A DNA stretch of 64,000 nt, taken from assembly GCA_043779525.1 (NCBI GenBank), contig JAYWED010000008.1, forward strand, positions 24,881 through 88,880, read 5' to 3'. The notes under the pieces were generated by a model. That model saw only the letters and a list, made by a program, of their open reading frames with translations. It was not told the origin of the DNA and did no database searches. This stretch comes from Candidatus Eiseniibacteriota bacterium. GTDB taxonomy: Bacteria; Eisenbacteria; RBG-16-71-46; SZUA-252. Positions 1-64,000 of the stretch are shown piece after piece; within the stretch, counting starts at the first letter, position 1, and each line of letters opens with the position of its first letter. Position numbers and translations under genes: made by a program.

Positions 1-1426
1 GAACGCAGGATCGATCTCGATCGCGCGCGTAAACCACTTGATCGCAAGGCGGAGCGATTCGGGGGTGCGCTTGTTCCAGTGAAAGCGGCCCTTGAGGTAG
101 GCGTCGTAGGCCTCGCTGTCGGAGGGCTCCGGCGCTGGCGCGGCCTGGCTCGGTCCGCCGGAGACCAACTCCACCTCGAGCGCTTTCGCGACGGCCGACG
201 CGACCTCATCCTGAACATCGAAGACGTCGGCGACGCGCCGGTCGTAGGTCTCGGCCCAGAGATGGCTCTGGTCCGCGACCTGGATCAGCTGCGTCGTGAT
301 GCGGATCCGGTCCCCCGCGCGACGGATGCTTCCCTCCACCACGTACTCGACCCCCAGCTCCTTCCCGATCTCCTCGATGCTCTTCGCCGTCTTCTTGTAG
401 CGCATGGCCGATGTCCTCGCGATGACGCCGAGACGCTTGGGCTGAAGACGGCCCAGATGCGTGATCAGCTCCTCGGTCATGCCGTCCGCGAAGAATTCCT
501 GCTCGGCGTCGGCACTCCGGTTCTCGAGCGGCAGGACCGCGAGCATGAGCCGCCCTCCCATGGGCGCCCCCGGAGTGCCCCGAGCCGGGGGCGTGAGCGT
601 GGAGGAGATCGCGTCGCTGAAGGCGTTCATGGTCGGGAAGCGGTCCGCCGGCGCCTTCGCGAGCGCGCGGGTAAGGGTCTGTGTCATGTACGCGGGCGTT
701 GTGGGCCGGAGCGCCGTGGCCGGACGGGGATCCACCGAGCGGTGCTGCAGCAGAACACTGTCGCCGGTGGGGCCGGTGAACGGGGGCTGGCCCGTCACCA
801 TCTCGTACACGACGCAGGCGAGCGCATACTGATCCGCACGTCCGTCCAGCGAGCCCCCCGAGATCTGCTCGGGGCTCATGTACGCGGGCGTTCCAGCGGC
901 CGACACGGTGTGGGTCTCGGAAGTCGCCACCGCGTCGGAGCCCCGCGCGATCCCGAAATCGAGCACGAGCGCGTGCCCTCCCGAGAGCACGATGTTCTCC
1001 GGCTTCACGTCCCGGTGCACCAGGCCCTGGTCGTGGGCGTAGCGGAGCGCGTCCGCGACCTCGCGCGCGATGCGGATGGCGTCCTCGATCGGGAGCTGCC
1101 GCTCGCGCTGGAGACGCCTGCGGAGCGATTCGCCACCGAGGAGCGGCATGACGTAGTAGAGGAGGCCGTCCGCTTCTCCCGAATCGAAGAGCGGCACGAT
1201 GTGCGGATGCGAGAGCCGCGCCGCGGTCTCGATCTCGGCGCGGAACCGGGCGGGCCCGATGGCGGCCGCCAACTCCGGATCGAGCACCTTGATCGCGACG
1301 GAACGCCCGTGCTTCTCGTCCCGCGCGTCAAACACCTGCCCCATGCCGCCCCGAGCCAGCTCGCCCTTGACGTCGTAGCGCCCGGAGAGCGCGGTTTTCA
1401 GGCGGGTGAGCGTATCGGCGGGCACG
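1..1426 (-). CDS. Ser/Thr protein kinase with C-terminal TolB_N-like/TPR-type extension (partial; C-terminus runs off the window start). The GTG start is inferred.
   Basis: The reverse-strand translation gives GELARGGMGQVF (Gly-rich loop), AIKVL, HRDVKPENIVL, DFGIA and GTPAYMSPEQ, which are the canonical Hanks kinase subdomains. Downstream of the kinase domain is ...LPLENRSADAEQEFFADGMTEELITHL..., a TolB_N-like module. There is no stop before position 1. This ORF is not in the supplied track because it is edge-truncated. Confidence 0.85.
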
Positions 1427-1504
1427 GAGGGGAATTTAGCATAGGTTCGCGAGGCGGGATGGAGGGGCGACGGCGAGGCTTCGAAGAACTCCTAAGGCGT
1501 TAAT

Positions 1505-1580
1505 TGGAGGCGGCACCCGGATTTGAACCGGGGAATAACGGTTTTGCAGACCGTCGCCTTAGCCACTTGGCTATGCCGCC
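1505..1580 (-). tRNA. tRNA-Cys (anticodon GCA), including an encoded CCA
   Basis: The reverse complement reads GGCGGCATAGCCAAGTGGCTAAGGCGACGGTCTGCAAAACCGTTATTCCCCGGTTCAAATCCGGGTGCCGCCTCCA. It folds as a cloverleaf with anticodon loop CT-GCA-AA and T-loop TTCAAAT. A -35 TTGCGC / -10 TATACT promoter lies just upstream on the minus strand, around 1600-1640. Confidence 0.85.
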
Positions 1581-1808
1581 CCCGCAAGTGGTTGAGTATA
1601 GCGTGGTTGGCGAAGGGTGCAATCGGGGAAATCGTGAAAGAGCGACGGTCCGGAGGACCGTTGCTCCTCAGCATGTTTAGCGAATAGGAGAGCAGTCCAC
1701 GGCCTTCACTTCGCTGCAAGGGCTGCCCACGCTACGCGCGGCCGAACCGGGTGGCCGGCGCTACGCGCCGCCTCCTCGCCGCTGCCGCGGCGGACAGGGT
1801 TCAGCGGC

Positions 1809-4800
1809 TCAGGTTGAGATGGAGGACGAACGCGCCACCACCCGGAAACCGTTTTCGTCGGACCGGGCGCCGGGAGGAGGCACGTTGCGGGCGGCCGCGC
1901 GCGCGAAGACCTGACCGTCGCTCCATGCGCCGCCCCGCAACACCCGGCGGACATCCGGTCCTGCCTCCGGGTCCTCCCGTCCATCGGCCGGGTCGTACGG
2001 ATACGCGAACGGGGCCTTCTCGAACTCCAGCCCCGCACCGAACAGGCTTCCCGTCCACTCGCCCACGTTCCCTGCCAGGTCGCTCACGCGCTCGGGCGTC
2101 TCCCCCTCCACGAACACCCCCACCGGCGTCGTACGGCCCACCTTCGTCGCGGCCGTATTCCCCCACAGCGCCCTGAACGGGTTGCCCCACGCGTACTGCC
2201 GCCCTTCCTTCCCCCGAGCCGCCGCCTCCCACTCAGCCTCCGTCGGCAGCCCGTATTCCTCCCCCGTTTGCGCCGACAGCCAGTTGCAATACGCCCGCGC
2301 CTCGTACCAGCCCACCCCCACCACCGGCTGCGATGGGTTGTTGAACCGCCCATTGTGCCAGAGGGCCGGCGACCGCAGCTTTCCCCCCGGATGGAGTTCC
2401 CGCAGATGGGCCTCGAGCTCGCCCTCATCCATCTCCAGCCGCTTCTTCCAGCGTTCGTAGCTCTCCTGCGGCACCTCGCCCTTCCTCCAGGACTCCTCCA
2501 GCTTCTCGGGGTCCTGCCGGAACTGCCCGTACCAGTACTTCACGTTCGCGTGCGCCCCATCCGCCGCCCCCTCCCCGCTCCACCATCGCCTGGCGCCCGC
2601 CGTGTCCCACCACCGCGGCTCCTCGTAGCCTCCGGCATCCATGAAGCGGCGCCACTCCCCGTTCGTCACCGGATACCGGCCGATCCGGAACGACTCGACC
2701 TCCACCTGGTGCCGGGGTATGTGCGCCTCGATCCGGTGGCCGAGGAACTCGAACACCTCGTCCTCGCCCATGGGGTAGAGTCCCCCGGGGATCGCCACCA
2801 TCGGCGGCACCAGGTACCGCCCGTGCGGCCCCTCGCACTCCTCGAATCGCGGGTCCCCGAGCACGCCGAGCGCCAGCCCCGCCTCGATGCGCGACCTCAG
2901 GTCGGCCTCACGGTCAGTGCTCCGCCGGACCAACGCCTGACGAAGATCGTCGAGCGTGCCCCAGTCCAGTCGCTCCCGCACTTCCACGTGACCCGCCGCC
3001 CGGCCGGCCACCACCAGGTTCGTCCCCATGAGATCCCGGATGTAGGCGTCCGGATCCTCCGTCATCGCCGCTCCCAGGATCGCGGTCTCCTCCCAGCCCG
3101 TCGTCTCGAGCGGCGGGAGCTGCTCTCCGGGCGGCAGCGTCTCGATGATCTCGCTCAGCGGGGGGGTGATTGCCCGGGCTCTCCACGCCGCCTCGACCCG
3201 CTTCGGATCCGGTGTCTTCGCCAGCTGCCTTCCTGCGAAGTACTCCTGCACCAGCTGGTGCACGTAGAGCACCTCCTCCGTCCCCTGGTCCTCGTCCAGC
3301 ACCGATAGCGCCAGACCTGCCTTCACGATCTCCGCCTCGTGCTCATGATTCAGCAGCTTTAGGGCCTCGTCGTACCCCACCCGAACCTGACCCCTGCCTC
3401 CCCCGCCCGACTGCATGGCGAACGCCAGCTCCGACAGCTTCGGCACCAACACGCCGCGCTCGGGCAGCTCCCATCTCGTCTTCCACGCCCACTGCGTGAT
3501 CCGGCGAATGTCCCGCTCGGTCAGAAGACCGTTCGGAGCGAACTGCGGATTCCCGCGTTCCACCTCCCGCCGCAGCGCCTGGCGCACGAATCCCGTGAAC
3601 AGCCCTGCCCAGCCCTCCGGCACCTCCCTCGTCGCCTCCACCTGGTCGGTCAAGAGCGACAGGAAGTAAGGCGAGCGCACGAGCTCCAGCTGCGGGGTTC
3701 CCCTTAGCTGGCTCCAGATCTTCCCGCCTTGGTCGGGGCTCTGCTTCTCGAGGAACTGCGCCACCTGCTCGTCGGTGAGCGGCTCAACCACCACCTGCGG
3801 AACCCGCAGCCCCGGCGTCGAGAGCGGGGCCGAGTAGTCCAGCGTCCGGCAGCTGAACACCACCCGCGTCCCCGGATGGTCGCTCACAACCCGATCGAGG
3901 AAGCCCTTCCAGGCGAGCACGGCCTGATGCAGAGCCGAGGTATTGGCCATCGGCATCTCGTTCAAGGCGTCCAGAAGCACGATCATCCGGCCGGTCTTGA
4001 GGAGGTCGCGCAGCGGCGGCATCTCCGGGTGGCGCGCCGACCAGCGTTCGGCGAGCCAGGCTTCCGGATCGGGAAGCGGCTCCTGACCGCGTCCCTTGTA
4101 CTGGTTGAGCTGGATGAAAAACGTCACCGGCTGCTCTGGATCGGTGAGACCCCTCTGGGCCGCTTCCAACTCCAGGCGCCGCAGGAGCGTGCTCTTCCCG
4201 CAGCCCGGCGATCCGAGCACCACCACCGCCGGGTCCTCCACCTGGCGCAGCAACTCCCCGAGGTCCCGGTACGTCACCGGCTGCGCGCTCCACCGCCCGG
4301 ACGGCGTCTCCTCGCCCTGATCCACCAGCAACGTCAGCGCGACGAACTCCCGGTCCAGCTTGTAACGCGGCTGGCTCCACTCCCGGATGCGGCTCTCGCG
4401 ATAGGCGGCGAGCGCGGCAATGGCGTGCGCATCGCTTCTCCGGACCGCTGGGCCATGCGCGGTGGACGCTGTGGTGACTCGCGTCTCGGACGTCGCAGAG
4501 GTCGCCGAAGCGTGTCCTGCGCTACCCGACCGCCGCCCCCACTCCAACTCCCGCTGCAAATCCTCGAGATCGTTCCGCACGTCGCGCGCCGTCCGGTAGC
4601 GGCGAGCCGGCTCCTTAGCCAGGCACCGCCTCACGATCCGCCCGAACTCCTCGGGAAGATCCGCCCGCCGCTCGGTCACCGGCTGCGGCTCTTGCATCAG
4701 GACCGCCGCCATGATCTCCGTGAAGCTCCTACCGGTGAACGGTCGCGTTCCCGTGGACAGCTCGTAGAGCATGATGCCAAGCGCGAACAGATCCGTCCGC

Positions 4801-5408
4801 GCATCCACCGCCTCGCCGTGAATCTGCTCCGGCGCCATGTAGGGCACCGTCCCTACCACCATTCCTTCCTTTGTGATGGCGGTGGTGGCAATGCCCCGGG
4901 ACGTGTCACCGGAAACAGGCTCTTTCGGCCGAAAGATCTTCGCTAGGCCGAAATCGAGTACCTTCACCCGCCCCTCGTTCGTCACCATTACGTTCCCCGG
5001 CTTCAGATCTCGGTGGACGACACCCCGCTCGTGCGCTGCGACAAGGGCGTCGGAAACGGGGATTACTATATCGAGGAGGCGGGAAAGCTGTAGGCCGCCG
5101 GGGGTGACGAGCCGATCGAGGCTTTGGCCCTCGACAAGCTCCATCGTGATGAAGCGGAACCCCTTCTCTTTCTCGATGGAATGGAGCACTACGATGTTGG
5201 GGTGATTGAGGCTCGCGACGGTCCGGGCCTCGCGCTCGAATCGGGCCAAGCGGTCGGGGGAGGAGGCTACCGCCTTGGGCAATACCTTCACCGCCACATC
5301 ACGTCCGAGGCGCAGATCGCGTGCGCGGTAAACCTCGCCCATCCCGCCGGTTCCGAGGAGGCCAGTGATCTCGTAGGTGCCGAGGTGGGTTCCTGATGCT
5401 AGGGCCAT
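1809..5408 (-). CDS. Three-domain STAND protein: N-terminal Ser/Thr kinase, central NACHT NTPase, C-terminal FGE-sulfatase (formylglycine-generating-enzyme-like, FGS) domain. Candidate bacterial NACHT (bNACHT/Avs-like) defence or signalling protein.
   Basis: Kinase motifs GTGGMGEVYRARD, HRDLKPGNVM, DFGLAK and GTVPYMAPEQ. Walker A VVLGSPGCGKSTLL, Walker B MIVLLDALNEM, and the NACHT-type FSCRTLDY and SPYFLSLL motifs. C-terminal GRYPVTNGEWRRF...GWYEARAYCNWL...RGGAW...GFRVVA matches the FGE-sulfatase/DUF323 fold. The ATG at 5408 is preferred over the TTG at 5450 used by the ORF track. Confidence 0.8.
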   Translation of the reverse strand: MALASGTHLGTYEITGLLGTGGMGEVYRARDLRLGRDVAVKVLPKAVASSPDRLARFEREARTVASLNHPNIVVLHSIEKEKGFRFITMELVEGQSLDRLVTPGGLQLSRLLDIVIPVSDALVAAHERGVVHRDLKPGNVMVTNEGRVKVLDFGLAKIFRPKEPVSGDTSRGIATTAITKEGMVVGTVPYMAPEQIHGEAVDARTDLFALGIMLYELSTGTRPFTGRSFTEIMAAVLMQEPQPVTERRADLPEEFGRIVRRCLAKEPARRYRTARDVRNDLEDLQRELEWGRRSGSAGHASATSATSETRVTTASTAHGPAVRRSDAHAIAALAAYRESRIREWSQPRYKLDREFVALTLLVDQGEETPSGRWSAQPVTYRDLGELLRQVEDPAVVVLGSPGCGKSTLLRRLELEAAQRGLTDPEQPVTFFIQLNQYKGRGQEPLPDPEAWLAERWSARHPEMPPLRDLLKTGRMIVLLDALNEMPMANTSALHQAVLAWKGFLDRVVSDHPGTRVVFSCRTLDYSAPLSTPGLRVPQVVVEPLTDEQVAQFLEKQSPDQGGKIWSQLRGTPQLELVRSPYFLSLLTDQVEATREVPEGWAGLFTGFVRQALRREVERGNPQFAPNGLLTERDIRRITQWAWKTRWELPERGVLVPKLSELAFAMQSGGGGRGQVRVGYDEALKLLNHEHEAEIVKAGLALSVLDEDQGTEEVLYVHQLVQEYFAGRQLAKTPDPKRVEAAWRARAITPPLSEIIETLPPGEQLPPLETTGWEETAILGAAMTEDPDAYIRDLMGTNLVVAGRAAGHVEVRERLDWGTLDDLRQALVRRSTDREADLRSRIEAGLALGVLGDPRFEECEGPHGRYLVPPMVAIPGGLYPMGEDEVFEFLGHRIEAHIPRHQVEVESFRIGRYPVTNGEWRRFMDAGGYEEPRWWDTAGARRWWSGEGAADGAHANVKYWYGQFRQDPEKLEESWRKGEVPQESYERWKKRLEMDEGELEAHLRELHPGGKLRSPALWHNGRFNNPSQPVVGVGWYEARAYCNWLSAQTGEEYGLPTEAEWEAAARGKEGRQYAWGNPFRALWGNTAATKVGRTTPVGVFVEGETPERVSDLAGNVGEWTGSLFGAGLEFEKAPFAYPYDPADGREDPEAGPDVRRVLRGGAWSDGQVFARAAARNVPPPGARSDENGFRVVARSSSIST

Positions 5409-5484
5409 GGGGGAGCTAATGTAACCGGAAGATCGCCTCTTGGTCTCCAATCAAGGACGGACTACGTGGCACCAGCTGGCTCCG

Positions 5485-5531
5485 GTCAGGTTGGCCATTC
5501 CTGGCAATCGTTGGCCACCGTTGGCCACCCG
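5485..5531 (-). promoter_or_regulatory. three direct repeats of TGGCCAAC (10/20-bp phasing) immediately upstream of the kinase-NACHT-FGS gene
   Basis: The minus strand reads gTGGCCAACggTGGCCAACgattgccaggaaTGGCCAACctgacc. The same motif block recurs at 12330-12375 and 13648-13680. Confidence 0.5.
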
Positions 5532-5733
5532 AAGCACGAAGCCCAAGGGGGTCATCCATCTGGGGCTTCGCGTAATACCTTGTCGCGACGCTACTCCGAG
5601 GATCGGCCTCAAAATCGCTGGTAGACTCCAGATGGAACAGGACAGCCACTACGCTTTTCAGCGAGAGCCCTCGCGTTTTCGAGCCGATTCTTGATGGTTC
5701 GCATGCACTGCACATCACTCTCGATGGCAGCGA

Positions 5734-6948
5734 CTACTGGGTCGTTTGCACGATCCACACCCGCCCGTCCGGCACGCCGTGCGAGAAGCTCATGTCACGC
5801 ATCAGATTCCCGAGCATGATCACATCGGAGTGGCCGCCGTCGTCATAGTGGAACCTGGGCACCGGGATGTACGGCGGATTGGGGCCGGTGGTAACCTCAG
5901 GCCCGGTATTCTGGTTGGACATCATCGACTTGGGTGACATTCCCCAGAGTGGCAGATCCGTGAACACGACCCTGATGCCGGTTGCGCCCGACGAATTGAT
6001 GACCGGGGTGTCGTAGTGCATTTCGGTGAGGCACCAGTCGAACGGCGCGACGTCCCGGCTCGCCGCGGGCCCGGTCCAGATCTTGGCCCGCAGACGATAA
6101 CAGACGTTCCTCACCTCATCGCCGTACTTGGTGCGGTTTAGGTCACTCGCGCCCTGATTCTCGACGATAATCGCGACCCGCGGCCACATCGTGTACTCCT
6201 GGTTCCACGGTGCATTCGCGAAGATCTTGTTCAGCTCGGTGTCGCGGATGTTTCGATAGGTGGTTTCCGTGACCGGTGGGTCTCCAAAATGGAACACGCT
6301 CACCGTTGCGCCCGCCATGGGGAGCAGCGGCTTCTTGGCATCGGGATCCTTCGCGGACAGCATCGCGAGCGCCGCGCTCCCGGCAGCCGCCGTCCCGGTC
6401 TTCGACTCGTTCGAGACCTCGATCACGCGGAGCTCAATATCCTTGCCTCCGGTGGTGGAGACGTTAGCGACAATCCCCCGGACGAATACGTCTTTGCAGC
6501 CGAGCTCGCACTTGGCCTTGCGCATCCATGGGATGATCTCGTCCGGCACTTGGTCGAACAGCACCTGGCCGACCTCCTTGCCTGCCGAGTCGATCAACGA
6601 ACCACTATTGGAAAAACTGCTTGTCCGCCTGACGAGTAGTTGCGTCCGCATGCCGCCGAAGACCTCGACGTACTTTCCGACGAATTGCGGCGCCCGCGTC
6701 CTCCACTCGGAGGGCGTCACCGCGGTCCACTTCGTCCCGGGAGGCGCGACGGCAATCTCGGTCGTGGTGGAGTGGCTGGGGCGAACGGGAAGATACGGTC
6801 GCCCGCGTCGCGTCGGAGACCACTGTATCGAGTCGACCTTGGAATGATACTGCGCGCCAAGCAGGGAGCCAGCAGGCACTGTGAGCACGGTGAGCACTGC
6901 GAGCATTGCGAGCAACAGACGCTTCATGGCAACTCCTTCTGGGTCCAT
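5734..6948 (-). CDS. hypothetical exported protein (N-terminal signal peptide)
   Basis: A 404-aa ORF with a hydrophobic N-terminus, MKRLLLAMLAVLTVLTVPAGS. No confidently recognisable domain. The start may be the internal ATG near 6927. Confidence 0.5.
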   Translation of the reverse strand: MDPEGVAMKRLLLAMLAVLTVLTVPAGSLLGAQYHSKVDSIQWSPTRRGRPYLPVRPSHSTTTEIAVAPPGTKWTAVTPSEWRTRAPQFVGKYVEVFGGMRTQLLVRRTSSFSNSGSLIDSAGKEVGQVLFDQVPDEIIPWMRKAKCELGCKDVFVRGIVANVSTTGGKDIELRVIEVSNESKTGTAAAGSAALAMLSAKDPDAKKPLLPMAGATVSVFHFGDPPVTETTYRNIRDTELNKIFANAPWNQEYTMWPRVAIIVENQGASDLNRTKYGDEVRNVCYRLRAKIWTGPAASRDVAPFDWCLTEMHYDTPVINSSGATGIRVVFTDLPLWGMSPKSMMSNQNTGPEVTTGPNPPYIPVPRFHYDDGGHSDVIMLGNLMRDMSFSHGVPDGRVWIVQTTQ

Positions 6949-6984
6949 CTTGCGGGCCGAGGCTCGCGGAGTAGAGCCCCTGAA

Positions 6985-8646
6985 CTACCTGGCGACCACG
7001 ATCTTCCGTGTACTTACCTCGTGTCCGGACTCGAGACGCGCAAAGTAGATCCCGCTTGCTACCTCCCGACCGTCCCAAAACACCGATCGCCAACCCGCCG
7101 CCTGAAGCTCGTTCACCACGGTAGCGACCTGCCTGCCCTGGAGGTCGTATACGACGAGGCGCACCGGCCCCGCCTTGGGGAGACCGTACGTGAACTGCGT
7201 CCTGAACCCGAACGGATTGGGATAGCCCGGCTCCAAGCGCACGACCTTCGGCGCTGCCGTCCCCTCGGGCACAGTCACCCACGTCTCGATCACATTCTCC
7301 TGCGCGGTTACGTCGCGCACTACGAGTCGGTAGCCGTACGTAAGGCCGGGCGTGACGGTATCGTCCACAAAGATGATGTTCCGGTTCAGGTCGGGCACCG
7401 GATGCCCGGCAAGCGTCCAGTCGCTGTCGGCGGTCCGTCGGTAGACGCTCGCCTGTGCGATCTCGTCGCCCGGGGCGTACCAGCTGATGCGAACGTGCCC
7501 GGCTTCCGTTTGAACGCTCAGCATGACGAGGGAGATGGCTGTCGTCGCCGCAGGCGTGAGGCGATAGGTGCCGGTGCCGGCGAAGTTGAAGGAGTTGTCG
7601 CTCGCGACGACCAGGTAGGTGCCCGTGACGGGCGCGGTCGCCGAGACCTGCGTGCCGGAGGGCCCGGAGTTGTTCCTGAGTTCGGTCCCGGTGGGGCTGT
7701 AGAGCCGGAGTTCGGGCGTGAGTGTGCTGCCCTGGACGATCTCCTCCATGGTCACGATCAGGTTGTCGCCGGCGGTAGCGTCGATCGTCCAGAGATCGAG
7801 ATCGCCAAGTTCCAGGGAGCCGAAGCTGAGCCCCGAGGGCAGCGGGCCGCCCTCGTCGCCCGAGGAGACCGTCACCGGCGATCCCGTCTTCGCCATCGTG
7901 ATCTCGTAGGCGCCGGAGCCGGCGAAGTTGAAGGAGTTGTCGCTCGCGATCACCACGTACTGTCCCGTCACGGTCGCGTTCAACTCGACCTCGGAGGCCG
8001 AGGGGGAGCTGTTGGGGCCGAGCTGCACGCCCGTCGGGCTGATGATCCGCAGCTCCGGCGTGAGCGTGCTGCCGGTGGCCGTCTCGCCCATGCGCACCAC
8101 GATCCGGTCGCCCGCGGTGGCGTCGACCGTCCACGCGTCGAGGTCGCCTAGCTCGAGCGTCCCCGCGTTCTTCGCCCCGTTCACGAGCGGGCCGCCCTCG
8201 TCGCCCGAGGAGACCGTCACCGGCGATCCGGACTTCGCCATCGTGATCTCGTAGCCGCCGACCTGCGGCGTGCTCGAGTTGTCGTCGACGACGACCGTGT
8301 AGGTGCCCGTCGAGGACGCGGTGCTCTGAACCTCGGCGGCGGACGGGCCCGAGCTGGTAGCGAGCAACGTAAGGTCTGGGCCGAAGAGGCGAACGCGCGG
8401 CGTGAGCGGCGAGCCGGCCACCGTCTCGCCGACGCGCACGATGACCGCATCGCCCGCATTGGCGCTGACCGTAAAGGTGTCCGCCTGGCCCGTGAACAAG
8501 ATCGCGCCAGCTACGCGCGCGCCGTTGACCAGTGCGCCCTGGGCCGCTGCGCTCGTCGGCCACAACGGCGCCGCCAGCAACGTAACGAGGGCGATGGCGA
8601 TTGGATGGATGGTACCCCACAGCGAAATGCATGCGCGTCTATCCAC
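6985..8646 (-). CDS. secreted multi-repeat protein with a C-terminal T9SS/FlgD-Ig-like sorting domain
   Basis: Signal peptide, then four roughly 85-aa internal repeats (...GETATGSTLTPELR...YEITMAK(S/T)GSPVTVSSGDEGGPL...). The C-terminus, PGYPNPFGFRTQFTYGLPKAGPVRLVVYDLQGRQV...WDGREVASGIYFARLESG, is typical of T9SS type-A / FlgD Ig-like domains. Confidence 0.7.
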   Translation of the reverse strand: MDRRACISLWGTIHPIAIALVTLLAAPLWPTSAAAQGALVNGARVAGAILFTGQADTFTVSANAGDAVIVRVGETVAGSPLTPRVRLFGPDLTLLATSSGPSAAEVQSTASSTGTYTVVVDDNSSTPQVGGYEITMAKSGSPVTVSSGDEGGPLVNGAKNAGTLELGDLDAWTVDATAGDRIVVRMGETATGSTLTPELRIISPTGVQLGPNSSPSASEVELNATVTGQYVVIASDNSFNFAGSGAYEITMAKTGSPVTVSSGDEGGPLPSGLSFGSLELGDLDLWTIDATAGDNLIVTMEEIVQGSTLTPELRLYSPTGTELRNNSGPSGTQVSATAPVTGTYLVVASDNSFNFAGTGTYRLTPAATTAISLVMLSVQTEAGHVRISWYAPGDEIAQASVYRRTADSDWTLAGHPVPDLNRNIIFVDDTVTPGLTYGYRLVVRDVTAQENVIETWVTVPEGTAAPKVVRLEPGYPNPFGFRTQFTYGLPKAGPVRLVVYDLQGRQVATVVNELQAAGWRSVFWDGREVASGIYFARLESGHEVSTRKIVVAR

Positions 8647-8777
8647 TTTGACCTCTTAGCTGGAGACGTTGCTGTCGCGAAGAGTGCCTGAGAACCATCT
8701 GTACGCAATACTGTGCGCAATCGCGCGAAAGGAGCGGCAGAATCCCGAGGGCATCCCGCGCTACTTCGCCAGATCCG

Positions 8778-9734
8778 CTACTTCGCCAGATCAAGCAAGA
8801 GCGAGGACACCCAGCCCTTGTTGCCGATTTCGTCGGAGACCTTCCACCAGATCCCGTCCTTATCCCCTGTCGGATACAGCATCATCCCGACGTCGAGGTT
8901 GCGCACCGCAGAGGATGCCGGATCAGCCTTCTCGTACATGCGCCCAGGCTTGGCCATGGTGACGGACTGCCTGACGTTGTCGGCCTTAGAGTCGGGGCTG
9001 TCCTTCTTGACCTCCTTGACCTCGGCGACGAGCTTCGTGAAGGCGTCGAGGTACGCCATGGCGACGACCTGACCGATCTCGGTGTTGGCGTAGCTGCCCG
9101 CCCCGGCGGCCGCGAAGCCGCCCGAGAACACGCCACCCCCCGCCCCCCAGCCCACGTTGGTCTTCTTCGCGTGGCCCTTGACGACGGCGACCTCCTCGGT
9201 CGAGCGCACATCGGTCAGCGTGAGCACCACATCCGCTGTCTTCTTCTTCAGGCTGACGCCGCCCAGCACGACGCCCAATCCACCCGCGCGCCTGCCCAGC
9301 AATCCACCAAAGGCTCCACCGATGCTCTTTCCGCCGGCGTTCGAGTTCTGACTCACGATGTCCGGGATCAGCACGTAGTCCGCAGCCTTTATCTGGCCCT
9401 TGCCGATGTTCGATTTGCCGCCCAGCTCGCCGCCGGCGGCGAGCTCACGCTCTTTCTCCGCCGCCTCCAGCCCCCTGCCGCGGTCGACCAGCGTGAAGCA
9501 CTTGCATTCGGAGACGAACACCTTGATGAGTGCTTCAGGAGATTCGAGGTTGTACTGCACCCACCACTTCTGCTCGGGCTCGACCACGGACAGGGTGCCG
9601 AACGTCCTGTCGCAGGCAGGAAGTTGCATTTCCTTCTCTCCCGCGGCGACGGCTGAGGCACTCCCTGCCGTGAGGATTGCAAGCGTTAAGAAGTGCACTG
9701 CGAGGCGAAATCGGGCGCGGGACCGGATTACCAT
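8778..9734 (-). CDS. CsgG-family (curli production/transport-like) lipoprotein with a C-terminal SH3-like segment
   Basis: The segment ...KAADYVLIPDIVSQNSNAGG...GHAKKTNVGWGAGG... is characteristic of the CsgG/TolB-like secretion lipoprotein family. A 17-bp tandem duplication sits at the 3' end. Confidence 0.6.
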   Translation of the reverse strand: MVIRSRARFRLAVHFLTLAILTAGSASAVAAGEKEMQLPACDRTFGTLSVVEPEQKWWVQYNLESPEALIKVFVSECKCFTLVDRGRGLEAAEKERELAAGGELGGKSNIGKGQIKAADYVLIPDIVSQNSNAGGKSIGGAFGGLLGRRAGGLGVVLGGVSLKKKTADVVLTLTDVRSTEEVAVVKGHAKKTNVGWGAGGGVFSGGFAAAGAGSYANTEIGQVVAMAYLDAFTKLVAEVKEVKKDSPDSKADNVRQSVTMAKPGRMYEKADPASSAVRNLDVGMMLYPTGDKDGIWWKVSDEIGNKGWVSSLLLDLAK

Positions 9735-9870
9735 TCGATCTCCTTCCCCTGGAAGGGGGAGTGTGTGAGCCAGGTTGTGCTCACTAGATGTCTGCAGCTT
9801 TTTCCAACCTTGGTAAGAGCTACACGCCCCTGGATCACCTCGTGCATCGGGGCGCGGCCCTGATCTTGGG

Positions 9871-9889
9871 CATGGGGGATTCCCCCATG
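9871..9889. repeat. perfect 8-bp-stem hairpin CATGGGGG-ATT-CCCCCATG within a roughly 45-bp direct repeat (second copy at 10378-10422)
   Basis: The block catcggggcg...tgat...gggatgggggattcccccatgg occurs at 9844-9890 and 10378-10422. The two copies bracket the truncated REC-only gene. Confidence 0.6.
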
Positions 9890-9898
9890 GCCGGGATG

Positions 9899-10420
9899 CT
9901 ATTCAGGACCGAGCCCTTCCCGGAGCTTCGGGCTCCCGGACTTCTCCCCGCCGAGCACGTATCGGATGGCGATCAGCAGCGTCTCGCCCAGCTCCGCCTT
10001 GTTGATGTAACCGCGGGCGCCCGCCCGGAAGGCACGTCGGGCGTAGACGGGCGCATCGTGCATGGTGAGCACCAGAACCGGCAGACCCTCATGACCCGCA
10101 CGGATCTCCCTCACCAGTGCCAGCCCATCCCCTTCGTCGAGCGCGAGATCGGTGATGACCAAGTCGGGTCGGGATGAGGCGATCGCCTCGAGCCCTGCCT
10201 GTGGCGTGGCGACCGCGGCGCAGACGGTGAGATCGGACTCGTTGTCGATCAGCGCGGTCAGGCCGCGCCGCACCAGAGCATGGTTGTCGACGATCAGGAT
10301 CCGACGCCTGGCGGGCGCTTCTAGTGCGATGCTCTCGTTGTGCATGCCGACACGGTGCCGCATGAGCGCAGCACTAGCATCGGGGCGACGGGCTGATTCC
10401 GGGATGGGGGATTCCCCCAT
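9899..10420 (-). pseudogene. truncated NarL/FixJ-family response regulator: receiver domain only, LuxR-type HTH missing. Either a gene remnant or a stand-alone REC protein.
   Basis: ILIVDNHALVRRGLTALI...PDLVITDLAL...LPVLVLTMHD... aligns with the receiver domain of the adjacent full-length response regulator at 10439-11123. The ORF stops shortly after the ...YVLGGE helix, with no DNA-binding domain. It is flanked by a repeated roughly 45-bp segment that contains a strong hairpin. Confidence 0.55.
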
Positions 10421-10438
10421 GGGGGGGAAGCGCGGGGG

Positions 10439-11123
10439 TCAGCGGCTGCGGCCGGTTTCAACCCATTGCGTCGCGCGCTGGGCCAGCTCGGCAGTTGTCT
10501 CGAGGCTCAGCTTGTTCTTGATGTGCTCGCGGTGGGTTTCGATGGTCTTGATGCTCAGGTTCAGGGTGTCGGCGATCTGGCGCGTGCTCCGGCCTTGACC
10601 GATCAGCCGGAACACCTGCAGCTCGCGGTCGCTGAGCGCGTCCAGGGGCGAGTCCGTTTCCAGCGTTCGCCCATCGACGAATTTCGCGGCGAGCCGCGCC
10701 TCGAGCGTGTCGCTCATGTACGTCTCGCCGTCGAGCAGACGACGGATGGCAACCAGCACGGTGCTGTCGAGCTGCTGCTTGGTGACATAGCCCCGGGCGC
10801 CGGCTTTCAGGGAACGCTCGGCATAAACCGCTTCGTCGTACATCGAGAGCACCAGCGCCGGAATCGCGGGATGGCGCTTTCGCATCTCCTTGACCAAGTC
10901 CAGGCCGTCACCTTTCCCCAGCGCGAGATCGACGATCACCAGGTCGGGTCGGCGCTCCGGAATGGCCGCGAGCGCCGCCGGGCAAGTCGCGGCTTCCCCG
11001 CACACGGCCAGGTCGGGCTCGGAGTCGATCAGGGCGGCCAGGCCGCGGCGAAGCGTGGGGTGGTCGTCGACGATCAGGATCGTCTTCCGGACCGGGCCGA
11101 CTCGTTCAGCTTTTCTCGCTGGC
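10439..11123 (-). CDS. NarL/FixJ-family response regulator (REC + LuxR HTH)
   Basis: Receiver domain TILIVDDHPTLRRGL...DLVIVDLAL... and a C-terminal LuxR-type HTH, ...LSDRELQVFRLIGQGRSTRQIADTLNLSIKTIETHR.... Its ATG at 11123 overlaps the stop codon of the upstream kinase at 11106-11108, so the two genes share one transcript. Confidence 0.85.
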
Positions 11124-12230
11124 ATGATCAGGCTTCTCGCGGGTGTCGGGTGTGCCGGACAGCGGAAAGGCGCAGGTGACGGCCGTACCGTGCGGGGCCC
11201 GACGTCGCACCTCGAGCGAGCCACCGATTAGGCGCGCCCGATAGGCCATCGTGTGCAGCCCGACCCCCCCTGGAGTGGACGCCTCCTCGGGCATGCCCAC
11301 CCCATTGTCCTTGATGCTCAGGAGACCCCGCCCGTCCTTCGAGCCCAGGCTGATCTCGATCCGATCGGCTTTCCCGTGCGCGATGGCGTTGTTCACCGCT
11401 TCCTGCGCGATGCGAACGATGTGCGACGCGGCCTCGGGACGTGGCCGGAGACAGGGGCGATCACACTCGAGTGTGCAGGTGACACGAAACAGGTGCCGGA
11501 CACCGAGGGTCAGGGTCTCGAGCGCGCCGTCAAGACCGGCCTCGTTGAGGCCAACCGGACCTAGATCGTGGGCCAGGCCGCGGGCCTGGATGATGCTCTC
11601 GTTCAGAAGTGTGGCGATCTCGGCGGCCATAGCCGACGCCGCGGATCCGGCGTTCGCCGCCAGCCTCTTGGAAAGTGTGGAGCCCAGGGCCGCGATACCT
11701 GCCAGGGATTGGCACAGTCCGTCGTGCAGCTCCCGGCCCAATCGCTCCCTTTCTCGATCCAGTACCTCGAGGATCTCCCTCTCGAGCCACTTCTGCCGCG
11801 TGACGTCCCGAGCTGTGGCGTAGATCTCCTGGCGCCCCGGCACAGGCTGCGCGTTCCATTGCAGCCAACGGAATGAACCGTCCTGGTGGCGGTACCGATT
11901 CTCGAAGAGGATCGTCTCTGAGCCTTCGGCAAGCTTGCCGACTTCCGCCTGCGTGGCCACGCAATCGTCGGGGTGCACGAAGTCGAGGAACGGCTTCGCC
12001 TTCAGCTCCTCCAGGGTCCACCCCAGACAGGCCGTCCACGCCGGGTTCAGGTATTTGAAGTATCCACCCTGCCCGGCAATGCACAGCAGGTCGAGCGACT
12101 GGGCGAAGAAGCGGGCGAACTCGTCATCGGCCCGCTGCGAATGTGCTGGCGGGGTTTGCATGCTCTCAACGCGCCGGAGTCGGGTGTTGAGATTTGCCGT
12201 GCGCTGCTTTTGAGTGCGAGCTCGGTCCAT
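11106..12230 (-). CDS. sensor histidine kinase (PAS + HisKA_3 + HATPase_c), NarX/DegS-like partner of the downstream response regulator
   Basis: PAS-like N-terminus. His-box ELHDGLCQSLAGI (HisKA_3 type). ATPase N/G boxes ...AQEAVNNAIAHG..., ...DNGVGMP... and GGVGLHTMAYRA. Confidence 0.8.
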   Translation of the reverse strand: MDRARTQKQRTANLNTRLRRVESMQTPPAHSQRADDEFARFFAQSLDLLCIAGQGGYFKYLNPAWTACLGWTLEELKAKPFLDFVHPDDCVATQAEVGKLAEGSETILFENRYRHQDGSFRWLQWNAQPVPGRQEIYATARDVTRQKWLEREILEVLDRERERLGRELHDGLCQSLAGIAALGSTLSKRLAANAGSAASAMAAEIATLLNESIIQARGLAHDLGPVGLNEAGLDGALETLTLGVRHLFRVTCTLECDRPCLRPRPEAASHIVRIAQEAVNNAIAHGKADRIEISLGSKDGRGLLSIKDNGVGMPEEASTPGGVGLHTMAYRARLIGGSLEVRRRAPHGTAVTCAFPLSGTPDTREKPDHASEKS

Positions 12231-12329
12231 TGTCGAGGGAGAGCCTTTCGGGTCTCGCTTGCGCTGGGGTCCCTCTCAATGTGAGCGGTCACCCCCCAGA
12301 GGTTGAAGCGCCAAACAGTATGACTGAAT

Positions 12330-12375
12330 GGCTACGGCGCTGGCTACGGTCAGGTTGGCCATCGTTGGCCACCCG
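12330..12375 (-). promoter_or_regulatory. two direct repeats of TGGCCAAC (10-bp phasing) upstream of the NarL-type HK-RR operon
   Basis: The minus strand reads gTGGCCAACgaTGGCCAACctgaccgtagcc. The flanking ggctacggtc context is shared with the 5485 and 13648 copies. Confidence 0.5.
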
Positions 12376-12550
12376 AAAGACGAAGCCCCAAGAGGGCCAT
12401 TACGCATCAGCAACTGTGACCGATCTGGGACCTGCTGAGCTTCCCTTCCCGGCCTTCAGCGGCCCCTCGTGGCCAAATGAAAAAGCCCCGGAAGCTGAAC
12501 GCTCCCAAGGCTCTCAATCACTTACGGACGTGGGCCGAGGCTCGTGGATT

Positions 12551-12690
12551 CGGCTTTGCAGACCGTCGCCTTAGCCACTTGGCTATGCCGCCCCCGCAAG
12601 TGGTTGAGTATAGCGTGGTTGGCGAAGGGCGCAATCGGGGAAATCATGAAAGAGCGACGGTCTTATGGACCGTCGCTCTCCTAGACATTT
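12551..12690 (-). repeat. copy of the tRNA-Cys 5' half (to the anticodon loop) plus its promoter and upstream hairpin
   Basis: Near-identical to 1541-1680 from ...TTGCAGACCGTCGCCTTAGCCACTTGGCTATGCCGCC through the -10 TATACT / -35 TTGCGC promoter and the GAGCGACGGTC...GACCGTCGCTC hairpin. It diverges exactly in the anticodon loop, and the tRNA 3' half is absent. Confidence 0.8.
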
Positions 12691-12962
12691 ACCGAATCGG
12701 GGGGCATTCCATCCCGGGCAGCGACGCGCACCGCCTGGATCGAGATCGCCCCCAGGCATTTATCGGGGCAATCCCCATCGCCCTCTCGGTGAAGGGTTGG
12801 CTTCCCGAGATAAGTGCCCTCGGTGTCCTTTGCGGCGAGGTTGTCCATGTGCATGAAGCGGTTGATTCCCATCGTTTCAACGAAGAACTTCTCGGCGGAC
12901 GCCGGGTCTCGGACGACCCAGGCAACCTGGCAGAAGGCTGGAGCAATCACTGGCTTTGTCAT
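12681..12962 (-). CDS. small VOC (glyoxalase/bleomycin-resistance)-like protein, possibly truncated
   Basis: The N-terminus, ...FCQVAWVVRDPASAEKFFVETMGINRF..., resembles a VOC beta-alpha-beta-beta-beta module. It is only about 93 aa long and abuts a copied tRNA-promoter repeat and hairpin. Confidence 0.35.
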   Translation of the reverse strand: MTKPVIAPAFCQVAWVVRDPASAEKFFVETMGINRFMHMDNLAAKDTEGTYLGKPTLHREGDGDCPDKCLGAISIQAVRVAARDGMPPDSVNV

Positions 12963-13411
12963 GTTTGAGACCCCGGTGGAGGCCACGCATCGATGACCTG
13001 ACGCAGGGCAACGATCTTCCCGAGGTGGTAAGCATTATGAACGGCCAAGCTCTCGAGCATCTCGGCAAGCGTGACTCCCGGACTCACTTCCTTCATCAGC
13101 GCCTCATGTGAGCGCCCTAACTCTACTGCCGTCTCCGACCCGGCGAGAAACTCACTGACGAGATCTTCCCACATGCGCTCGTTGCCAGGCGCCTCTGAGG
13201 GAAACTGCTGTCCCCCGTCAATATATGCAGCTGCGGCTGGTTCGTCGCATTGAACGACGATCGACTGCCACTTGGTTGTGTGCCAGAGCTCCTCGTAGAT
13301 CGTATGCGGGAGCCCAGGTGGCCGCACGCTCACCTGCTCGACCGTCAGACCGGAGAGCAGGCGAGCCCGGGACATGAACTCGTCAATGAAAAGATGCTCC
13401 CACTGACCCAT
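12959..13411 (-). CDS. DinB/YfiT-like (DinB_2 superfamily) metal-dependent protein
   Basis: 150 aa, with a four-helix-bundle type sequence, ...TVEQVSVRPPGLPHTIYEELWHTTKWQ...HNAYHLGKIVALRQ..., and the conserved His pattern of DinB_2. Confidence 0.55.
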   Translation of the reverse strand: MGQWEHLFIDEFMSRARLLSGLTVEQVSVRPPGLPHTIYEELWHTTKWQSIVVQCDEPAAAAYIDGGQQFPSEAPGNERMWEDLVSEFLAGSETAVELGRSHEALMKEVSPGVTLAEMLESLAVHNAYHLGKIVALRQVIDAWPPPGSQT

Positions 13412-13647
13412 GAATCGAATGTCTTTCCCTTAAAGATGACGTGCGGCAGTCCGCCGAACAAGAATTAGACTGAACCATGTATCAGGATACGGAGACCAGC
13501 CTATCCCAAGCCCCCTCCGCTCGTGTGAAATTCCGGAGGGCGACGACGGCACCTCTGCCTACCAGGAGCGGGGCAGCTTCTGGACACGGACGTGGGCTCG
13601 CCTTCGCTCGAACCCGCAGCAGACGGATCGCAAACTCTCGCCCCATT

Positions 13648-13680
13648 GGCTACGGTCGTGGCTAGGTTGGCCATTCCTGG
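13648..13680 (-). promoter_or_regulatory. single TGGCCAAC motif with the conserved flanking context, upstream of the DinB-like/VOC genes
   Basis: The minus strand reads gccaggaaTGGCCAACctagccacgaccgtagcc. Confidence 0.4.
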
Positions 13681-13723
13681 CGAGGACCGGCCCCAAAATC
13701 GGCGAAAATCAGATCAAAATACG

Positions 13724-13806
13724 TTGCAGACCGTCGCGTTAGCCACTTGGCTATGCCGCCCCCGCAAGTAGCGTGGTTGGCGGTGGGCGCAATCGAGGAA
13801 ATAGTG
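13724..13806 (-). repeat. second copy of the tRNA-Cys 5' half plus promoter, with a 10-bp internal deletion
   Basis: TTGCAGACCGTCGCGTTAGCCACTTGGCTATGCCGCCCCCGCAAGT--AGCGTGGTTGGCGGTGGGCGCAATCGAGGAAAT matches 1548-1640. The break point is again in the anticodon loop. Confidence 0.75.
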
Positions 13807-13821
13807 CGAGGGCTTCGGGAA

Positions 13822-14550
13822 TTACGCTCCACCGCCGACCTGCACGGGCTCGCCCTGCTCGGCCATATGCGGCTTGCCGAGCGAGTCCAGGATATGCCCG
13901 GACTTGTCGCGCTTGGTCTCGAGATAGAACCGGTTGTACTCGTTCGCAGGGATCACGTGAGGCACGCGACTGGAGATCCGAACACCAAACCGGATTAACT
14001 CCTCGACCTTCTTCGGGTTGTTGGTCAACAAGCGGACCGAGCCGACCCGAAGGCTGTGAAGCATGTGAGCCGCGATCGAGTACTCGCGCTCATCATCGCG
14101 AAATCCGAGAGCGAGATTGGCCTCGACTGTGTCCAGACCCCGATCTTGGAGTCCGTAGGCGCGCAGTTTGTTGAGCAAACCGATGCCGCGCCCTTCCTGC
14201 CTTAGATAGAGCACCAGGCCGCAGGGTTCGCCGGCAATCACGCGCAGCGCAGCCTCGAGCTGGTCGCGACAGTCACAGCGAAGCGATCCGAGCGCGTCTC
14301 CGGTCAGGCACTCTGAGTGCACCCGCGTCGGCACGCCCTCGCGTCCGATCGGGTTACCGTGCATGATCGCGACGTGTTCCTTGCCGTCACGGTTGTTCCA
14401 GAACGCGACCACCTGAAATAGCCCGAAACGGCTGGGCAGGTCCGCGATGGCGACAATTCGAACGCAAATCTTCTTTTCCCCAACACCGGCGCATTCGTGA
14501 TCGGCCTCTTCCCTGAGAATCGCATCGATCTCCCCGACGGTCAGTCGCAT
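13822..14550 (-). CDS. ribA: GTP cyclohydrolase II (RibA-type)
   Basis: ...RVHSECLTGDALGSLRCDCRDQLEAALRVI...YLRQEGRGIGLLNKLRAYGLQDRGLDTVEANLALGFRDDEREY... carries the Zn-binding CX2C...C pattern and catalytic Arg/Tyr motifs of RibA. The upstream 147 codons of the track ORF are low-complexity and were not included. Confidence 0.85.
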   Translation of the reverse strand: MRLTVGEIDAILREEADHECAGVGEKKICVRIVAIADLPSRFGLFQVVAFWNNRDGKEHVAIMHGNPIGREGVPTRVHSECLTGDALGSLRCDCRDQLEAALRVIAGEPCGLVLYLRQEGRGIGLLNKLRAYGLQDRGLDTVEANLALGFRDDEREYSIAAHMLHSLRVGSVRLLTNNPKKVEELIRFGVRISSRVPHVIPANEYNRFYLETKRDKSGHILDSLGKPHMAEQGEPVQVGGGA

Positions 14551-14569
14551 GAAGAACTCCTTTGGAGGT

Positions 14570-15625
14570 TCACATGCACTCCGGCAGCATCTGCGCGAAG
14601 CGTTCGGCCAGGACGATTCCGGATCCGTAGGCGCCTTCGGCGCCGCCGGCGTCGTGGAGGCCGTCGCCGGCGACACCCAGCAACGCACCATCCTCAAGTT
14701 CCACGACGAGCGGACACGCCAACTCCGAGCCCGCCGCCACCCGCGCTCGTCGCCATATATGAGATTGCACCAAGTCGGGTTCCGCGATCCAGTCTCCGTG
14801 CAGTGTGGCCGCCTCCTGGAGTAGAGCGCGCGTCCAGGAACCCGCGGGGTCGTTGAGGTGCTTGGCCGAGAACGCCGGCCGTGCCTGAAGGACCAGCATG
14901 AGCCGGAGAGTCCCTGCACGTTTGCTCGAGTCTTGCAGAATGGAGTGAATCCCGGAACTCGATCGGGGAAAGCTCGCCTGCCATTCGGGCGCACGGGTCG
15001 AGGAGGGGTAGCGGGCGATCACAGCGAGACAGGGGAGCATGTGCACCAATTCAAGGATCGGTATCTGCGCTGCGATGGCATCGGGAAGCGGATCCATGGC
15101 ATGCAGCAGTCTTATCGCGGAAGGAACAGGCATCGTGAGCGCCACGGCCTTCGCTCGCACGGTCTCACCGGTCGTCAGTTCGAGTTCCCAGCGACGCCCG
15201 CCGCGCGCGGTGCCACCTCCTGCCAATCGCAACGCCGCGACCTCGGTCTCGAGGCGCACATCGAGTCCACGCGCGAGATGCTTCGCCAGCCTGCTCACGC
15301 CTTCCGCGAAGGCGAGTCGACGGTCGGTCCCGGCAAAGGCTTCCGGCCTGCAAGGCAAGCCCTCGCCTTCCACGACGAGCGGCCAGTCCGGAATGAGGGT
15401 GGCGTCGGAGACCGCATCCAACTCGGCGAGGAACTTCTCCGATCGTCCATGGAGATAGGACAGCCCATGATCCACGGGCTGGGCATCCACCCTGCGTGTC
15501 GCACAGCGACCGCCCACGCCGCGCGCGCGCTCGAGGACCATCGGGGCACGGCCGCACGCGCGAAGTCCCCGGGCAAGCGCGAGTCCTGCGATCCCGGCGC
15601 CGACGACAATCACGTCGTGGACCAT
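14570..15625 (-). CDS. FAD/NAD(P)-binding oxidoreductase (renalase / amine-oxidase-like)
   Basis: N-terminal dinucleotide-binding motif MVHDVIVVGAGIAGLALA...LERARGVGGR. Size is about 350 aa. Confidence 0.75.
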   Translation of the reverse strand: MVHDVIVVGAGIAGLALARGLRACGRAPMVLERARGVGGRCATRRVDAQPVDHGLSYLHGRSEKFLAELDAVSDATLIPDWPLVVEGEGLPCRPEAFAGTDRRLAFAEGVSRLAKHLARGLDVRLETEVAALRLAGGGTARGGRRWELELTTGETVRAKAVALTMPVPSAIRLLHAMDPLPDAIAAQIPILELVHMLPCLAVIARYPSSTRAPEWQASFPRSSSGIHSILQDSSKRAGTLRLMLVLQARPAFSAKHLNDPAGSWTRALLQEAATLHGDWIAEPDLVQSHIWRRARVAAGSELACPLVVELEDGALLGVAGDGLHDAGGAEGAYGSGIVLAERFAQMLPECM

Positions 15626-15658
15626 GTCGAACCGATGGCACTCGTCACTTGAGAGCGG

Positions 15659-16225
15659 TCATTCCGTTGGACGTCGCACTCGCTGTACGAGTTCCTGGTA
15701 CGCGGCCTCCTCAAACGGTCCGTGGGCGCGCCAGGCCACCCGCCCCGCGCGGTCCAGCAGCAGCAGATAGGCAACGTCGTGTTCTGAATATCCCACCCGC
15801 CGCTTCCAGTCGCCGGCGCCGCCATACACCGTGATCACATGATCGTGGAGTTCGCGCGGGGTGCCGCGCCGCATCCCTCTATTGATGAACGGCTGGGCCA
15901 GGCGGCCGGCGCCTCCGATCACGGGTATTTCGAAATAGGCGAGAACAGTATCCGAGCCGAAGTCGCGGCGGAACCGGTTCCCCCAGGTCTCCACGTCGTG
16001 CCTCGAGTGGTACGTGAAGCCCAGCATGAGCAGGACCTCGCGTCCCCGGACCGCGTCGGGCAGCACAATCCTCTTTCCGCTGAGAAGCTTGCCTCGAAGC
16101 GGAGGAAGATTGTCTCCGAGCGGAATCATCGAGCCCTCCACGAGGTTGGCGACGAGCAAAGCCGGCATCATGAATAGCAGCATCCGCCCGAGCCGCCGGA
16201 CACCGTGCCTCATCGTTTCGCGCAT
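15659..16225 (-). CDS. hypothetical exported protein
   Basis: Signal-like N-terminus MRETMRHGVRRLGRMLLFMMPALLVA. No clear domain. It sits inside the minus-strand operon that follows the B12-MerR regulator. Confidence 0.45.
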   Translation of the reverse strand: MRETMRHGVRRLGRMLLFMMPALLVANLVEGSMIPLGDNLPPLRGKLLSGKRIVLPDAVRGREVLLMLGFTYHSRHDVETWGNRFRRDFGSDTVLAYFEIPVIGGAGRLAQPFINRGMRRGTPRELHDHVITVYGGAGDWKRRVGYSEHDVAYLLLLDRAGRVAWRAHGPFEEAAYQELVQRVRRPTE

Positions 16226-16244
16226 GGCAGCCCTTCCCTCGACT

Positions 16245-17189
16245 CTAGGAACCGCCGGCGAGTCTGGCTTCGAACGCCGCGAGATTTGGAAAGCACTCGG
16301 CTCCCGTCGAAGCTTCGGGCGCCCCGGCCCCCCCCACCCACAGCGGAACACGTTTCGGGAGGAGAGCGCGAAGTTCGACGACGGCTCTCACGGACCGCGC
16401 GTGGCGCTTGGCTGCGGAAATACTGACCGTCACCGCCTCGGCGTTGACGGTCGTCGCGGCCTCGGCAATCTGATCGATGGGCGCGTTCGCACCCAGATAG
16501 ACGACGCGATAGCCGTGGAGGGCCATGATCGTGCACGCCATGAGAAGCCCCCCCTCATGCGCGTCCCCTGGCAGCGTCGCCGCGGCGACGCGAGGGCCGC
16601 GCGCCTCCCGATCGTAGGGCTCACGCACCTCTCGAAGGAAGTCCGAGAGACAGGCCGAGGCAAAATGTTCGTGCCGGACCTGGAGCCTTCCCTCGTGCCA
16701 CGCCCGGCCGATCTCGATCATGAAGGGGCCGCCGAGATCCTGGAGGAAGTGGAGGGGACCGAACCGAACCCAGTTCGCACTGAGCTCGCGCATCAAGGGC
16801 CCGCGGTCCAGCTCCATTGTAGCCTGGAGCATCGCGGCGATCGACCGCTCGAACCCCTCGGCGGCATGGACATCCGGAAGGGAGACCGCAGCCAGCCGAT
16901 CCCCGCGCGGCTCCGCCAGAGCAAGCAAAGCGTCCAGTGCCCGCTCCGACAGAGGAACGATCTCGTTGGGGCGGTGCCCCAGGGCCAGGAGCCGAGCGAC
17001 GCGCCGGAGACGCTCCACCGATTCGGCGGTGTAGAGACGGTGACCCGAGGGCTTCCGCACGGGCATGGGGGAACCATAGCGACGCTCCCACGTGCGCAGC
17101 GTCTCGACCGGGATGCGCGTGGCCCGGGACAACGCCCCTATGGAGAACTTCCTAGGGTCTGCCATTCCGCGCTTGCGCCTCTTGTCCAT
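16245..17189 (-). CDS. MerR-family transcriptional regulator with a C-terminal cobalamin(B12)-binding domain (CarH/LitR-like light-responsive regulator)
   Basis: MerR HTH FSIGALSRATRIPVETLRTWERRYG. C-terminal B12-binding Rossmann segment ...HEGGLLMACTIMALHGYRVVYLGANAPIDQIAEAA.... Confidence 0.75.
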   Translation of the reverse strand: MDKRRKRGMADPRKFSIGALSRATRIPVETLRTWERRYGSPMPVRKPSGHRLYTAESVERLRRVARLLALGHRPNEIVPLSERALDALLALAEPRGDRLAAVSLPDVHAAEGFERSIAAMLQATMELDRGPLMRELSANWVRFGPLHFLQDLGGPFMIEIGRAWHEGRLQVRHEHFASACLSDFLREVREPYDREARGPRVAAATLPGDAHEGGLLMACTIMALHGYRVVYLGANAPIDQIAEAATTVNAEAVTVSISAAKRHARSVRAVVELRALLPKRVPLWVGGAGAPEASTGAECFPNLAAFEARLAGGS

Positions 17190-17290
17190 CGCTTCACCCA
17201 ACTCATTCCCCATTGTGGGCCACCCGCCCAGGTCTCTGCTCCAGTCCTTCTTTGGTGCTGCTCGTAGCTTTTGATGAACATTTTTTGAAC

Positions 17291-17353
17291 GGGATTCATA
17301 GTAGGGCAATCCCACAACGGATATACTGTTCATTATATATTCAAACTTTGAAT
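17291..17353. promoter_or_regulatory. AT-rich divergent promoter region carrying two inverted repeats, candidate operators for the MerR/B12 regulator
   Basis: GGGATTC-N9-GCAATCCC at 17291-17313. ATTCAAA-CT-TTTGAAT (7-bp perfect inverted repeat) at 17339-17353. Local GC is about 35 % against a roughly 68 % background. Confidence 0.45.
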
Positions 17354-17465
17354 CCATCGTCGAGGATGGGCGTCCAATTACTCGTGGACCGCCAGCCTGT
17401 TGGGTGGCCCCACACGGAGACGGGCGGCACCGGTACTTCACCACCTATGGAAAAGGAGGACGGGC

Positions 17466-17690
17466 ATGAAGAATCTCGACGTGATCGTGGCTGTTTTGGT
17501 AGTTGTGGGAGGACTGAACTGGGGCCTCGTGGCCTTGGCGAATTTCGACCTGGTGGCATTCCTCACCGGAGCCGGCGGGTTCGGAGCCAAGAACGCCCTG
17601 GGCACGGTGACCTACGGGCTTGTTGGGCTCTCTGCCCTCTACCAGGCGCTGCAGCGTGGGGCGATACAGCGCCGCTGGGCGAAGGCCTGA
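17466..17690 (+). CDS. DUF378-family small membrane protein
   Basis: MKNLDVIVAVLVVVGGLNWGLVALANFDLVAFL... is the hallmark DUF378 (YuzA-like) sequence. It is divergently transcribed from the MerR/B12 regulator across an AT-rich region containing palindromes. Confidence 0.7.
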   Translation: MKNLDVIVAVLVVVGGLNWGLVALANFDLVAFLTGAGGFGAKNALGTVTYGLVGLSALYQALQRGAIQRRWAKA

Positions 17691-17764
17691 TGTCTCCAGG
17701 GGTGGCGGGCGCGAATTTCCAAACCCGCCACCCGTTTCCTTTCGAACGTGGAGGGTGAACCCTA

Positions 17765-17932
17765 ATGCGCACGACAGATTGGTCCATTACGCTTTTCCTA
17801 GCTGCAGCCTCCATCTCGTTCTTCTTCTCGGTCATTCTGTGGTTCTTCGTAAACAAGGACTATGGCGTCTTCGTCGGCCTTTGGGTGCCTTCGATCCTGT
17901 CTCTAGGCGCACTCGTTAGGCGGGCTCGATGA
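17765..17932 (+). CDS. small hydrophobic (single-TM) protein, 55 aa, not in the ORF track. A 32-aa hydrophobic ORF follows at 17929-18027 with an ATGA overlap.
   Basis: MRTTDWSITLFLAAASISFFFSVILWFFVNKDYGVFVGLWVPSILSLGALVRRAR. The TGA stop overlaps the ATG of a second tiny ORF, MNLEWLLGVVGMAVFTLALIAARISLGRDQEP. Codon use is atypical and lower in GC. Confidence 0.3.
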   Translation: MRTTDWSITLFLAAASISFFFSVILWFFVNKDYGVFVGLWVPSILSLGALVRRAR

Positions 17933-18014
17933 ACCTCGAGTGGTTGCTTGGCGTGGTCGGGATGGCGGTCTTCACCCTCGCGCTCATCGCCGCTCGGATT
18001 TCGCTTGGTCGCGA

Positions 18015-18587
18015 TCAAGAACCATGATCAGCTCGGACGTTACGAGACGGGCATCCCACTCTCTGGTACGTTTGGACGAGCCCGGACCGACCGTGCAGGC
18101 TACGTATCGACTCCCCTGCGAGCTGGAAGCCCGCGTTCTGCAGAACTTTGCATGAGGCAGCGTTATCGGCTGCGACGATCGCAATGATTCGCGGCAGGGA
18201 GAAGCGCGGCAGCGCCCATTCCGACATCGCCTTGACCGCTTCGGATGCAAACCCTTTGCGCTGGCGTCCCTCCTCGATTGCGTAACCTATCTCAACCTGC
18301 CCATCGAGCGGACTGAGTCCAACGTGTCCGATGAGTTCCCGCGAACCATGGATACAGACCCCGAGGACATAGGGCGCAAGGGATGGTGTGCCGGGGTCGC
18401 GACATTTCTCGATCAGGTGCCGCAACACCTCGAGCGCGCGTGCCTCACTCTCATACACCTGATCCGGAAGCCACGCGCGCACTCCGGACTCCTGGCTCAT
18501 TGCGAAGGCCTTGGGTGCATCCTCCGGCACGAAGCAGCGCAGCGCCACGGACCGCGATAGGATGGGGGGCTGAGTGTTCGCGATCAT
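18015..18587 (-). CDS. GNAT-family N-acetyltransferase (RimJ/RimL-like)
   Basis: ...IGHVGLSPLDGQVEIGYAIEEGRQRKGFASEAVKAM... is the acetyl-CoA binding motif A (R/Q-x-x-G-x-G/A). Confidence 0.8.
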   Translation of the reverse strand: MIANTQPPILSRSVALRCFVPEDAPKAFAMSQESGVRAWLPDQVYESEARALEVLRHLIEKCRDPGTPSLAPYVLGVCIHGSRELIGHVGLSPLDGQVEIGYAIEEGRQRKGFASEAVKAMSEWALPRFSLPRIIAIVAADNAASCKVLQNAGFQLAGESIRSLHGRSGLVQTYQRVGCPSRNVRADHGS

Positions 18588-18594
18588 GCCGTCG

Positions 18595-19947
18595 TTACTT
18601 CAGCTCCAGCTTGTAGAGCCTCCCGGCGTTCGTGCGCAGCACCATCGTTGCGATCTCCTCGGCGCGGGCGCGACTGACCTCGCCGGTCCGGATCATCTCG
18701 GTGAGGGCCAGCGCGAGCGCCGCTCTCGCGTTCCTGGCGGCGACCCAGGCGGTCAGCTCCCAGCCCATGTCCGGCCCGAGCGCGAACGCGTCGGAGCCGA
18801 AGAGCACCTTCTCGGGGTACTGGCTGAGCCAGTCCTTCAGCACCTCGGCCAGCTTGGCCGGCGGGTAGACCAGCGTCATCAGCGACATGTCGACGTAGAC
18901 GTTCGGCTTCCACAGCATCGCGCCGGCGCGAGCCGAATAGACGCCGCCGCCGTGGAGGATGACGAAGTTCGTCTGACGCAGGCTCGGATCGTCGAACGCC
19001 GCCTCCAGCAGCATCGGGTCGGCCCCGGCCACGCTGTAGAACGGCCCGAATGCGTGAAACGAATGGACGTGGACCGCCATCCCGAGACGACCGGCTTCAC
19101 GCGCGATGTAGCGAAAGAGAAAATCCTGGAGCGCCTTGTAGTCGTCGTGGGACGGTTCGCCGCCTGCGGCGTACCTCCCGTAGATCCTGCTCGCGGTCGC
19201 GGCGGGAACCTCCGCGAAGTCGAGTGAACGGATGTAGGCGGCCTCGAATTTCACCGCGATGCAGCCTCCCTTCCGCTGCGCCTCGAGCGTGGGAGTCACC
19301 ACCGTCTTGAGATAGGCGTCGAGCGTCGCGGGGCGCCTGGCGATCTTGAGATCGGACATGTAGCGCCGCAAGTGCTTCGCTTCGAGCGGATAGAGCACCT
19401 CGCGGTCGGGCGAGACGGCAGCCTCGGCCTTCGTGGAGAGCGGCAGCAATAGCGCGTCCACGTAGGAGACCCAGCGAAACCGCGGCGGTGTGAGGCCCGG
19501 CCCCATGGCGAGGCGGTTCGCGAAGAGCACTTCCGTGCCGACCTGGTCCAGCACCCACGCCGGGAACCTCTCTCCCTGCTCTTTGGCGACCCGCTGCATC
19601 GTCCCGCGCAGCTCCTTCATGTGCGCGTCGCTCAGGTCGGCGTAGGGATACCGGTAGAGCGCCTTGTATGCGGCGAGCCAGTCCGGGTTGTCCGGCCTGA
19701 GCCGCGCGGGCATCTCGATCGGGATGCCGTCGAGCGGCAGCGCGTCGTAGTCCGAATCTGCGGGAGCCACACTGTTCGCGTGGCTGTGATTGTCCACCGC
19801 GCGGATCTTCCCGATGAATGCGGCGATCCCGGGGTCCGCTCCTGACTGAGGGGAAGCCGCCGCGATGGCGCCAGGGAGAGGCGAGACGCGCGCCAGAACC
19901 GCGGCGCCAACAACGAGCAGAAATGTCGCGATCCTGTGTGGCCTCAT
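18595..19947 (-). CDS. amidohydrolase-family metal-dependent hydrolase (exported)
   Basis: Signal peptide, HSHANS metal-binding start, and the ...AVHVHSFHAFGPF..., ...ILHGGGVY... and ...FGSDA... motifs of the amidohydrolase_2 TIM-barrel. Confidence 0.7.
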   Translation of the reverse strand: MRPHRIATFLLVVGAAVLARVSPLPGAIAAASPQSGADPGIAAFIGKIRAVDNHSHANSVAPADSDYDALPLDGIPIEMPARLRPDNPDWLAAYKALYRYPYADLSDAHMKELRGTMQRVAKEQGERFPAWVLDQVGTEVLFANRLAMGPGLTPPRFRWVSYVDALLLPLSTKAEAAVSPDREVLYPLEAKHLRRYMSDLKIARRPATLDAYLKTVVTPTLEAQRKGGCIAVKFEAAYIRSLDFAEVPAATASRIYGRYAAGGEPSHDDYKALQDFLFRYIAREAGRLGMAVHVHSFHAFGPFYSVAGADPMLLEAAFDDPSLRQTNFVILHGGGVYSARAGAMLWKPNVYVDMSLMTLVYPPAKLAEVLKDWLSQYPEKVLFGSDAFALGPDMGWELTAWVAARNARAALALALTEMIRTGEVSRARAEEIATMVLRTNAGRLYKLELK

Positions 19948-20116
19948 GAACGTTCCTCTACTTGTTACGCATCGGTTGGCTGTCACTCCGTGAAACTACT
20001 TGTATTTATGAGGGCTCGGACGTATGATACCGCGTTCTCATCGCACGTGTAAGTGCTTTGAGGACGGGGCGTTCAGAGGTGTTCTCGTCCGAAGCCGTTG
20101 GAGAAAGGTGGCGCAC

Positions 20117-21040
20117 ATGCGGAAGGTAGTTTTACTCCTCGCAGTGGCGGGTCTACTAGTTGCTTCCCACGTACTCGCGCAGCCGAATGAGGATGGCGTC
20201 TGGCGAGTCCGCGGAGACAATGGCGAGATCGTCCACGTACTCCCGCCCCAGGCGGCGGCCGAAGCATCGGAACATCGGTTCGGTATGGAGCAGCCTCCGG
20301 TTCGGATGAACGGCTACAGTGTTTACAATGCCAGCTATGGTTCGGTTCCGGGCCAGCTCGACGACCACGGCGGCGCGGTGGTTTCCGGCGCTGCGTTCCA
20401 GCCGATCTTCTACAACGGCGCCACGGCGGCGGCTCTGCAGAGCGGCGTTGACAACTTCCTGACCAACTTCAGCAGCTCGGATCCGGGAATGAAAGTGATC
20501 ACCCAGTACAGCAAGACCGGCAACGCCATCTCGGCCTCGCTGACGCATGCTGCCGATTTCGTCGACAATCTTGCCGCTCCGAGGAGGATCTCCGACTCCG
20601 GTGTGCAGTCCTATCTGTCGGGGCTGTTCAACGCGGGGCGCGTCACCGCCACGACGAACACGGTCTACGGCGTCTATCTGCCGCAGGGAACGACCTCGAC
20701 GCTCGGATCGTCCCGGTCCTGCTCGAGCTACTGTGGTTATCACAGCAGCTACACGTACAACGGCCGGACCATTCTCTATGCCGTGTTCCCCTATCTCGAT
20801 TGCAACGGCTGTACGTTATCCGGAAAGACCGTCGTCGATATGGAGACGATCGTGACCTCGCACGAGATCCGTGAGGCAGCCACCGATCCAGTGAACGCGT
20901 GGTGGGAGTCTACTTCCGGCTACGAAGCCGATGACAAGTGCGCCTGGCACAACCTGTACCAGCAGACCGGCGGCGCATGGGTGCAGCCGGAATACTCCAA
21001 CGCCTTGAGCGGTTGGCCGCGCGGCTGCATCACCCCGTAA
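20117..21040 (+). CDS. hypothetical secreted protein
   Basis: MRKVVLLLAVAGLLVASHVLAQP signal peptide. Gly/Ser/Thr/Tyr-rich mature region. No recognised domain. Confidence 0.5.
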   Translation: MRKVVLLLAVAGLLVASHVLAQPNEDGVWRVRGDNGEIVHVLPPQAAAEASEHRFGMEQPPVRMNGYSVYNASYGSVPGQLDDHGGAVVSGAAFQPIFYNGATAAALQSGVDNFLTNFSSSDPGMKVITQYSKTGNAISASLTHAADFVDNLAAPRRISDSGVQSYLSGLFNAGRVTATTNTVYGVYLPQGTTSTLGSSRSCSSYCGYHSSYTYNGRTILYAVFPYLDCNGCTLSGKTVVDMETIVTSHEIREAATDPVNAWWESTSGYEADDKCAWHNLYQQTGGAWVQPEYSNALSGWPRGCITP

Positions 21041-21119
21041 CGTTCCTTTCTAGAGTCCTTCAACCTGTGCCGAGGGCGGTGGTTCACTACCGCCCTCGGT
21101 TTTCATTAAGGAGAACCCG

Positions 21120-22262
21120 ATGATCGCGAGCGTTGTCGCGGCTGGAATGCTTGCCTCCGAGGTGCTCGCTCTCGTCCACGGCCGTCCTGTCACTCGTGCC
21201 GATCTTCAGGCGGCTCTGCAGGAGCGTGACCGTCAGGAGTACGTGGATGCGCTTGCGAACCTTCGCGATTTCCAGCACGCGGCCGTGCGCGACTACCTCG
21301 GTCGTCAGGCGGTGAAGCGCGACGCGACTCAGCAGAGCCAGCCGGAGGACTCGATTTACGCGCGCACGCTGGCAACCGACTACGCCCACTTCGACCCGAA
21401 CCTGCGCAACCACATCCAGCGGCAGCGCGAGAAGGTCTACGACATCGAGAAGTCCGCGCTCGACGCGGCGGTCGAGAAGCGCCTGTTCGAAGAGGTTGCG
21501 CGGGCGAGAGGCATGTCCCCCGAGAGGCTGACGGCCACCCTCTCGCAACAGGTCGCGCCGGTGACCGCGGGCGACCTCGAGTTCATCAAGGCCTACGAGG
21601 AGAGCAAGCAGCAGGTCAGTGTCACGGTGGCGCCGGGTGAACCGCGACTCGAGGCAGCGATTCGGGCGGCGCGCGTCGAGCAGGTGCGCATGGCGCTGAT
21701 TGATTCCGTGCGAGCCCTGGACGTGATTGGAGAACGACTGCCCCCGCCGCGCGTGGCGGTCACGACGACCGGCGCATCCGTCGTCGGAGCGCCGTCGGCT
21801 CCGGTTCGGATCGTCGTCTTCACGGACTTCGAGTGTCCCTACTGTCTTGAATCCGAGCGAACGCTCGCGCGCATTCGCGAGAAATACGGGGACCGCGTCG
21901 CTCTCTTCTACCTCAACTTCCCGCTACCCACCCACGCCTCGGCGCGCCCGGCGGCCATCGCGGCCCTGTGCGCGGCGTCTCAGGGCCGGTACCTTGCCTA
22001 CCACGACCTGTTGTTCGCCCATCAGCAGGATCTCGCCCATGCGGACTATGCGGCATGGGCCGCGGCCTCGGGACTCAACCGTGCGAAGTTCGAGGCTTGC
22101 GTCGCTTCGGGCGACCTGGACCGCCGCGTGGACGATGACATCCGCGAAGGGATTGCAGCAGGCGTCAATGGGACACCCACGTTCTTCGTGAACGGCCGCT
22201 TGGTCACGAAGAATGAAGCCCTGCTCCAGGTGGTCGCTGAGGAGGCGGCAACGGCGCAATAA
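21120..22262 (+). CDS. DsbA-family thiol:disulfide oxidoreductase with an N-terminal extension
   Basis: Thioredoxin-fold CPYC active site (...VFTDFECPYCLESERTL...) and the ...GVNGTPTFFVNGR... cis-Pro loop region. Confidence 0.8.
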   Translation: MIASVVAAGMLASEVLALVHGRPVTRADLQAALQERDRQEYVDALANLRDFQHAAVRDYLGRQAVKRDATQQSQPEDSIYARTLATDYAHFDPNLRNHIQRQREKVYDIEKSALDAAVEKRLFEEVARARGMSPERLTATLSQQVAPVTAGDLEFIKAYEESKQQVSVTVAPGEPRLEAAIRAARVEQVRMALIDSVRALDVIGERLPPPRVAVTTTGASVVGAPSAPVRIVVFTDFECPYCLESERTLARIREKYGDRVALFYLNFPLPTHASARPAAIAALCAASQGRYLAYHDLLFAHQQDLAHADYAAWAAASGLNRAKFEACVASGDLDRRVDDDIREGIAAGVNGTPTFFVNGRLVTKNEALLQVVAEEAATAQ

Positions 22263-22316
22263 GTGCCGTCGGGCACGCTGCCGCCGAATCAAGCCACACC
22301 ACGCCTCCAACCCCCG

Positions 22317-24578
22317 TCATCCCCACACCTCGCGCATGACCTCGTTGAATCGGGGTTGCGCGCGATGGTATTCCCAGAATGGAAGCCTGCGGGACCAGAC
22401 CACCATCGGATCGCGCTCGGCCACGGCGCGCTCGGACCAGCGAATCGCCGGCTCCTCGAGTCCCGCGCTGCCCGCCGCCACCGAGAGCCAGGAGGGCGAC
22501 ACGAACTCGTGGCGCGAGCGCCCCTCCAGCTCGTCGTAGCACGCACGCGCGCGGTCCGTACGGCCGGCCCGACCGTACGTCCACGCCAAGAGACCGAGCG
22601 CCCAGGGGTGGCGACCCGAATCCACCAGCAGGGCCGGCGCCTCCGCGATCGCGCGGTCGTAGTGGCCGGCCCACGCATGGCCGCGCACCAGGTTCCAGTG
22701 GGCAAAGAATGATTCCGCGTCGAGGCCCATGGACCGCTCCGCCTCGACGATCGATTCCTCGTGCCTTCCCAGGATCCCGAGAAGGTACGAGTACATCCCG
22801 CCGACCCAGGCGTTGAGTGGATCGTCTTGAACGGCGCGGCGAAGCTCGACGAGGGCTACTTCGTCGAGCATTGCACCGCGGATGACTCTCCACAGCGCCC
22901 ACTGAGCGCGGGTGGTCGCGTTGCGCGGCTCGAATTCCAGCGCCCGCGCGTATAGCGAGTCGGAGCGCTCGAAGTTGCGCTCGTATTGCTCCTCCACCGC
23001 CGCCAGCGTCGCCCAGGCTTCGGCAAGTCTCGGATCGATCGCCAGGGCCCGCTCGGCCAGGGCCTTCGACCTCGGCATGACCTCCGCGGACGGGGCGGCG
23101 CCGAAAACGCCCAACAGCCGGTAGGAATCGGACAGGGACGCCAGGGGCTCCGCATACCCGGGATCGATCGCGATCGCCCTCTCGAAGCAGGCGGCCGCCT
23201 GCGGCATGAACCGGCCACGCTTCATCTGCAGCCCACGGCCCCGCAGCAGAAGCTCGTACGCTTCGAGGTTCTTGGTGCCGCCGCGCGCGCGGCTCCGGAT
23301 CGCTTCGGCATGCAGGGCCCCGCGCAGCCGGGTGGCGATGGCGCTCGCGATCTCGTCCTGCACCGCGAAGACGTCCGTCATCTCGCGATCGTAGCGCTCC
23401 GACCAGAACTGGTAGCCGTCTGCGGCATTGGCGAGCTGAACGGTGATGCGCAGCCGCGGGCCGGCCCGGCGAACCGTCCCTTCCAGCACGGTGGTCACAT
23501 CCAGCTTCTCGCCGATCGCGCGCAGGTCCTCCCTCCGTCCCTTGAACGCGAAGCATGACGCGCGCGCCGCCACCCGCAGGCCCTCGACCTGTGAGAGCGC
23601 GTTCAGGATTTCGTCGGTGACGCCGTCGGCGAAGTATTCGTCGTCGGCACCGCTCAGGTTCTCGAACGGCATCACCGCGACCGATTTCTCGCGGCCCGCG
23701 GCTGCCCTTCCACCGCCCGAGGCGACGTCGGACAGCTCGAGCCGCACGTCACGAATGTCGCGCGGCCGCTCGTCGGCGTCCTTGCGCAGGCAGCGTCGCA
23801 GAATCTCGCGGATCCTCGGCGGGGTGCCCGCCGGCAGCGCCGCCCAGTCGGGCTCCCGCTCGAGGATTCGCGCGATCAGATCCGACGTGGTCTCGCCGGC
23901 AAAGGCCGGACGTCCCGTGAAGCACTCGAAGAGCACGCAGCCGAACGACCACACGTCGCTCCGCCGGTCCACCGGCTTGCCGCGCGCCTGCTCGGGGCTC
24001 ATGTAGGCCGCGGTGCCGAGGATCACGCCGGCGGCCGTCGCGCTGGGGTTCTTGGAGAACGTCGGCGAATCGGAGGTCATGGCGCCGCTATCCGGTCCCG
24101 GATCGCTCTTCGCGAGCCCGAAGTCGAGCACCTTCGCCATTCCGGACTGGTTGATCATCACGTTGCCGGGCTTGAGATCGCGGTGGACGATGCCGCGCTC
24201 GTGGGCGGCCTCGATCGCGCCCGCGATCTGGATGCCGAGCGACAGCGCCTCGCCCTGCGGCAATGCCCCGCGCGCCAGGCGCGCAGCGAGCGTCTCCCCT
24301 TCCACAAGCTCGAGAACGAGGTGGGGAGCGCCCTCTGCCTCCTCGAGGCCGTAGATCGCCGCGATGTTCGGATGGTTCAGGGAGGCGAGGGTCTGAGCCT
24401 CGCGTCGGAAGCGGGACAGCCGCGCCGGGTCGGCGGCGAACGCGGGGGGTAGCGCCTTGATCGCGACATCCCGCCCGAGCCGCGTGTCCCGCGCGCGGTA
24501 GACCTCGCCCATGCCTCCGGCGCCGAGAGGTCCGACAATTTCGTGCGGGCCGAGCCGGGTGCCGACGGTTAGTGCCAT
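22317..24578 (-). CDS. Ser/Thr protein kinase with TolB_N-like and TPR domains
   Basis: GAGGMGEVYRARD, HRDLKPGNVM, DFGLAK, GTAAYMSPEQ. Central VAVMPFENLSGADDEYFADGVTDEILNAL module, then a C-terminal TPR array. It is a close paralogue of the kinase domain at 1809-5408. Confidence 0.85.
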   Translation of the reverse strand: MALTVGTRLGPHEIVGPLGAGGMGEVYRARDTRLGRDVAIKALPPAFAADPARLSRFRREAQTLASLNHPNIAAIYGLEEAEGAPHLVLELVEGETLAARLARGALPQGEALSLGIQIAGAIEAAHERGIVHRDLKPGNVMINQSGMAKVLDFGLAKSDPGPDSGAMTSDSPTFSKNPSATAAGVILGTAAYMSPEQARGKPVDRRSDVWSFGCVLFECFTGRPAFAGETTSDLIARILEREPDWAALPAGTPPRIREILRRCLRKDADERPRDIRDVRLELSDVASGGGRAAAGREKSVAVMPFENLSGADDEYFADGVTDEILNALSQVEGLRVAARASCFAFKGRREDLRAIGEKLDVTTVLEGTVRRAGPRLRITVQLANAADGYQFWSERYDREMTDVFAVQDEIASAIATRLRGALHAEAIRSRARGGTKNLEAYELLLRGRGLQMKRGRFMPQAAACFERAIAIDPGYAEPLASLSDSYRLLGVFGAAPSAEVMPRSKALAERALAIDPRLAEAWATLAAVEEQYERNFERSDSLYARALEFEPRNATTRAQWALWRVIRGAMLDEVALVELRRAVQDDPLNAWVGGMYSYLLGILGRHEESIVEAERSMGLDAESFFAHWNLVRGHAWAGHYDRAIAEAPALLVDSGRHPWALGLLAWTYGRAGRTDRARACYDELEGRSRHEFVSPSWLSVAAGSAGLEEPAIRWSERAVAERDPMVVWSRRLPFWEYHRAQPRFNEVMREVWG

Positions 24579-24644
24579 GGGGCGTGCGAAGATGCCCTAC
24601 GTCATCGCGACCAATACGAGCGCCGTTCGGGAACCGCGGCGCTG

Positions 24645-24690
24645 TACCGGGATTTGAGCCCGGGAATAACGGTTTTGCGGGCGGTCCGGG
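24645..24690 (-). pseudogene. tRNA-Cys-derived fragment (anticodon arm to T-arm, degenerate; no intact 5' half)
   Basis: CCGGGATTTGAGCCCGGGAATAACGGTTTTGCGGGCGGTC is about 88 % identical to the 3' portion of the tRNA-Cys at 1505-1560. The acceptor 5' strand is absent. Confidence 0.6.
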
Positions 24691-24926
24691 CCTTCATAGG
24701 GTAGTGGGGGGAGAACAACGAGCGGCGGCGGGCAATTACGGTTCGGATCCCCATAATCCAACTCCTCCCGGGTCAGATGCGCTTTCTGCCGGAGATCGTG
24801 GATTGGGCAACTGACTATCGTCCGTGACGCGCAACCTGCCAAGTCCGTACGGCCGCGTCAATCAATATTTGGCATGGCGCGGGAGCTGGGGCCGGATCTG
24901 CGCCTCCGTGAGCACGCCGCCGCCGC

Positions 24927-26423
24927 TCAGGGCTCCTGGCTGACCCGATAGAGAATTCCCCGACGGATGCCGAGGTACATGACCCCTCCTCCCTTCTGAA
25001 ATGTCGGGCCATGCCGCACGATCCCATCGAAGATCGGACCCGGTCGGCCATCAAGGATCACCCGCCGCACGTCGCCGTCGACGGCCTGAAAGGCCAGATG
25101 CTTCCCGTCCGGACTGATCCGCAGTGATCCTTTTTCGATGCCAGCGTAGGACTCGGGCCTGGGCGTGCCATCCACGACGATTCGCCACTTCGAGCCCTCG
25201 CGCGCCGTGTAAGCGATACAGGTATTGTTCGCGCTGAAAGCAAACTCGCCAATCGCGTCCCATGAGGGTCCTGCACGTCCGTCTAGAACGAGGGCCCAGA
25301 CATCGCCGGTGAGGGCCGCATAGGCCATCCTTTCGCCGTCGGCGCTGAGCCGAAGATCCCATATGACGTCGAACGCCCGGTCCGACCTGCCATTGAGAAC
25401 AGCGCTCCACTTCGACCCATCGCGCGCCACATACGCATAATGGTCGCCGCTCGGGGAGAAAGTAATGGTTCGTTCAGCGATCAAATCGTGCTCGCGAACC
25501 CGTTTGCCGTCCAGAACGAAGACCTGCTTCGCTCCGCTTGTGGACACGTAGGCCAGATGTCCGCCGCGTGGGCTCCAGGTGACGCTTCCAGGAGAGAGGT
25601 CGTCAAAGCTTTGGTCGGGTCCATTTCCCCCCACCACGGTATGCACGCGTCCGCTGCTGGAGGCGTAGGCAAGTTGACCGTGATCGGGGCTGAATACGGG
25701 GGGGCCGACGCGATCGCACCACGGTCCAGGCACTCCATCCATGACCACTGACTGTTTCCCATGAAGGGTGGCCGTGTAGGCGATATGGCTTCCGTCCGCG
25801 CTGAATACGGGATCCCCTGCGAGATCGTACAGTGGACCCAGGGATCCATCGACGACCACGAGCTGCTTGCCGGCTCGCGATGCGGTATAGGCGAGCCTCT
25901 TCCCATCGGAACTAAGTCTCGGATCACCGACCAGGTCAAACATCGGGCCGAGGGCTTCATCCCGAACGACCGTCCATTGCTCGCCAATGCGGGCAGCGTA
26001 GCCCACACCCTTCCCGTTTGAGCTGAAGACCGGGCTGTCCTCGCCCAGCTCGTCGCACGGCGGGCCGGGGTGTCCATCCACGATCAATACCCAGTGGTCC
26101 CCCTGCTTCGCTCCGTAGGCGACTCGCCTCCCGTCCGGACTGAACCGGGGAGAATCCTCAGCGATTGCGTCGCACTCGGGCCCAGGCACTCCATCGATTA
26201 CGGCGACCGCGCGCCCGTGGACTGTCGCAGCGAAGGCGACGCGGAGTCCGTCAAGGCTCTCGGATTGGAACACGATATCCATCCGGGTGGATCCGAGCGG
26301 AGTCATGGAGATGTTCGAGGGAGGAATTCCCTCTCGAGCCATTTCGCCATTCGCGGATTCCACAGGAAACGCGGAGCCAAAAAAGATGCTCGCGAGGCAC
26401 AATCCGGAAACCATACCAAGCAC
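24927..26423 (-). CDS. exported PD40/WD40-like beta-propeller repeat protein (TolB-like repeats)
   Basis: Signal peptide followed by at least 10 iterations of S(P/A)DG..(L/I)AY.A...G...V..DG..GP..D.....FS. Confidence 0.7.
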   Translation of the reverse strand: MLGMVSGLCLASIFFGSAFPVESANGEMAREGIPPSNISMTPLGSTRMDIVFQSESLDGLRVAFAATVHGRAVAVIDGVPGPECDAIAEDSPRFSPDGRRVAYGAKQGDHWVLIVDGHPGPPCDELGEDSPVFSSNGKGVGYAARIGEQWTVVRDEALGPMFDLVGDPRLSSDGKRLAYTASRAGKQLVVVDGSLGPLYDLAGDPVFSADGSHIAYTATLHGKQSVVMDGVPGPWCDRVGPPVFSPDHGQLAYASSSGRVHTVVGGNGPDQSFDDLSPGSVTWSPRGGHLAYVSTSGAKQVFVLDGKRVREHDLIAERTITFSPSGDHYAYVARDGSKWSAVLNGRSDRAFDVIWDLRLSADGERMAYAALTGDVWALVLDGRAGPSWDAIGEFAFSANNTCIAYTAREGSKWRIVVDGTPRPESYAGIEKGSLRISPDGKHLAFQAVDGDVRRVILDGRPGPIFDGIVRHGPTFQKGGGVMYLGIRRGILYRVSQEP

Positions 26424-26784
26424 GCGTTACCTCCCGGTATTATTGACCCTGGCGAGGGAAGCCGGATTCGGATGATTGCTGACGCCGGGCACCAACACCC
26501 TCGCCCGCAACGGATCATCCGAGATCGCTGCCCTGGGTATTCGCTCCGCAGCAGATTTCGACGACGACGATACCTCAAGGGGCCTTCACCTGCTACGGGT
26601 CTGCTACGGCCCCAACTCTCCGGAACCTGGGAAACCCCGGATCTGAAGGGCGATGCCTCGACCCGGTGTGACTGGTTGCAGGAGGTGAAAATCGCTTCAT
26701 CGCTGACCGCTGTGGGTGTAAGATGCTAGGGTTACCGGATTCCCGCAGCCCACACTCTGCGCTCGCGGGCGATGCTTCAGGCAC

Positions 26785-26818
26785 GGACGCCAGAGGTAGC
26801 CTTGGCGTCCGTTTTTGT
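26785..26818 (+). terminator. intrinsic terminator-like hairpin plus T-run in the intergenic region
   Basis: GGACGCCA-gaggtagcct-TGGCGTCC followed by GTTTTTGTG. No annotated plus-strand gene lies upstream. Confidence 0.4.
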
Positions 26819-27066
26819 GCCAGAGGCTATGGCCTTCTTCGAAGCCCGGCACCTTGCCGTAGCAGTCGTACGGCTAACCGGCGACCGGTCGCCGAACGAG
26901 AGGAATGCCATCAGATGCAAACGAACAGAAGCACGCCTCACATGAAGGGCTCGATGTCGAGCGAGGGAGAAAGCCTTCGAGAGGTGCCCGGGAAAGGGGC
27001 CACCCTCTCAAGCGCGCGAGGAAACTTCTCATTCGATATCCATTCAAAAACCAGAAGGAGGTAACG

Positions 27067-28299
27067 ATGCACAAGCTCTTGTGGAATCCGGCTCGGGTAC
27101 GGGGATACCCGGCTGCAGTTTTGCTTTCGTGTCTGGCCCTGTTCTGGGGGAGTTGCGCCCAAGATCACACAATGCCAACCAACCCCGCTCCCCATTCTCT
27201 GACCGACCTTTTTCTGACCCCCGACGGTAGAGCAGCACGTTCTGGCGTTCCATTGCTGGGTTCGGCCTCAAGCTTCGCCGTCCTGGGCGGCTCTACGGTA
27301 ACCAGTACCGGCCTCTCCGTGCTCACCGGCGATCTGGGCGTCAGCCCGGGGACCGCGATCACGGGCTTTGGGCCGGGGGTCGTGACTGGGACGATACACG
27401 CTGGGGATGCGGTGGCGGCTCAGGCGCAAAGCGATCTCACCACGGCCTACAATGCCCTGGCGGGGCTGCCTTGCAATACTGACTTGACCGGTCAGGATTT
27501 GGGTGGAAGAACGCTTACGCCCGGTGTCTATTGTTTTTCGTCGTCGGCCCAGTTGACGGGAACGCTCGTTCTCGACGCCCAGGGAAACAGCAATGCCGTC
27601 TTCATCTTCAAGATCGGCAGCACGCTCACGACCGCCACCAACTCATCCGTTGTTATGATAAATGGCGGTCGAGTGTGCAATGTCTTCTGGCAGGTCGGCA
27701 GCTCCGCGACCCTCGGCACCGGCACGAAGTTCGCGGGGAGCATTCTCGCGTACGCGAGCATCACCCTGACTACTGGCGTAGGACTATCCGGTAGGGCTTT
27801 GGCGCGAACAGGTGCCGTGACTATGGATACCGACACGGTCTCCGTCGGAGACTGCGCGCTGGGCTCGGGAGGAAAGTGCAAGCTCAAGGTGACCGGCGGC
27901 GGCTCAATTCGCGTGGCCGGCGGCTACGCAAGCTTTGGCTTCGTCGTGCAACAAAATAGGGACGGCCGGATAAAGGGCCAGCTGCAATACGTCAACCACG
28001 CCAGTCGCACGAAGGTGCATATCCGTGCGTTCAGCTCGCTTCTGATCGACGGCAAGACCGCCACGTTTGCCGGCACCGGCACCATCAATCGCCTGCCCGG
28101 CAGGTTCACCGTCACCGTGACGGATAATGGGGAGCCGGGCCGAGACGACCGGTTCACGATTTCCATCTCGGGAGGCCCGACGGAAGGGGGTACCCTCCGC
28201 AGCGGCAACATTCAAATCCACGAAAAGGATTGCGGCGAAGGAGACGGCGACGACGGCAATGATGACCACGGCCATGATGGTAACGCGGATGATGAATGA
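27067..28299 (+). CDS. DUF3494 ice-binding-like family lipoprotein/secreted protein with an acidic C-terminal tail
   Basis: Signal/lipobox-like N-terminus. ...FAGSILAYASITLTTGVGLSGRALARTGAVTMDTDTV... is the DUF3494 (ice-binding-like) signature. The C-terminus is GEGDGDDGNDDHGHDGNADDE. Confidence 0.7.
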   Translation: MHKLLWNPARVRGYPAAVLLSCLALFWGSCAQDHTMPTNPAPHSLTDLFLTPDGRAARSGVPLLGSASSFAVLGGSTVTSTGLSVLTGDLGVSPGTAITGFGPGVVTGTIHAGDAVAAQAQSDLTTAYNALAGLPCNTDLTGQDLGGRTLTPGVYCFSSSAQLTGTLVLDAQGNSNAVFIFKIGSTLTTATNSSVVMINGGRVCNVFWQVGSSATLGTGTKFAGSILAYASITLTTGVGLSGRALARTGAVTMDTDTVSVGDCALGSGGKCKLKVTGGGSIRVAGGYASFGFVVQQNRDGRIKGQLQYVNHASRTKVHIRAFSSLLIDGKTATFAGTGTINRLPGRFTVTVTDNGEPGRDDRFTISISGGPTEGGTLRSGNIQIHEKDCGEGDGDDGNDDHGHDGNADDE

Positions 28300-29020
28300 G
28301 GCCCGGCAGGCCACGGGGGCGGCATCTCCGTGACCGGCAGCCGGTAAGCGACAGACATCTGAATCATCGGAAACACGAAGACCTCCGCGTGGTAGAAAGT
28401 GTGTTCAGGCAGTTCTTCCACGGACGGAGGTCTTCGCTTGCGGTATTGCGGCTAAAACCGCCGGTACAGTCCGGCTCCGACGTACCCACCGTGGCGTCGC
28501 CCCCCATCGGGCGAGGCGCTCTCCTTGTACCCTCCCCGAAGGCTGAGAGAGATTCGCGATCGGACGAGCGCGCACTCGACGGTCGCTCCACCTTGCTCCC
28601 TCAGTCGGGAATGTCGGGGCCTCCGGGGGGAGAGGGCGGGCTCGCCTGCTTCTTGGATCGCTTACGTAGGATGCTCGAACCGAGCATCTGAGCGGAGAGT
28701 CAGCGCCCGAGCGCCGCCGCCGCGGTCACGGCCGAGCCCACGGTCACGAGCGTCACTGCCGCGAACGCGTCACGGCGTATCACGAATCCAGCCACGATCA
28801 ACGCGGCGCCGACGGCCATCCGCCCGTAGCGCTCGCTCATCTTCATAGTGCACGATGGCTCCATATGCTCACCTCACGATGGAAGAAGGTACTTCGCCTC
28901 CCGCCCCGCGGGCGCGGGCGCGGCGGATCCACCACAGGCCGAATCGCCGGGTGGAGTAGAGCAAGACCGCGCCGAAGCGGACCAAGCGGATCATACCGTT
29001 CGTGCTTTGAGCGCGGCCTT

Positions 29021-29581
29021 CTAGCCGAGAAGGCGCTCGATCCATTCCGCGAGGGCCTTCATGTAGGCCGTGAAGAACTCGCGGGTCTTCTCGTTCGTCA
29101 AGGCACCGTCAGAGCCAAGTAGCGTGCTCACGTTCGCGATGTACATTTCCGGGAGCGGCATCGCCGCCGCCCCGACCGCCACGAGCGACTGCCGAAGCTG
29201 GTGCTGGGCGGCCATCGCGCCGAGGGCGCCTGGCGTCACGCTGACAACGCCCGCGGGTTTCTTGTCCCACACACTTTTGCCGTAGGGCCGGGACCCCACG
29301 TCCACCGCGTTCTTCATCACCGCGGGTAGCCCGCGGTTGTACTCGGGCGTGACAAAGAGAAGCGCGTCGAGCGAGCGGATGCGCTGGCGGAAATCGGCCC
29401 AGGGCTTGGGCGGAGAGTCGGTCTCGAGATCCTGGTTGTAGAGCGGCAGCTCGCCAATCTCCGCGAACGAGAGTGAAAGGGACGCGGGCGCGACCGCGAT
29501 CAGGGCGTGTGCGACCTTTCGATTCCAGGACTCCTTACGAAGACTGCCGACGAAAACGCCGACTTCGCGTGCTGCGCTCAT
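29021..29581 (-). CDS. NADPH-dependent FMN reductase (flavodoxin-like fold)
   Basis: ...VGVFVGSLRKESWNRKVAHAL...LLFVTPEYNRGLPAVMKNAVD... matches the FMN_red family. Confidence 0.8.
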   Translation of the reverse strand: MSAAREVGVFVGSLRKESWNRKVAHALIAVAPASLSLSFAEIGELPLYNQDLETDSPPKPWADFRQRIRSLDALLFVTPEYNRGLPAVMKNAVDVGSRPYGKSVWDKKPAGVVSVTPGALGAMAAQHQLRQSLVAVGAAAMPLPEMYIANVSTLLGSDGALTNEKTREFFTAYMKALAEWIERLLG

Positions 29582-29597
29582 GCTCGTTCCCTCCATT

Positions 29598-29633
29598 AAC
29601 ACAAACGAAAGGGGGCCCCCTTCGGGGCCCCCA
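29598..29633 (-). terminator. rho-independent terminator for the upstream minus-strand gene
   Basis: GGGGGCCCC-TTCG-GGGGCCCCC hairpin followed on the minus strand by TTTCGTTTGTGTT. Confidence 0.6.
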
Positions 29634-29665
29634 ACGATAGTAACAGACTCGCGCTGGCTGAATAC

Positions 29666-30628
29666 CTAGTCGCGATCCATCCGGCTCTCGTGCTTCGCGC
29701 TCATACGGACCTCGCGCGGCACCGAGCCCTTGTGCACGTGGACGAACGGCCCGCGCCAGGATTCGGAGCGAAGCCAGTCGCCGTTTTCCTTCATGTACCA
29801 CGAGTTGTTGATCTGGAAGAGCTCGTGGCCCATCGCGTCGTGCCTGACCTCGACGGCCATTTCGGTCGTCGCGAAGGCCGGCTCGCTGACGGCTGCCTTC
29901 ATGACGGGCTCATCCTCGCGCTCGGTGCTGGAATACGAGTAGTTCGACGAAACGGCACGGTGCCGGCGGTAGCGATTGTGGCGCCACGCCGCGGAAAGCT
30001 GCGCCGAGTGCATCCGGTGGTGCACATACGTCCTGTGCCGCGGATGATGCACGGGACGGAACGTGTCCGTGTTCCGGGCCCTCGTGTACCGGTTCTCGTC
30101 GTTGTCCCGCATGGTACTGCTGGTGTAGACGACTCCTGAGGGAACGGCAGCCATCGCGCCCGCGTCCATGGTCGACCGCGGTGCGGTGAACGTGCGAACC
30201 GGCCTGTCGCCCGCGGCGACCGCCAGCCAATCCTGCCGGTACTCCGCCGAGATCGGAACGACCTCGTGCGGCGTGGGTCCCATGCTCGCGAACGCGGCCG
30301 GGCTGCGCCATGAATTCTCATGGAACGCGGTGCCGTCGCCGACCAGGAACCAGTGGTCGTTGGCGCCCGAGAGATCGTACGCGGGGTCGTCGTTGACGAA
30401 GTAAACCCGAGTGCCCGGCGCCACCATCGGCATGACGCTGACCATGCGGCCCGAAGGCTCGAAAGCCTCCTCGGAGCGCTCGTAGCCCACCCTCTCGTCC
30501 GAGGGCACGTACGTGGAACTCGAGTTCCAGTAGTGCACCGCGCCGTTTTCATCCGCGATCACAGCGGGAGCGCCCACCGACATTCCGGTCAGGCCTACCC
30601 CTACAATCCAAGCGACTAATCCTTTCAT
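29666..30628 (-). CDS. hypothetical exported protein
   Basis: N-terminal signal MKGLVAWIVGVGLTGMSVGAPAVIA. A His/Arg/Tyr-rich central region. No known domain. Confidence 0.5.
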   Translation of the reverse strand: MKGLVAWIVGVGLTGMSVGAPAVIADENGAVHYWNSSSTYVPSDERVGYERSEEAFEPSGRMVSVMPMVAPGTRVYFVNDDPAYDLSGANDHWFLVGDGTAFHENSWRSPAAFASMGPTPHEVVPISAEYRQDWLAVAAGDRPVRTFTAPRSTMDAGAMAAVPSGVVYTSSTMRDNDENRYTRARNTDTFRPVHHPRHRTYVHHRMHSAQLSAAWRHNRYRRHRAVSSNYSYSSTEREDEPVMKAAVSEPAFATTEMAVEVRHDAMGHELFQINNSWYMKENGDWLRSESWRGPFVHVHKGSVPREVRMSAKHESRMDRD

Positions 30629-30907
30629 AAGCCTTGTACCTCCTCACTCATCTGCCCAGCGTGCGTATCGACCCTAAGAGCGGCGGCCCGATTCGAGGGC
30701 CCTCGCGCCATTTGTGACGGAGCATGGTCCGTGCCCACATGAACCCTACGCTAATAACCGGCGTAAGTGTCGGATCGATGGGGAAAGCGGGGGGGCCGCG
30801 GAAAGTATTTCGTTCCGGTTGGAGCACCGTGAGGGCAATTTCTTCAACGAAGTGACCCCCGAGTCACGGACAAACTACGGATACGCTCAAGAGACTTGCG
30901 ACGGACC

Positions 30908-31684
30908 TCAGAACATAATCCTGATAGAGAGGCAACTCATGCCCCCGTCCATCTTCTGGAACTCGGACATCTCCAGAGGCACCACGGTGTGACCCAGATC
31001 ACTCAGGATGGCCCGTGACCGCGGGAATCCCGCGGGGGCAAGGAGCCATCCGTTCACCTCGACACAGTTGGCCGCGTAGGCCTCGCCTTCCGGCACCGGA
31101 ACCGCCTCGTACCCCAGGGCGCGGACCGCTGGCGCAAGAGCCTCGAGCGCGAACACCCGGGCGCTTCCCAGGAACGCGATTCCGGTTTTCAGATGCAGGA
31201 GTCCAGGGAAGCCCCGGATGTCGATCGTCGAGGACATGACCCCCTCGGCATCCAGATATCCGGCGAGCTGTCGCGCGCCCTCCTCGTTCGTGCGCTCGGA
31301 GATTCCGATGATCACCCGCTCGAAGGTATCGAGCACGTCGCCTCCGTCCACCGTGCCCGGCGCTTCGATGGCGTGAATTCGGGGGATCAGGGACTCCAGG
31401 GCGCGCCGCACGGACGGCACCTCTCCGCGACGGCTCGGCGCGCCGGACCGCGTGAGAACGACCGAGCTTCCGGCGAGGACGGCCGCGTCCTCGATGAACG
31501 TCGAGTCGGGATGCTCTGGATCCGGATCGAGCCGGATCACCTTGACGCCGGCGCGCTCCAGAGCCTGAACGTAGCCCTCGTGCTGATCCAGCGCGCGCTT
31601 CAGGTCGGGGGCGCCGAGACCGGCGGAGGTGATCCCCTTCGCGAAGGTCGCGGAGGGAGGGCGCACGAGTGCGCTCCCGATCAT
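30908..31684 (-). CDS. dimethylarginine dimethylaminohydrolase (DDAH)/amidinotransferase-superfamily protein
   Basis: ...HPDSTFIEDAAVL... and a C-terminal ...GGMSCLSIR... catalytic Cys motif typical of DDAH/arginine deiminase-fold enzymes. Confidence 0.7.
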   Translation of the reverse strand: MIGSALVRPPSATFAKGITSAGLGAPDLKRALDQHEGYVQALERAGVKVIRLDPDPEHPDSTFIEDAAVLAGSSVVLTRSGAPSRRGEVPSVRRALESLIPRIHAIEAPGTVDGGDVLDTFERVIIGISERTNEEGARQLAGYLDAEGVMSSTIDIRGFPGLLHLKTGIAFLGSARVFALEALAPAVRALGYEAVPVPEGEAYAANCVEVNGWLLAPAGFPRSRAILSDLGHTVVPLEMSEFQKMDGGMSCLSIRIMF

Positions 31685-32012
31685 CGTTCCGCGGGAAGCG
31701 AACTCAGGAAGGAGCGAATTCCTCCAGCGAGCAGAAGGGATCGCATGCGCCGGACAGTACCCAACGCGGACCCGACGTGGCAAGCGCGCTGAATCTCCTC
31801 GGGGCGCCCGGCATCCAAGCACTTGATTCGGTAGCAGGTGGAAGTTCGCGAAAGCAATTCGGGCCGCCGGCGAAGAACGAACCGGCGGCCTTTTTGTGTG
31901 GTCGCGCGCCCTCTGACCCGAAAACCCGGTCCGATGACCGGGGCGCAGCCGTCGCGTCTGGCGGCGTCCGACCAGAGCCGGAATTGGTTTTGGAAGAGAA
32001 GAGAGGATTCAG

Positions 32013-32213
32013 ATGACTGGCACCGTGAAGTGGTTCAACGAGGCGAAGGGCTTCGGCTTCATCGCGCAGAGCGAGGGCGAGGATGTATTCGTCCATTACT
32101 CCGCGATCGAAGGCGACGGCTTCAAGAGTCTCGCGGACGGTGATCGAGTGACGTTCGAAGTCACGCAGGGCCCGAAGGGCCCCGCGGCGGCGAACGTGCG
32201 CAAGATCGACTGA
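32013..32213 (+). CDS. cspA: cold-shock protein (CspA family)
   Basis: [32 protein letters not shown], with RNP1 and RNP2 motifs. A GC-rich hairpin and T-run follows at about 32225-32270. Confidence 0.95.
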
Positions 32214-32323
32214 CCGAGCCGCGGCAAGCGAGGCGGTTCCGGAGGGCCGAGAGGCTCTTCGGGCCGCCTTTTGCTATCTGACCGCGGGGTTATCGAACGG
32301 CAGCATCGGGGATCCGCCAACCA

Positions 32324-33655
32324 TTAGAGCGGGACGTCGCACTCCACGGAGAGAACGTCTTCCAGAGTCTCCCGCCGGGCCACGAGCGATGCCCGCCCTC
32401 CTTCCCACCACACCTCGGCCGCGCGCCCGATCGACAGATAGTTCATGCTCATTGTGGCGCCATAAGCGCCCGCGTCGTGGAGCGCGATCAGGTCTCCCGG
32501 CTCGGGCCGCGGAATCTCGCGGGGCCGGAGCAGCTCCTCTTCCCCGCGCGTGAACACGTCTCCGCTCTCGCAGAGCGGTCCCGCCACGACGCACGGCTCC
32601 GCGTCGCGGGCGGCGCGCGCGCCCAGAACCTCGATGTGGTGATAGGCCCCATAGAACGCGGGACGCAGTAGATCGCAGAACCCGGCGTCCACCATGACAA
32701 ACGTGTGCCCCGGTCCCCTCTCGTTCGCCCGCGTCTCCTTCACGTCCGTGACGCGCGTCACGAGCGAGGCGCCGCCCGCGACGAGGAAACGGCCGGGCTC
32801 CGCCTCGATCCGGATCGGCCTGCCGGCCCTGGCGCTCAGCGATCCGGCCGCGCGGCTCAGAAGCGCGCGTAGCGATCCCAGATCGTAGGCGGTCTCCCCG
32901 GGTCGATACGGATGCGGGATCCCGCCACCGAGGCTCACCGCCTCCACGTCGGGGAAATCCGGAAGCAGCGATCCGAAGAACTCGACCAGGCGCATCACGT
33001 TGGTGTCGAACTCGAGGAGCGCCGGGCCGGTCCCGACGTGCGCGTGGAGGAGCGTGATCGTGAGCCCCGCGTCGGCCGCCTCCCTTCTTACCAGCGCGAG
33101 CCGGTCGGGCCAGATCCCGTGCTTGGAGGATGGGCCTCCGGTGTCGCATGCCTCCACGTGCCCCTGCCCGAAACCTGGGTTCACGCGAATCGCGACAGGA
33201 CCTCGGAAGGCCGCCTCGCGCAGGTCGCGCAGCATCCCCGGCGAGCCGAGATTCGGGGTCACGTGTTCGCTCTGCAGGGCCGCCAGCGCGTTGTCGCGAA
33301 ATACGTCCGAGGTCAGGAGAATGACGGGAGGCTTGAAACCGCCGGCGAAGCCGGCGCGGCGGGCGCGGAGCACTTCGTTGCCGCTGACCGCGTCGATCCA
33401 CATCCCGGCGTCGCGCATCACGTCGAGGACCTTGTGGCAAGAATTCGCCTTCATGGCGTAGCGCCCGCGAGCGCCCTGCCCGCTCACCGCCTCGGCGAAT
33501 CGCGCGGCGGCCGCGCGCAAGGCGCCGCCATCGTAGAAATAGAAGGGCGTGCCGACGCGGGACGCAACCTGCTCCAGGGGATATGGGGCGAGATCGAGCA
33601 TGGAACCGGAGAGAGTAAGCCGCACATTGTCGGGCCGTCGCCACATTTCTGCCAC
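32324..33655 (-). CDS. PLP-dependent decarboxylase, fold-III (diaminopimelate decarboxylase-like, LysA family)
   Basis: ...YAMKANSCHKVLDV... (PLP Lys), ...SLGGGIP..., and ...CESGDVF... near the C-terminus. The true start may be the internal Met near 33601. Confidence 0.75.
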   Translation of the reverse strand: MAEMWRRPDNVRLTLSGSMLDLAPYPLEQVASRVGTPFYFYDGGALRAAAARFAEAVSGQGARGRYAMKANSCHKVLDVMRDAGMWIDAVSGNEVLRARRAGFAGGFKPPVILLTSDVFRDNALAALQSEHVTPNLGSPGMLRDLREAAFRGPVAIRVNPGFGQGHVEACDTGGPSSKHGIWPDRLALVRREAADAGLTITLLHAHVGTGPALLEFDTNVMRLVEFFGSLLPDFPDVEAVSLGGGIPHPYRPGETAYDLGSLRALLSRAAGSLSARAGRPIRIEAEPGRFLVAGGASLVTRVTDVKETRANERGPGHTFVMVDAGFCDLLRPAFYGAYHHIEVLGARAARDAEPCVVAGPLCESGDVFTRGEEELLRPREIPRPEPGDLIALHDAGAYGATMSMNYLSIGRAAEVWWEGGRASLVARRETLEDVLSVECDVPL

Positions 33656-33714
33656 AGCCGCCGTTTTCGCTGAAGCCGCCGGGCCGATCCGCCGATGATT
33701 CGTCGCAGAGCCCT

Positions 33715-34101
33715 ATGCGCCATCTACCGTGGTTCCTCCTCCTCACGCTGCTCGCATCCGCCGGTTGTGCCGGCACCCGTCCGTCGCCGGTCGCCTCGTT
33801 CGAGCGCGGCGTCCAGGTGGGGTTCGCCTCCTATTACGACTCCCGCTTCGACGGCGCGAGGACCGCGAGCGGCGAACGCTATGACGAGAAGGCGCTCACC
33901 GCTGCCCATCGCACGCTTCCCTTCGGCACCCGCGTACAGGTGACCAATCTGGAAAACGGCAGAAGTGTTGTCGTCACGATCACGGACCGCGGCCCGTTCG
34001 CCCGGGGCCGCATCATCGACCTTTCGCGCCGCGCCGCGCGTAAGCTGGAATTCCTGCGCGACGGCACAGCGCGGGTACGTCTCGAGGTCGTGGAGAACTG
34101 A
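33715..34101 (+). CDS. rlpA: RlpA-like lipoprotein (DPBB domain)
   Basis: Lipobox LLASAGCAG. ...GFASYYDSRFDGARTASGERYD...LTAAHRTLPFGTRVQVTNLENGRSVVVTITDRGPF... is the double-psi beta-barrel. Confidence 0.85.
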   Translation: MRHLPWFLLLTLLASAGCAGTRPSPVASFERGVQVGFASYYDSRFDGARTASGERYDEKALTAAHRTLPFGTRVQVTNLENGRSVVVTITDRGPFARGRIIDLSRRAARKLEFLRDGTARVRLEVVEN

Positions 34102-34159
34102 CGGAGCCCCCGAGGCTTGGCCCCGAGGGCTCCCGATGCTCTACATCAGCGCCCGGATT

Positions 34160-34699
34160 TCAACATCCGTCGTCTTCCGCCGGTACCCCACCCTCGATCC
34201 CCAGGAACACCCAGATTCTCTTCCACCGGTTCGCGCCGCTCGTCGCCGTGACCGAGAGCCCCAGCCGATCGATTCGGGTCTGGATCGGCACCCGGTAGTG
34301 AACTCTCCACGCCTTGGCGTCCGTGTCGTACACGAAGGGATACTTGTGCCCCAGCCGGTCGGTCAGCGTCACCGTGGCGGCGTCGGTCGAGGCCCGCGCC
34401 GTGATCTCGACGACGTTTCCGGGAGTGACCAGCGAATCCGGAGCGAACGCGGTGACGTCCGGCGGGAGCGAGTCGGCCGTGGCCGTCAGCCCACCTCCGG
34501 CTCCCAGGCCCGCTTCGGGCGTGGTGGCGCCGGTGGCCGCGACGACGGCGGAAGGAGTCTGCTCCGTCGCCGCGATCGGAGTCGCGCTGGTCTCCACCGC
34601 TGCGCGCTCCTTTCCTTCGCTGCAACCGAGAGCGAGAAACGCCACTACCAGCGATGCCGTGATCACCATGACCCTCTTGCCTGCCCCATCCGTTTTCAT
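34160..34699 (-). CDS. hypothetical lipoprotein
   Basis: Signal peptide plus lipobox (...FLALGCSEG). Ala/Thr-rich linker. No known domain. Confidence 0.5.
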   Translation of the reverse strand: MKTDGAGKRVMVITASLVVAFLALGCSEGKERAAVETSATPIAATEQTPSAVVAATGATTPEAGLGAGGGLTATADSLPPDVTAFAPDSLVTPGNVVEITARASTDAATVTLTDRLGHKYPFVYDTDAKAWRVHYRVPIQTRIDRLGLSVTATSGANRWKRIWVFLGIEGGVPAEDDGC

Positions 34700-35016
34700 T
34701 GCCCTTCTCCCAGCCGGCTTTGGTCTCGCGATCATCGGCCGACTGCCGGCCTAACCGCTGATCGCCTGGTCGTGGTATCGCCCCCGCCCAGGATCCTTGA
34801 GCCGCGTGCACTCATGGCCGCTGCTCTGCTATAGGGCTATATCAAGCAACGTGCCTATTATGTAAATGATTGTGAATGATGCAGTTACCATTATATCGGA
34901 TGCGCACGACGGGAGGAGTTGTGTCAAGCTTGACACAGACCAATCGCGAGCGCACTCTGCAGAGACTCAGTAACGGCTTCGCGCACAATGGACTCGACAG
35001 ATCGAGGAGGCGTGTC

Positions 35017-36156
35017 ATGGAGGACACAGGGAGGTTCTTGGTTGGAACGGTGGCGGGGGCGCTCTTCGCGCTCCTTCTGGTTGCGGGCTCAACCCACGCG
35101 GAGTCCGAGGGAGGATCCGGGCCCCTGGAGCTGCGCGCCAGGGTCGTCTGGACGCATGCAGGCAAAGCCTACCTGGCCTCCAACGATCCCCTGCCTCTCG
35201 TCGAAGGGGACGTTCTCAGGTTCTATGACGGGAAGAGGGTCGCGGCCGAGGGCGCGGTATCCAGCGTCTTCGACGGAACGCTCGCGATCGCCCGGATCAA
35301 GTCGGGCTCCCTCGATCAGGTGAAGAAGCTCGACCGCCTGCGCGTCACGGCCGAGCATCCAAAGCTTCGCCCCGTCGACGTGTTGCGGATCGGAATTCCC
35401 TCGCGGACCAATCTGCTGTTCGCGTGCGGAACTCCCAGCGTCCGGTCGCCCCTGCCCCGCGCCGCGTACCGCGCGGAGGCGATCAGTGTGCGCTCGTTCG
35501 TGCTGACCCGCGACAAATCCGACGCCTCCACCGGGCAATGGCCCGACACGCTCCTCGTGAGACTCTTCGACGAGGCGACCGACCAGGAAATCGCGCTGGA
35601 ACGCGGCGAGCTGGATGCCGCGGTCTTCTGGCCCGGCGAGCTTTCCACGCAGATGCGCGAGAGCCCGCGCTGGCGGGACTTCTCCTATGGAGGGCGCTCG
35701 AAGGTCGTCCTGAGCGCCTTGCTCTCCCGCGACGCGGCCGATTCCCAGCTCGCTCCGGCCGACACCACAGCACTCCTCTGGATGAACGAGGTGGCGTTCC
35801 GAGGGGACCTCATCCCGTGGGATCGCGCTTCGGGACGCGCCGTGACGCTCGAGCCGCCAGCGGCGAATCCCCCCGCGCCCCCGCATCGATTCGAGGTCAA
35901 TCACTCGCTCCCGGGATGGCAGACGCTCGAACGGGCCCTTCGCGGCTCGGGCGCTTCATCCTCGCGCGCGGAATCGGCCCCGGTGCGGATGATCCTTCTT
36001 GGAACGTCGGCCACGCCCTCCGACCCGGTCTGGTTTTCCTTCGCGGTCCGCTGTCCCGTCGTGTCCTCGCCGGATCTCCGCTCCTATCTGCGCACGCTCG
36101 GCCCCGACGCGGTCGCGAGCATCGTGGATTGCGCCATCGCGAGGGGCGCGCAGTGA
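35017..36156 (+). CDS. hypothetical exported protein, first gene of the operon with the downstream HK/sigma-54 response regulator
   Basis: GGAGG Shine-Dalgarno 8 nt upstream of the ATG at 35017. Signal peptide MEDTGRFLVGTVAGALFALLLVAGSTHA. The stop overlaps the HK start (GTGA). Confidence 0.55.
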   Translation: MEDTGRFLVGTVAGALFALLLVAGSTHAESEGGSGPLELRARVVWTHAGKAYLASNDPLPLVEGDVLRFYDGKRVAAEGAVSSVFDGTLAIARIKSGSLDQVKKLDRLRVTAEHPKLRPVDVLRIGIPSRTNLLFACGTPSVRSPLPRAAYRAEAISVRSFVLTRDKSDASTGQWPDTLLVRLFDEATDQEIALERGELDAAVFWPGELSTQMRESPRWRDFSYGGRSKVVLSALLSRDAADSQLAPADTTALLWMNEVAFRGDLIPWDRASGRAVTLEPPAANPPAPPHRFEVNHSLPGWQTLERALRGSGASSSRAESAPVRMILLGTSATPSDPVWFSFAVRCPVVSSPDLRSYLRTLGPDAVASIVDCAIARGAQ

Positions 36157-37867
36157 CATCCCTGAAGGCAAGGCTCATCCTCGCCTTTTCCCTCATCACG
36201 CTCATTCCGCTGGCAATCGCGATGGTGCTTCTGACCGCGCGGATCCAGTCGATGGTGAAAGGCGAGGCCGAGGAGCGCCTCGGATCGGCCCTGGAAGGGA
36301 TCGGGTCGCAAGCCGTGGACGACGGGCGGCGCATCGCAGCGAGGATCGAGATCCTCGCCCGGGATCCACAGCTCAAGCGGCTCTACCTCATCCGGCCTTC
36401 CGGCAGCCGCGATCTCTCCGAATACCTGGCGGAGCGTCAGATCCTTCTCGGGCTCGATTTCCTGACGGTGGCCGACTCGAGCGGACGCGTTGTGGCGACG
36501 GGCCTGTCGACGCGTGAGCCGCGCGAAGCGGTCCCTTCGCCTCGGGCCGGCGCGGTCCCTTCGCCTCCGGCGGGCGCGGTCCCCTCGGCTCCGGCGGGCG
36601 CGCCCTTCAATACACCCGCGATCACCGCCGCGGAAGGACTCGGCGCGCTCGCGATGGTCTCTCGATCTCCCGTCTCCTATCAGGGCGCCGACGCGGGCTA
36701 TGTCCAGGGAGGGCTCCTGTTCGACGCGGCGCTCCTTAGCCGGTTGGGCAAGACCAGCGGCGTCGAGTGGATTCTGCGCGACCCTGCCGGCCGGATCGCC
36801 GCGAGCACGGTGCGGAACCCGCCGGCCGGGGCCCTCGGGAGCGCGTACTTGCGCCGGAGCGCGCCGCTCCAAGTGGGGGCGCCGCCCTACGCGACCATCA
36901 CCGGCCTCGCGTCGACCGCGGAGGCCGATCGGGCGATCGCTTCGGTGCGGGTGGCCTCGGCCCTCCTGGGACTGCTGGGACTGGCCATCGCGATCCCGCT
37001 CGCGATCCTCTGGTCCGCGCAGATCTCACGGCCCGTGGAGCGGCTGGCCGCCTTTTCGGAGAAGGTCGCGCGAGGAGACTGGGAAGAGCCGCTGACCCTG
37101 AACAGCGTGGGCGAGCTTCAGACCCTGGTCCTGGCGCTCGACCGGATGCGCAGCGATCTTCAGACCTACCGCGAGAAGCTCGTGACGAGCGAGCGCCAAG
37201 CCGCGTGGAGTCAGATGGCGCGCAAGGTGGCGCACGAGGTGAAGAATCCGCTCACGCCCATCGCGATCTCGATCGAGGACCTGAAGCGGAGTTACGACCA
37301 GAAACGTCCCGACTTCCCCGAGATCCTGAATCAAGCGGTGCGGACGATCGGGGAGGAGGTGGAGGCCCTGCGCCGGATGCTACAGGAATTCTCGGATTTC
37401 GCCCGGATTCCTCCGCCCGTGCCCGCGCCCTCCCGCATATCGCAGCTTCTGGGCGACCTCGAGACCCTCTACGGACGCGAGGTCTCGGCAGGCCGCCTGG
37501 TCGTGCGCCGCCCGGCGGGGGAGATCACGTTCACGGCCGACGCGGGGCAAATCCGCCAGGCCCTGATCAACCTCGTCAAGAACGGGCTGGAGGCGCTGAA
37601 CGGCGACGGCCGCGTCACGGTCTCGGCCGAGGCCCGCGCGGACGCTCTGGAGATCGCCGTCGCGGACACCGGGCCCGGGCTGAGCGAGGAGCAGAAGGCG
37701 AATCTCTTCGCGCCGGGATTCACGACCAAGGCGCAGGGCACGGGGCTGGGACTCACCATCGTGGAGCGCATCGTGAGCGATCACGGTGGAAGGATCGAGG
37801 TCGATGCGGGCCCAGGGTGCGGAACCACGTTCCGGATCCTCCTGCCTGTTTCGGGAGGCGCTTCCAC

Positions 37868-37871
<4 letters not shown>
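36153..37871 (+). CDS. sensor histidine kinase (TM sensor + HAMP + HisKA + HATPase_c; NtrY/AtoS-like)
   Basis: The GTG start overlaps the upstream stop. HAMP. H-box ARKVAHEVKNPLTPI. N, G1 and G2 boxes ...NLVKNGLEA..., DTGPGL and GTGLGL. Confidence 0.85.
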
Positions 37872-39208
<1,337 letters not shown>

Positions 39209-39359
39209 CGACGGTTCGCGATGTCACAAGAATTGCCAAGAGTTGCCATGTTTGCTAACCTGTTTCTCCCACTATCAATGGTTCGCCCGCGGCCCGCGCG
39301 GCGATAGGCCGCCGCGCCGGACCGCTCCGTAGCAGGTCTCATTCGCCGTGGAGGGTTTC

Positions 39360-40019
39360 ATGCCGATCCGCCTGGGAGACACCGCGCCCGATTTCACCGC
39401 CGATACGACCGAGGGAAAGCTGAAGTTCCATGAATGGAAGGGCGACAGCTGGGCCGTGCTCTTCTCGCACCCGAAGGACTACACGCCGGTGTGCACGACC
39501 GAGCTGGGCCGCGTGGCCTCGCTCAAGAAGGAGTTCGAGAAGCGGAACGTCAAGGTGATCGGACTCAGCGTGGATCCGCTCGACAGCCACAAGGGCTGGA
39601 TGAAGGACATCCAGGACGTGACCGGCCACGCCGTCAACTTCCCGCTCATCGCCGATGCCGACCGGAGAGTCTCGAATCTTTACGACATGATCCATCCGAA
39701 CGCGAACGACACGCTGACCGTGCGCTCCGTGTTCGTGGTGTCGCCGGACAACAAGGTCAAGCTCTCGCTCACCTATCCGGCGAGCACCGGCCGGAACTTC
39801 GACGAGCTGCTCCGCTCCATCGACTCGCTCCAGCTAACAGCCAAGTATTCCGTGGCCACGCCCGCGGACTGGAAGCATGGCGAGGACGTGATCATCGCTT
39901 CGTCGGTGTCCGACGAGGACGCCAAGAAGAAGTTCCCGGAGGGCTGGGACGCGAAGAAGCCCTATCTCCGCGTCGTGCCCCAGCCCGGAACGAAGGGCGC
40001 CCCGACCCCGGCGCGCTGA
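39360..40019 (+). CDS. 1-Cys peroxiredoxin (Prx6 family)
   Basis: ...[20 protein letters not shown]... (peroxidatic Cys), Prx6-type length, and a C-terminal extension. Confidence 0.9.
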
Positions 40020-40057
40020 GGCGAGCGATTCCAGCAAGCGTTCGCGGAGGACAAACG

Positions 40058-41281
40058 TTGCGCATCGGAACACCGCTCACTCCCAGCGCCACGAGAGTCA
40101 TGCTGCTCGGCGCGGGAGAGCTGGGCAAGGAGGTCATCATCGCGCTGCAGCGCTTCGGCGTCGAGGTGATCGCCGTGGACCGGTACGCCCACGCCCCGGG
40201 ACACCACGTGGCTCACCGGTTCCACGTGATCGACATGACGGACCCCAAGGCCCTCCGCGCGATCGTCGAAGCGGAACGGCCGCATCTCGTGGTGCCGGAG
40301 ATCGAGGCGATCGCGACCGACGAGCTGGCCCGGATCGAAGCGGACGGGCTGGCGCGGGTGATCCCCACGGCGCGCGCCACCCAGCTCACCATGAATCGCG
40401 AGGGCATCCGCCGGCTTGTCGCCGAGGAACTCAAGCTCCCCACTTCCAAGTACGCCTTCGCGGAGACCTCCGAGGAGGCCCTTCGCGCCGCTCAGACGCT
40501 CGGCTTCCCCTGCGTGATGAAGCCGGTCATGTCCTCGTCGGGCAAGGGACAGTCCGTGCTGCGCAGCCCGGACGACGTCGCGAAGGCCTGGGATTACGCC
40601 ATGAGCGCGGGACGCGTGAAGAACGCGCGCGTGATCGTCGAGGAATGGATCGCGTTCGATTACGAGATCACGCTCTTGACCGTGCGCTCCCGTGGCGAGC
40701 ACGGAAAGAGCGAGACTAACTTCTGCGCTCCGATCGGACACGTCCAGGTGAACGGGGATTACGTCGAGAGCTGGCAGCCGCAGCCCATGACCGGGCGCGC
40801 GCTCACGCGATCCAGGGAGATCGCGAAACGGATCACCGACAATCTCGGCGGAAGCGGCATCTTCGGGGTCGAGCTCTTCGTGCAGGGAGACCGCGTCTGG
40901 TTCAGCGAGGTGAGCCCGCGGCCCCACGACACCGGCATGGTCACGATGATCACGCAGGCACAGAGCGAGTTCGAGCTTCACGCGAGAGCGATCCTGGATC
41001 TACCTGTGAATACGTCGCTTCGAACGCCAGGCGCGAGCGCCGTCATTTACGGTGGCACGAACGCGAAAGGGATCGCCTACGAGGGGCTCGACGAGGCCCT
41101 CCGCCTTCCAGACGTCGAGGTGCGCCTCTTCGGAAAGCCCGAAGCGTTCCCGAAGCGGCGGATGGGTGTGGCGCTGGCTCACGGGCGCGACTTCGGCGAG
41201 GCGCGGCAGCGCGCCAAGCTCTGCGCGTCCCTGGTGAGGCCGGTCAGCCCGGCGGCCGTTCCCGACGCGTCGATCCCATGA
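40058..41281 (+). CDS. purT: formate-dependent phosphoribosylglycinamide formyltransferase (PurT, GAR transformylase 2)
   Basis: (M)[25 protein letters not shown]...ATP-grasp...[20 protein letters not shown]...FGVELFV...[13 protein letters not shown] is colinear with E. coli PurT. The TTG start is chosen by the homologous N-terminus. The frame is open upstream. Confidence 0.85.
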
Positions 41282-42563
41282 GCGGCAGGAGCGAGAGCGA
41301 GACCAGCCCGAAGAGCCCGTCGATCGCGAGGGTCGAGGGATAGCCCCATCGCTCGAGCGCGTGGCCCTGCCACGTGGCCGTGTAGGCGTACACCATATTG
41401 CAGAGCGCCATGTAGCCCGTGAACTGCGTTGCCGCCACCGCGGGCGTCGTGACGTCCATGTAGATCGCGGTGCCCACCCCGTACATCAGCCCCTGGAACA
41501 CCGCGTACGCCAGCGTCAGACCCCAGAACAGAGCCACAAGCTCGTGGGGCGGGATGGGACGGCCGGCAGCCAGCGGGCTGATGGGCATGATCCAGCCGAA
41601 CCGGTGCATCGCGATCGCCATGGCGAAGGTCGGCAGCGTCGTGCCCGCGATGAAGACCGCGAGCGTGCGGCGGCGCCCGAAGCGGTCGGAGAGCCATCCG
41701 CCGAGAACGCAGAATCCGGCCGAGAGCGCCGTGCTCGCGAGACCGAGCATCCCGATGCTCCGGTCGGTGAGTCCCAGCTCCACGGCGAGGTTCGACTGGA
41801 GCGCGAGCGAGAGCGCGTAGGCGCCCATGGGCAGGAGCGCCAGCACGATCGCCACGGATGCGGCGCGGCTTCCGAGAAACGCGCGCCCCGTGTCGCGAAC
41901 GAACCGGCCGAGCTCCCGCCCCACGGCTGCGAGGCGCGACCGCTCCCCCGTGGGTCGCGGCGGGCCGGCCGGCTCGCGCATGGGCGCGGGTACGAGAAAC
42001 GTGACGAGCGCGATCAGGCCCGCGACGAATACGAACGTGGCCTTGAACCCGATCAAGGGCGTGAGGAGGAGCACGCCGGAGCCGCCCAGCGCGTTCCCGA
42101 TGTACTGCCCCCCGAACATGAGTCCGTTCGCCAGCCCCCTCTCGTCGGCGCGAAGCACGTTCACGGCGAGCGAATCGATGGCCACGTCCTGCGTCGCGGC
42201 GAATACATTGTGGACGAACACGATCGCCGTGAAGAGCCCAAGGCGCGTCGTGAAGCTGACCGGCATGGCGGCCAGGATGGTGACGACCATCATTCCCTGC
42301 GTGAGGAGGATCCACATCCGCCGCCGTCCCCACCGGTCGATCGAGAGTACGTCGACGAACGGGCCGAACGCCCACTTCACGGCCCACGGGAGATAGAGCA
42401 CGCCGATGAATCCCCCGATGGCCGCGGGGGAGAGTCCCTGCCGCCGCATCTGCGTGGCGACCGCGGTCGCGGTGAATCCTGCCGGGATGCCTTCGGTGAG
42501 ATAGAGAAGAAAGAACGCGGCCAGGCGCCTGCGGCGCGTGGCGAGGAGGTCCGGTAGACGCAT
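41244..42563 (-). CDS. MFS transporter (AmpG/PAT-family-like)
   Basis: 12-TM profile. N-terminal ...[23 protein letters not shown]...[14 protein letters not shown]... is typical of AmpG-type MFS permeases. Confidence 0.7.
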
Positions 42564-42769
42564 GGCGGTACGGTGCGGTCGCCTCCGGGCGAAGTCAAGC
42601 GGCCGCCGCGAGACGGCACTCCGATTCGCCCCGCGCGATATATAATAGGATCCATCCGACCCTGAAACCCTGAGGCTCGACACAGATGCCCTTGCAGCAT
42701 TTCCATACCACGCCCGAGCCGCGGATCTCGCCCCAGGCGAAACGGCGCGTGCTCGTGGCCTGACCCGAT

Positions 42770-43666
42770 TTGGGAATTCTCTTCGGTGTCCTCGCAGCGG
42801 CGTTCTGGGGCGTCGGCGATTTCTTCATCACGCTTCTGACTCGGCGCATCGGGACGCGATGGGCGCTTCTCTCGATCCAGGCGCTCAGCCTCGCTGCCTG
42901 GTTCGTCCTTCTTCTAGGCGGGGCCAAGCCGGCCGCGGTGACCGCGCCGCTCTGGGGCATCCTCTTCGCGACGGGCGTCTGCCACGTCCTCGGCCTCGCC
43001 CTGGTCTACCGCGCCTTCGAGATCGGAAACCTCGCCATCGTCTCTCCGATCTCCTCGGCATTCGCCATCGTCACCGCGATTCTCTCGCTCGTGTCCGGGG
43101 AGCGTCCCCCCGCGCTCGTTCTCGCCGGTTCGCTCCTTCTGATGGCGGGCGTCGCGCTCGCCACGCGCGCACCGTCTTCGAGCCCCGCTTCGACGACATC
43201 CCTCCGCGGAGTCCCGGAAGCTCTCGCCAGCGCGGTCGCGTTCGGAACCATGTTCTGGCTGTTCTATTTCTACATCCAGCCCAAGCTCGGCTACGCGCTC
43301 CCGCTCGTATCGCTCAAGACGCTGGCGGTGTGCGGCTCAGCCCTGGCGTTCGTCCGACCGGGCCGTGGAGAAGGGTGCGGAACGCTCGAGGCGGCCAAGG
43401 CGGAAGCGGCGATGGCGGCTCCGGCGATGGCGGCTCCGATGGTCGTGCTCCTGGCGATCGCCGCCGCCACGGCCGATACGGCGGCGTGGCTGGCCTACAT
43501 CCAGGGAACGCACACGGCATACGCCACCGTGGTCACGGCGCTTGCCTCGCTATTCAGCGCGGTCACGGTCTTGCTCGCATGGCGGTTCTTCCGGGAGCGG
43601 CTCGCGGTCCATCAATGGATCGGCATCGGAGTGATTCTGGCGGGGATTCTTCTCGTCAATATCTAG
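42770..43666 (+). CDS. EamA/DMT-superfamily transporter
   Basis: Ten hydrophobic segments, duplicated EamA half-domains, N-terminal ...AAFWGVGDFFITLL.... Confidence 0.75.
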   Translation: MGILFGVLAAAFWGVGDFFITLLTRRIGTRWALLSIQALSLAAWFVLLLGGAKPAAVTAPLWGILFATGVCHVLGLALVYRAFEIGNLAIVSPISSAFAIVTAILSLVSGERPPALVLAGSLLLMAGVALATRAPSSSPASTTSLRGVPEALASAVAFGTMFWLFYFYIQPKLGYALPLVSLKTLAVCGSALAFVRPGRGEGCGTLEAAKAEAAMAAPAMAAPMVVLLAIAAATADTAAWLAYIQGTHTAYATVVTALASLFSAVTVLLAWRFFRERLAVHQWIGIGVILAGILLVNI

Positions 43667-43668
43667 AC

Positions 43669-45444
43669 TCAGGCCGCGTTCCGGCCGAGCGCGGCGCCGC
43701 CGGCGGGCTTCCCGCTCTCGGGAGCGTGTACCCGGGGTAGGAGCACCGTGAACCTCGCGCCTCTTCCCTGGCCCTCGCTCTCCGCCTGAATGCTCCCTCC
43801 GTGGGCGATTGCGATCGCGTTCGCCTTCGCGAGGTTGAGCGCCGACCCGGACCGGTGGTGCAGGGAGTCGGCGATGGTGAATGGCTTGAGAATCTCTTCT
43901 GCAAGCTCCGGCGCGAACCCTGCCCCGGTGTCCTCGACACAGAGGCGGACTTCCTCGGCCGATGCCTCGCACCGTATCGAAACGTGGACCCCCTCGGGCG
44001 AGAACCGGACCGCGTTGTCGAGGAGGATGCGGACGACTTCGGTCAGGTCCGCCGGGCTGCCGCGAACGAGGCACGGCTCGGCCGGGAGGATGATGTTCAC
44101 ACGAGCCTCGGCGTCCGCGAGCCCCGGAACCTGTTCCCGCGCCGCATCCACCAAGGTCGCGACCGCGGACACCTCCTCGGAACGCGCCGGCTCTCCGACG
44201 ATCCAGGCTCGGTACGTGAGGGCCGTCTCGATGAAGCGCTTCAGGCGGTCGTAGCCGTTTCGCAGCACCTTCACGATCTCGATCTGGTCCGGCCGCCCCC
44301 CGCTGTCCAGGAACTCGATCGCGGAGAGGACGGTCAGCGGGGTGCGTAGCTCGTGGGAGACGAAGGTCAGGAAGTCGTCCTTCATGCGGTCGAGCATGCG
44401 CAGGCGCTCGTTCGCCGCGGCAAGCTGGAGCGCCTGCGCGCTGGACTCCTGATAGGCGCGCGCCAGCTCGGCGCTCTGCAGTCTGTTGTAGATCGCGATC
44501 GAGGCGGTGTCGGCGATGTAGGCCAGGATCTCCTCGTCGCGCTCCTCGAAGGGGAGTCCGCTCGTCCGGTCGCCCACCACCAGAATGCCCAGGACCTGGC
44601 TGCTAGCCAGGAGCGTCGCGCGCAGGAATGGAGCGACGGGAAGCAAGTCGCGGACGCCCAGGGGGGCCCGCGCAAGGATGGGAGCGTCTTCCAGGGACCG
44701 GGCGAGGATCGTGCGCAGATCGCAGAGCCTCTCCATGTCGCTTCCCTGCACCGCCGCGCGCGCGGCCTTGGAGGCGTCTCCGCAGGCGCCCTGCAGGACC
44801 ATTGCTCCTTCCTCGAACAGCCATACCGAGGCGTGACTGCAGACGAATGTCTCGCGGGCGAACTGAGCGACCTGGTCCAGCGTGACCGGCAGGGCGGTGA
44901 GGGCGTTCAAGGTATCGGAGAACCGGTACAGGTCCCCGATGACGCGGCGCTGGGAATCGATCGTGCGCTGCATCCAGAACCGCTGGAGAAGATGGACGAT
45001 GCTGACCGTGAAGTCGTGCTCGTTGTCCACCGGCTTAGTCAGATACTTGTCCAGGAGCCGGTCGTTGATGGCGGTGATGGCCGACTCCAGGCCGGCGTGT
45101 CCCGTCAGGAGCACGCGGATCGTTTCCGGGTGGCTCTCGCGAACCCGGGCCAGGAACGCGGTCCCTTTCATCTGAGGCATCTGCTGGTCGCTGACGACCA
45201 TGGCGACGATTCCGCCGTCCGCCACGATCTCTTCCAGCGACTCGAGCGCGTCCTGCGGGTTCGTGAAGAAGAGAAAGCGGTATGCGGGGCCCGAGGGGGC
45301 GTTTTCCTGGACGCGCCCCGGCAGAAATAGCTCGAGCGATTTCACGAACTCGGCGTCGTCGTCCACGCAGACGACGAAGCATTCCTGCCCTGCGCCGGCC
45401 ACGGCCGCGCCTTCGGGCTGGCTCTTCCCGGGGAGCTGGGTCAC
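43669..45444 (-). CDS. hybrid signalling protein: N-terminal receiver (REC) + GAF + HisKA + HATPase_c
   Basis: REC ...VVCVDDDAEFVKSL...MVVSDQQMPQMKG.... Central GAF. H-box DDFLTFVSHELRTPLT. ATPase ...LLDNAVRFSPEG...DTGAGF.... Confidence 0.8.
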   Translation of the reverse strand: MTQLPGKSQPEGAAVAGAGQECFVVCVDDDAEFVKSLELFLPGRVQENAPSGPAYRFLFFTNPQDALESLEEIVADGGIVAMVVSDQQMPQMKGTAFLARVRESHPETIRVLLTGHAGLESAITAINDRLLDKYLTKPVDNEHDFTVSIVHLLQRFWMQRTIDSQRRVIGDLYRFSDTLNALTALPVTLDQVAQFARETFVCSHASVWLFEEGAMVLQGACGDASKAARAAVQGSDMERLCDLRTILARSLEDAPILARAPLGVRDLLPVAPFLRATLLASSQVLGILVVGDRTSGLPFEERDEEILAYIADTASIAIYNRLQSAELARAYQESSAQALQLAAANERLRMLDRMKDDFLTFVSHELRTPLTVLSAIEFLDSGGRPDQIEIVKVLRNGYDRLKRFIETALTYRAWIVGEPARSEEVSAVATLVDAAREQVPGLADAEARVNIILPAEPCLVRGSPADLTEVVRILLDNAVRFSPEGVHVSIRCEASAEEVRLCVEDTGAGFAPELAEEILKPFTIADSLHHRSGSALNLAKANAIAIAHGGSIQAESEGQGRGARFTVLLPRVHAPESGKPAGGAALGRNAA

Positions 45445-47348
45445 GCCGCACGCTCCGGATGAGCCGACCCGCCCGAGTCGCTTTCGGGAGACCCGTGCGC
45501 GCCGGGGCCGCGGTCACCGTCGTCCGATGGAACTTGCTTAAGCCCCGCAACGCGGAGCGTGATCTCGAACGTCGTCGTCCCTGGACGACTCACCACCGAC
45601 ACCGTCCCCCCCAGCTTCGTCACGATCCCGGAGACGATGGAGAGCCCGAGCCCCGTTCCCTTGCCGATGTCCTTGGTCGTGTAGAAGGGATCGAATACCT
45701 TCTGCAGCTTGTCCTCCGGAATGCCCACCCCGTTATCCGTGATGGCGACGTGGATCTGGTCGCCCGACCGGCGCGTGGTGATCTCGATCATGCCTTGGTG
45801 GTCCGGTCCCATCTCCTCGACGGCGTCGCACGCGTTCGTGAGCAGGTTGGTCCAGATCTGGTTCAGCTCTCCCGTCCCCAGGACCGGGGGAAGATCGGGC
45901 GCCAGGTTGGCGCGCACGGCCACCTTGTTCTTCAAGTGGTTCCGGAGGAGCACCAGAGCGATCTGGATCGACTCGTTGATCTGGATCGCCTCGATGCGGT
46001 CGGCGTCGGAGCGGGCGTAGTACTTGAGCGCCCTCACGATCTCCGCGATCTTCTGGGAGCTGGTCTCCGCGATCGCGATGCCCTGGGCGATGCTGCCGTA
46101 GGCGTCCGCGAGTTTCAAGAACGAGGCGTCCCCGACACAGGCAAGGTGCTCCCTTAGCTGTTCGGGCTCCGTGAAGCGGATCCGCGCCAAGACGACCGCA
46201 CGCTGCCTGGCGTCACCGATTCCATGCTCGATCAGGAGCTGCTCCACCCGCTTCGCGTCGCGGTACGAGGACACATCGCCGGTCTTGGTGTTGGCGGTCC
46301 GGAGATCCTCCAGGCAGGCCGCCATCGCGCCCGGAGGAATCTCGCCGCGCCAGAACGGGACCAGGGACTGCGGCAGCGCCGCGAGCATCCGGGCCAGGTT
46401 CCGCGACACGTTCAGGATCGCCCCGACGGGCGTGTTGATCTCGTGGGCCACGCCCGCGATCAGAATCCCGAGCGAGGCCATCTTCTCGCTCAGGACGAGG
46501 TGGCTCTGTGTGTTCTTGAGGTCCTCGTAAGTCTTCTGCAGCGCCGCCGTCTTTTCGCGAACCATGTTCTCGAGGTGGCGGTTGTACTCGTCGAGTTCGT
46601 GTCGCGAGCGTTTCAGATCCGCCGACATGCGGTTCAGGGCCGCGGCCAGCTCGGCGATCTCGTCGGAGGGATGGACGGGAAGGTCGACATCGTAGTCGCC
46701 CTTCGCAATGCGGTGCGTCGCCTGGATCAGCCGCGTCAACCGGGCAAGAATCACATGGCGTATGAGCACGTAGAGCGCGAGGCAGACGATGATCGTTTTC
46801 AAAACCTGGAGCGCGATGATGCTTCGATCCACCTTGGCGATCGTCGCGGTGATGTCGTCGAAGGAGATCTCGATGACCGCGGCGCCCGTGATCTTGGATC
46901 CGCGGAGAATCGGCGAAACCGACCGAATCCCGAGAGCGTGCTTGTCTTCCGTCATGATCCGCGTGCTCGGCTTGGCGGCTCGCAGGGCGTCGAGCACGTC
47001 CGCTTGTGGAATCCTGGGGCCGATCCGGGACGGATCGGAGTCCGCCACGTCACGCGGCGTGGGGTCGTAGAACGCGATCCGACGGATATTCCGGTAGTAG
47101 GTCATGTACTTGGCGATGACGTCCTGGGTCGTGCTCTCTTTGCTGGGATCCACGTCGTACTTCACGTCGTGGACGAAGGAAGCAGCCAGGATCTCGACCG
47201 TGCTCAGCTTCTGGCTGACCACGTAGTCGTAGACGATCCGGCGAACGACCATGGTGGCGGCGGCATTGGCGATGATGAGGGTCCCCGCCACCATGAGGAG
47301 CACCTTCGCCCGGATGGAGAGAGGCGGGATCCGGCGAATGCCCATCAC
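45441..47348 (-). CDS. membrane sensor histidine kinase (extracytoplasmic sensor + HAMP + HisKA + HATPase_c)
   Basis: Two TM segments flanking a roughly 170-aa periplasmic domain. HAMP ...IAKGDYDVDLPVHPSDEIAELAAALNRMSADL. H-box LGILIAGVAHEINTP. ATPase ...NLLTNACDA...DNGVGIP...GTGLGLSIV. 4-bp overlaps with both neighbouring genes. Confidence 0.85.
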   Translation of the reverse strand: MMGIRRIPPLSIRAKVLLMVAGTLIIANAAATMVVRRIVYDYVVSQKLSTVEILAASFVHDVKYDVDPSKESTTQDVIAKYMTYYRNIRRIAFYDPTPRDVADSDPSRIGPRIPQADVLDALRAAKPSTRIMTEDKHALGIRSVSPILRGSKITGAAVIEISFDDITATIAKVDRSIIALQVLKTIIVCLALYVLIRHVILARLTRLIQATHRIAKGDYDVDLPVHPSDEIAELAAALNRMSADLKRSRHELDEYNRHLENMVREKTAALQKTYEDLKNTQSHLVLSEKMASLGILIAGVAHEINTPVGAILNVSRNLARMLAALPQSLVPFWRGEIPPGAMAACLEDLRTANTKTGDVSSYRDAKRVEQLLIEHGIGDARQRAVVLARIRFTEPEQLREHLACVGDASFLKLADAYGSIAQGIAIAETSSQKIAEIVRALKYYARSDADRIEAIQINESIQIALVLLRNHLKNKVAVRANLAPDLPPVLGTGELNQIWTNLLTNACDAVEEMGPDHQGMIEITTRRSGDQIHVAITDNGVGIPEDKLQKVFDPFYTTKDIGKGTGLGLSIVSGIVTKLGGTVSVVSRPGTTTFEITLRVAGLKQVPSDDGDRGPGAHGSPESDSGGSAHPERAA

Positions 47349-48820
47349 ACGTCTACGGGCGATCGAGCCGCCGCGGAGGCGATCTCGTCATAGTGCCCGT
47401 CCAGCTGGTAGCTTTGGCGGTACTTCTGCACCCATGGAGAGACGGGATTGAGACCGCCGGGGGGATATCCGCCCCAGGGCTCGAACATCGATTCGATGGA
47501 AGGGTCCGCGTTCACGCAGATGCGCGGCGCGCGGGACAGGCGCGCGAACTCCCGGATGGAATCCGGCCGCGAGCTCAGGACCGCGTCGCTGAGCGGGAAG
47601 CGATTGGCTCCGAGCCACCGTGGGACATCGGCCCACCGGACGGGCTGGATCCAGATGGCGGGCCCGTAGAGTCCCTCCCGGACCGTCGGATTCTCGGGCC
47701 CCAGGCCCTCGACGACCGCGGGCCGGAAGTAGGCGCCCGTGGCTTCCCCGCCGACCAGCACCCGCGCGCCGTCGGCCGAGAGCATCCGCCTGAGCCCCTG
47801 GGCCTGGCTCTCGCTGAAGAGCGGTCCCACCCGCGTCCCCTCCAGATAGGGATCCCCCGGCGTGAGCGACGCGAAAGAATCGACCAGCGCCCGGCGCAAT
47901 CTCGAATAGAGGGCCTCTTCGACCAGCACGCCGTTGATCGAGGTGCAGGTCTCGCCGTTGAAGCGCGTCGCCGCCTCGGTGATGAGGCGTGTCGCGGTCT
48001 CGAGCGGGTAGGTCTCGTCGATGTAGAGCATCCCGTTCCCCTGCCCGTCGAGGAGGCACAGCTTCCCCGCGGCGAAGGTCTGGTGGAGAGCGGAAGCGGC
48101 GTACCGGTTGCTCCCGATGTAGTGGACCACCTCGACATGCTCGCTCGCGCAGACGGCTTCGAGGAAGGTGCTGGCGAGCGAGTTCACGATGTCCAGACGT
48201 CCTTCCGGCGGATCGCTGGCGGCGACGCACTCCGCGAGGAGAGCGCCCGTGGATGCGGTCTGGAGCGACGGCCGCAGCAGGACGCGGGTGCCGGCATAGA
48301 GGGCGGAGGCCAGGATGGTGATTCCGAGACTCAGGGACGCGTTTTGCGGCACGAGGGCCGCCACGAGACGGTAGGGCCGGCTCGTCAGACGCATACCCCG
48401 GCGGGTGCTGGAAGAGTAGGAGTGGTGAAAGACGGATTCCTGCCGGGGCTGCTCCCCGATAAAGGTCTCGAAGGAGCCCAGGAAGTCGGTCGCCGCGTCC
48501 ACGATCTCTTCGGCGTCGTGGAAAATGAAGCCGGTTTCCGCGACCGTGACCCGGACCAGTTCCGCGCGTCGCTCCTCCAGCTCACCTTTCAACCTCCGAA
48601 AGAAGGCAAACAGCTCCTCGGCCGGCGTGTCACAGGGATGCGCCATCAGCCGGCGCGCCGCCGCGACAATTTCCTCCCTCGTCGCGAGGCGCACCTCGCG
48701 CAGGACCTCGCCCGTCACGGGAGAGATCAGCTCGTGCCGCTGGCCGGAAGACGGGATGGCCGGCCCGGAAGGCGGGATCACCGGTCCGGTGGGGCGCGAC
48801 AAGGGGGCCGCTTCGCTCAT
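47345..48820 (-). CDS. aldehyde-dehydrogenase-superfamily protein, atypical (catalytic Cys region present, canonical ELGG Glu motif not evident)
   Basis: ALDH-like length and a ...FNGETCTSINGVLV... Cys motif, but the ELGGKSP position reads VHYIGSNRY. Possibly a LuxC-like acyl reductase or other divergent member. ATGA overlaps with the solute-binding-protein stop. Confidence 0.6.
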   Translation of the reverse strand: MSEAAPLSRPTGPVIPPSGPAIPSSGQRHELISPVTGEVLREVRLATREEIVAAARRLMAHPCDTPAEELFAFFRRLKGELEERRAELVRVTVAETGFIFHDAEEIVDAATDFLGSFETFIGEQPRQESVFHHSYSSSTRRGMRLTSRPYRLVAALVPQNASLSLGITILASALYAGTRVLLRPSLQTASTGALLAECVAASDPPEGRLDIVNSLASTFLEAVCASEHVEVVHYIGSNRYAASALHQTFAAGKLCLLDGQGNGMLYIDETYPLETATRLITEAATRFNGETCTSINGVLVEEALYSRLRRALVDSFASLTPGDPYLEGTRVGPLFSESQAQGLRRMLSADGARVLVGGEATGAYFRPAVVEGLGPENPTVREGLYGPAIWIQPVRWADVPRWLGANRFPLSDAVLSSRPDSIREFARLSRAPRICVNADPSIESMFEPWGGYPPGGLNPVSPWVQKYRQSYQLDGHYDEIASAAARSPVDV

Positions 48821-49644
48821 AGAACGCCGATCCTTGCTTGATGCTTGTCGAGGATTCCCCACTTCGCGTAGATCGCCTTGAGCTTGCCCTCGCGCTTCAG
48901 AGTCTCGAGAGCGGCATTCACCGCCAGGCGGAGCGATTGATCCTCCTTGCGAAAGGCCGCGACGTACTGGCCTTCGTCGAAGGACTCGCCGACGTTTTTC
49001 AGCTTGGGATTGGAGGCGCCGTAGGCCGCGGCGATGGGGCTGTCGAGGAGAACCGCGTCGACCCGGCTGCTCTGAAGATCGCGATAGCTGTAGATGATCT
49101 CGGGATGGGTTACCACCTTGATACCGGAGGTCCGGCGCAGGATGTCCTCCGCAGCGGTTCCCGAGAGCGTTGCCACGGTCTTCCCCTTGAGGTCGCCCAG
49201 ACCGCTGACCCCCGATGTTCCTTCCCTCACCGTGAGCTGCTGCGAATAGACGAAATAGGGGGTGGAGAAGGCCACGATGGCGGCGCGGTCAGGGGTGTCC
49301 TCAATGCCGTTCATGGCCATGTCGAACGAGCCCTTCTGCAGCTCCGGAATCAGGGTGTCCCATGCGCGGATCGCGAGCCTGGACTTCACACCAAGCTGGG
49401 CCGCGACCTCGCGGGCGATGTCCACCTCGAAGCCGATGTAGGTCCCCGGATGCTTGGGATCCTCGAAGGCGTAGGGAATCCCGCCGATGACGTCCGCTCC
49501 CCATACCAGGACGCCGGCCTTCTTCACCCGCTCCAGCGAGGGATCCTCCGCGTGCTTCGCTCCGCCCCCCGAATGACCGGATCCGCAACCCGCCGCCCCG
49601 ACGAGCACGGCGGCCGTGAACCATGTGACAAGGATTCGTTTCAT
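48817..49644 (-). CDS. ABC-type polar amino-acid substrate-binding lipoprotein (SBP_bac_3 family)
   Basis: Lipobox VGAAGCGSG. ...GVLVWGADVIGGIPYAF..., ...FDMAMNGIEDTPDR... and ...GKTVATLSGTAAE... match family-3 SBPs. Confidence 0.85.
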   Translation of the reverse strand: MKRILVTWFTAAVLVGAAGCGSGHSGGGAKHAEDPSLERVKKAGVLVWGADVIGGIPYAFEDPKHPGTYIGFEVDIAREVAAQLGVKSRLAIRAWDTLIPELQKGSFDMAMNGIEDTPDRAAIVAFSTPYFVYSQQLTVREGTSGVSGLGDLKGKTVATLSGTAAEDILRRTSGIKVVTHPEIIYSYRDLQSSRVDAVLLDSPIAAAYGASNPKLKNVGESFDEGQYVAAFRKEDQSLRLAVNAALETLKREGKLKAIYAKWGILDKHQARIGVL

Positions 49645-51110
49645 GGCATTCCTCCATCTTGAATGGTCTGTGTCGCAGACGTGGCGGCGGCCCCGTTCAG
49701 ACGCAGCGCGAGGATGGACTCCGTGAGTCGCAGGTACTCCAGCGGGGCTGAAGCGAGCAACCCCGCGGCGCTGGGTCCCTGAGGTTGGCGGAACAGGCTC
49801 CGGAGACCGCGATAGGCCTCACGGCTGTGCGGATTCCGGAGCATGAACGAGCGGATCAAGTCCGAGTCTCCGGTCCCGGGCGAATGGTCCCCGCGCAAGG
49901 AGACGGCGTAGGCGACGAGATCGCGAATGGCGCGGGCCGTCTCCGCGTCGAGAGACCCCACCGCGGCAACATCTGGATAGCGGAGCTCGTGGTCGCGGTC
50001 GTAGAAATATCGGGCGAAGCGGAGTCCGTGCGCCACCAACGCGGGATCGTCGAGACCGGACGCCCCCGCCACGCGCCCCGTTCCCCCTTCGCGGCCGTAC
50101 CCGCCGCGAAGCGCCCGGCGTGGAAGCTCCCGGCGGACGTAGTCCACGTAGCTCATCCCCGCGATCACGTTTGTCTTCTGGCAGAAATTCTCGATGTAGT
50201 CCTTCGTCACGTGCAGATCGCGGCGGATCCCGGTGACGAGAAGCTTCTTGAGCAGGGCCGGCGGCAGGATCTCGAGCAGGCGGTAGGAGACGTCCCGATC
50301 GAGCTGGACCTGCCCGTAGGTCACCGACACCGGGATTCGTCCACCGAAGAATTCGCGCGAGATGAACTTCGACACGCCCAGAGTGCCCCGGTCCGCGACG
50401 TGGGCTTTGGAGAACACCTCGAGATCGACCCCGTAGAGGTTCCAGCGCGCTGCGCAATCCAGCTTCCAGCTCAGCTTCCCTTTGATCTCGGAGATCTCGG
50501 CGCCCCTCGCGTGGCCGCACCGCTCGCAGTCGAAACGTATCGTTCCACCCTCGATCGACTGGATTCGCGTCGCGTCGACGCAGAAGCAGCTCGGGCACTG
50601 GGGCCTGAAGAGGCTGCGGATCGTAAAATCCTGGAACTGGCCGGCGAGCGCGTTCTGGATCTCGTGATGATTCTCGAAGGTCGTGCGGAGGAACGGAGCG
50701 TAGTGCCCTCGCCTGTAGGCCTGGTAGGTATCGATGAAGATAGGATGGATGTCGAGCATGTGGAGACGCGTCTTCAGCGACGCGGCAAAGTGCTCCGAGT
50801 AGCTCTCGTGGCACTCGTACGGATCGGGAATCTCAGCTATGGGGCGGCCGCAGAAGGGACGAAAACGCTCCAGGAGCGCCGCGTCCTTTTGAACCCCGAT
50901 CCGGAGCTGAGCCTCGGTCAGCGCGTCGTAGCTGTCGTTGATCAGGATGAGCACCGCGGTGCGCCCGCGTCCGGTGACCCGCTCGCGCATGTGATCACCG
51001 ACGACGAACTCGCGCAGTGTGCGCTCATCGCCCAGAAGCGACGTGGTGAATCCCGTCGCGACGACGTAGGGGACGAGCGGCTTGAGGCCGTCCATGGCGG
51101 TCCTTGGCAT
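49641..51110 (-). CDS. class-I lysyl-tRNA-synthetase (LysK/tRNA-synt_1f)-like paralogue with degenerate HIGH and KMSKS motifs
   Basis: Colinear with archaeal-type LysRS-I: DPYECHESYSEHF versus DPWGCHESYAEHF, Zn knuckle QCPSCFC...FDCERCGH, and WKLDCAARWNLYGVDLEVFSKAH versus [23 protein letters not shown]. The HIGH position reads LGDE and no KMSKS-like loop is present. Confidence 0.65.
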   Translation of the reverse strand: MPRTAMDGLKPLVPYVVATGFTTSLLGDERTLREFVVGDHMRERVTGRGRTAVLILINDSYDALTEAQLRIGVQKDAALLERFRPFCGRPIAEIPDPYECHESYSEHFAASLKTRLHMLDIHPIFIDTYQAYRRGHYAPFLRTTFENHHEIQNALAGQFQDFTIRSLFRPQCPSCFCVDATRIQSIEGGTIRFDCERCGHARGAEISEIKGKLSWKLDCAARWNLYGVDLEVFSKAHVADRGTLGVSKFISREFFGGRIPVSVTYGQVQLDRDVSYRLLEILPPALLKKLLVTGIRRDLHVTKDYIENFCQKTNVIAGMSYVDYVRRELPRRALRGGYGREGGTGRVAGASGLDDPALVAHGLRFARYFYDRDHELRYPDVAAVGSLDAETARAIRDLVAYAVSLRGDHSPGTGDSDLIRSFMLRNPHSREAYRGLRSLFRQPQGPSAAGLLASAPLEYLRLTESILALRLNGAAATSATQTIQDGGMP

Positions 51111-51120
51111 GCGCGCTGAG

Positions 51121-51909
51121 CTAGAAGTCCCGGGCCACCTGGAAGGAGAAGAGCCACGCGCTCTTCACCGCGTTCGCGTCGCGGAAATCGCCGTTCTGCC
51201 ACGTGACGAAGCGCGAGACGGACGGCGTGACGGTCGTGTGGTGGAATGACTTCTCCACGTGCGCGTTCCATTCGCTCGCCGGGAAGCCGGAGAGGTCGTA
51301 GTAGTGATCCTGATAGAAGAGATTCGCGCCGAGGGAGAGCGTCCCGAAGGGTCTCTCGAAGCCGTGGCTCAGACCGAACGTCGAGTACGTTCCCTTTCCG
51401 GCGTCGAAGTCGTAATGGACGCTCAGGGAGGGGTTCAGGACACCGTCGCGCGAGGTCTCCAGATACAGCTCCTGGGAGGGATCCCAGCCGTCGCGATGCG
51501 GATACCAGAGATAGGTGTATCCGGTCGTGAACGAGAACTTCTTGGCTTTCCACTCGTGGAGAACCGAGAAATCGAACTCGTTCGAGACGCCCAGGTCCAG
51601 GTCGTGATTCACCCAGAGCTTGGCGGAGATCGGCCCAGCGCTCAGATCCGCCTCGGGGTTCAGCACGGGTTTTCCGTTGCTGTAGTCGACCCCCTGAAAG
51701 AGGTAGCGCGTCGCGAAGGACATGCTCCCGCTCGCGGCAAAGGGAGACGAGGGCTGGTCTGTTGTCTCTCTGGAAGTCCCGGGCACGGGAGCGGAGCCCG
51801 GAGAGGACGCCGGATCCGGAACCGTGGACGGCGTCGCGGACGAAACCCCCGCTTGGAACACGAAAAAGGCGAGACAGAGAGCGGGATACACCAAGGCATG
51901 ACGGTTCAC
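51121..51909 (-). CDS. putative outer-membrane beta-barrel protein
   Basis: Signal peptide. Alternating aromatic/hydrophilic beta-strand pattern. C-terminal ...FSFQVARDF ends in Phe. It is the first gene of the minus-strand operon and ends 10 bp before the LysRS-like gene. Confidence 0.5.
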   Translation of the reverse strand: MNRHALVYPALCLAFFVFQAGVSSATPSTVPDPASSPGSAPVPGTSRETTDQPSSPFAASGSMSFATRYLFQGVDYSNGKPVLNPEADLSAGPISAKLWVNHDLDLGVSNEFDFSVLHEWKAKKFSFTTGYTYLWYPHRDGWDPSQELYLETSRDGVLNPSLSVHYDFDAGKGTYSTFGLSHGFERPFGTLSLGANLFYQDHYYDLSGFPASEWNAHVEKSFHHTTVTPSVSRFVTWQNGDFRDANAVKSAWLFSFQVARDF

Positions 51910-52225
51910 GGCACCCTCCTCAGACGGCGTGTCCGATACATCGCGATCCGATGCTAATAAACGGATATATCGGCTCTTGGGGGCGTTACCTTGAAGGGGA
52001 TGCTGCGCTGCGGGGATCGCGGGACGCGTCGCCTGGCATGGCGCTCAGATCGAGCTTTTACAATTACTTAGAGCGTATTGATGATGTTCCCTGTGAGCGA
52101 CGCCGGGCCACTCTATGGTCCACGCGAATTCTCAGGCATGAGGGCTCACGATCGGATACCCTCCGCGTCCAGGTCAGCCGGACCGCACATTACCCCCAGG
52201 AGCGCACCGAGGAGGAATCGTCACC

Positions 52226-53167
52226 ATGAGCCTGCCACTGTCCAGCTTACGCAATCCGCACCCATGCCGGATCCATACCGCCGCAGGTCTTGCTTTTCTT
52301 GTTTCTTTTCTCGTCCCCGCAATGGCCTTCTCGGCCCCCAAGGGGAAGGCCGAAGTAGTCCCGAAGGCCAAGCTCGTTGGTCTCTCCGAAGTCGGCCTTC
52401 CGCGGTACGCGCCCCCCGCGGCCTACCGCGAGGATCTCGTCATCAAGAGCAAGAACGGCGACATGACGATGCGGCGTTTCGTGGACCACGGAAAGATCCG
52501 GACCGAGATGAGCGCGCAAGGACACGAATTCATCATGATCGAGTCCGGCGACTCCAAGGGGACGATGTACACCCTGATGCCCGAGCAGAAGATGGCGATG
52601 AAGCAATCCCGTCCCCAGACGGCGGACGCCGAGCCCGAGTCCAAGGCGCCGAAGCAGGAAAAGGCGGGCGCGAGCCCGGCCCCTCCGGATGCCCAGGTCG
52701 AGGATCTGGGCGACGACACGATCGAAGGCACCGCGGTCAAGAAGCTGCGGATGGTCTATGGCGGGGGCGACGTGCTCGGCTGGTTCGACAAGACGACCGG
52801 TGGCCCGGTCCGGATGGAAAGCCTGGTCGACGGCGAGAAGGCGACCCTCGAATGGAAGAACCGGAAAGCGGAGCCTCAGTCCGCCCAGCTGTTCGAGATC
52901 CCGAAGGGTTACGACGTCAAGGACATGGATGAGATGCGGAAGCAGATGGGAGCCATGGGCGGCATGGGAGCCATGGGAGGCGTCGGCGGGATGGCGAAGG
53001 GCATGGCAGGAGGAATGGTGCAGGGCATGGGATCGAACATGGGCAGCTCACTCGGAGGAATGATCGGCGGCTCGCTGGGCGGACCGCTGGGTTCGGCCGC
53101 GGGTCAGTTCCTGGGCGGCAAGATCGGCGGGATGCTCGGCAAGAAGGCCGCGAACGCGATCAACTGA
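52226..53167 (+). CDS. hypothetical exported protein with a Gly/Met-rich C-terminal low-complexity tail
   Basis: Signal peptide. A beta-rich body resembling the DUF4412/LolA-like fold. C-terminal (GMGAMGG)n repeats. Confidence 0.5.
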   Translation: MSLPLSSLRNPHPCRIHTAAGLAFLVSFLVPAMAFSAPKGKAEVVPKAKLVGLSEVGLPRYAPPAAYREDLVIKSKNGDMTMRRFVDHGKIRTEMSAQGHEFIMIESGDSKGTMYTLMPEQKMAMKQSRPQTADAEPESKAPKQEKAGASPAPPDAQVEDLGDDTIEGTAVKKLRMVYGGGDVLGWFDKTTGGPVRMESLVDGEKATLEWKNRKAEPQSAQLFEIPKGYDVKDMDEMRKQMGAMGGMGAMGGVGGMAKGMAGGMVQGMGSNMGSSLGGMIGGSLGGPLGSAAGQFLGGKIGGMLGKKAANAIN

Positions 53168-53172
53168 CGGAG

Positions 53173-56100
53173 CTAATCCGCGCGGGAAGCCGAATGCCCC
53201 CCGCCGAATCCGGTGAGCAGGGACGGCAGAACGATCAGGAGCAGAAACGCCGACGTGACGAATCCGCCCACCACGGCGATCGCGAGAGGTTTCAAGAGCG
53301 CGCTTCCCGCCCCGACCCCGAGCGCCAGGGGCGCGAGCGCCGCCACGCCGGCGAACGTCGTCATGAGGACGGGCCGCGCGCGCCTCAGGGCCGCCTCGCG
53401 CGCGGCCTCCGCGACGGAAGCGCCGCGATGGAGCGCGGCTCGGTGCGCCGCGACGAGGAAGTAGGCGTTTTCCGAGACGATTCCCACCATCATGATCGCC
53501 CCCACGAAGCTCGAGATGTTGAACGTGGCTCTGCCCAGGTGGAGCGCCGCGAACACTCCCGCGAGCGAGGAAAGGACGACGAGGAGCACCGCGGCGGACT
53601 GGCGCCACGATTTGAAGGAGAAGAGAAGGATCGCGCTCACCAGCGCGACGGCGCCCATCAGCACGGCCGCGAGCCCCCGAAACGAGGACTGCTGCTCCGC
53701 CCACATTCCCGCGTATTGAAGGGTCGCATCCGGCGGAAGCACCACCCGCGCGCGAACCCGCTTCTGGATTTCCGCCATGGCCGAGCCCAGATCGCGGCCG
53801 GAGAGGCGCGCCGTCGGAGCCACCATCGTGCGCAGATTGTCCCGCCCGATCTCGGTCACGCCGGGGAGGGTCTGGATCGAGGCGACGTCGCCCAGTCGCA
53901 CGCGCCCTGAGCCCACGGGCACCTGAACGCCGGAAATCACCTCGGCGCCGCCCAGCCCGGAGGGCCGCGCCATCACGAAGCGGACGGGCCAGGCGCGGGC
54001 TCCGCGCGCGATCATTCCCACGTCCGTTCCCCCGATCGCGGGCGCCACGTCCTGCGCCAGATCCTCAGCGCTCTTCCCGGACCGCGCGGCCGCGGCCCTG
54101 GGGACGATTATGACGTTCGGACCGCTCACGACGACGCCGTCCTTCACGTCCACGACCCCGGGAACGCCCGTGAGGACCGCCGCCACCTCGCGCGCCTTGT
54201 CCTCCGCCAGAGCCTTGTCCTCATCGAAGATCCTCACCTCGATCGGCTGGGGTGTCGTGGTCAGGTCGCCGATGACGTCCTCCACCAGCTGACCGAATTC
54301 CACCTTCAGCGCCGGCTGCGTCTTCTCGATCCTGCCTCGAAGGTCGTCCGCGATCTCGTCCGCGCCTCGCCGGTGCTTGGCCCGGAGGCGCAGCACGTAG
54401 TCGCCGATGTTGGGCTCGGTGGCGAAGAAGCCCAGCTGATCGCCGGTGCGCCGCGACCACGCGACGATCTCCGGCATCGCGGCGATCTCCTTCTCCACCT
54501 CCCGCAGCATGCGGTCGGTCTCCTCGAGGGACGTGCCCGCGGGCGAGATGTAATCCAGGATCAGCGAGCCCTCGTCCATTTCGGGCAGGAACCCGCTTCC
54601 GAGGGTGAGGTAGAGCGGGATCGCGATCAGGATGCACGCGCCGACCGCGGCGAGGCCGATCCAGCGGGTCTCCGTCGCGCGGTGCAGAGCTTTCGTGAAC
54701 CGGGTTGAGCCTCGCTTCGCTCCGGGCCGGGCGTGATGCGCCGAGGGGCTCGTGAGGGGCACGAGCGTGAGGCACAGGAGCAGCGAGGCGCCGAGCATGA
54801 GCGCCATGGAAAGCGTGAGCACCCGAAAGAAGGCGCCCGTGACCCCGCCCAGAAGCACGAACGGGAGGAAGATCGCGAGCGAGCAGAGGCTGGAGCCCAC
54901 GAGGGTCGGCAGGATCTCGGCCATCGCCTGGGAGCGCGTCGCGGGATGCTCCCCCGTCGAGCGGGCGGCCAGGTGCTCCACCACCACGATGCCATCGTCG
55001 AGGACGAGCCCCACCGCGGCCGCGATCCCGCCGAGCGTCATCATGTTGAGCGACTGGCCCGAGAGATGGAGCCCGATCAGGGTCAGCGCGATGCTCGCCG
55101 GGAGGACCGCGGCTCCCGCGAGCCCGAGACGGCGGCTCTTGAGGACGATCATGATCACGAGCACCGCCAGCACCGCGCCCACGATCAGGCTGTCGCGCAC
55201 GCTGCCGATCGAGGCGCGCACCAGATCGGACTGGTCGTAAAAGGTCTGGATCCTTACTCCGCGTGGAAGCCGGCTCCGGTTCTCCTGGAACCACCGGTGC
55301 GCCGCGACGGAGAGCGTGATGGCGCTGGCCGAACGCTGACGGAGGAGATTGACCAGCACCGCCTCGCGCGAATCCGCCCGGTAGCGCTTGAATTCGGGCG
55401 CCTCCTCGAGCGCGATCCGACCGAGCTGCCCCAGGCGCACCGGGGGGCCGGAAGCCGCCGGGATGGTGAGGGAATCGAGGGAACTCAGGTCGCGCGGCCT
55501 CCCGTCCACCAGCGCCAGGTAGAGCTGCGAGTTCGCTTCCAGAAGGCCGACCGACTCGAGCGTGGACGCCTTCCGGACCGCATCCACGACCGCGGCCGCG
55601 TCCAGCCCGCGCGATTCCAGGGCGGCCGGATCGAGCGTGACGCGCGCCTCGAGCTTTCGCCCTCCCTGGTTCACGACCTCGGCGACGCCCGGCAGCCTGG
55701 AGAGCTCCGGGAGCAGCACCATGTCGGCGAAGTCCCGCAGTTCGGCCAGCGAGGTTTGGTCGGAGGTGAGCGAGAATCCGACCACCGGGAAGAGGGTCGG
55801 ATTCATGAGGCGCACGTCCACCACGGTGCCCTGCGGAAGCCGGGTCCGGATGGCATCGATCTGCGCCTGGATCCGCTGCACCGTCAGGTCGATGCTCGAT
55901 CCCCACTCGGAGTCCAGGTTGATCTCGGCGGACCCGCGGCTCGTCGTGGATCGGATCTCGAGGATTCCCGGCACGCGCCGGATCGACTTCTCGAGCGGAC
56001 GGGTCACCTCCCGGAGAACGACCTCGCTCGGAAGCTCGCCGGAATCCGCGATGACCTTGACCCGAGGGAACGTGACCTCGGGGAGGATCGAGGTCGGCAT

Positions 56101-56196
56101 CCCGCGAAGAGCGAACAGAGCCAGAGCCAGCGCGATCCCGAGCAAGAGCACCATGCCGCGGCGCTGGGTGTGGATCGCGTCGAAGAGACCTCTCAC
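53173..56196 (-). CDS. RND efflux transporter permease (CzcA/HME-type heavy-metal efflux family)
   Basis: 1007 aa, 12 TM, with the conserved RND motifs ...GGIAAAVGLVLDDGIVVVE... and ...AIMMVGIVSENAYFLV.... Confidence 0.9.
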   Translation of the reverse strand: MRGLFDAIHTQRRGMVLLLGIALALALFALRGMPTSILPEVTFPRVKVIADSGELPSEVVLREVTRPLEKSIRRVPGILEIRSTTSRGSAEINLDSEWGSSIDLTVQRIQAQIDAIRTRLPQGTVVDVRLMNPTLFPVVGFSLTSDQTSLAELRDFADMVLLPELSRLPGVAEVVNQGGRKLEARVTLDPAALESRGLDAAAVVDAVRKASTLESVGLLEANSQLYLALVDGRPRDLSSLDSLTIPAASGPPVRLGQLGRIALEEAPEFKRYRADSREAVLVNLLRQRSASAITLSVAAHRWFQENRSRLPRGVRIQTFYDQSDLVRASIGSVRDSLIVGAVLAVLVIMIVLKSRRLGLAGAAVLPASIALTLIGLHLSGQSLNMMTLGGIAAAVGLVLDDGIVVVEHLAARSTGEHPATRSQAMAEILPTLVGSSLCSLAIFLPFVLLGGVTGAFFRVLTLSMALMLGASLLLCLTLVPLTSPSAHHARPGAKRGSTRFTKALHRATETRWIGLAAVGACILIAIPLYLTLGSGFLPEMDEGSLILDYISPAGTSLEETDRMLREVEKEIAAMPEIVAWSRRTGDQLGFFATEPNIGDYVLRLRAKHRRGADEIADDLRGRIEKTQPALKVEFGQLVEDVIGDLTTTPQPIEVRIFDEDKALAEDKAREVAAVLTGVPGVVDVKDGVVVSGPNVIIVPRAAAARSGKSAEDLAQDVAPAIGGTDVGMIARGARAWPVRFVMARPSGLGGAEVISGVQVPVGSGRVRLGDVASIQTLPGVTEIGRDNLRTMVAPTARLSGRDLGSAMAEIQKRVRARVVLPPDATLQYAGMWAEQQSSFRGLAAVLMGAVALVSAILLFSFKSWRQSAAVLLVVLSSLAGVFAALHLGRATFNISSFVGAIMMVGIVSENAYFLVAAHRAALHRGASVAEAAREAALRRARPVLMTTFAGVAALAPLALGVGAGSALLKPLAIAVVGGFVTSAFLLLIVLPSLLTGFGGGHSASRAD

Positions 56197-57176
56197 GGCA
56201 GAGCCTTGACCCGGGTGCTGTCCGGGAGCCCCCTTTGCCCGCGAACCACCACCGCCGTTCCCGGCGGGAGGGACGGAGCGAGGAGCTCGTGCCGGCCCTG
56301 GGCTCCCGGCCCGATGTGGACCGTCGTCCAGACGGCGACGTCTCCAGGCACCACGCGCGCGACCCGGATCTCCCCGGTGAGGTCGTCCTCGACGAGCGCG
56401 GAGTCGGGCACCAGGACCGCGCGATGCTCGACTCCGGTCCGGATCACGGCGTTCCCGAACCGGCCCAGAACCCCGAACGGAGCCTTGATCACGGGGGCGA
56501 GCCAGAAGAGCGCGGTCTGATCGGCCTCGTTCGTCTGCGGCAGCCGCCGCTGGATCCGGGTCTCGACGAGTCCGCCGCCCTCCATCGTCACCTCGGCGCC
56601 CGCGTCCTGAACAACCTGCGCCGCCTCGGTCCTCGGCACGTGCGCCTCGAAGACCACCGATCCATCCGGCACGAGCGTCAGGAGCTCTCCTGCCTCCGCC
56701 ACTTCGGACCCGGGCTCCACGCTCCGCCGCAGAATCGTTCCGGTGGCGCCCGCGACGATCGGAACGCGGATCAGGTCGCGCGTCGCCAGGCGGAGGGCCC
56801 GCTCGGCCTCATTCTGCTCCGCGGGGCTTCTCGCCTGACGGACCAGGATCTCCGCTCCACGGAGCGCGGCGCGCGATTCATAGGTGACAAGCGTCCCGAT
56901 GGCGGCGCCGCGCTCGACGCGATCGCCCGCGCGGGGACGAAGCGCCTCCACGTAGGCCTTGAACGGCGCGGAAACCGTGACGGAATCGGAGAGCCTCCAC
57001 TGGCCCTGGGCCGTCACCGTTGCGCGCAGGCTCCGCTCCTCCAGGCGATCGATCCGGACGGGGACGATGGGACGCACTGGTGCTTCCGCGTCGTTCGCCC
57101 CGCCGTGGCCGCAGCCGGCGAGCGCGAGCAAGAGCGCGCAAGCCGCCAGCGGCGCGAGAGCCAGCCTAGGGATCAC
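56193..57176 (-). CDS. RND efflux periplasmic adaptor (membrane fusion protein)
   Basis: Lipoprotein signal. Barrel-sandwich hybrid and beta-barrel motifs. 4-bp overlaps with both neighbours. Confidence 0.85.
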   Translation of the reverse strand: MIPRLALAPLAACALLLALAGCGHGGANDAEAPVRPIVPVRIDRLEERSLRATVTAQGQWRLSDSVTVSAPFKAYVEALRPRAGDRVERGAAIGTLVTYESRAALRGAEILVRQARSPAEQNEAERALRLATRDLIRVPIVAGATGTILRRSVEPGSEVAEAGELLTLVPDGSVVFEAHVPRTEAAQVVQDAGAEVTMEGGGLVETRIQRRLPQTNEADQTALFWLAPVIKAPFGVLGRFGNAVIRTGVEHRAVLVPDSALVEDDLTGEIRVARVVPGDVAVWTTVHIGPGAQGRHELLAPSLPPGTAVVVRGQRGLPDSTRVKALP

Positions 57177-58507
57177 GGGCGATCCTCCGCCCGGAATTGG
57201 GCGCTCCGGCTCTCCTGCCGGGCCTCCGCGAGCCGCTCCCGCGCGTCCTGGTAGACGCGGCGCGCGTCAAGGAGGTCCAGGAGCTGGATCGCCCCCCCGC
57301 TGTAGAGGCTCTTCACTCGAAGCAGATTCTGCTCGGCCCCGATGCTGGCCACGCGCGCCGTCTCCAGCCGGGAATAGGCGGACCGCCACCGAACCAGGAT
57401 TTCCAGCGCGGTCCTCCGCTGCGCGATCATCTCCCCGCCGCTCCGCAGGCGTGCGGCGCGCAGGGCGATCGCCTTGGCCTGTGCGGTTTGCCGCGCGCCG
57501 GCGGTCCGCACCGGAGCGCGCAGGTTGATCGAGGCCGAAGCACCCAGGTCCCGGCGAAGCCGGTCGGCAAGCGTGGCGTCGGGGTCCATGCTTCTAATGT
57601 CTTCCGGAACCGCGCTCGTCAGGTCCGCTCCCGCGAGCCCCGCGTCCAGCGACAGATCGACCGTCGGGGCGCCGGCGCGCTTCGCCTCCGCGACGTCGAG
57701 CCTGCCGCGCTCCTCGGCGATCGTGGCGATCGCGACCTCCGGCTGCCGCCCCGCGCTCGCCAGGACGCGCAGCGAATCCTCGGGCGTCGGCGCGCGGTCC
57801 TGAAACTCGGGGGGTTCGATCACCACGGAGGAATCGCCCCCGAGCCCCATGAGGGACTTAAGATCGATCTCCGCCGTGCGCTGGTCGAATAACGTCTTCT
57901 CCAGTGCGGCGGCGGCGGCGTTTCGCTCGAGGGCGATCCGGACCGAGTCGGTGGTGGTCCGCACGCCCGCGCGCACCGCGCCGCGCATGAGGAGCGAGAG
58001 CCGGTCGATCCAGTCGACTGATTGACGCTGTGCCAATTCCACCTCCCTCAGATGGAGCAGGTCGATCGCGAGGTCGGCGGCCTGGAGACCGACGTCGCGC
58101 GCCTGGAGCGAAGCCTGGAGGCGCGCGGCGGCCAGATCCAGAGCGCCGCGCGCGCGCGCGCGCGCCCGGGCTCCGCCGTCCATGAGAGCGTAATCCAGCA
58201 CCACCTTCGCCGCGTACTCGCCCAGGTTCGTGATCGTCGGATCGTAGAAACCCTTCGGCGCCACGAGCGCTCTTCCGACGAACGCCAGGTCGGGCCGCCG
58301 ATTCCGAGCCACCGCGGAGGACTCGAAGGCCGCGGCCTGCTGGTCCAGATCCGCCGCGACGATCGCGGGGGCGCGATGCCGGGCGAGCGCGACGCAAGCC
58401 TCGACGGTGAGTGTGTCCCCCGGATCGCCGGCGGCGGCCTCTCCGGCCGGGACCCGCGCGACGACAGCGAACGAAAGCATGACGAAGACAGCTCCGATCG
58501 ATTTCAT
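57173..58507 (-). CDS. outer-membrane efflux protein (TolC/CzcC-like outer membrane factor)
   Basis: Signal peptide MKSIGAVFVMLSFAVVA. Two OEP repeats, ...LTVEACVALARHRAPAIVAADLDQQAA.... Confidence 0.8.
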   Translation of the reverse strand: MKSIGAVFVMLSFAVVARVPAGEAAAGDPGDTLTVEACVALARHRAPAIVAADLDQQAAAFESSAVARNRRPDLAFVGRALVAPKGFYDPTITNLGEYAAKVVLDYALMDGGARARARARGALDLAAARLQASLQARDVGLQAADLAIDLLHLREVELAQRQSVDWIDRLSLLMRGAVRAGVRTTTDSVRIALERNAAAAALEKTLFDQRTAEIDLKSLMGLGGDSSVVIEPPEFQDRAPTPEDSLRVLASAGRQPEVAIATIAEERGRLDVAEAKRAGAPTVDLSLDAGLAGADLTSAVPEDIRSMDPDATLADRLRRDLGASASINLRAPVRTAGARQTAQAKAIALRAARLRSGGEMIAQRRTALEILVRWRSAYSRLETARVASIGAEQNLLRVKSLYSGGAIQLLDLLDARRVYQDARERLAEARQESRSAQFRAEDRP

Positions 58508-58526
58508 GTCCGCATTCAATTGTAGA

Positions 58527-60419
58527 CTAGAGGAGACGCCGACCCCAGCACTCCAGGGCCAGGATGGCCCAGAGAAGCTGGGTGTCCCTGCGAGCGCCGC
58601 CGCGTTGGCCTTCCCAGATCCGGCGAATCCCCTCGGTGTCGAGATAGCCGGAGACGAAGGAGTCCCCACTCAGGATCCGATCCGTGAAGAGCGCGCCTGT
58701 ATTCCCGTCGAGCCAGCGGGCCACGGGCGGCGTGAATCCGCGCTTGCGCCGGTTCAGGATCCGAGCGGGCACCATTCCGCGAAGGGCCCCCCGGAGAAGC
58801 CGCTTGCCCTTCCCTCGCGTCGCCTTCGAGGAAGACGGCAGCGCGGCGACGAACTCCACGAGACCCTGATCCAGGAGCGGCACCCGCGCCTCGAGCCCAT
58901 GCGCCATGCTGGCCCGGTCCATCTTGGTCAGGATGCCGTCCGGCAGGTAGCTCTTGAAGTCCGCGTACTGAAGTTGCGACGTCGAGTCCCAGCCTTCCGC
59001 GCGCTCGAAGTGCCTGTTCAAGATGGAAAAGGGATCGTGCCCCTCGATCGCGCGCTTCAGCCGCTCGCCGTAGAAAATCCGCTTCATCTCCGGGGAGGTG
59101 ATCGACATCTCCCTGCGATAGGCCGCCCTCGGGCAGACCTCGGCGTCGCGAAGCGCGGTCCTGAAGCGCAGCGGCTTGGGAACCCAGGACCCCTCCGGAG
59201 CGAAGCGGCCCATGGCGGCGAGGAGGGCCGGGGCGCGATCGGCCGCGAGCATGCCGCGGATGGACCGGCGCGCCTCGTTGGCGCGATATCTTCTGTATCC
59301 GCCGAAGCTCTCGTCGCCGCCGTCCCCGGTGAGACAGACGGTCACGCTTCTTCTCGCGTCGCCGCACACGAGGTACGTGGGAACCGAGGATGGATCGGCG
59401 AAGGGCTCGTCGAAATGCCACGCGAGCAGGTCCAGCATGCCGGAATCAGGCTCCGTCACCTGGATCTCGCGCCAGCCCGCGCGATAGGTGTCCGCGGCCA
59501 GGATCGAATGGACGCGGTCCGGGTCGTCGGTGTCCGGAAAGGTGGCGGTGAAGGTCGGGATTCCGGCTCCGACTCGGCCGGCCATGAAGCCCAGGACCGC
59601 GGTCGAATCGATCCCCCCCGAGAGCAGCGCGCCGATGGGAACGTCGGCACCCATCTCGGAGCGCACGGCCTCTTCCAGCGCGTGCCGGAGCCGCTCCTCG
59701 GCGCCGCCGCGCGAATAGGGGCCCGGCGTGAAATCGAGGTCCCAGTATTGCGTGTCCGTGATGCCGCGAGCCGACACCTGGAGCGCGTGCCCAGGCTCGA
59801 GCTTGCGTATCCCTCCGAAGATCGTCCGCGGAGAGGGGACGTACCCGAACGTGAAGAAGTCGTCGATCGCCCGCTCGTCAAGCGTCCTGGAAACGCTGGG
59901 ATGCTCCAGGACCGCCTTCGGCTCGGATCCGAACACGAACATCTCGCCGTTCCAGTGGTAGTAGAGCGGCTTGATGCCCATCCGGTCGCGGGCGAGCCAG
60001 AGCGCTCGCTTCCGGCTGTCCCAGACGGCGAAGGCGAACATTCCGCGGAGGCGGTCGACGCACCGCTCCCCCATGCTCTCGTATAACTGGAGGAGGACCT
60101 CCGTGTCGGTGCGCGTGCGAAATCGGCGGCCCTCGCGAACGAGATCGTCGCGCAGCTCGCCGTGGTTGTAGATCTCGCCGTTCAGGATGACCGCCGTACG
60201 TCCGTCCTCGCTCAAGAACGGCTGGAGGCCCCCGGCAAGATCCACGACAGCGAGGCGTGTATGGGCCAGCCCGACTCCGTCCCGGCAGTAGGTTCCCCGG
60301 CCGTCAGGGCCGCGATGGGCCAGGGCCCGATTCATCCGCTCGAGGATGGCTTCGCCCTCGGAGCCGGGAGCCTCGGCGCCGGACGCCTCGGGGTCGAAGA
60401 AGCCCGCTATGCCGCACAT
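58527..60419 (-). CDS. asnB: asparagine synthetase (glutamine-hydrolysing), AsnB family
   Basis: The N-terminal nucleophile MCGIAGFFDP begins the N-terminal Ntn amidotransferase domain. PP-loop SGGIDS. Confidence 0.9.
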   Translation of the reverse strand: MCGIAGFFDPEASGAEAPGSEGEAILERMNRALAHRGPDGRGTYCRDGVGLAHTRLAVVDLAGGLQPFLSEDGRTAVILNGEIYNHGELRDDLVREGRRFRTRTDTEVLLQLYESMGERCVDRLRGMFAFAVWDSRKRALWLARDRMGIKPLYYHWNGEMFVFGSEPKAVLEHPSVSRTLDERAIDDFFTFGYVPSPRTIFGGIRKLEPGHALQVSARGITDTQYWDLDFTPGPYSRGGAEERLRHALEEAVRSEMGADVPIGALLSGGIDSTAVLGFMAGRVGAGIPTFTATFPDTDDPDRVHSILAADTYRAGWREIQVTEPDSGMLDLLAWHFDEPFADPSSVPTYLVCGDARRSVTVCLTGDGGDESFGGYRRYRANEARRSIRGMLAADRAPALLAAMGRFAPEGSWVPKPLRFRTALRDAEVCPRAAYRREMSITSPEMKRIFYGERLKRAIEGHDPFSILNRHFERAEGWDSTSQLQYADFKSYLPDGILTKMDRASMAHGLEARVPLLDQGLVEFVAALPSSSKATRGKGKRLLRGALRGMVPARILNRRKRGFTPPVARWLDGNTGALFTDRILSGDSFVSGYLDTEGIRRIWEGQRGGARRDTQLLWAILALECWGRRLL

Positions 60420-60454
60420 GGGATCACCAGGCGGAGCAGTTCCGCGTCACGCGC

Positions 60455-61816
60455 TCACGACTCGGCGAACGCCTGGATCAGACGGGCGACGTGCTTCGCG
60501 TGCTTGAGGTAGAGGTCCAGGCGGAGGTTCTCGTCCGGGGCGTGCGCGCGCGTGTCCGGGTTGCCGAATCCTGCCGTGGCGACCGGGACCTTGAGCTCCT
60601 GGATGAAGGCGAAGTTGGGTCCCGAGCCTCCGACCATCGGGACGATCTGCATCGGCATGCCGTAGACGGGTCGCGCCGTCTCCGAGACGAGGTTGAGAAA
60701 CGGGTCGTCGGGATCGGTACGCCCCGCGGGATTTCCCCCGAGAAACTCGATCCGGACGTCCGGGAATCCCTCCTGGTCGAGATGAGCGCGAAGCTGGCGC
60801 AAGACCTGGGCCGGGGTCATGTCGGGAACGAGTCGAAAATCCACCTTCGCGGATGCGCGCGCCGGCAGCACGGTCTTGGAGCCCTTGCCCTGGTAGCCCG
60901 ACGTGAGCCCACAGATCGTGCAGGTCGGCTCGAACACCTCGGCGATCGAGAGCTCGACCCCTCCCTTCATGCCGCGCAGAAATTCCTTCACGCCGTACCG
61001 CGTCCGGTGGTCCTCCGCCATGTCCGGGGCCTGGGCCATCAGCTCGCGGTCGCGCGCGGTCGGCGGCCGGACGGGATCGTAGAAGCCGGGGATCCGGACC
61101 CGTTCGTCTTTGCCCTTGAGGCTGGAGAGCGCCCAGGTCAAGCGCCATGCCGCGTTGGGAAAGATCGAGCCGCCGATGCCCGAGTGCACGTCGCGCGTCG
61201 CGGTCTCGACGGAAAGCTCGACATAGCAGATGCCGCGGAGCCCCGCGAACTGGAGCGGGACGCCGCGATGGTCCAGGTACCCGAATTCCCAGAGACAGGC
61301 GTCCCCCTTCAGGCGCGCGCGGTTCGCCTTGACGAACTCGTGCATGTGGGCGCTCCCGATCTCCTCTTCCCCCTCGATCACGAACTTGATCCGGCACGGG
61401 AGATCCTTCGCCTGGGCGAGGAGCGCGTCGATGGCCAGGAGCCGCGCCGTGAGGTGCCCCTTGTCGTCGCTCACGCCCCGGCCGAACAGACGGCCGTCGC
61501 GCAGCGCCGGCGCGAAGGGGGGGCTGGTCCAGAGATCCAGGGGCTCGGCGGGCTGAACATCGTAATGGTTGTAGATGAGCAGCGTTCGTTCGCTCGATCC
61601 CCCGCGCTCCGCCACGACGACCGGGAACCCTCCGGAGGGCAGAGTCTCGACGGCGAACCCGCGCGACCGGAGCATCTCGGAGACCAGGGCCGCGCATTCT
61701 TCCATGCCCAGATTCTGGGCCGCGACGCTGGGCAAGGAGGCATACCGGATCAGCTCGGCCACGCTCGCGTCCAGGCGCTGGTCGATGAAGCGGTCGACGG
61801 AGGCGAAGTCGGTCAC
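60455..61816 (-). CDS. M20-family metallopeptidase/dipeptidase
   Basis: ...LLIYNHYDVQPA... and ...GRGVSDDKGHL... are the M20 metal-binding motifs. A dimerisation domain is present. Confidence 0.8.
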   Translation of the reverse strand: MTDFASVDRFIDQRLDASVAELIRYASLPSVAAQNLGMEECAALVSEMLRSRGFAVETLPSGGFPVVVAERGGSSERTLLIYNHYDVQPAEPLDLWTSPPFAPALRDGRLFGRGVSDDKGHLTARLLAIDALLAQAKDLPCRIKFVIEGEEEIGSAHMHEFVKANRARLKGDACLWEFGYLDHRGVPLQFAGLRGICYVELSVETATRDVHSGIGGSIFPNAAWRLTWALSSLKGKDERVRIPGFYDPVRPPTARDRELMAQAPDMAEDHRTRYGVKEFLRGMKGGVELSIAEVFEPTCTICGLTSGYQGKGSKTVLPARASAKVDFRLVPDMTPAQVLRQLRAHLDQEGFPDVRIEFLGGNPAGRTDPDDPFLNLVSETARPVYGMPMQIVPMVGGSGPNFAFIQELKVPVATAGFGNPDTRAHAPDENLRLDLYLKHAKHVARLIQAFAES

Positions 61817-64000
61817 GCGCGCTGGGAAGCTCCGGCCGCGGCGCCCGCGGCTTCCGGCGCCGGATGGATCTCGCAGCTCGCGGCGCCGAAGGCCACGAGA
61901 TAGCCGAGCGCATCCTCACGCCGGTCCACCTTGACCAGCGTGTCGAGGAGGTTCCCCATCATTCCTTTCCAGTCGGGGTGGTGCATGAGCGAGCGGCGAT
62001 CCTCCTCGCACAGGGACGCGAGGATCTCCTTCATCTGATCCGCGGCGCGAGAGAATTCCCCAGCCGCGGCGATGAGGTCCCCCGATTTCGCGTGGATCTC
62101 GCCGATCAGGTCCAGGCCACGCGCCGCGAGCGGCCGGAAACCCCGCTCGGTCGCGCGCTCCACCAGATCATCCAGCTCCTCCAGGCAGTCCGCGCCGGTT
62201 CCCTCGCCGCACGCGGCGCGGGCGGCCGTCAGGGTGGCGCGCATCTCGAAGTGCGTCATCTTGGACCAGCGCGCCACGTCGCGCGCCTGCCGGGCGGAGC
62301 GCTTGGCCTCGCCGTGGTTCTCGGCCGAAAGCTCCACCTGCGCGGACGCGATCAGGGATTCGATCAAGCTCTCCACGTTCCCGGTCGGCTCGCCGAGCGA
62401 GATCGCGCGGCGCGCGTGGTCGCGAGCCAGGTCGAGGTCTCCCCGCGCGGCCGCGATGATCGCGCGCTTGGAATGCACCTCGGCCAGCACGGGCGCGGCC
62501 TCGAGATCCGCCGCGAGCTCCTCCGCAAGCCGCACCTCCTCCTCGGCCCGATCGATCTGGTGCAGATCGAGGTAGAGTTCCGCGAGATTGTCGTGGAGGC
62601 TCGCCAGGGATTGGGTCCTCTGGCCCTGCGCCGTCCGGATCTCCAGCGACTCGCGGTAGAGGCGCTCGGCGCTCGCATAGTGCCCCTGCTCGAAGCGGAC
62701 GACGCCGAGGTTTCCCAGACACGCGCAGAGGTCCTCGTTGTTCCCCAGCTCGCGGCACAGGGAGAGAGACGCCTCCCAGTGGCGCTGCGCCCCGGCATGG
62801 TCGCCCTCCTGGTAGCCCAGATTGCCCAGATGACGGAGCGTGACCGCCTCGCCGCGGCGGTCCACCGCTTTCCGGTAGAGCGCGAGGGCTTCGTTCAAAT
62901 GCCCTTCCGCCTCGCGGGGCTCCCCCAGCCGGTAGTGCAGGATGCCGATATTCTTGTGCGATTGAGCCATACCCACCTCGTCCCCGAGCCGCTCTCGAAG
63001 CGTGAAACAGGTGCGGTGACAGGCGAACGCTTCCTCGAGGTCCCCTCGCACGTAGTGGATCCCGCTCAGGTTGTTGAGCGCGGCGGCAAGAAGGCGCTCG
63101 TCACCCCGCGCTTCCGCCATCTGGATCGCCTCGCGCATGAACCGCTCGGCGGCCTCGAGCTCGCCCTTGAAGAAGTGGAGTTTGCCCAGCTCGCGAAGCG
63201 CGGTATTGACCCTGGACGCGTCGCCCGAAGCGCGCGACTCCTCGACGAGCGTCGCGTACCGCGCGATGGCTTCGTCATAGCTTTTCCGCGACTCGGCCGG
63301 GTGCCCCAGCAGATACAGCATGCGCCCGATCGCGCGCACGATGTCCGCCTCGAAGCGGGCGTCCGGCGCCGTGCGCGTCAGCGTGAGGGCCGTCTCGTAG
63401 CTCACGAGCGCCGCGCGGTAGCGGCCCGCCGCGTATTCCTGATCGCCGCGGCGCTGCCGGATGTCCATGAGCTGGCGCACGCGCTCTTCGGGCGGATGGT
63501 CCGGATGGAGATCGTGCAGGAGGCTCTCGGCCCGCTCGAGATAGCGGATCGCGTCGCCGTGGGCGAAGAGACGGGCCGCGGCGGTCGCGGAGAGGACGAG
63601 GAACGGCAGCGCCTCGGACTTGAGGCCGGCGGCGAGCAGATTATGGGCGATGACCCCGGCGTGCTCCTCCGACTCGCCGAAGCTCTCGGCGAGGAACTGC
63701 CCCACGACGGTGTGGTATTCGATCCGCAGCTCAGGCGGAATGCTGGCGTACAGGATTTCCCGGATCTTCGAGTGATCGAAATGATATTGCGGACCCGCGG
63801 CGTGGATCAGGTGGTGGATCTGCTCCAGGAACTGGAGTGTTTTCAGGAGCGGCATTCGCTCCAGGCCCAGGCCCCTCAAGATTGTGCCCGAATGGAATAT
63901 GTCGCCTTCCACCGCGCCCAGCTCGAGAATCTCGCGCTCGCGCTGCCCGAGGCGGCTCAAACGCCTCATCACGACGTCGTAAACCTTCTCCGGGATCGAT
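61813..64000 (-). CDS. TPR-repeat protein with an N-terminal STAND/AAA-ATPase-like region (partial; N-terminus beyond the window end)
   Basis: A long TPR array (repeated ...A...Y..LG.....G...A...) and an open frame through position 64000 (...IPEKVYDVVMRRLSRLGQREREILELGAVEG...). 4-bp overlap with the M20 gene. Confidence 0.6.
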   Translation of the reverse strand, partial: SIPEKVYDVVMRRLSRLGQREREILELGAVEGDIFHSGTILRGLGLERMPLLKTLQFLEQIHHLIHAAGPQYHFDHSKIREILYASIPPELRIEYHTVVGQFLAESFGESEEHAGVIAHNLLAAGLKSEALPFLVLSATAAARLFAHGDAIRYLERAESLLHDLHPDHPPEERVRQLMDIRQRRGDQEYAAGRYRAALVSYETALTLTRTAPDARFEADIVRAIGRMLYLLGHPAESRKSYDEAIARYATLVEESRASGDASRVNTALRELGKLHFFKGELEAAERFMREAIQMAEARGDERLLAAALNNLSGIHYVRGDLEEAFACHRTCFTLRERLGDEVGMAQSHKNIGILHYRLGEPREAEGHLNEALALYRKAVDRRGEAVTLRHLGNLGYQEGDHAGAQRHWEASLSLCRELGNNEDLCACLGNLGVVRFEQGHYASAERLYRESLEIRTAQGQRTQSLASLHDNLAELYLDLHQIDRAEEEVRLAEELAADLEAAPVLAEVHSKRAIIAAARGDLDLARDHARRAISLGEPTGNVESLIESLIASAQVELSAENHGEAKRSARQARDVARWSKMTHFEMRATLTAARAACGEGTGADCLEELDDLVERATERGFRPLAARGLDLIGEIHAKSGDLIAAAGEFSRAADQMKEILASLCEEDRRSLMHHPDWKGMMGNLLDTLVKVDRREDALGYLVAFGAASCEIHPAPEAAGAAAGASQRA

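Follow-up and report, generated by a model that had tools for sequence, protein, structure and literature searches.

The window, by which we mean the whole 64-kb stretch of DNA analysed here, contains a 1199-aa open reading frame encoding a protein kinase domain (Pkinase), a NACHT NTPase module and an FGE-sulfatase (FGS) domain (Table 1). A preliminary description of this DNA had recognised the three-domain fusion, and indeed each of the domains passes the curated Pfam thresholds; the span 1505-5531 that it gave as one unit is not a single gene, as it lumps together a tRNA gene, the kinase-NACHT-FGS gene and a repeat block. The tRNA-Cys does lie next to the gene, which is "downstream" of it in plus-strand coordinates only. 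The reading frame stays open over 1809-5450 of the minus strand, back to an upstream in-frame TTG; its start was set at ATG 5408 by homologs (MALASG...), and TTG 5450 has no homolog support. An identical copy of the protein is present on Logan contig SRR23617219.

Table 1 Features of the kinase-NACHT-FGS locus and of the related tRNA-Cys copies, in coordinates of the window.
Feature	Position	Strand	Basis or remark
Intact tRNA-Cys(GCA)	1505..1580	-	228 nt past the gene's stop codon in the direction of transcription
tRNA-Cys upstream flank with sigma-70-like promoter	1581..1699	-	Within the repeated unit
Constant 3' gene segment and two GC-rich hairpins past the stop	1741..1847	-	Nucleotide conservation
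Kinase-NACHT-FGS gene (1199 aa, ATG 5408)	1809..5408	-	ORF translation, Pfam, homolog alignment
FGS / C-type-lectin-fold domain (proposed), aa 868-1191	1836..2807	-	Pfam E 1.3e-46
Variable region, 25 codons, aa 1163-1187	1848..1922	-	Alignment and codon-position counts
Helical linker from NACHT to FGS, aa 741-867	2808..3188	-	Predicted structure and conserved columns
NACHT NTPase module, aa ~330-740	3189..4421	-	Pfam, family profile, invariant columns
Hanks-type Ser/Thr kinase domain, aa 12-272	4593..5375	-	Pfam E 1.4e-49
Phased repeat block upstream of the gene	5475..5555	-	Homologous to blocks beside orphan tRNA-Cys halves
TGGCCAAC x2 / CGTAGCCA x2 block	12339..12395	-	~185 nt inside orphan copy B, upstream of the histidine-kinase operon
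Orphan copy B, tRNA-Cys promoter and 5' half	12551..12711	-	Sequence comparison with the intact unit
Orphan copy C, tRNA-Cys promoter and 5' half	13724..13818	-	tRNA part 98% identical

The catalytic residues of the kinase are intact (K41, E60, HRD 132-134, N139, DFG 152-154 and APE 192-194) and nearly invariant in the homolog alignment, the DFG being judged from alignment blocks instead. In a Foldseek search with the AF2 model of the kinase, the top matches were the kinase domains of PknB and PknA (target-normalised TM ~0.8-0.9). Within the NACHT module, the Pfam match covers aa 395-556 with 42.1 bits (gathering cut-off 26.7). The four motifs that had been named for it are all present in the translation and conserved over 18 aligned homologs: key positions are invariant in the Walker A GSPGCGKST (aa 399-407, G399-T407), the DALNE-type Walker B LLLDALNE (aa 477-484, L478-E484) and FSCRTLDY (aa 518-525, with a sensor-1-like FSCR at 518-521), and largely so in SPYFLSLL (aa 579-586). 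A winged-helix motif, HQLVQEYFAGR, is found at aa 717-727. Moreover, when a NACHT-region profile was compared with solved structures, the matches extending beyond the P-loop were animal NACHT NLRs only (NLRC4 at 3e-7, NLRP3 at 7e-4, then NLRP9, NLRP14 and NLRP1), which supports the NACHT assignment.

The linker that follows carries the conserved stretches TGWEETA and DLR.RI.AGLALG.LGDPRF; its AF2 model is all-helical, with pLDDT mostly 80-90, and it appears to us HEAT-like. The FGS domain is interrupted by a helical insertion about 80 aa long, and the AF2 model is poor over the C-terminal part of the domain. The encoded receptor is probably cytoplasmic.

Public annotation reads "SUMF1/EgtB/PvdO family nonheme iron enzyme", and EgtB is the top PDB sequence match of the FGS domain (1.8e-21), the matches being EgtB, FGE, PorK, PvdO and TvpA, a target of a diversity-generating retroelement (DGR). 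That the protein is an FGE/EgtB/PvdO-family enzyme fused to a kinase, as this annotation would have it, is nevertheless extremely improbable. The NCBIfam EgtB model reaches 104.9 bits where its cut-off is 360, and the other enzyme models (SenA, OvoA, PvdO and GldK) also stay far under their cut-offs on this protein. The domain has no catalytic cysteine pair: the segment that holds it in FGE is here cysteine-free and hypervariable, whereas a true FGE fragment (L027) has GGSYLCTDQYC there, and the C-terminal part of the domain best matches the non-catalytic members PorK, PvdO and TvpA. From these comparisons we propose a non-catalytic C-type-lectin fold for the FGS domain, and a role as sensor.

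The variable region is flanked by RGGAW and FRVV, its last residue being the Gly of GFRVV, and is hypervariable between orthologs that are 73-77% identical overall. Its codons change at positions 1 and 2 and are conserved at position 3: differences at positions 1/2/3 number 8/11/2 between the window gene and L027, and 10/13/1 between the orthologs L001 and L015. In the kinase clade, positions 1 and 2 differ in 24-56% of variable-region codons but in only 8-18% of those in the rest of the gene, and position 3 is significantly under-diverged (2/25 for window versus L027, P = 0.005; 1/25 for L001 versus L015, P = 0.0013). Three homologs (L016, L017 and L018) have a template repeat (TR), an Avd gene and a reverse transcriptase (RT) directly 3' of the gene, which make up a complete DGR, and their TR/VR mismatches fall at TR adenines in 15/16, 15/18 and 18/19 cases, respectively. 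The 25 hypervariable codons at the presumed ligand site of the FGS domain carry a signature typical of DGRs; this, the DGRs beside three homologs, and the islets and repeat-marked junctions described below are new here. The 64-kb window yielded no TR, RT or Avd, and the flanks of the kinase-clade orthologs, covered for up to 10 kb per side, yielded no TR, so that ongoing diversification can only be inferred for these genes. The segment 1741..1847 is kept at the nucleotide level in orthologs at differing genomic sites; in our reading it could act as a terminator or, with its stem-loops, as an IMH-like homing target.

The surroundings of the gene point to insertion at tRNA-Cys. The promoter in the upstream flank of the intact tRNA gene (TTGCAC at 1617-1622, a 16-nt spacer and TATACT at 1595-1600) was read by eye and is absent from the consensus-scan list. 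Orphan copy B is 88% identical to the intact unit over 161 nt, with 100% identity in the tRNA part, and stops directly past the anticodon (GCAAA); orphan copy C is followed by a TGGCCAAC block at 13651-13681. Six full-length orphan copies are known, two of them from the window and four from metagenomic contigs, and every one breaks after GCAAA; more degraded orphan tRNA-Cys fragments occur in L015 and L028. In the block preceding the gene, TGGCCAAC stands at 5520, 5510 and 5490 and TTGCCAGG at 5500, followed by degenerate CGTAGCCA-like units. The window holds six exact copies of TGGCCAAC against 1.4 expected, a number reached in 0/100 shuffles; the remaining ones lie at 13666 and at 12354 and 12364, upstream of an operon encoding a PAS-HisKA_3 kinase and a NarL-type regulator. 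The copies at the gene and at this operon had been noted before and are real, but a regulatory element common to both they are not: the repeats mark the ends of tRNA-Cys insertions rather than the gene's own control region, and most orthologs lack the block.

In L026, exact 24-nt copies of the tmRNA 3' end, att-like and in direct orientation, enclose the gene and no other. Synteny with the window is lacking in the flanks of L001, L026 and L027; the distribution of the gene is patchy and its genomic location varies among genomes. No integrase was found. The gene thus appears to sit on small integrase-less islets, which are bounded by orphan tRNA-Cys 5' halves in three cases (the window and two relatives) and by the tmRNA repeats in another. 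The suggestion of an island in the preliminary description is borne out by the orphan tRNA-Cys halves, the direct repeats of the tmRNA end and the differing contexts across genomes.

The NACHT-FGS part forms a highly conserved chassis shared by a family of at least 1185 proteins (relatives scoring E <= 1e-20, n=1185), which stays 46-85% identical while its N-terminal effector changes: a Hanks kinase, a nucleotide cyclase, TIR or TCAD9 can occupy this position. The effector is Pkinase in the window gene, L001-L004 and L015; Guanylate_cyc in L005 (3 or 4 tandem copies), L008, L009, L012, L019, L020 and P0019; cyclase with TCAD9 in L010 (two tandem copies); and TIR in L014, L016 and L017. Hundreds of kinase-TPR proteins of other Eisenbacteria share 59-71% identity with the kinase domain of the window gene; the kinase at 22317-24578, for which close paralogy had been claimed, shares only 47% with it over 290 aa, so the two are not close paralogs.

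STAND NTPases serve as ligand-gated switches in regulators such as MalT, AfsR and the PknK-type proteins of M. tuberculosis, and the gene could likewise encode a housekeeping or environmental signalling kinase, in which a molecule from the cell itself or from the environment is detected by the FGS domain and the kinase passes the signal on to cell physiology, with no role in conflict with invaders. We consider this unlikely. It fits the kinship of the kinase with the kinase-TPR signalling proteins, two further members of which are encoded in the window (1-1491 and 22317-24578), the position of the gene directly 3' of a kinase-TPR gene in L028, and the ordinary, non-defence neighbours in the window (a T9SS cargo, a CsgG-like protein, a two-component system, DinB and RibBA). 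However, the chassis elsewhere carries TIR and cyclase effectors and occurs in tandem paralog arrays, and its patchy distribution and variable location include att-bounded islets. Furthermore, one would expect a conserved binding site if a fixed metabolite were sensed, whereas the ligand site here is hypervariable and bears a DGR signature, and some homologs have a DGR beside them. Since the kinase comes from the lineage's own large signalling-kinase family, its output may be regulatory and not lethal.

Our favoured reading, to which we attach a reasonable degree of confidence, is an NLR-like receptor with a kinase output, a STAND protein of the NACHT clade and of "antigen-receptor" type, which would act against invaders; judged from sequence, a role as conflict or antiphage receptor is plausible. 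The FGS domain would present a 25-residue hypervariable surface binding a specific ligand, most likely a protein from a phage or another invading element. Binding would free the NACHT module for nucleotide exchange and presumably oligomerisation, which would gather the N-terminal Hanks kinase domains and allow their activation by trans-autophosphorylation; the activated kinases could then phosphorylate host or invader proteins and stop infection or cell growth. A DGR elsewhere in the genome may rewrite, or may recently have rewritten, the variable region, and the gene would travel as cargo of small integrase-less islets inserting at the anticodon loop of tRNA-Cys or at the tmRNA 3' end.

A conflict receptor might also be directed at other mobile elements, rival strains or kin (allorecognition), or serve as an addiction or benefit module of the islet, rather than act against phages. 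To this we give little credence. The gene is the sole cargo of the att-bounded islet in L026 and is carried on tRNA-Cys islets as well, and it is in filamentous Chloroflexota that the family has expanded most, Kaur et al. having linked such systems to multicellular or social lifestyles; against this, tested bacterial NACHT proteins of other clades give phage protection.

CIME-like elements are integrase-less, att-bounded islets that accrete in tandem at tRNA and tmRNA genes. The islets described here can be likened to them as putatively mobile elements: the insert is bounded by direct repeats of a fragment of the target gene, several copies stand in tandem, short phased repeats lie beside the att cores, and a recombinase gene is absent inside. 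They differ in that the tRNA-Cys promoter and 5' half are duplicated, with a break in the anticodon loop, whereas it is usually the 3' end that is duplicated.

Kinase-based antiphage defence is attributed to Staphylococcus Stk2 (Depardieu 2016, as cited in PMC13581612). Stk2, PD-T4-6 and Mad6 of MADS share the Hanks-type Ser/Thr kinase as output but lack a NACHT or FGS sensor. A PADLOC check, suggested earlier, recognised the kinase: the PD-T4-6 and mad6 models match aa 1-326 (1e-94 to 1e-73), probably through generic kinase homology, and cover the kinase domain only. The NACHT-FGS part is matched by no model of PADLOC-DB v2, in which the kinase alone is recognised (PD-T4-6, mad6 and similar), and the Avs models among them gave no match to it. 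Avs proteins follow the same single-gene effector-STAND-sensor logic, but their NTPase clade differs and their sensors are TPR-like.

Dore et al. 2024 (PMC10907252) described NACHT-CLec targets diversified by DGRs in multicellular bacteria, the CLec domains on STAND proteins being not yet experimentally characterised. With these STAND-CLec proteins, TvpA and BPP-1 Mtd, the present family shares a C-terminal lectin/FGE-fold variable region between RGGxW and GFR, TR-Avd-RT cassettes with adenine-specific mismatches (L016-L018) and the codon-position signature in the clade of the window gene, whose FGS domain matches Treponema TvpA by sequence. The difference lies in the DGR itself: with no TR or RT in the 64-kb window and no TR in the flanks of up to 10 kb of the kinase-clade orthologs, it would have to act remotely or have been lost.

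The effector-NTPase-sensor layout proposed earlier corresponds to the "antigen receptor type" bacterial NACHT architecture of Kibby et al., in which FGS is the sensor and kinase, cyclase and TIR versions are catalogued (Table S1, clades 1 and 23). These two clades bear no bNACHT designation in that table, so no member appears to have been tested. The window gene joins this class, already predicted from sequence by Kibby et al. as a conflict system: it has the N-terminal effector, the NACHT and the single long FGE-sulfatase domain (~305-326 aa), and the effectors of its relatives are likewise TIR, cyclase and TCAD9 with kinase. In contrast, its own effector lacks TCAD9 and consists of a plain Hanks Pkinase domain derived from the kinase-TPR family of Eisenbacteria, and its lineage (Eisenbacteria / Krumholzibacteria) is missing from the table. 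From architecture only, we infer a place in clade 23 rather than clade 1.

Finally, among proteins of solved structure, animal NLRs (NLRC4, NLRP3, NLRP9) come closest to the NTPase module, although sequence similarity is weak (profile E 3e-7). Walker A, the DxxNE Walker B (DGYNE in NLRC4), the winged-helix HxxxQEY and the tripartite logic are common to both; the NLRs have an LRR sensor where a lectin fold is predicted here, and a CARD or PYD adaptor in place of an enzyme. The protein may thus be viewed as a bacterial relative of animal NLRs in which a NACHT switch is joined to a protein kinase as the presumed "output" and to a hypervariable, lectin-like domain as the presumed "antigen sensor".

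In the window, which has a G+C content of about 66%, third-codon-position G+C singles out the minus-strand frame 1809-5450 as a real gene, and homologs place its start at the ATG at 5408 (MALASG...), giving a protein of 1199 residues. The three domains named in the preliminary description were all found by Pfam: a Pkinase domain (residues 12-272, 1.4e-49), a NACHT domain (residues 395-556) and an FGE-sulfatase (FGS) domain (residues 868-1191, 1.3e-46). The NACHT domain scores 42.1 bits with PF05729, above the gathering cut-off of 26.7, and the competing nSTAND1 model 21.5, under its cut-off of 27.1. Consensus scans of 1400-5800 detected neither a sigma-70-type promoter nor an intrinsic terminator.

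The NACHT signatures were taken as given by Kibby et al. The Walker A motif, GxxxxGK[ST], is present as G399-SPGCGKST-407, with G399, P401, G402, G404, K405, S406 and T407 invariant in 18 homologs. Each of the four motifs quoted in the preliminary description can be found, with key positions that are invariant, or almost so, across the 18 homologs. Walker B reads D480-A-L-N-E484; compared with the signature D[GAS]hDE, it keeps the small and the second acidic residue, while the first acidic position is an Asn that is invariant across the family. NLRC4, a bona fide NACHT protein, has DGYNE aligned to this DALNE, and the winged-helix motif H717-QLVQEYFAGR aligns with NLRC4 FHKSFQEYTAGR. A fold search with the whole protein returned kinase structures only and was thus uninformative on the NACHT fold, so a NACHT profile built from 19 family members was run against the PDB instead. 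This profile matched NLRC4 (3e-7) and NLRP3 (7e-4), then NLRP9, NLRP14 and NLRP1, and the match to NLRs takes in the winged-helix HQLxQEYFA motif. Beyond the P-loop, animal NACHT NLRs are the sole solved structures matched; no other STAND clade appeared in this PDB search, whose remaining weak matches are generic P-loop proteins.

The kinase domain has a complete Hanks catalytic set (K41, E60, H132-R-D134, N139, D152-F-G154 and A192-P-E194), kept across the kinase-bearing homologs in the alignment, and its AlphaFold model superposes on PknB and PknA. The kinase had been called closely paralogous to the one encoded at 22317-24578, which overstates the relationship: identity is 47%, vs 59-71% with kinase-TPR proteins of other Eisenbacteria, and 38% with a third kinase at 1-1491. 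The gene of this third Ser/Thr kinase lies on the minus strand, starts near 1400 and continues past the left end of the window; its product, of kinase-TPR-type architecture, shares 38% identity with the kinase at 22317-24578. A long plus-strand ORF at 79-1503, antisense to it, appears spurious.

The C-terminal domain is predicted from its sequence to have the FGE fold but not to be an enzyme. The catalytic cysteine pair of FGEs, which we take to lie between the GGS[YW] and GFR motifs, has no counterpart in residues 1163-1187, the segment where true FGEs have it and where no cysteine occurs; at the corresponding position, a true FGE fragment in an ortholog locus (L027) reads GGSYLCTDQYC. Furthermore, all NCBIfam enzyme models score far under their cut-offs (EgtB 104.9/360, SenA 96.7/420, PvdO 67.8/500), and the C-terminal part of the domain best matches non-catalytic family members, namely PorK, PvdO and TvpA, a target of a diversity-generating retroelement (DGR). 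An FGE/EgtB-type enzyme reading was rejected because of the missing cysteine pair and the far sub-threshold NCBIfam scores. Most members of the family are unnamed in their source; where a name is given, it is often "SUMF1/EgtB/PvdO family nonheme iron enzyme". This public name misses what appears to be a NACHT receptor and implies a catalysis for which the sequences give no support; we flag a systematic misannotation that affects at least a thousand such receptors.

Searching with the NACHT-FGS part alone retrieved a family of 1185 proteins at E <= 1e-20, the best 120 of which are all at least 51% identical to the query, nearly all over about 98% of its length. Among species-representative genomes, relatives with both NACHT and FGS domains occur in Eisenbacteria (L001, L003 and L015), in many Chloroflexota, and in MAGs labelled Fibrobacteraceae and Bradymonadales; one Blastocatellia MAG provides an FGS-only fragment (L018). 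Of the Eisenbacteria loci, L003 lies on a complete Eiseniibacteriota chromosome, OZ244990.1. The N-terminus is exchanged on a strikingly conserved NACHT-FGS chassis, being a Pkinase in the Eisenbacteria group, an adenylate/guanylate cyclase in most Chloroflexota, a cyclase plus TCAD9 in L010, and a TIR domain in L014, L016 and L017. A conserved chassis with exchanged effectors is the pattern described for biological-conflict STAND proteins. The conflict could be directed against targets other than phages, and our data do not separate such a role from an antiphage one; we hold it to be unlikely.

Tandem arrays of the family are found in Chloroflexota, with four copies at L005 and two each at L010 and L019. 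Candidatus Epilinea brevis has four cyclase versions at one locus and copies at two further loci, and a Caldilineae MAG has two cyclase+TCAD9 versions. Some members are frameshifted or truncated (protein P0020 and the third L005 copy, 13018-15039), which suggests ongoing decay of individual copies.

A segment near the C-terminal end of the FGS domain differs at nearly every residue among orthologs with 73-77% identity elsewhere in the alignment, and the substitutions (N, Y, S, D, F and H) are those to be expected of NNC codons. Within the kinase clade, 24-56% of the codons of this variable region (VR) differ at positions 1 and 2, vs 8-18% elsewhere in the gene. Third positions are clearly under-diverged relative to the remainder of the gene, where background divergence at positions 1/2/3 is about 0.12/0.09/0.31. 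Between the window and L027, 8/11/2 of the 25 codons differ at positions 1/2/3 (P = 0.005 for position 3); between L001 and L015 the counts are 10/13/1 (P = 0.0013), and between L001 and L028 position 3 differs in 2 of 25 (P = 0.009). Constant third positions argue against positive selection alone, and repeated copying from a shared template would fit them. Moreover, a C-type-lectin/FGE-fold domain with a C-terminal variable region, as found here with a match to TvpA, is a hallmark of DGR targets.

In three more distant relatives (L016, L017 and L018), a second copy of the variable segment directly follows the gene, and 15 of 16, 15 of 18 and 18 of 19 mismatches between this template repeat (TR) and the VR, respectively, fall at TR adenines. 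An Avd-like gene and a reverse transcriptase (RT) gene lie beyond the second copy, and these loci thus hold complete DGRs. In L016 and L017 the DGR comes directly after a gene for a TIR-NACHT-FGS homolog; in L018 it directly follows the FGS-only fragment, the N-terminus of which is off the contig. No such cassette accompanies the kinase clade in the regions covered. With the last 200 nt of the gene as query (blastn, word size 7), matches in the 64-kb window reach at most 31 nt and no template repeat was found, nor was one found within flanks of up to 10 kb on each side of L001, L002, L003, L004, L015, L026, L027 or L028. No RT or Avd gene was found in the window by tblastn, the L017 proteins matching L016-L018 only. 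A template-repeat scaffold was predicted with the constant flanks ...TTGCGGGGCGGCGC[AG]TGG and GG.T..CGGGTGGTGGC.CGTTCGTCC; two scans of viral contigs gave 0 matches for the predicted 5' end of the template repeat and 0 for the IMH-like constant segment. A 62-residue FGE-like ORF in L027 was rejected as a template repeat, being what remains of a true FGE, CxxxxC motif included. The constant segment past the variable region and two hairpins after the stop codon are conserved at the nucleotide level, also among orthologs located at unrelated genomic sites. They could possibly form a homing target, the alternative being a terminator.

Coordinates of the gene, its variable region, the islet features and the related loci (window coordinates unless a locus is named).
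Feature	Locus	Coordinates	Strand	Remarks
Kinase-NACHT-FGS gene	window	1809-5408	minus	
Variable region	window	1848-1922 (residues 1163-1187)	minus	flanked by RGGAW and FRVV; 25 residues, the last being the Gly of GFRVV
tRNA-Cys(GCA)	window	1505-1580	minus	same strand as the gene; ARAGORN
tRNA-Cys promoter and 5' half, three direct repeats	window	1539-1699 (intact tRNA); 12551-12711; 13724-13818	minus	
Orphan tRNA-Cys 3' half	window	24646-24690	minus	85% identical over 41 nt
Orphan fragment and intact tRNA-Cys bounding the insert	L015	5563-5609; 10178-10252		
Fragment and tRNA-Cys bounding the insert	L028	5861-5912; 12052-12126		
tmRNA 3' end, three copies	L026	9436-14942		24 nt each, the first two exact and the third 83%; they delimit two tandem islets after ssrA
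Complete DGR cassettes (VR, TR, Avd, RT)	L016	4257-6755		
	L017	12426-14501		
	L018	1527-3624		
Head-to-tail NACHT-FGS paralog arrays	L005	3-16400		Chloroflexota
	L010	7745-17876		Chloroflexota
	L019			Chloroflexota

The gene had been placed downstream of tRNA-Cys. The two are indeed adjacent, but the tRNA lies on the 3' side of the gene, 228 nt from its stop codon, and precedes it in plus-strand coordinates alone. The repeats at this site consist of the tRNA-Cys promoter and 5' half: usual tRNA insertions duplicate the 3' end, and here the case is reversed. A scan of metagenomes for the tRNA-Cys unit with a 40-nt query found eight loci, with an intact tRNA at four by ARAGORN and orphans at the other four; one of those called intact (L031) seems to be broken too, a few bases farther along. 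In every full-length orphan copy the break falls directly after the anticodon (GCAAA). Different samples have two junction types in common, and the break point and junction sequences of the window orphans are also present on four metagenomic loci (L030, L033, L034 and L036). The tRNA-Cys looks like an insertion hot spot, with the incoming element supplying the promoter and 5' half. The orphan 3' half in the window lies just upstream of the kinase-TPR gene at 22317-24578, an arrangement mirroring that of the intact tRNA-Cys followed by the kinase at 1-1491.

Orthologs occupy comparable islets elsewhere. The insert at tRNA-Cys holds the ortholog and an XRE-type HTH gene in L015, and a kinase-TPR gene and the ortholog in L028. 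In L026, the tmRNA 3' end and a 24-nt exact copy of it at 13774-13797 enclose the first of two tandem islets, with the ortholog as its only gene. A toxin-antitoxin pair was considered in L015 and rejected: the XRE-type HTH gene alone is supported, and its 64-residue partner has no Pfam match. The window shares no synteny with the flanks of L001, L026 and L027, and L029 and L032 have an intact tRNA-Cys without the gene just upstream; it is likewise missing at the broken copy of L031. In L029, a 41-codon fragment matching the kinase N-terminus (1356-1478) lies directly upstream of the intact tRNA-Cys promoter, apparently all that is left of a deleted kinase or kinase-NACHT-FGS gene. Presence and absence were thus compared among relatives as proposed in the preliminary description, and the position varies, the gene being missing at some tRNA-Cys loci. 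Taken together, the islet bounds, the non-syntenic flanks and the tRNA-Cys loci lacking the gene indicate that it is accessory and has moved. No convincing flanking direct repeats surround the gene in L001-L004. Pfam searches found no integrase or recombinase in the main ORFs scanned over 1-28.3 kb of the window or in the flanks of L015, nor do the gene tables of L026-L028 contain one. The proposed island location is therefore borne out by direct repeats of the target RNA gene and by variable position, and not by an integrase.

The short repeat TGGCCAAC occurs six times in the window, vs 1.4 expected: three copies upstream of the gene, two upstream of the PAS-HisKA_3 / NarL-type / receiver operon, and one at 13666. 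The block described earlier as common to the gene and the NarL operon is thus real. TGGCCAAC/CGTAGCCA repeats, phased at about 10 nt, adjoin the orphan tRNA-Cys halves in the window and L015, and are missing upstream of the orthologs in L001-L004 and L026-L028. TGGCCAAC as an operator of the gene itself or as a NarL site was rejected because it is missing from those orthologs; it is confined to tRNA-Cys junctions, some of them unrelated to the gene. In L026, GTCTCCA-containing repeats accompany each att copy. Position at orphan halves, absence at orthologs elsewhere and the GTCTCCA analogue point to sites at islet ends, with no NarL link, and we infer that TGGCCAAC/CGTAGCCA could be arm-type recombinase sites.

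The neighbours of the gene are ordinary (a hypothetical protein, a PPC/T9SS-tail protein, a CsgG-like protein, two response regulators, a histidine kinase, DinB and RibBA), as are those farther away: an amine oxidase, a MerR-B12 regulator, a GNAT, a DsbA-like protein, a kinase-TPR protein, a PD40 protein and an ice-binding-like protein. No known defence gene is found among them, and the context is an islet, not a defence island. Several of these neighbours have features of their own. The secreted protein encoded on the minus strand at 6985-8646 combines a PPC domain with a T9SS C-terminal sorting tail, and its gene contains three tandem repeats of about 342 nt at 7592-8356 (70-96% identical). 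The two adjacent response-regulator genes have a 120-nt repeat in common (10182-10301 and 10962-11081, 73% identical), and a near-palindromic GGGGGATTCCCCCATGG element lies just 3' of each (9869-9899 and 10401-10431). A plus-strand ORF of 163 codons at 12477-12968, without a Pfam match, overlaps the orphan tRNA-Cys at 12551-12711 and is probably no gene. At 14570-17444, an amine-oxidase-type flavoprotein is encoded near a MerR-HTH / B12-binding regulator of CarH-like architecture, which suggests light-controlled carotenoid genes. Finally, the plus-strand gene at 26905-28299 has a strong Ice_binding domain match (2.5e-68).

By analogy with NLR and Avs biology, and with kinase-based defences such as Stk2 and PD-T4-6, the best-supported mechanism would start with recognition of a ligand by the variable lectin-fold surface. 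The NACHT domain would then exchange nucleotide and oligomerise, proximity would drive autophosphorylation of the kinase, host or invader proteins would be phosphorylated, and infection or growth would be arrested. The main rival, a non-immune signalling kinase gated by a STAND module, fits the many kinases of the Eisenbacteria lineage; since it leaves effector swapping, the DGR linkage and mobility unexplained, we consider it improbable. Extending the immune mechanism, the gene could be a self-contained and portable adaptive receptor cassette, with its lectin-fold sensor diversified in trans by a remote DGR, hopping between sites without an integrase and acting by proximity-activated phosphorylation. 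In such a cassette, the 3' constant segment and two hairpins, travelling with the gene, would be the homing target, recombinases supplied in trans would move it between tRNA-Cys and tmRNA, and the output would be protein phosphorylation, not a nuclease or NADase activity. That these three parts hold jointly is a tentative proposal, and somewhat doubtful; if true, it would amount to a kinase-signalling, hypermutating NLR analogue in bacteria.

With an NLR-type switch and a hypermutable binding site, NACHT proteins with FGS sensors are the bacterial systems most like a somatically diversified receptor. In the kinase clade the system is compact and encoded by one gene, its output, phosphorylation, is easy to assay, and natural variable-region alleles exist in orthologs with 73-83% identity elsewhere. 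Should it prove active, it would reveal in what way a NACHT switch is gated by a lectin-fold sensor, whether kinases can act as immune effectors on a bacterial NLR scaffold, and whether remote targets can be serviced by a DGR. Current defence finders pick up only the kinase of such receptors. Indeed, several PADLOC-DB v2 models (PD-T4-6, mad6, MkoA and others) match the kinase only. The comparison with PADLOC models proposed earlier left the NTPase and sensor part unrecognised, no model matching it apart from a 30-residue P-loop match to mad8, which is given by the window protein and 18 of 19 family members.

Kibby et al. have described FGS as one of two "antigen receptor-type" sensors in bacterial NACHT proteins, and the effector-NTPase-sensor arrangement noted at the outset matches theirs. 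Like their FGS-type bNACHTs, the protein consists of an effector, a NACHT and a single FGS domain, with effectors varying among relatives. In the entries of their Table S1 covered here, clades 1 and 23 have TIR, SIR2, cyclase or TCAD9+STY-kinase before NACHT+FGE-sulfatase, and a bNACHT number is given to no protein of either clade, so that none of those entered there appears to have been tested. Common architectures would place the gene near clade 23. According to Dore et al. 2024 (PMC10907252), CLec domains on STAND proteins still await experimental characterisation, and a 2026 survey lists FGE-sulfatase-like sensors among STANDs. The architecture class has already been described computationally, and Kibby et al. 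list a kinase-bearing example. What is distinctive here, and worth specialist attention, is a Hanks kinase effector drawn from the kinase family of the host itself, the signature of a DGR where none was found locally, and carriage on integrase-less tRNA/tmRNA islets.

Follow-up and report, generated by a model that had tools for sequence, protein, structure and literature searches.

Displaced tRNA-Cys 5' halves and a conserved downstream arm point to serial integration at a tRNA gene in a Candidatus Eiseniibacteriota genome

Why would a bacterial genome carry, upstream of its intact tRNA-Cys gene, two further copies of the promoter and 5' half of that gene? A preliminary description of a 64-kb stretch (hereafter the window) of a metagenome-assembled genome (MAG) contig from Candidatus Eiseniibacteriota reported such copies and proposed that they are scars of elements that integrated in series by means of a tRNA 5'-half attP or, alternatively, that they act as portable promoters. 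The features that raise this question are as follows.

1505-1580, minus strand: intact tRNA-Cys(GCA), the one such gene called by ARAGORN (Rfam tRNA, 68.4 bits).
1581-1628, minus strand: putative tRNA promoter region, with -10 TATACT at 1600-1595 and a -35-like TTGCAC at 1622-1617, read from the sequence.
1639-1666, minus strand: hairpin upstream of the promoter (-21.1 kcal/mol, z = -3.85, by folding).
12551-12711, minus strand: copy 2, with a hairpin at 12652-12679 (-25.2 kcal/mol, z = -5.41, by folding), promoter at 12593-12640 and tRNA nucleotides 1-38 at 12592-12555.
13724-13818, minus strand: copy 3, with tRNA nucleotides 1-37 bearing one substitution and a promoter remnant from which a 10-bp deletion has removed the -10 box.

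Alignment confirmed the two extra copies, the reported coordinates of which were correct to ~20 nt. The promoter and tRNA-Cys nucleotides 1-37/38 are repeated, and all three copies share one orientation, as had been claimed. A 35-nt probe of the 5' half matched at 1546-1580 (0 mismatches), 12558-12592 (0) and 13726-13760 (1), where no match was expected in 100 shuffles. Copy 2 is 88% identical to positions 1539-1699 over 161 nt, including the upstream hairpin, and 100% identical over the 46 nt that comprise the 5' half and -10 region. Copy 3, which abuts the stop codon of a GTP cyclohydrolase II gene, is 98% identical over 46 nt and, beyond the 10-bp deletion, 80% identical over 50 nt. Neither copy was called as a tRNA by ARAGORN, and Rfam returned no matches in the window besides tRNA. 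When read from the sequence, identity runs through A37 (13724) in copy 3 and through A38 (12555) in copy 2, where three of the next four bases also match. Both breaks fall inside the anticodon loop CTGCAAA, so that the claim of divergence at a single nucleotide holds to within one nucleotide.

The -10/-35 promoter described earlier is supported by its position and by its retention in more than 12 related loci, whereas a consensus promoter scan did not flag it and the best -35, TTGCAC, matches the consensus at 3/6 positions. The hairpin at 1639-1666, also present in four related loci (L061, L107, L117, and L132), resembles a terminator of the gene before it and belongs to a conserved left (P) arm.

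Directly after each break lies a second conserved sequence, a right (P') arm of ~230 nt, in which a GTCGCGACAA motif and a terminator-like hairpin are accompanied by TGGCCAAC repeats (three) and ACCGTAGCC repeats (two). At least 14 other loci, drawn from Eisenbacteria MAGs and from metagenomes of soil or sediment, have this arm behind a tRNA-Cys 5' half; among them, the break is followed by the arm in L048, L066, L074 (twice), and 11 metagenome contigs. Both its sequence and its length are strongly conserved across genomes, and its spacing is invariant at 138 nt. The window contains it three times, once at a third junction (denoted 1').

5475-5637, minus strand: complete right (P') arm of junction 1', with the GTCGCGACAA motif, a hairpin at 5535-5572, and TGGCCAAC repeats at 5490-5497, 5510-5517, and 5520-5527.
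12339-12395, minus strand: eroded distal arm of junction 2, with two TGGCCAAC repeats and ACCGTAGCC (repeat families D7 and D8; motif search).
12475-12515, minus strand: terminator-like hairpin and U-tract, 45 nt after the end of copy 2.
13651-13723, minus strand: arm of junction 3, with the proximal part ATTTTGATCTGA...GGGGCCGGTCCTCG joined by an internal deletion to the last TGGCCAAC repeat.

The arm at junction 1' aligns to those of L074 and L066 from 5 nt past the break point and is 82-88% identical (blastn) to 12 loci of the family. The tRNA half and promoter that would be expected to precede it are missing (5638+), and a 7-mer, AGTGGCT, at 5640-5665 is a possible remnant of the half that is not statistically supportable. 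An arm followed by a kinase gene, as at this junction, was also identified in L150, but there the 5' half is intact. At junction 2 the proximal arm has been replaced, and the region 12450-12556 folds at -52.7 kcal/mol (z = -3.95); its predicted terminator comprises the stem GCCUUGGGAGC/GCUUCCGGGGC followed by UUUUUCAUUU. A consensus terminator scan did not flag this hairpin, and its assignment, like that of the tRNA promoter, rests on folding and conservation instead of consensus scans. Covariation in the arm hairpin is weak (1/12 pairs). In L166 a different hairpin occupies the equivalent place, and this swap suggests selection for termination.

These hairpins bear on the proposal that the copies are kept as portable promoters for the histidine kinase-response regulator (HK-RR) operon and the DinB gene or, in a variant of that proposal, as a source of tRNA-half small RNAs. 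Both the -10 and the -35 of copy 2 are indeed intact, its 5' half and -10 region match the active gene without a difference, and genes downstream of the arms begin 25-110 nt past the arm in the tRNA orientation. However, copy 3 has no -10 box, the strong hairpin and U-tract of copy 2 stand between its promoter and the histidine kinase gene, and a hairpin is conserved at the same place across the family, even where, as in L166, it is a different one. Moreover, the promoter and half have been lost entirely at several junctions (window 5638+, L174, and L190). A promoter function for the copies is therefore improbable.

To place the copies in a wider context, 185,579 species genomes were screened for the identical 37-nt 5' half. 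The screen yielded 116 matches, of which 104 were intact genes and four were merely cut by the end of the locus. The other eight were truncated copies breaking after CTGCAA, of which the one in L093 lies at a contig end and seven are internal (L020, L031, L048, L066, L074 twice, and L081). In L081, a 5' fragment is followed by a 4.5-kb island that ends in a tyrosine integrase (PF00589, E = 1.5e-22), a promoter, and an intact tRNA-Cys, such that a direct repeat spanning the promoter and 5' half flanks the element. The phage contig L002 carries an integrase, a promoter, and a tRNA-Cys 5' half followed by terminase and tail genes, whereas L211 carries an Xis-like HTH_17 gene, an integrase, a promoter, and a tRNA-Ser 5' half followed by an arm with a ATCGCGACA motif. 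Both arrangements fit a free attP state or possibly a tandem junction. The integrase family comprises 82 homologs, and in the contexts inspected, with the exception of L203, the integrase gene immediately precedes a tRNA gene for Cys, Ser, or Lys, or the 5' part of one, in the same orientation. The arms beside these integrases at tRNA-Cys, tRNA-Ser, and tRNA-Lys differ from the window arm type.

Such loci weigh heavily against a reading without any mobile element, in which the tRNA promoter region was duplicated as a local segment or recombined unequally, or the contig was misassembled. The repeats are direct and close together, the contig is metagenome-assembled, and gene conversion could account for the 100% identity between copies 1 and 2. 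Yet the sequence after the break belongs to a family that follows tRNA-Cys halves in unrelated assemblies, the break nucleotide is the same in all loci, and L081 provides an integrase-bearing equivalent. An independent Logan unitig (L004) is also identical to the window across 12600-13768 and carries copy-2-specific and copy-3-specific variants at its two ends. Duplication or artefact is thus largely refuted already, and we regard it as very improbable. Two further candidates were rejected: a split or permuted tRNA gene, because intact genes exist, and a transposon end, because the break always falls at the same tRNA nucleotide and integrase-bearing analogs exist.

The conserved arms, the geometry of L081, and the attP-like arrangements in L002 and L211 support the serial integration put forward in the preliminary description, and the copies are most likely att junctions that record a series of site-specific integrations into the tRNA-Cys anticodon loop. 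According to this model, attP would begin with a terminator hairpin, continue with a tRNA promoter and tRNA nucleotides 1-37/38, and end with the ~230-nt right arm, and crossover by a tyrosine integrase would take place inside the anticodon loop (7 nt). From the incoming element the tRNA would then receive a new promoter and 5' half, while the old promoter and 5' half would be displaced upstream to abut the right arm of the element. Repeated rounds would yield an array with the newest cassette nearest the tRNA, and transcription from the tRNA promoters thus orphaned would end at the arm terminators. The intact gene at 1505-1580 would accordingly combine a promoter and 5' half from the last cassette with the original chromosomal 3' half. 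When read in this manner, the array would consist of GTP cyclohydrolase II, junction 3, a DinB cassette (A), junction 2, an HK-RR-CsgG cassette (B), the eroded junction 1', a kinase-NACHT cassette (C), and the promoter and intact tRNA-Cys. The cargo of the three cassettes is as follows.

12681-13411, minus strand: cassette A (~1.2 kb), with a DinB_2 protein at 12959-13411 (Pfam) and a small ORF at 12681-12986.
5734-12230, minus strand: cassette B (~6.9 kb), with two hypothetical proteins, a CsgG-like protein, a response regulator, a LuxR-type response regulator, and a PAS histidine kinase (ORFs and Pfam).
1809-5450, minus strand: cassette C (~4.1 kb), with a Ser/Thr kinase-NACHT-FGE protein of 1213 aa (Pfam).

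The 'VOC' label previously given to the ORF at 12681-12986 is unsupported, as no Pfam match to this ORF was found. The segment 1580-12555, earlier delimited as one insertion of 11 kb, does appear to be inserted DNA but is composite, since the arm at 5475-5637 parts the kinase-NACHT gene from the HK-RR cassette; cassettes B and C may nevertheless have arrived together as one composite. A difference in codon usage across the segments, which the preliminary description had suggested looking for, was detected: third-position GC (GC3) is 0.67-0.82 in most cassette genes compared to 0.85-0.88 in the flanks. Besides the lack of an integrase, of a viral contig with the arm, and of an isogenic empty site (below), one observation on the array itself counts against the model. 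Junction 1', which is expected to be the youngest, has lost its tRNA half, whereas the older junction 2 has a perfect one, which indicates that decay is not clock-like. In addition, repeats of 100-160 nt in a MAG contig could lead to misordering of cassettes, and it is the links of cassette A only that are confirmed by the independent unitig.

Comparison with related genomes, also suggested earlier, partly bears out the model in that content differs at the boundaries. In L107, a homolog of the ORF at 18595-19986 is joined directly to the hairpin, promoter, and tRNA-Cys, with 17 kb absent, and in L026 a homolog of the kinase-NACHT protein (76%) adjoins tRNA-Cys. In L212, a tmRNA gene harbors a 4-kb island that has no integrase and whose single gene encodes another homolog (73%). 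Genomes encoding homologs of the GTP cyclohydrolase II (85-88% aa) keep the MerR-amine oxidase-cyclohydrolase synteny, and in none of these relatives was a tRNA-Cys found after the cyclohydrolase gene; they show a synteny break rather than an isogenic empty site. A strictly isogenic empty site, with GTP cyclohydrolase II directly beside tRNA-Cys, was not recovered among the relatives.

The absence of a visible integrase, reported earlier, was confirmed by Pfam searches of all cassette ORFs and by six-frame searches of the entire 64-kb window with phmmer (using two family integrases as queries) and with the tyrosine-recombinase box-II motif. Neither an integrase nor an integrase pseudogene was found in the ~15 loci with the window arm type, and searches of viral contigs for this arm type yielded zero matches or one unrelated phage coding sequence. 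Integrase-less cassettes would have been moved either by an integrase of their own that has since been lost or by one acting in trans.

Integration on the 5' side of a tRNA gene is termed 'reversed target orientation' (Zhao and Williams, 2002, J Bacteriol 184:859, as given in PMC6563490), and there are documented cases both of islands that carry a 5' tDNA fragment and of islands in tandem arrays (PMC4383910; PMC6563490). In the Islander dataset, 159 of 3919 islands carry a 5' tDNA fragment (PMC4383910). Islander calls for an intact tDNA with a co-oriented end fragment on the correct side, a tyrosine integrase inside the island, and a length of 2-200 kb (PMC4383910). In the window, 5' fragments (nucleotides 1-37/38) lie upstream of and co-oriented with the intact tDNA, no cassette contains a tyrosine integrase, and cassettes B and C are within the length range, whereas cassette A is too short. 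Like 5'-side islands, the window has its 5' fragment displaced upstream, the element would have to supply a promoter and 5' part, and the crossover would center on the anticodon loop. The anatomy of the window junctions fits an attP that carries the promoter and 5' portion of a tRNA gene and replaces them on integration, as do L002 and L211, where an integrase adjoins a promoter and a 5' half only; in L081, both ends of the element are seen. In intact relatives (L081, L205, L201, and L204), a tyrosine integrase stands beside the regenerated tRNA, as in 5'-side islands; unlike these, the window units lack an integrase and one is < 2 kb, which places them outside the Islander filters. The window array is a further case of an already described, rare mode of 5'-side tRNA integration. 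As far as our searches show, the literature holds no earlier description of Candidatus Eisenbacteria as the host phylum or of this arm family.

A variant of the integration model holds that the cassettes never encoded an integrase. Units comprising arm, cargo, hairpin, promoter, and 5' half would instead form a gene-capture system functionally akin to integron cassettes or CIMEs, in which a trans-acting integrase cuts them out as circles and inserts them into tRNA-Cys. CIMEs are cis-mobilizable elements that arise through accretion at an att site, a process described for ICESt1 and ICESt3. Consistent with gene capture, none of the ~15 junction contexts contains an integrase or its pseudogene, the units are small (1.2-7 kb) and often single-gene (L174, L212, and window cassettes A and C), the arms are conserved with their invariant spacing, and each junction inside the array rebuilds a complete attP-like site. 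Conversely, short contigs break at repeats and integrase-bearing members may have failed to assemble, integrase deletion is common in islands, and several junctions (window 1' and 3, L157, L174, and L190) are eroded, as dead scars would be. Genome, metagenome, and viral scans turned up no trans-acting integrase whose arm sites match. We therefore consider gene capture possible but clearly the less likely account.

As in tandem arrays and CIMEs, the window units lie head to tail at one attB, are bounded by att repeats, and lack recombination genes, and the internal junctions could support excision given an integrase. The att sites are partly eroded, with the -10 deletion in copy 3, the half lost at 5638+, and the proximal arm replaced at copy 2. 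Unlike in CIMEs, the units are much smaller and often single-gene, the att repeat is a promoter and tRNA 5' half rather than a short 3' core, and the same scans revealed no master element that carries a cognate integrase and shares the arms. As in integron arrays, small, promoter-dependent or single-gene, integrase-less cassettes are stacked at one site, with the newest presumably beside the attachment point. In contrast to integrons, the window has no intI or other tyrosine recombinase, no attI, no Pc, and no attC-type imperfect palindromes; its junctions are tRNA-derived, its recombination site, ~350 nt long, is double-stranded and attP-like and includes arm repeats, and every unit has its own terminator and tRNA promoter.

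Serial integration at tRNA-Cys, as inferred here, provides a clean case of 5'-side tRNA-gene integration with several stacked units in an uncultured phylum. In this mode, the mobile element rather than the host ends up providing the promoter of an essential tRNA. The arm sequence can serve to detect such cassettes; current island finders demand an integrase and therefore reject them. More speculatively, and with considerable doubt on our part, Candidatus Eisenbacteria could carry a tRNA-Cys gene-capture platform of integrase-less cassettes that share a standard attachment module and are moved in trans. Such a platform may stack and shuffle signaling and possibly defense genes, including Ser/Thr kinases, kinase-NACHT STAND proteins, and two-component systems, and would, if real, be a tRNA-gene-based functional analog of the integron. 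Mobilization of the cassettes in trans, if it proves real, would give kinase, STAND, and two-component genes a new means of spreading and multiplying in these genomes.

The array at tRNA-Cys is composed of three integrase-less cassettes in tandem and was probably made by a rare 5'-side mode of integration; sequence comparison suggests that the elements that formed it are related to a tyrosine-integrase family common in Eisenbacteria. The features concerned are as follows, where copies 2 and 3 each comprise a tRNA-Cys 5' half and its upstream region.

1505-1580, minus strand: intact tRNA-Cys(GCA), the sole tRNA-Cys in the window (ARAGORN)
12551-12711, same orientation as tRNA-Cys: copy 2 (repeat comparison)
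13724-13818, same orientation as tRNA-Cys: copy 3 (repeat comparison)
13822 to ~14550, minus strand: GTP cyclohydrolase II gene
1809-5450, minus strand: kinase-NACHT-FGE protein gene
12550 down to 5644: cassette B
5643 down to ~1700: cassette C
Intact gene around the break, tRNA orientation: ...ACGGT CTGCAAA ACCGT...
Copy 2 around the break: ...CTGCAAA GCCGAA...
Copy 3 around the break: ...CTGCAA CGTATT...

In plus-strand reading the 3' end of tRNA-Cys comes first, and the promoter lies at higher coordinates. The preliminary description held that two co-oriented copies of the 5' half and promoter accompany the intact gene and that they share a break in the anticodon loop. Both observations were confirmed, with the break points of the two copies 1 nt apart. 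A 35-nt 5'-half probe (≤3 mismatches) matched only three places in the window (the intact gene, copy 2, and copy 3) and had no match in shuffled sequences. When the three were aligned, copy 2 was 88% identical to the intact-gene region over 161 nt, including 46 nt (5' half and -10 region) at 100%, and copy 3 was 98% identical over 46 nt, followed by a 10-bp deletion and then by sequence at 80% identity. ARAGORN called no tRNA at either copy. Two independent metagenome contigs (L120 and L121) both end 3 nt past the GTP cyclohydrolase II stop codon, the exact start of copy 3 in the window, which may point to a repeat or a polymorphism between strains at this position as well.

From the left edge of the window to ~20 kb, every gene is on the minus strand. 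In tRNA orientation, the GTP cyclohydrolase II gene is followed by copy 3, a DinB_2 gene and a small ORF without a family match (cassette A), copy 2, and then genes for a PAS histidine kinase, a LuxR-type response regulator, a response regulator, a CsgG-like protein, and two hypothetical proteins (cassette B). The kinase-NACHT-FGE gene (cassette C), a hairpin, the promoter, the intact tRNA-Cys, and a Ser/Thr kinase gene that runs past the window edge complete the order. No recombinase gene is among them. A repeat family built on GGTTGGCCAT lies just downstream of copies 3 and 2, and also at 5475-5551, a place without any tRNA fragment. The conserved sequence that follows the break (the arm) is complete at 5475-5637, with the alignment beginning 5 nt past the expected break, carries an internal deletion at 13651-13723, and retains only its distal part at copy 2 (12339-12395). 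With three arms, the window therefore has three junctions, not two; the 11-kb segment previously proposed as a single insert is split by the arm at 5475-5637 into two cassettes. The uneroded form of this third junction (5' half, arm, then kinase gene) is found in locus L150, which is 72.6% identical to window positions 5193-5615.

An exact 37-nt 5' half scanned against one genome per species identified 114 loci, chiefly in MAGs labelled Eisenbacteria, Krumholzibacteriota, Latescibacteria, or "Deltaproteobacteria." Intact tRNA-Cys genes accounted for 104 of 116 matches. The other 12 comprised four intact genes cut by the locus end (L046, L069, L089, L099), seven internal truncated copies (L020, L031, L048 and L066 on one contig, two in L074, and L081), and an eighth truncated copy with the same break at a contig end (L093). 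The break was directly after CTGCAA in all eight truncated copies. In L048, L066, and L074 it is followed by a conserved arm that aligns with the three window arms and has this consensus (5' to 3', tRNA orientation):

Part 1: AGnATTTTGAnnTGA
Part 2: GATTTnGAGGCCGGTCCTCGAAGTAG
Part 3: GTCGCGnCAAGGTAATAC
Part 4: hairpin GAAGCCCCnGG...CCTGGGGCTTC with T-rich tail
Part 5: GGTGGCCAAC-G-nTGGCCAAC-GATTGCCAGGAA-TGGCCAAC
Part 6: CTGACCGTAGCCAnGACCGTAGCCA

Counted from GTCGCG, every complete member has a 138-nt arm. Scanning metagenomes with the distal arm yielded 77 loci, 11 of which were true family members; the others were rejected as chance matches or an unrelated phage gene.

The predicted integrated structure is seen in L081 (Eisenbacteria SMAG_U4537), where ~43 nt of promoter together with the 5' half, as far as the anticodon loop, form a direct repeat and the promoter begins directly after the integrase stop codon:

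412-450: 5' fragment
3855-4871: tyrosine integrase, last gene of a 4.5-kb island (PF00589, E = 1.5e-22)
4915-4990: intact tRNA-Cys, preceded by the promoter

In the 43.7-kb IMG/VR phage contig L002, an integrase (1343-2485) is followed by a promoter-like sequence, the tRNA-Cys 5' half up to and including the anticodon stem-loop, and then terminase and tail genes; only the 5' half, and no complete tRNA, follows the integrase and promoter-like sequence. This arrangement would fit the look of a free attP in this model, and an internal junction of a tandem array would look alike. At E < 1e-20, 82 homologues of the L002 integrase were recovered, several of them from Eisenbacteria; the contexts fetched among them were:

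L201: HTH_17 (Xis-like), integrase, tRNA-Ser
L204: HTH_17, integrase, tRNA-Lys
L205-L207: integrase, tRNA-Cys
L202, L209: integrase, then tRNA-Ser 5' part at contig end
L211: HTH_17, integrase, promoter, tRNA-Ser 5' half only (GGTCTCGAAA, break, CATGAGG)
L203: integrase beside a tRNA-Cys 3' half, the classical arrangement

A ATCGCGACACCGCAAT motif lies 38 nt past the break in L211. More generally, a (G/A)TCGCGACA motif and then a hairpin occur 40-50 nt past the break in L002, L031, L211, and the window-type arms (L020 has a looser GTCGCTGCAA version), and this shared feature links the arms that lack an integrase with the way attP is built in the L002 integrase family. Together, the conserved arms and the L081, L002, and L211 relatives indicate that the earlier serial-integration interpretation was right in substance. 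The L203 integrase (10001-11145; 39% identity) is followed by the tRNA-Cys 3' half rather than the 5' half, which suggests that the L002 family uses its targets in both orientations. Integrase-like ORFs also lie just downstream of intact tRNA-Cys 3' ends in L077 and L105; tRNA-Cys is therefore also a target of classical 3'-side elements in these phyla.

The preliminary description saw no integrase, and a tyrosine recombinase could not be detected in any part of the 64-kb window. Likewise, no integrase is seen beside any of ~15 junctions with a window-type arm, a result limited by short contigs broken at repeats. The neighbors are instead Ser/Thr kinases (L093, L150, L155, L174), LytS-type kinases (L074, L166), a DUF4143 ATPase, LysR, a photolyase, AcrB, and antiporter subunits. 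An origin of the cassettes as deletion derivatives of integrase-bearing elements remains an explanation. That they are moved in trans, a proposed likeness to CIMEs or integron cassettes, is a tentative and rather doubtful reading.

The promoter region, TTGC(A/G)C...CCAACCACGCTATACTCAA, is conserved in >12 loci. Strong upstream hairpins accompany the intact gene (1639-1666; -21.1 kcal/mol, z = -3.9) and copy 2 (12652-12679; -25.2 kcal/mol, z = -5.4), recur in L061, L107, L117, and L132, and are read as terminators that end transcription of the preceding gene and insulate the promoter of the tRNA. It had also been suggested that the copies act as portable promoters for downstream genes, and some read-through is possible. 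However, in the family arm the orphaned 5' half is followed by a GC-rich hairpin that ends in a T-rich tail, and in L166 this position is taken by an unrelated hairpin. Copy 2 has had its proximal arm replaced, yet a strong hairpin with UUUUUCAUUU lies 45 nt past the break. Moreover, the 10-bp deletion in copy 3 removed AGTAT of the -10 box, and the promoter or half is lost or mutated in ~5 of 17 junctions (window 5638+, window copy 3, L157, L174, L190). An incoming element would thus carry a terminator that silences the displaced tRNA promoter, and orphaned promoters would more readily be lost than used, both of which speak against portable promoters.

In the close relative L107 (VBJS01000009.1, region 5671-6249; 87% nucleotide identity), the homologue of the 18595-19986 ORF directly adjoins the hairpin, promoter, and intact tRNA-Cys, and window 1666-18596 has no counterpart there. 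No isogenic empty site was found among the relatives compared (L107, L026, and those sharing GTP cyclohydrolase II). In L026 (SMAG_U1378), a 76% kinase-NACHT homologue is followed by two small toxin-antitoxin-like genes and the same promoter and tRNA-Cys; these ORFs (1540-2050), which the window lacks, are convergent, and one looks by eye like an HTH antitoxin. The MerR-amine oxidase-cyclohydrolase order is kept in relatives whose GTP cyclohydrolase II is 85-88% identical, with other genes, and no tRNA-Cys, after the cyclohydrolase. The proposed composition check did reveal a difference, with third-position GC of 0.67-0.76 across 12.6-18.6 kb versus 0.85-0.88 in flanking genes. The region that runs from GTP cyclohydrolase II through GNAT (13822-18594) may be a still older insertion whose outer junction has not survived. 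Misassembly of cassette A is argued against by an independent Logan unitig (L004) that matches 12600-13768 exactly, with copy-2-specific variants at one end and copy-3-specific variants at the other.

Cargo of the same kind is also mobile at another tDNA, there in the classical 3' arrangement: in L212 (JGI Ga0568857_0001915, 9436-13797), a 4,006-bp island without an integrase holds a 73% kinase-NACHT-FGE homologue as its single gene and is bordered on one side by an intact tmRNA gene and on the other by a 24-nt exact repeat of that gene's 3' end. A GTCTCCA(A/G)AATGTCTCCA motif lies near both ends of this island.

Integration arrays of this kind are already known. In Islander, which discarded integrase-less candidates, a 5' tDNA fragment occurs in 159 of 3919 islands and an anticodon-centred site in 2083, and 125 tandem arrays have at least two islands, only four of them at least three (PMC4383910). 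New at the level of detail are the family of arms and the phylum that hosts it, the terminator built into the element, and the fact that an integrase is consistently lacking.

A hypothetical ORF of cassette B (553-675 aa) contains 3-4 tandem repeats of 342-345 nt (7592-8356; 70-96% identical) and adjoins the CsgG-like gene, which points to a surface protein of repetitive, possibly Ig-like, build. In the kinase-NACHT protein, the kinase domain has a match to PADLOC family PD-T4-6 (E = 1e-94, domain level only), and a DUF4143 ATPase cassette (L074:5509-6678) matches the candidate family PDC-S01; part of the cargo may serve in defence against phages. The commonest cargo beside junctions is Ser/Thr kinase genes, often kinase-TPR (L174:319-3333, L150, L155, L093, and window 1-1440 and 22320-24596). 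L174 is a single-kinase cassette, from the arm to the next promoter and 5' half, and its kinase has a 46% homologue in the window, in the gene immediately downstream of the intact tRNA-Cys. Such cassettes may be a route by which kinase paralogues spread in these genomes.

Follow-up and report, generated by a model that had tools for sequence, protein, structure and literature searches.

The 64,000-nucleotide stretch of Candidatus Eiseniibacteriota bacterium DNA that we analyzed (GCA_043779525.1 JAYWED010000008.1:24881-88880; hereafter, the window) carries a copy of a gene cassette that is conserved and horizontally mobile; its core is a pair of genes, one for a class I lysyl-tRNA synthetase (LysRS) paralog that has lost its ATP-signature motifs and the other for a member of the ALDH superfamily. 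The cassette was found at about 56 loci in several phyla, and it is a real, widely conserved, and apparently undescribed element of bacteria. Our search of the literature turned up no account of a LysRS-like/ALDH cassette and no matching system, in keeping with the initial annotation of this DNA, which had not recognized the combination of genes.

Six minus-strand genes make up the operon (Table 1), and all six open reading frames were found where the initial annotation had placed them. So was the coupling it had claimed, by ATGA or GTGA overlaps and a gap of no more than 10 nucleotides: the junction between the genes for the β-barrel and the LysRS-like protein reads TAG, 10 nucleotides, ATG, and the other four junctions are 4-bp overlaps, of ATGA at 49641-49644 and 48817-48820 and of GTGA at 47345-47348 and 45441-45444. 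The LysRS-like protein possibly starts at Met6 (51095), as in the public gene call. The domain identities proposed for the six products agree with matches to Pfam and TIGRFAM profiles, in the case of the barrel through sub-threshold matches only. A seventh conserved gene, overlooked earlier, encodes an EamA transporter and adjoins the 3' end of the operon.

Table 1. Coordinates of the cassette genes and of selected codons, numbered from the first nucleotide of the window
Feature	Position	Strand	Remarks
Probable outer-membrane β-barrel (TorF/Gcw_chp-like)	51121..51909	-	First gene of the operon; optional among relatives
Class I LysRS paralog ("LysK-like," 489 aa)	49641..51110	-	Without ATP-signature motifs
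HIGH-equivalent tetrad D28-E29-R30-T31	51018..51029	-	From alignment and hhalign; codons checked
KMSKS-equivalent remnant D273-V274-S275	50286..50294	-	Loop about 10 residues shorter
Four-Cys zinc knuckle C172, C175, C195, C198	50517..50597	-	Kept from LysRS-I
Orphan family-3 solute-binding lipoprotein (SBP)	48817..49644	-	SBP_bac_3
Distinct ALDH subfamily member	47345..48820	-	Aldedh
ALDH catalytic Cys292 codon, motif NG[EQ]TCTS[IV]NG	47945..47947	-	From ortholog alignment
ALDH Asp258 codon, at the general-base Glu position	48047..48049	-	ELGG replaced by LxDGxGN
Transmembrane HAMP histidine kinase	45441..47348	-	Pfam
REC-GAF-HisKA-HATPase protein	43669..45444	-	Pfam
EamA/DMT transporter	42770..43666	+	PF00892; convergent with the 3' end of the operon, 2-nt gap

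Gene-neighborhood searches showed the cluster to be strongly conserved in relatives. More than 20 loci of what we call Type A (from Eisenbacteria, Krumholzibacteriia, Nitrospirota, and Gammaproteobacteria), spanning at least four phyla, share an identical order of genes, which excludes chance assembly. Type B loci come from Abditibacteriota, Armatimonadota, and Chloroflexales, and clade C is an AT-rich uncultured clade. Across three clades that have diverged deeply, 22 of the 23 well-flanked loci pair the LysRS-like gene with an ALDH gene, making the ALDH the obligate partner of the LysRS-like protein. Exceptions are two loci (L033 and L017) in which no ALDH gene lies near the LysRS-like gene and one (L059) with genes for an SBP, an ALDH-like protein, and a histidine kinase (HK) and none for a LysRS-like protein. 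The sensor, meanwhile, is swappable, being an SBP, a HAMP-HK, and a REC-containing protein in Type A and a multi-TM-GAF-GGDEF-HD-GYP protein in Type B. The SBP and the two kinases belong to the unit in the window, as had been proposed, but are not an invariant part of it. Type B carries in addition a gene for an amine N-methyltransferase (119.5 bits against NCBIfam GntF; cutoff, 60), and the role of GntF has been described (PMC10673588). In clade C the ALDH is fused to, or followed by, a Zn-ADH, and a nucleotidyltransferase and an MBL hydrolase are also neighbors. No dedicated tRNA gene was found to accompany the cassette, no further conserved catabolic enzymes were found around it, and it contains no DNA-binding response regulator, its outputs being kinases or c-di-GMP enzymes. 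Nor did the cassette resemble an anti-phage defense system: the LysRS-like protein, the ALDH-like protein, and the barrel had no matches in PADLOC-DB, where only the generic nucleotidyltransferase and MBL domains of clade C neighbors gave matches, all of them weak.

Judging from its sequence and modeled fold, the LysRS-like protein is a homolog of class I LysRS (LysRS-I) along its whole length. Its match to PF01921 (2.5e-46, 158.7 bits) covers only profile positions 23-279 of 360, and Pfam detected no Anticodon_2 domain in it, whereas canonical enzymes match positions 1-359 at 300-408 bits and Anticodon_2 as well. Comparison with canonical LysRS-I by hhalign gave a probability of 100% (E 8.7e-55) over residues 11-461, the C-terminal domain included, and the best Foldseek match of the AF2 model (pLDDT 87) was 1irx (E 1.5e-21, TM 0.60, 515 columns). 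The motifs that had been quoted as remains of the LysRS-I scaffold, DPYECHESYSEHF, a four-Cys knuckle, and WKLDCAARW...GVD...SKAH, are all present. In a joint alignment about 21 of 32 near-invariant LysRS-I positions are kept, the losses falling mainly in HIGH, GxDH, and KMSKS. The knuckle cysteines are invariant across paralogs and canonical enzymes alike, and the paralogs also keep the DPxxCHxSY block, GKLxW...RW, E.F.K.H, the Tyr preceding the KMSKS loop, and a C-terminal "GP" motif. Retained too are W215 and H237, the counterparts of canonical W220 and H242, which we take to line the lysine pocket. GKDH has become SKxH, and an invariant Trp is replaced by Cys219, a conserved residue and possible acyl acceptor that is Val, Leu, or Ser in some distant paralogs. 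The median pI is 8.1 for the paralogs versus 6.3 for canonical LysRS-I.

Both ATP signatures are gone throughout the family. The tetrad H-I-G-N of HIGH aligns with DERT, a register with which hhalign agrees; the canonical His (100%) corresponds to Asp (100%) in the paralogs and the canonical Gly (100%) to Arg (100%), and Asp28 and similar replacements are unvarying even among the remotest paralogs. The earlier reading of this position as LGDE was right about the loss of HIGH and two residues off in locating it. The loss of KMSKS was also borne out: family-wide, the loop is cut to (D/E)(V/L)S, about 10 residues shorter, with E/D and L/V standing where canonical enzymes have K (100%) and M (100%), and Ser alone retained. 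All 123 family members examined carry other residues in place of the His of HIGH and the Lys and Met of KMSKS. These substitutions count against the view that the protein is simply the class I lysyl-tRNA synthetase of the organism, with coincidental neighbors. PF01921 is its sole Pfam match; JGI and one GenBank record call homologs "lysyl-tRNA synthetase class I" or "lysine--tRNA ligase"; and no other LysRS was found within the 64-kb window, which is uninformative. Yet its score against TIGR00467 is 133 bits, below the equivalog cutoff of 147.55, its PF01921 score is far from the canonical range, members of the family are rare, forming 46 clusters at E ≤ 1e-30 in a set of 1.84 billion representatives, and the neighborhood is kept across phyla. 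Moreover, a bona fide class II LysRS, the kind of co-occurrence that had been named as support for a paralog, is encoded 3 kb from one divergent family member (L062, clade C). A housekeeping role is thus extremely improbable, and the original view of the protein as a paralog rather than the canonical enzyme holds.

The ALDH matches Aldedh (PF00171) at 8.8e-57 and 193 bits (gathering score, 23). Its AF2 model (pLDDT 85) has the standard three-domain ALDH fold, with a TM of about 0.8 to aminoaldehyde, BADH, and GapN-type enzymes, and its closest fold neighbors, omega-aminoaldehyde and betaine-aldehyde dehydrogenases and ALDH7A1 among them, are ordinary hydrolytic ALDHs. The catalytic Cys (equivalent to Cys302) is present in all 38 orthologs with a residue at that position and aligns with the catalytic Cys of ALDHs in the PDB; the oxyanion-hole Asn (Asn169 equivalent) is present in 33 of 39 sequences. 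The general-base Glu (Glu268 equivalent) is Asp in 39 of 39, opposite the Glu of 9jw2 in a pairwise alignment, and at the cofactor-ribose ligand positions of Types A and B Lys192 is invariantly Arg and Glu399 invariantly Gly. The invariance of K192R, E268D, and E399G together with that of the Cys indicates specialization, not decay. The initial annotation was correct that the ELGG Glu is missing, but the degeneracy it implied is contradicted by the invariant Cys. Clade C ALDHs keep K192/E268/E399/C302, the full hydrolytic set. The match to LuxC (PF05893) is borderline, covering part of the profile at 22.1 bits where the gathering score is 21 (range, 22-29 bits), and no LuxE homolog was found in any locus neighborhood examined.

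The remaining genes encode sensory and envelope proteins. The SBP matches SBP_bac_3 at 2.4e-33 and has the lipobox AAGC, and its nearest relatives in the PDB are Gln/Arg-binding proteins. Among 20 orthologs there is almost no variation in the pocket segments NGIE-T-(D/E)R, TLSGTAAEDIL, and VDAVxLD, and the pocket presumably keeps the Arg/Asp/SGT elements that bind an α-amino acid in GlnBP and LAOBP, with an extra invariant Glu. No ABC permease or ATPase genes lie near the SBP gene in any of the locus neighborhood tables, and the protein is likely to be a periplasmic co-sensor, orphan of any ABC transporter. The HAMP kinase matches HAMP, part of HisKA (residues 294-320), and HATPase_c (residues 495-600); its periplasmic domain measures about 140 aa, and its H-box (AHEINTP) is separated from the ATPase domain by an insert that, at about 170 aa, is unusually long. 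Its orthologs come after the ALDH gene in 22 loci. The REC-GAF-HisKA-HATPase protein is its presumed phospho-acceptor; this slot is always filled in Type A by a REC-containing protein, with an output that varies among HK, GGDEF-EAL, and HATPase only. An SBP, a transmembrane kinase with H-box and ATPase, and a REC partner, without ABC genes, constitute the gene layout of a two-component system with an orphan SBP. The barrel has a signal peptide, a C-terminal Phe, and weak, sub-threshold matches to PF09694 (Gcw_chp, E 4e-4) and TIGR02001 (TorF, E 4e-5); at 13 loci an ortholog immediately precedes the LysRS-like gene, and at L060 a JGI gene call also flags Gcw_chp. The outer-membrane barrels of the cassette come from three unrelated families, Gcw_chp-like, "c9," and AlgE-like. 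The EamA protein matches PF00892 at 2.1e-16, and orthologs (127-505 bits) adjoin the LysRS-like/ALDH pair in 24 of 56 LysK-like loci, the window included, and are found in the architectures of both Type A and Type B. EamA is present in about half of well-flanked loci and a barrel in fewer.

The gene set of the cassette suggests a novel pathway by which a small molecule resembling lysine is made or sensed, and the proposal of the initial annotation, that a lysine-like amino acid is sensed or modified, is plausible. Our favored interpretation, which we hold only tentatively, is that the two proteins together make up an enzyme that works without ATP on a lysine-like compound, which is also transported and sensed. 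In this scheme the amino-acid moiety, whether free or attached to tRNA, would be bound by the LysRS-like subunit, and the ALDH would perform a thioester or aldehyde redox step, giving a lysine-like amino acid, aldehyde, or amine. EamA would carry the product over the inner membrane and the barrel over the outer membrane, and the orphan SBP would read its periplasmic level and signal to the HAMP kinase and from there to the REC-GAF kinase, the multi-TM GGDEF/HD-GYP protein being the reader in other lineages. The whole would form a self-contained circuit in which a metabolite is produced or processed and then sensed. That the two proteins pair physically, what substrate they act on, which way redox chemistry and transport run, and that signals pass from SBP through kinase to REC are all things we infer.

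Several observations favor an enzyme. That the core occurs elsewhere with a GGDEF/HD-GYP protein or with no sensor at all moves weight from a pure ligand-binding sensor to a small-molecule enzyme pair: in clade C the pairing is kept among enzymes without signaling genes, and the enzymes, transporter, and barrel persist while the sensor is exchanged. The loss of motifs looks surgical, near-invariant positions being otherwise mostly kept, and the GntF-like N-methyltransferase of Type B, the full-length homology, the invariant ALDH Cys, and the conserved SBP pocket would all fit catalysis. On the other hand, a LysRS-like protein without HIGH and KMSKS may have no catalytic role, and the near-constant signaling neighbors in Types A and B also fit a sensor. 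EamA and the barrel are patchy, three loci depart from the pairing, Cys219 varies, and the cassette lacks a dedicated tRNA gene.

A serious rival, though on balance we think it rather unlikely, is that the LysRS-like protein, with or without the ALDH-like protein, has no catalytic function and serves in the cytoplasm as a receptor for lysine, an analog, or charged or uncharged tRNA. With HisZ, which regulates HisG, and the HisRS-like domain of GCN2 as precedents, this pseudo-enzyme would bind to the HAMP kinase, or else to the GGDEF/HD-GYP protein, and tune its output, with the SBP reporting the periplasmic level of the same ligand. A receptor could dispense with both ATP signatures while keeping pocket-type residues and the C-terminal domain, and could use the long HAMP-kinase insert as a docking site. 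A signaling protein is near in 21 of 23 well-flanked loci, and in the window the two genes are interleaved and translationally coupled with those for the SBP and kinases. A natural LysRS-like::EAL fusion (P0072) is also easier to reconcile with a sensor domain than with an enzyme, but it is a single sequence on one 9.4-kb contig. Against a receptor stand the three clade C loci (L062, L063, and L064) in which the pair has purely enzymatic surroundings and no signaling gene, the catalytic Cys and Asn retained by the ALDH, and the EamA protein, outer-membrane barrels, and GntF-like methyltransferase, which a receptor leaves unexplained. Alternatively, the operon might sense and consume an external lysine-like compound (an amino aldehyde, a diamine, or a modified basic amino acid) that enters via the barrel, is detected by the SBP and kinase, is imported by EamA, and undergoes oxidation or detoxification by the ALDH, for which the LysRS-like protein would be a substrate-binding or specificity subunit. 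The amino-acid-type pocket of the orphan SBP, the aldehyde dehydrogenases among the ALDH fold neighbors, and the complete catalytic set of the clade C ALDHs suit such a role, and EamA/DMT proteins can act as importers. We nevertheless judge it unlikely: there is no DNA-binding response regulator to induce catabolic genes, the enzymes share the operon of the sensor rather than being controlled by it, an N-methyltransferase like GntF is typical of biosynthesis and not of catabolism, and other catabolic enzymes are not conserved.

The cassette resembles several known systems in part. With class I LysRS (LysK; PF01921/TIGR00467; 1IRX) the LysRS-like protein shares full-length homology, fold, zinc knuckle, and several motif blocks; it differs in having DERT for HIGH, (D/E)(V/L)S for KMSKS, SKxH for GKDH, Cys219 for Trp, and a sub-cutoff score, and in its non-translational operon and rare, patchy distribution. 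HisZ-HisG and the HisRS-like domain of GCN2 are likewise aminoacyl-tRNA synthetase scaffolds without aminoacylation motifs and tied to a partner, here by genomic association with an enzyme and with kinases. By analogy with such inactive regulators, the LysRS-like protein probably still binds its cognate amino acid or tRNA. Here, in contrast, the scaffold is that of class I LysRS, the partner is an ALDH, and the regulatory role is putative; we know of no earlier report of a class I LysRS scaffold in such a role. The pairing of an ALDH-superfamily Cys enzyme with a separate protein of acyl-activating lineage recalls LuxE/LuxC and the carboxylate reductases, but here a LuxE or adenylation-domain homolog is lacking, the "activating" partner has no ATP motifs, and the fold neighbors are hydrolytic ALDHs. 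The ALDH-ADH fusion of clade C suggests consecutive redox steps. As in LuxP-LuxQ and TorT-TorS, an SBP without an ABC transporter is encoded beside a transmembrane kinase, followed by a REC-containing partner. Unlike those systems, the SBP is of the family-3 amino-acid type, two enzyme-like cytoplasmic genes are interleaved, and a DNA-binding regulator is absent.

Finally, cyclodipeptide synthases (CDPSs) are synthetase-like enzymes that work with already charged tRNA or without adenylation. As in the LysRS-like protein, HIGH and KMSKS are missing from their class I Rossmann domain, and glutamyl-tRNA reductase has, like the partner here, a nucleophilic Cys and a nicotinamide cofactor, with which the ALDH could in principle reduce an aminoacyl ester via a thioester. 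Neither is homologous to the present proteins, for which tRNA use is hypothetical, and in contrast to CDPSs the LysRS-like protein keeps a homolog of the C-terminal anticodon domain. As a decidedly long shot, the LysRS-like protein might capture ready-made Lys-tRNA(Lys) or a related aminoacyl-tRNA and pass the aminoacyl group to the ALDH Cys for NAD(P)H-dependent reduction, as in glutamyl-tRNA reductase. This would yield an amino aldehyde or amine derived from lysine, which some lineages would N-methylate; EamA and the barrel would export it, and the SBP and kinase, or the GGDEF/HD-GYP protein, would read it back. If this were so, the cassette would represent a new tRNA-dependent class of bacterial signaling-molecule synthase with its own receptor.

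The LysRS-like protein retains the complete scaffold of a class I lysyl-tRNA synthetase (LysRS-I) but carries substitutions targeted to its ATP-handling residues, as judged from motif, profile, model and score comparisons. A profile alignment (hhalign) against 27 canonical LysRS-I proteins matched residues 11-461 with a probability of 100% and an E value of 8.7e-55, a span that takes in the C-terminal domain, which is anticodon-binding in true LysRS-I. The top structural match of an AF2 model of the protein (pLDDT 87, pTM 0.81) was P. horikoshii LysRS-I (E 1.5e-21, TM 0.60 over 515 columns), with CysRS and GluRS trailing far behind. Canonical LysRS-I proteins score 300-408 bits over the whole PF01921 profile and also match Anticodon_2; the LysRS-like protein reaches 133 with TIGR00467, below the cutoff of 147.55. 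The paralogues are also more basic than the canonical enzymes (median pI 8.1 versus 6.3).

Motifs were compared in an alignment of 32 family members and in a joint set of 81 paralogues and 18 canonical enzymes. In the joint alignment, the canonical S-G-x-x-H-I-G-N reads A-x-L-G-D-E-R-T, and the His and Gly of HIGH are replaced by Asp and Arg, respectively, in 100% of members. The initial annotation was therefore correct that HIGH is lost but not in reading the tetrad as LGDE, the aligned tetrad being DERT (residues 28-31), of which Asp28 is kept even in the most distant paralogues. The absence of KMSKS, also claimed there, was borne out: K-M-S aligns with (E/D)-(L/V)-S, and the loop falls about 10 residues short of its canonical length. 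The alignments further show SKxH for the canonical GKDH and Cys219 in place of a Trp that is invariant in LysRS-I. The replacements at ATP-handling residues are themselves invariant in the family. Of 32 positions that are near-invariant in canonical enzymes, about 21 survive, among them D59, D62, the DPxxCHxSY block, Y132, the four zinc Cys residues, K212, W215, W223, E231, K235, H237, Y265, S275 and the C-terminal G-P motif. The canonical counterparts of W215 and H237 are W220 and H242, which we take to flank the lysine side chain in LysRS1.

A homologue search yielded 169 full-length relatives (42-100% identity), and just 46 clusters at E<=1e-30 emerged when 1.84 billion cluster representatives were scanned exhaustively; the family is thus rare. 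The next matches beyond it are paralogue clades of greater divergence, followed by canonical LysRS-I at about 1e-28 to 1e-15. Motifs, scores, rarity and context together effectively exclude the possibility that the protein is a housekeeping LysRS. None of the homologue matches was a fusion of LysRS-like protein to ALDH, and the long proteins of 734-779 aa proved to be canonical LysRS-I joined to B3_4 or Metallophos domains. The sole fusion of another kind, homologue P0072, joins the LysRS-like protein to an EAL domain (c-di-GMP phosphodiesterase); it comes from one 9.4-kb contig and sits within an otherwise ordinary locus of the Type A architecture described below.

Positions of the features discussed, in the window or in numbered homologous loci (L)
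Feature	Sequence	Position (strand)	Matches or remarks
Barrel, operon gene 1	Window	51121-51909 (-)	Weak, sub-threshold Gcw_chp/TorF-like match (Pfam/NCBIfam); signal peptide, terminal Phe
LysRS-like protein, operon gene 2	Window	49641-51110 (-)	PF01921 (class I LysRS), profile positions 23-279 of 360 only
Substrate-binding protein (SBP), operon gene 3	Window	48817-49644 (-)	SBP_bac_3; lipobox
ALDH, operon gene 4	Window	47345-48820 (-)	Aldedh
HAMP kinase, operon gene 5	Window	45441-47348 (-)	HAMP, HATPase_c; H-box AHEINTP
REC-GAF kinase, operon gene 6	Window	43669-45444 (-)	REC-GAF-HisKA-HATPase
EamA/DMT gene	Window	42770-43666 (+)	
PurT-like ATP-grasp ORF	Window	39434-41281 (+)	615 aa
ARAGORN 'tRNA-Trp'	Window	45054-45138 (+)	85 nt
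DUF4412 protein	Window	52226-53167 (+)	
AcrB-family RND pump	Window	53173-56196 (-)	
tRNA-Lys(CTT)	L027	11881-11953	
c9	L028	2183-3175	
LysRS-like protein BCM92908.1	L028	8917-10407	
c9	L042	10530-11828	
P0072, LysRS-like::EAL	L057	416-2707	
Variant locus	L059	9222-14497	

All six minus-strand ORFs that the initial annotation had assigned to the operon were found at its coordinates, and the reverse-strand sequence agrees with the coupled junctions it described, four of them being ATGA, ATGA, GTGA and GTGA overlaps; between the barrel and the LysRS-like gene, TAG is followed by 10 nt and then ATG. An in-frame second ATG at 51095 is an alternative start for the LysRS-like gene with a better AAGGA spacer than that of the first ATG, and the public gene call (484 aa) begins there. 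A promoter and terminator scan gave counts no higher or lower than in shuffled sequence, with nothing standing out, and a search for riboswitches and T-boxes across 43000-52700 gave zero Rfam matches at E<=1. The 'tRNA-Trp' called by ARAGORN antisense to the REC-GAF kinase gene is almost certainly a false positive, because Rfam has no tRNA there at E<=1; a comparable call, a 91-nt 'tRNA-Asp', occurs in the ALDH region of L019. Upstream of the operon lie a DUF4412 gene and an RND pump gene, which are not parts of the cassette since they are kept only in the closest relatives (L007, L008 and L019). In the nearby PurT-like ORF recognisable domains begin at about residue 220, reflecting either an N-terminal extension or a mechanical ORF start set too far upstream. 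Convergent with the 3' end of the operon, and 2 nt from it, is an EamA/DMT gene that the initial annotation did not list.

The ALDH partner had been suspected of degeneracy, a view that the comparison of orthologues overturned. Its catalytic Cys (motif NG[EQ]TCTS[IV]NG) is invariant across 38 orthologues, and 33 of 39 sequences keep the oxyanion Asn. The changes that do occur are invariant and subfamily-specific: Arg for the Lys192 equivalent, Asp for the general-base Glu of ELGG (LxDGxGN) and Gly for the Glu399 equivalent. The AF2 model (pLDDT 85) has an ordinary three-domain ALDH fold, about equidistant from aminoaldehyde, betaine-aldehyde, GapN-type and ALDH7A1 enzymes. The subfamily gave 158 matches at E<=1e-30, a list similar in size to that of the LysRS-like protein and drawn largely from the same contigs.

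Context look-ups, together with single scans of GTDB species genomes and of metagenomes, supplied 56 non-redundant LysRS-like loci, the window included, whose ORFs we typed by phmmer and all-against-all clustering. The gene cluster proved to be conserved in relatives, as the initial annotation required of a genuine system, in three architectures (Type A, Type B and clade C). Neighbours were counted at the 23 loci flanked on both sides by 6 kb or more of sequence. ALDH was present at 22 of these (21 by phmmer, plus a fusion in L064 by Pfam) and a signalling protein at 21; EamA orthologues, SBPs and HAMP kinases each occurred at 12, Gcw_chp-like barrels and c9 each at 7, and an N-methyltransferase at 5. 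The LysRS-like protein is thereby tied to ALDH over three deep clades, and in most lineages it lies beside transporters and two-component or c-di-GMP signalling genes. The exceptions are L033 and L017, which have the LysRS-like gene without ALDH, and, outside the 56, L059, which lacks the LysRS-like gene and carries an SBP, an ALDH of the same subfamily (52% identity) and a dCache-HAMP hybrid kinase; HD-GYP and M20 peptidase genes lie near this variant. Counting the window, 24 of the 56 loci have an EamA orthologue (127-505 bits) beside the pair, and both Type A and Type B are represented among them. M20 peptidase and imine-reductase-like neighbours were too sporadic to be counted as cassette parts. 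Membership in a defence system was rejected, PADLOC having returned no matches for the core proteins. No dedicated tRNA gene was found in a scan of 40 loci; the one nearby tRNA-Lys, directly downstream of a Type B cluster in a Chthonomonadales MAG, is probably a coincidence, being the sole case.

Type A, found in Candidatus Eisenbacteria, Krumholzibacteriia, Nitrospirota, Competibacteraceae, Oleiphilaceae and unclassified MAGs, has the order [Gcw_chp-like barrel]–LysRS-like–SBP–ALDH–HAMP kinase–REC-X, where X is HisKA/HATPase, GGDEF-EAL, HATPase alone or a long hybrid kinase; in L060 all seven genes, EamA among them, lie on the same strand. Type B is found in Abditibacteriota (including the cultured Abditibacterium utsteinense and the complete genome AP024152), Armatimonadota and Chloroflexales. 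One strand carries ALDH–EamA–N-methyltransferase and the divergent strand [multi-TM–GAF–GGDEF–HD-GYP]–LysRS-like–c9. At 119.5 against a cutoff of 60, the methyltransferase matches the NCBIfam model of GntF, the amine N-methyltransferase of guanitoxin biosynthesis (PMC10673588). The c9 protein, present in L042, L028 and 15 other Type B loci, is secreted, 330-430 aa long and Gly/aromatic-rich, with a low-complexity Pro/Ala/Thr linker after the signal peptide. It has zero Pfam or NCBIfam matches and is probably an outer-membrane beta-barrel; homology to the barrel of the window was rejected by hhalign (probability 6%).

Clade C comprises AT-rich uncultured organisms, for which the metagenome scan gave just two loci, and its paralogues bear the motif 'GITT[AG]Y..ADNQLRE'. 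The LysRS-like gene is directly coupled to ALDH (by an 8-nt overlap in L062), and a Zn-ADH follows the ALDH or is fused to it (L064). The ALDH retains the canonical Lys, Glu, Glu and Cys. In L062, L063 and L064 the companions are a Pol-beta-type nucleotidyltransferase and an MBL-fold hydrolase, and these loci contain no signalling genes. A class II LysRS elsewhere in the genome had been named as support for a paralogue; L062 has a bona fide one 3 kb from its LysRS-like gene (TIGR00499, 628 bits, cutoff 427.6).

The closest solved relatives of the SBP are Gln/Arg-type binding proteins. At none of the loci do genes for an ABC permease or ATPase lie close to the SBP gene, so this SBP is an orphan with, most likely, a sensory function. 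The pocket segments (GADVxGGxPYxxEDP, NGIE-T-(D/E)R, TLSGTAAEDIL and VDAVxLD) are near-invariant across phyla. From the structures of GlnBP and LAOBP we take the Arg, the SGT turn and the Asp to bind the alpha-carboxylate and alpha-ammonium groups, and the invariant Glu presumably occupies the position of a Thr/Ser in those proteins. This pattern predicts an alpha-amino-acid-type ligand with an extra cationic group, which suggests a possible match to a lysine-like ligand for the LysRS-like pocket. In the HAMP kinase, about 170 residues (roughly 320-490) separate the H-box from the ATPase domain, far more than the usual DHp helix 2, and HisKA is partial in Pfam; orthologues are similar in length (597-638 aa). 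To go by its sequence, the insert could be a putative docking site.

What might the cassette do? Six aspects of its pattern bear on the question: an ancient LysRS-like/ALDH pair; loss of the ATP motifs with the remainder of the synthetase kept, the tRNA-domain homologue included; a Cys-competent ALDH; recurrent inner-membrane transporters, and outer-membrane channels, likewise recurrent, whose families are unrelated; enzymes confined to single lineages, namely an amine methyltransferase and, elsewhere, an ADH; and a sensor that is swappable or absent. The reading we judged most economical for this pattern, and hold tentatively as a real possibility, is that the two proteins would act together, without ATP, as an enzyme on a lysine-like amino compound, that the compound would pass across the envelope and that the cassette's own sensor would gauge its periplasmic level. 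In its boldest form, which would also fit the data, the LysRS-like subunit would offer Lys-tRNA to the ALDH Cys for reduction, a scheme we consider quite improbable.

The main rival, to which we give a rather low probability, is that the LysRS-like protein is a pseudo-enzyme of the HisZ or GCN2 kind, a co-sensor through which the kinase or the c-di-GMP enzymes would register the state of lysine or tRNA. Its motif loss, the adjacent signalling genes and the EAL fusion of P0072 all favour such a role, whereas clade C and the transporter and methyltransferase genes weaken the case for it. An operon that both senses and consumes is likewise conceivable and, in our estimate, unlikely.

Aminoacyl-tRNA synthetase paralogues with non-translational functions include HisZ, PoxA, GluQRS, MshC and the cyclodipeptide synthases, each of which opened new biology; we know of no class I LysRS paralogue with a dedicated role of this kind. 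A full-text literature search returned nothing on the LysRS-like family or the gene combination, and neither NCBIfam nor PADLOC has a model for the family. Repurposed synthetase paralogues and SBP-using kinase sensors are known kinds of system; a class I LysRS paralogue that has an ALDH as its fixed partner and is linked to transport and signalling is not. Database names for the family are 'hypothetical protein' (as in RefSeq for the A. utsteinense orthologue), 'tRNA synthetases class I (K)' and 'lysine--tRNA ligase'. The last is the GenBank name of BCM92908.1, from a complete Abditibacteriota genome, despite the absence of HIGH and KMSKS, and is likely a misannotation; such labels could mask an absent or different true LysRS in metabolic reconstructions.

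Finally, a cultured host, Abditibacterium utsteinense LMG 29911 (proteins WP_106380534.1 and WP_106380536.1), makes the system testable. A sensory LysRS-like protein would be the bacterial equivalent of GCN2-type sensing through a synthetase-like domain. Should the pair prove to be an enzyme, its chemistry may be new and possibly tRNA-dependent, and the poorly studied Eisenbacteria, Abditibacteriota, Armatimonadota and Nitrospirota may harbour signalling metabolites of a new family.
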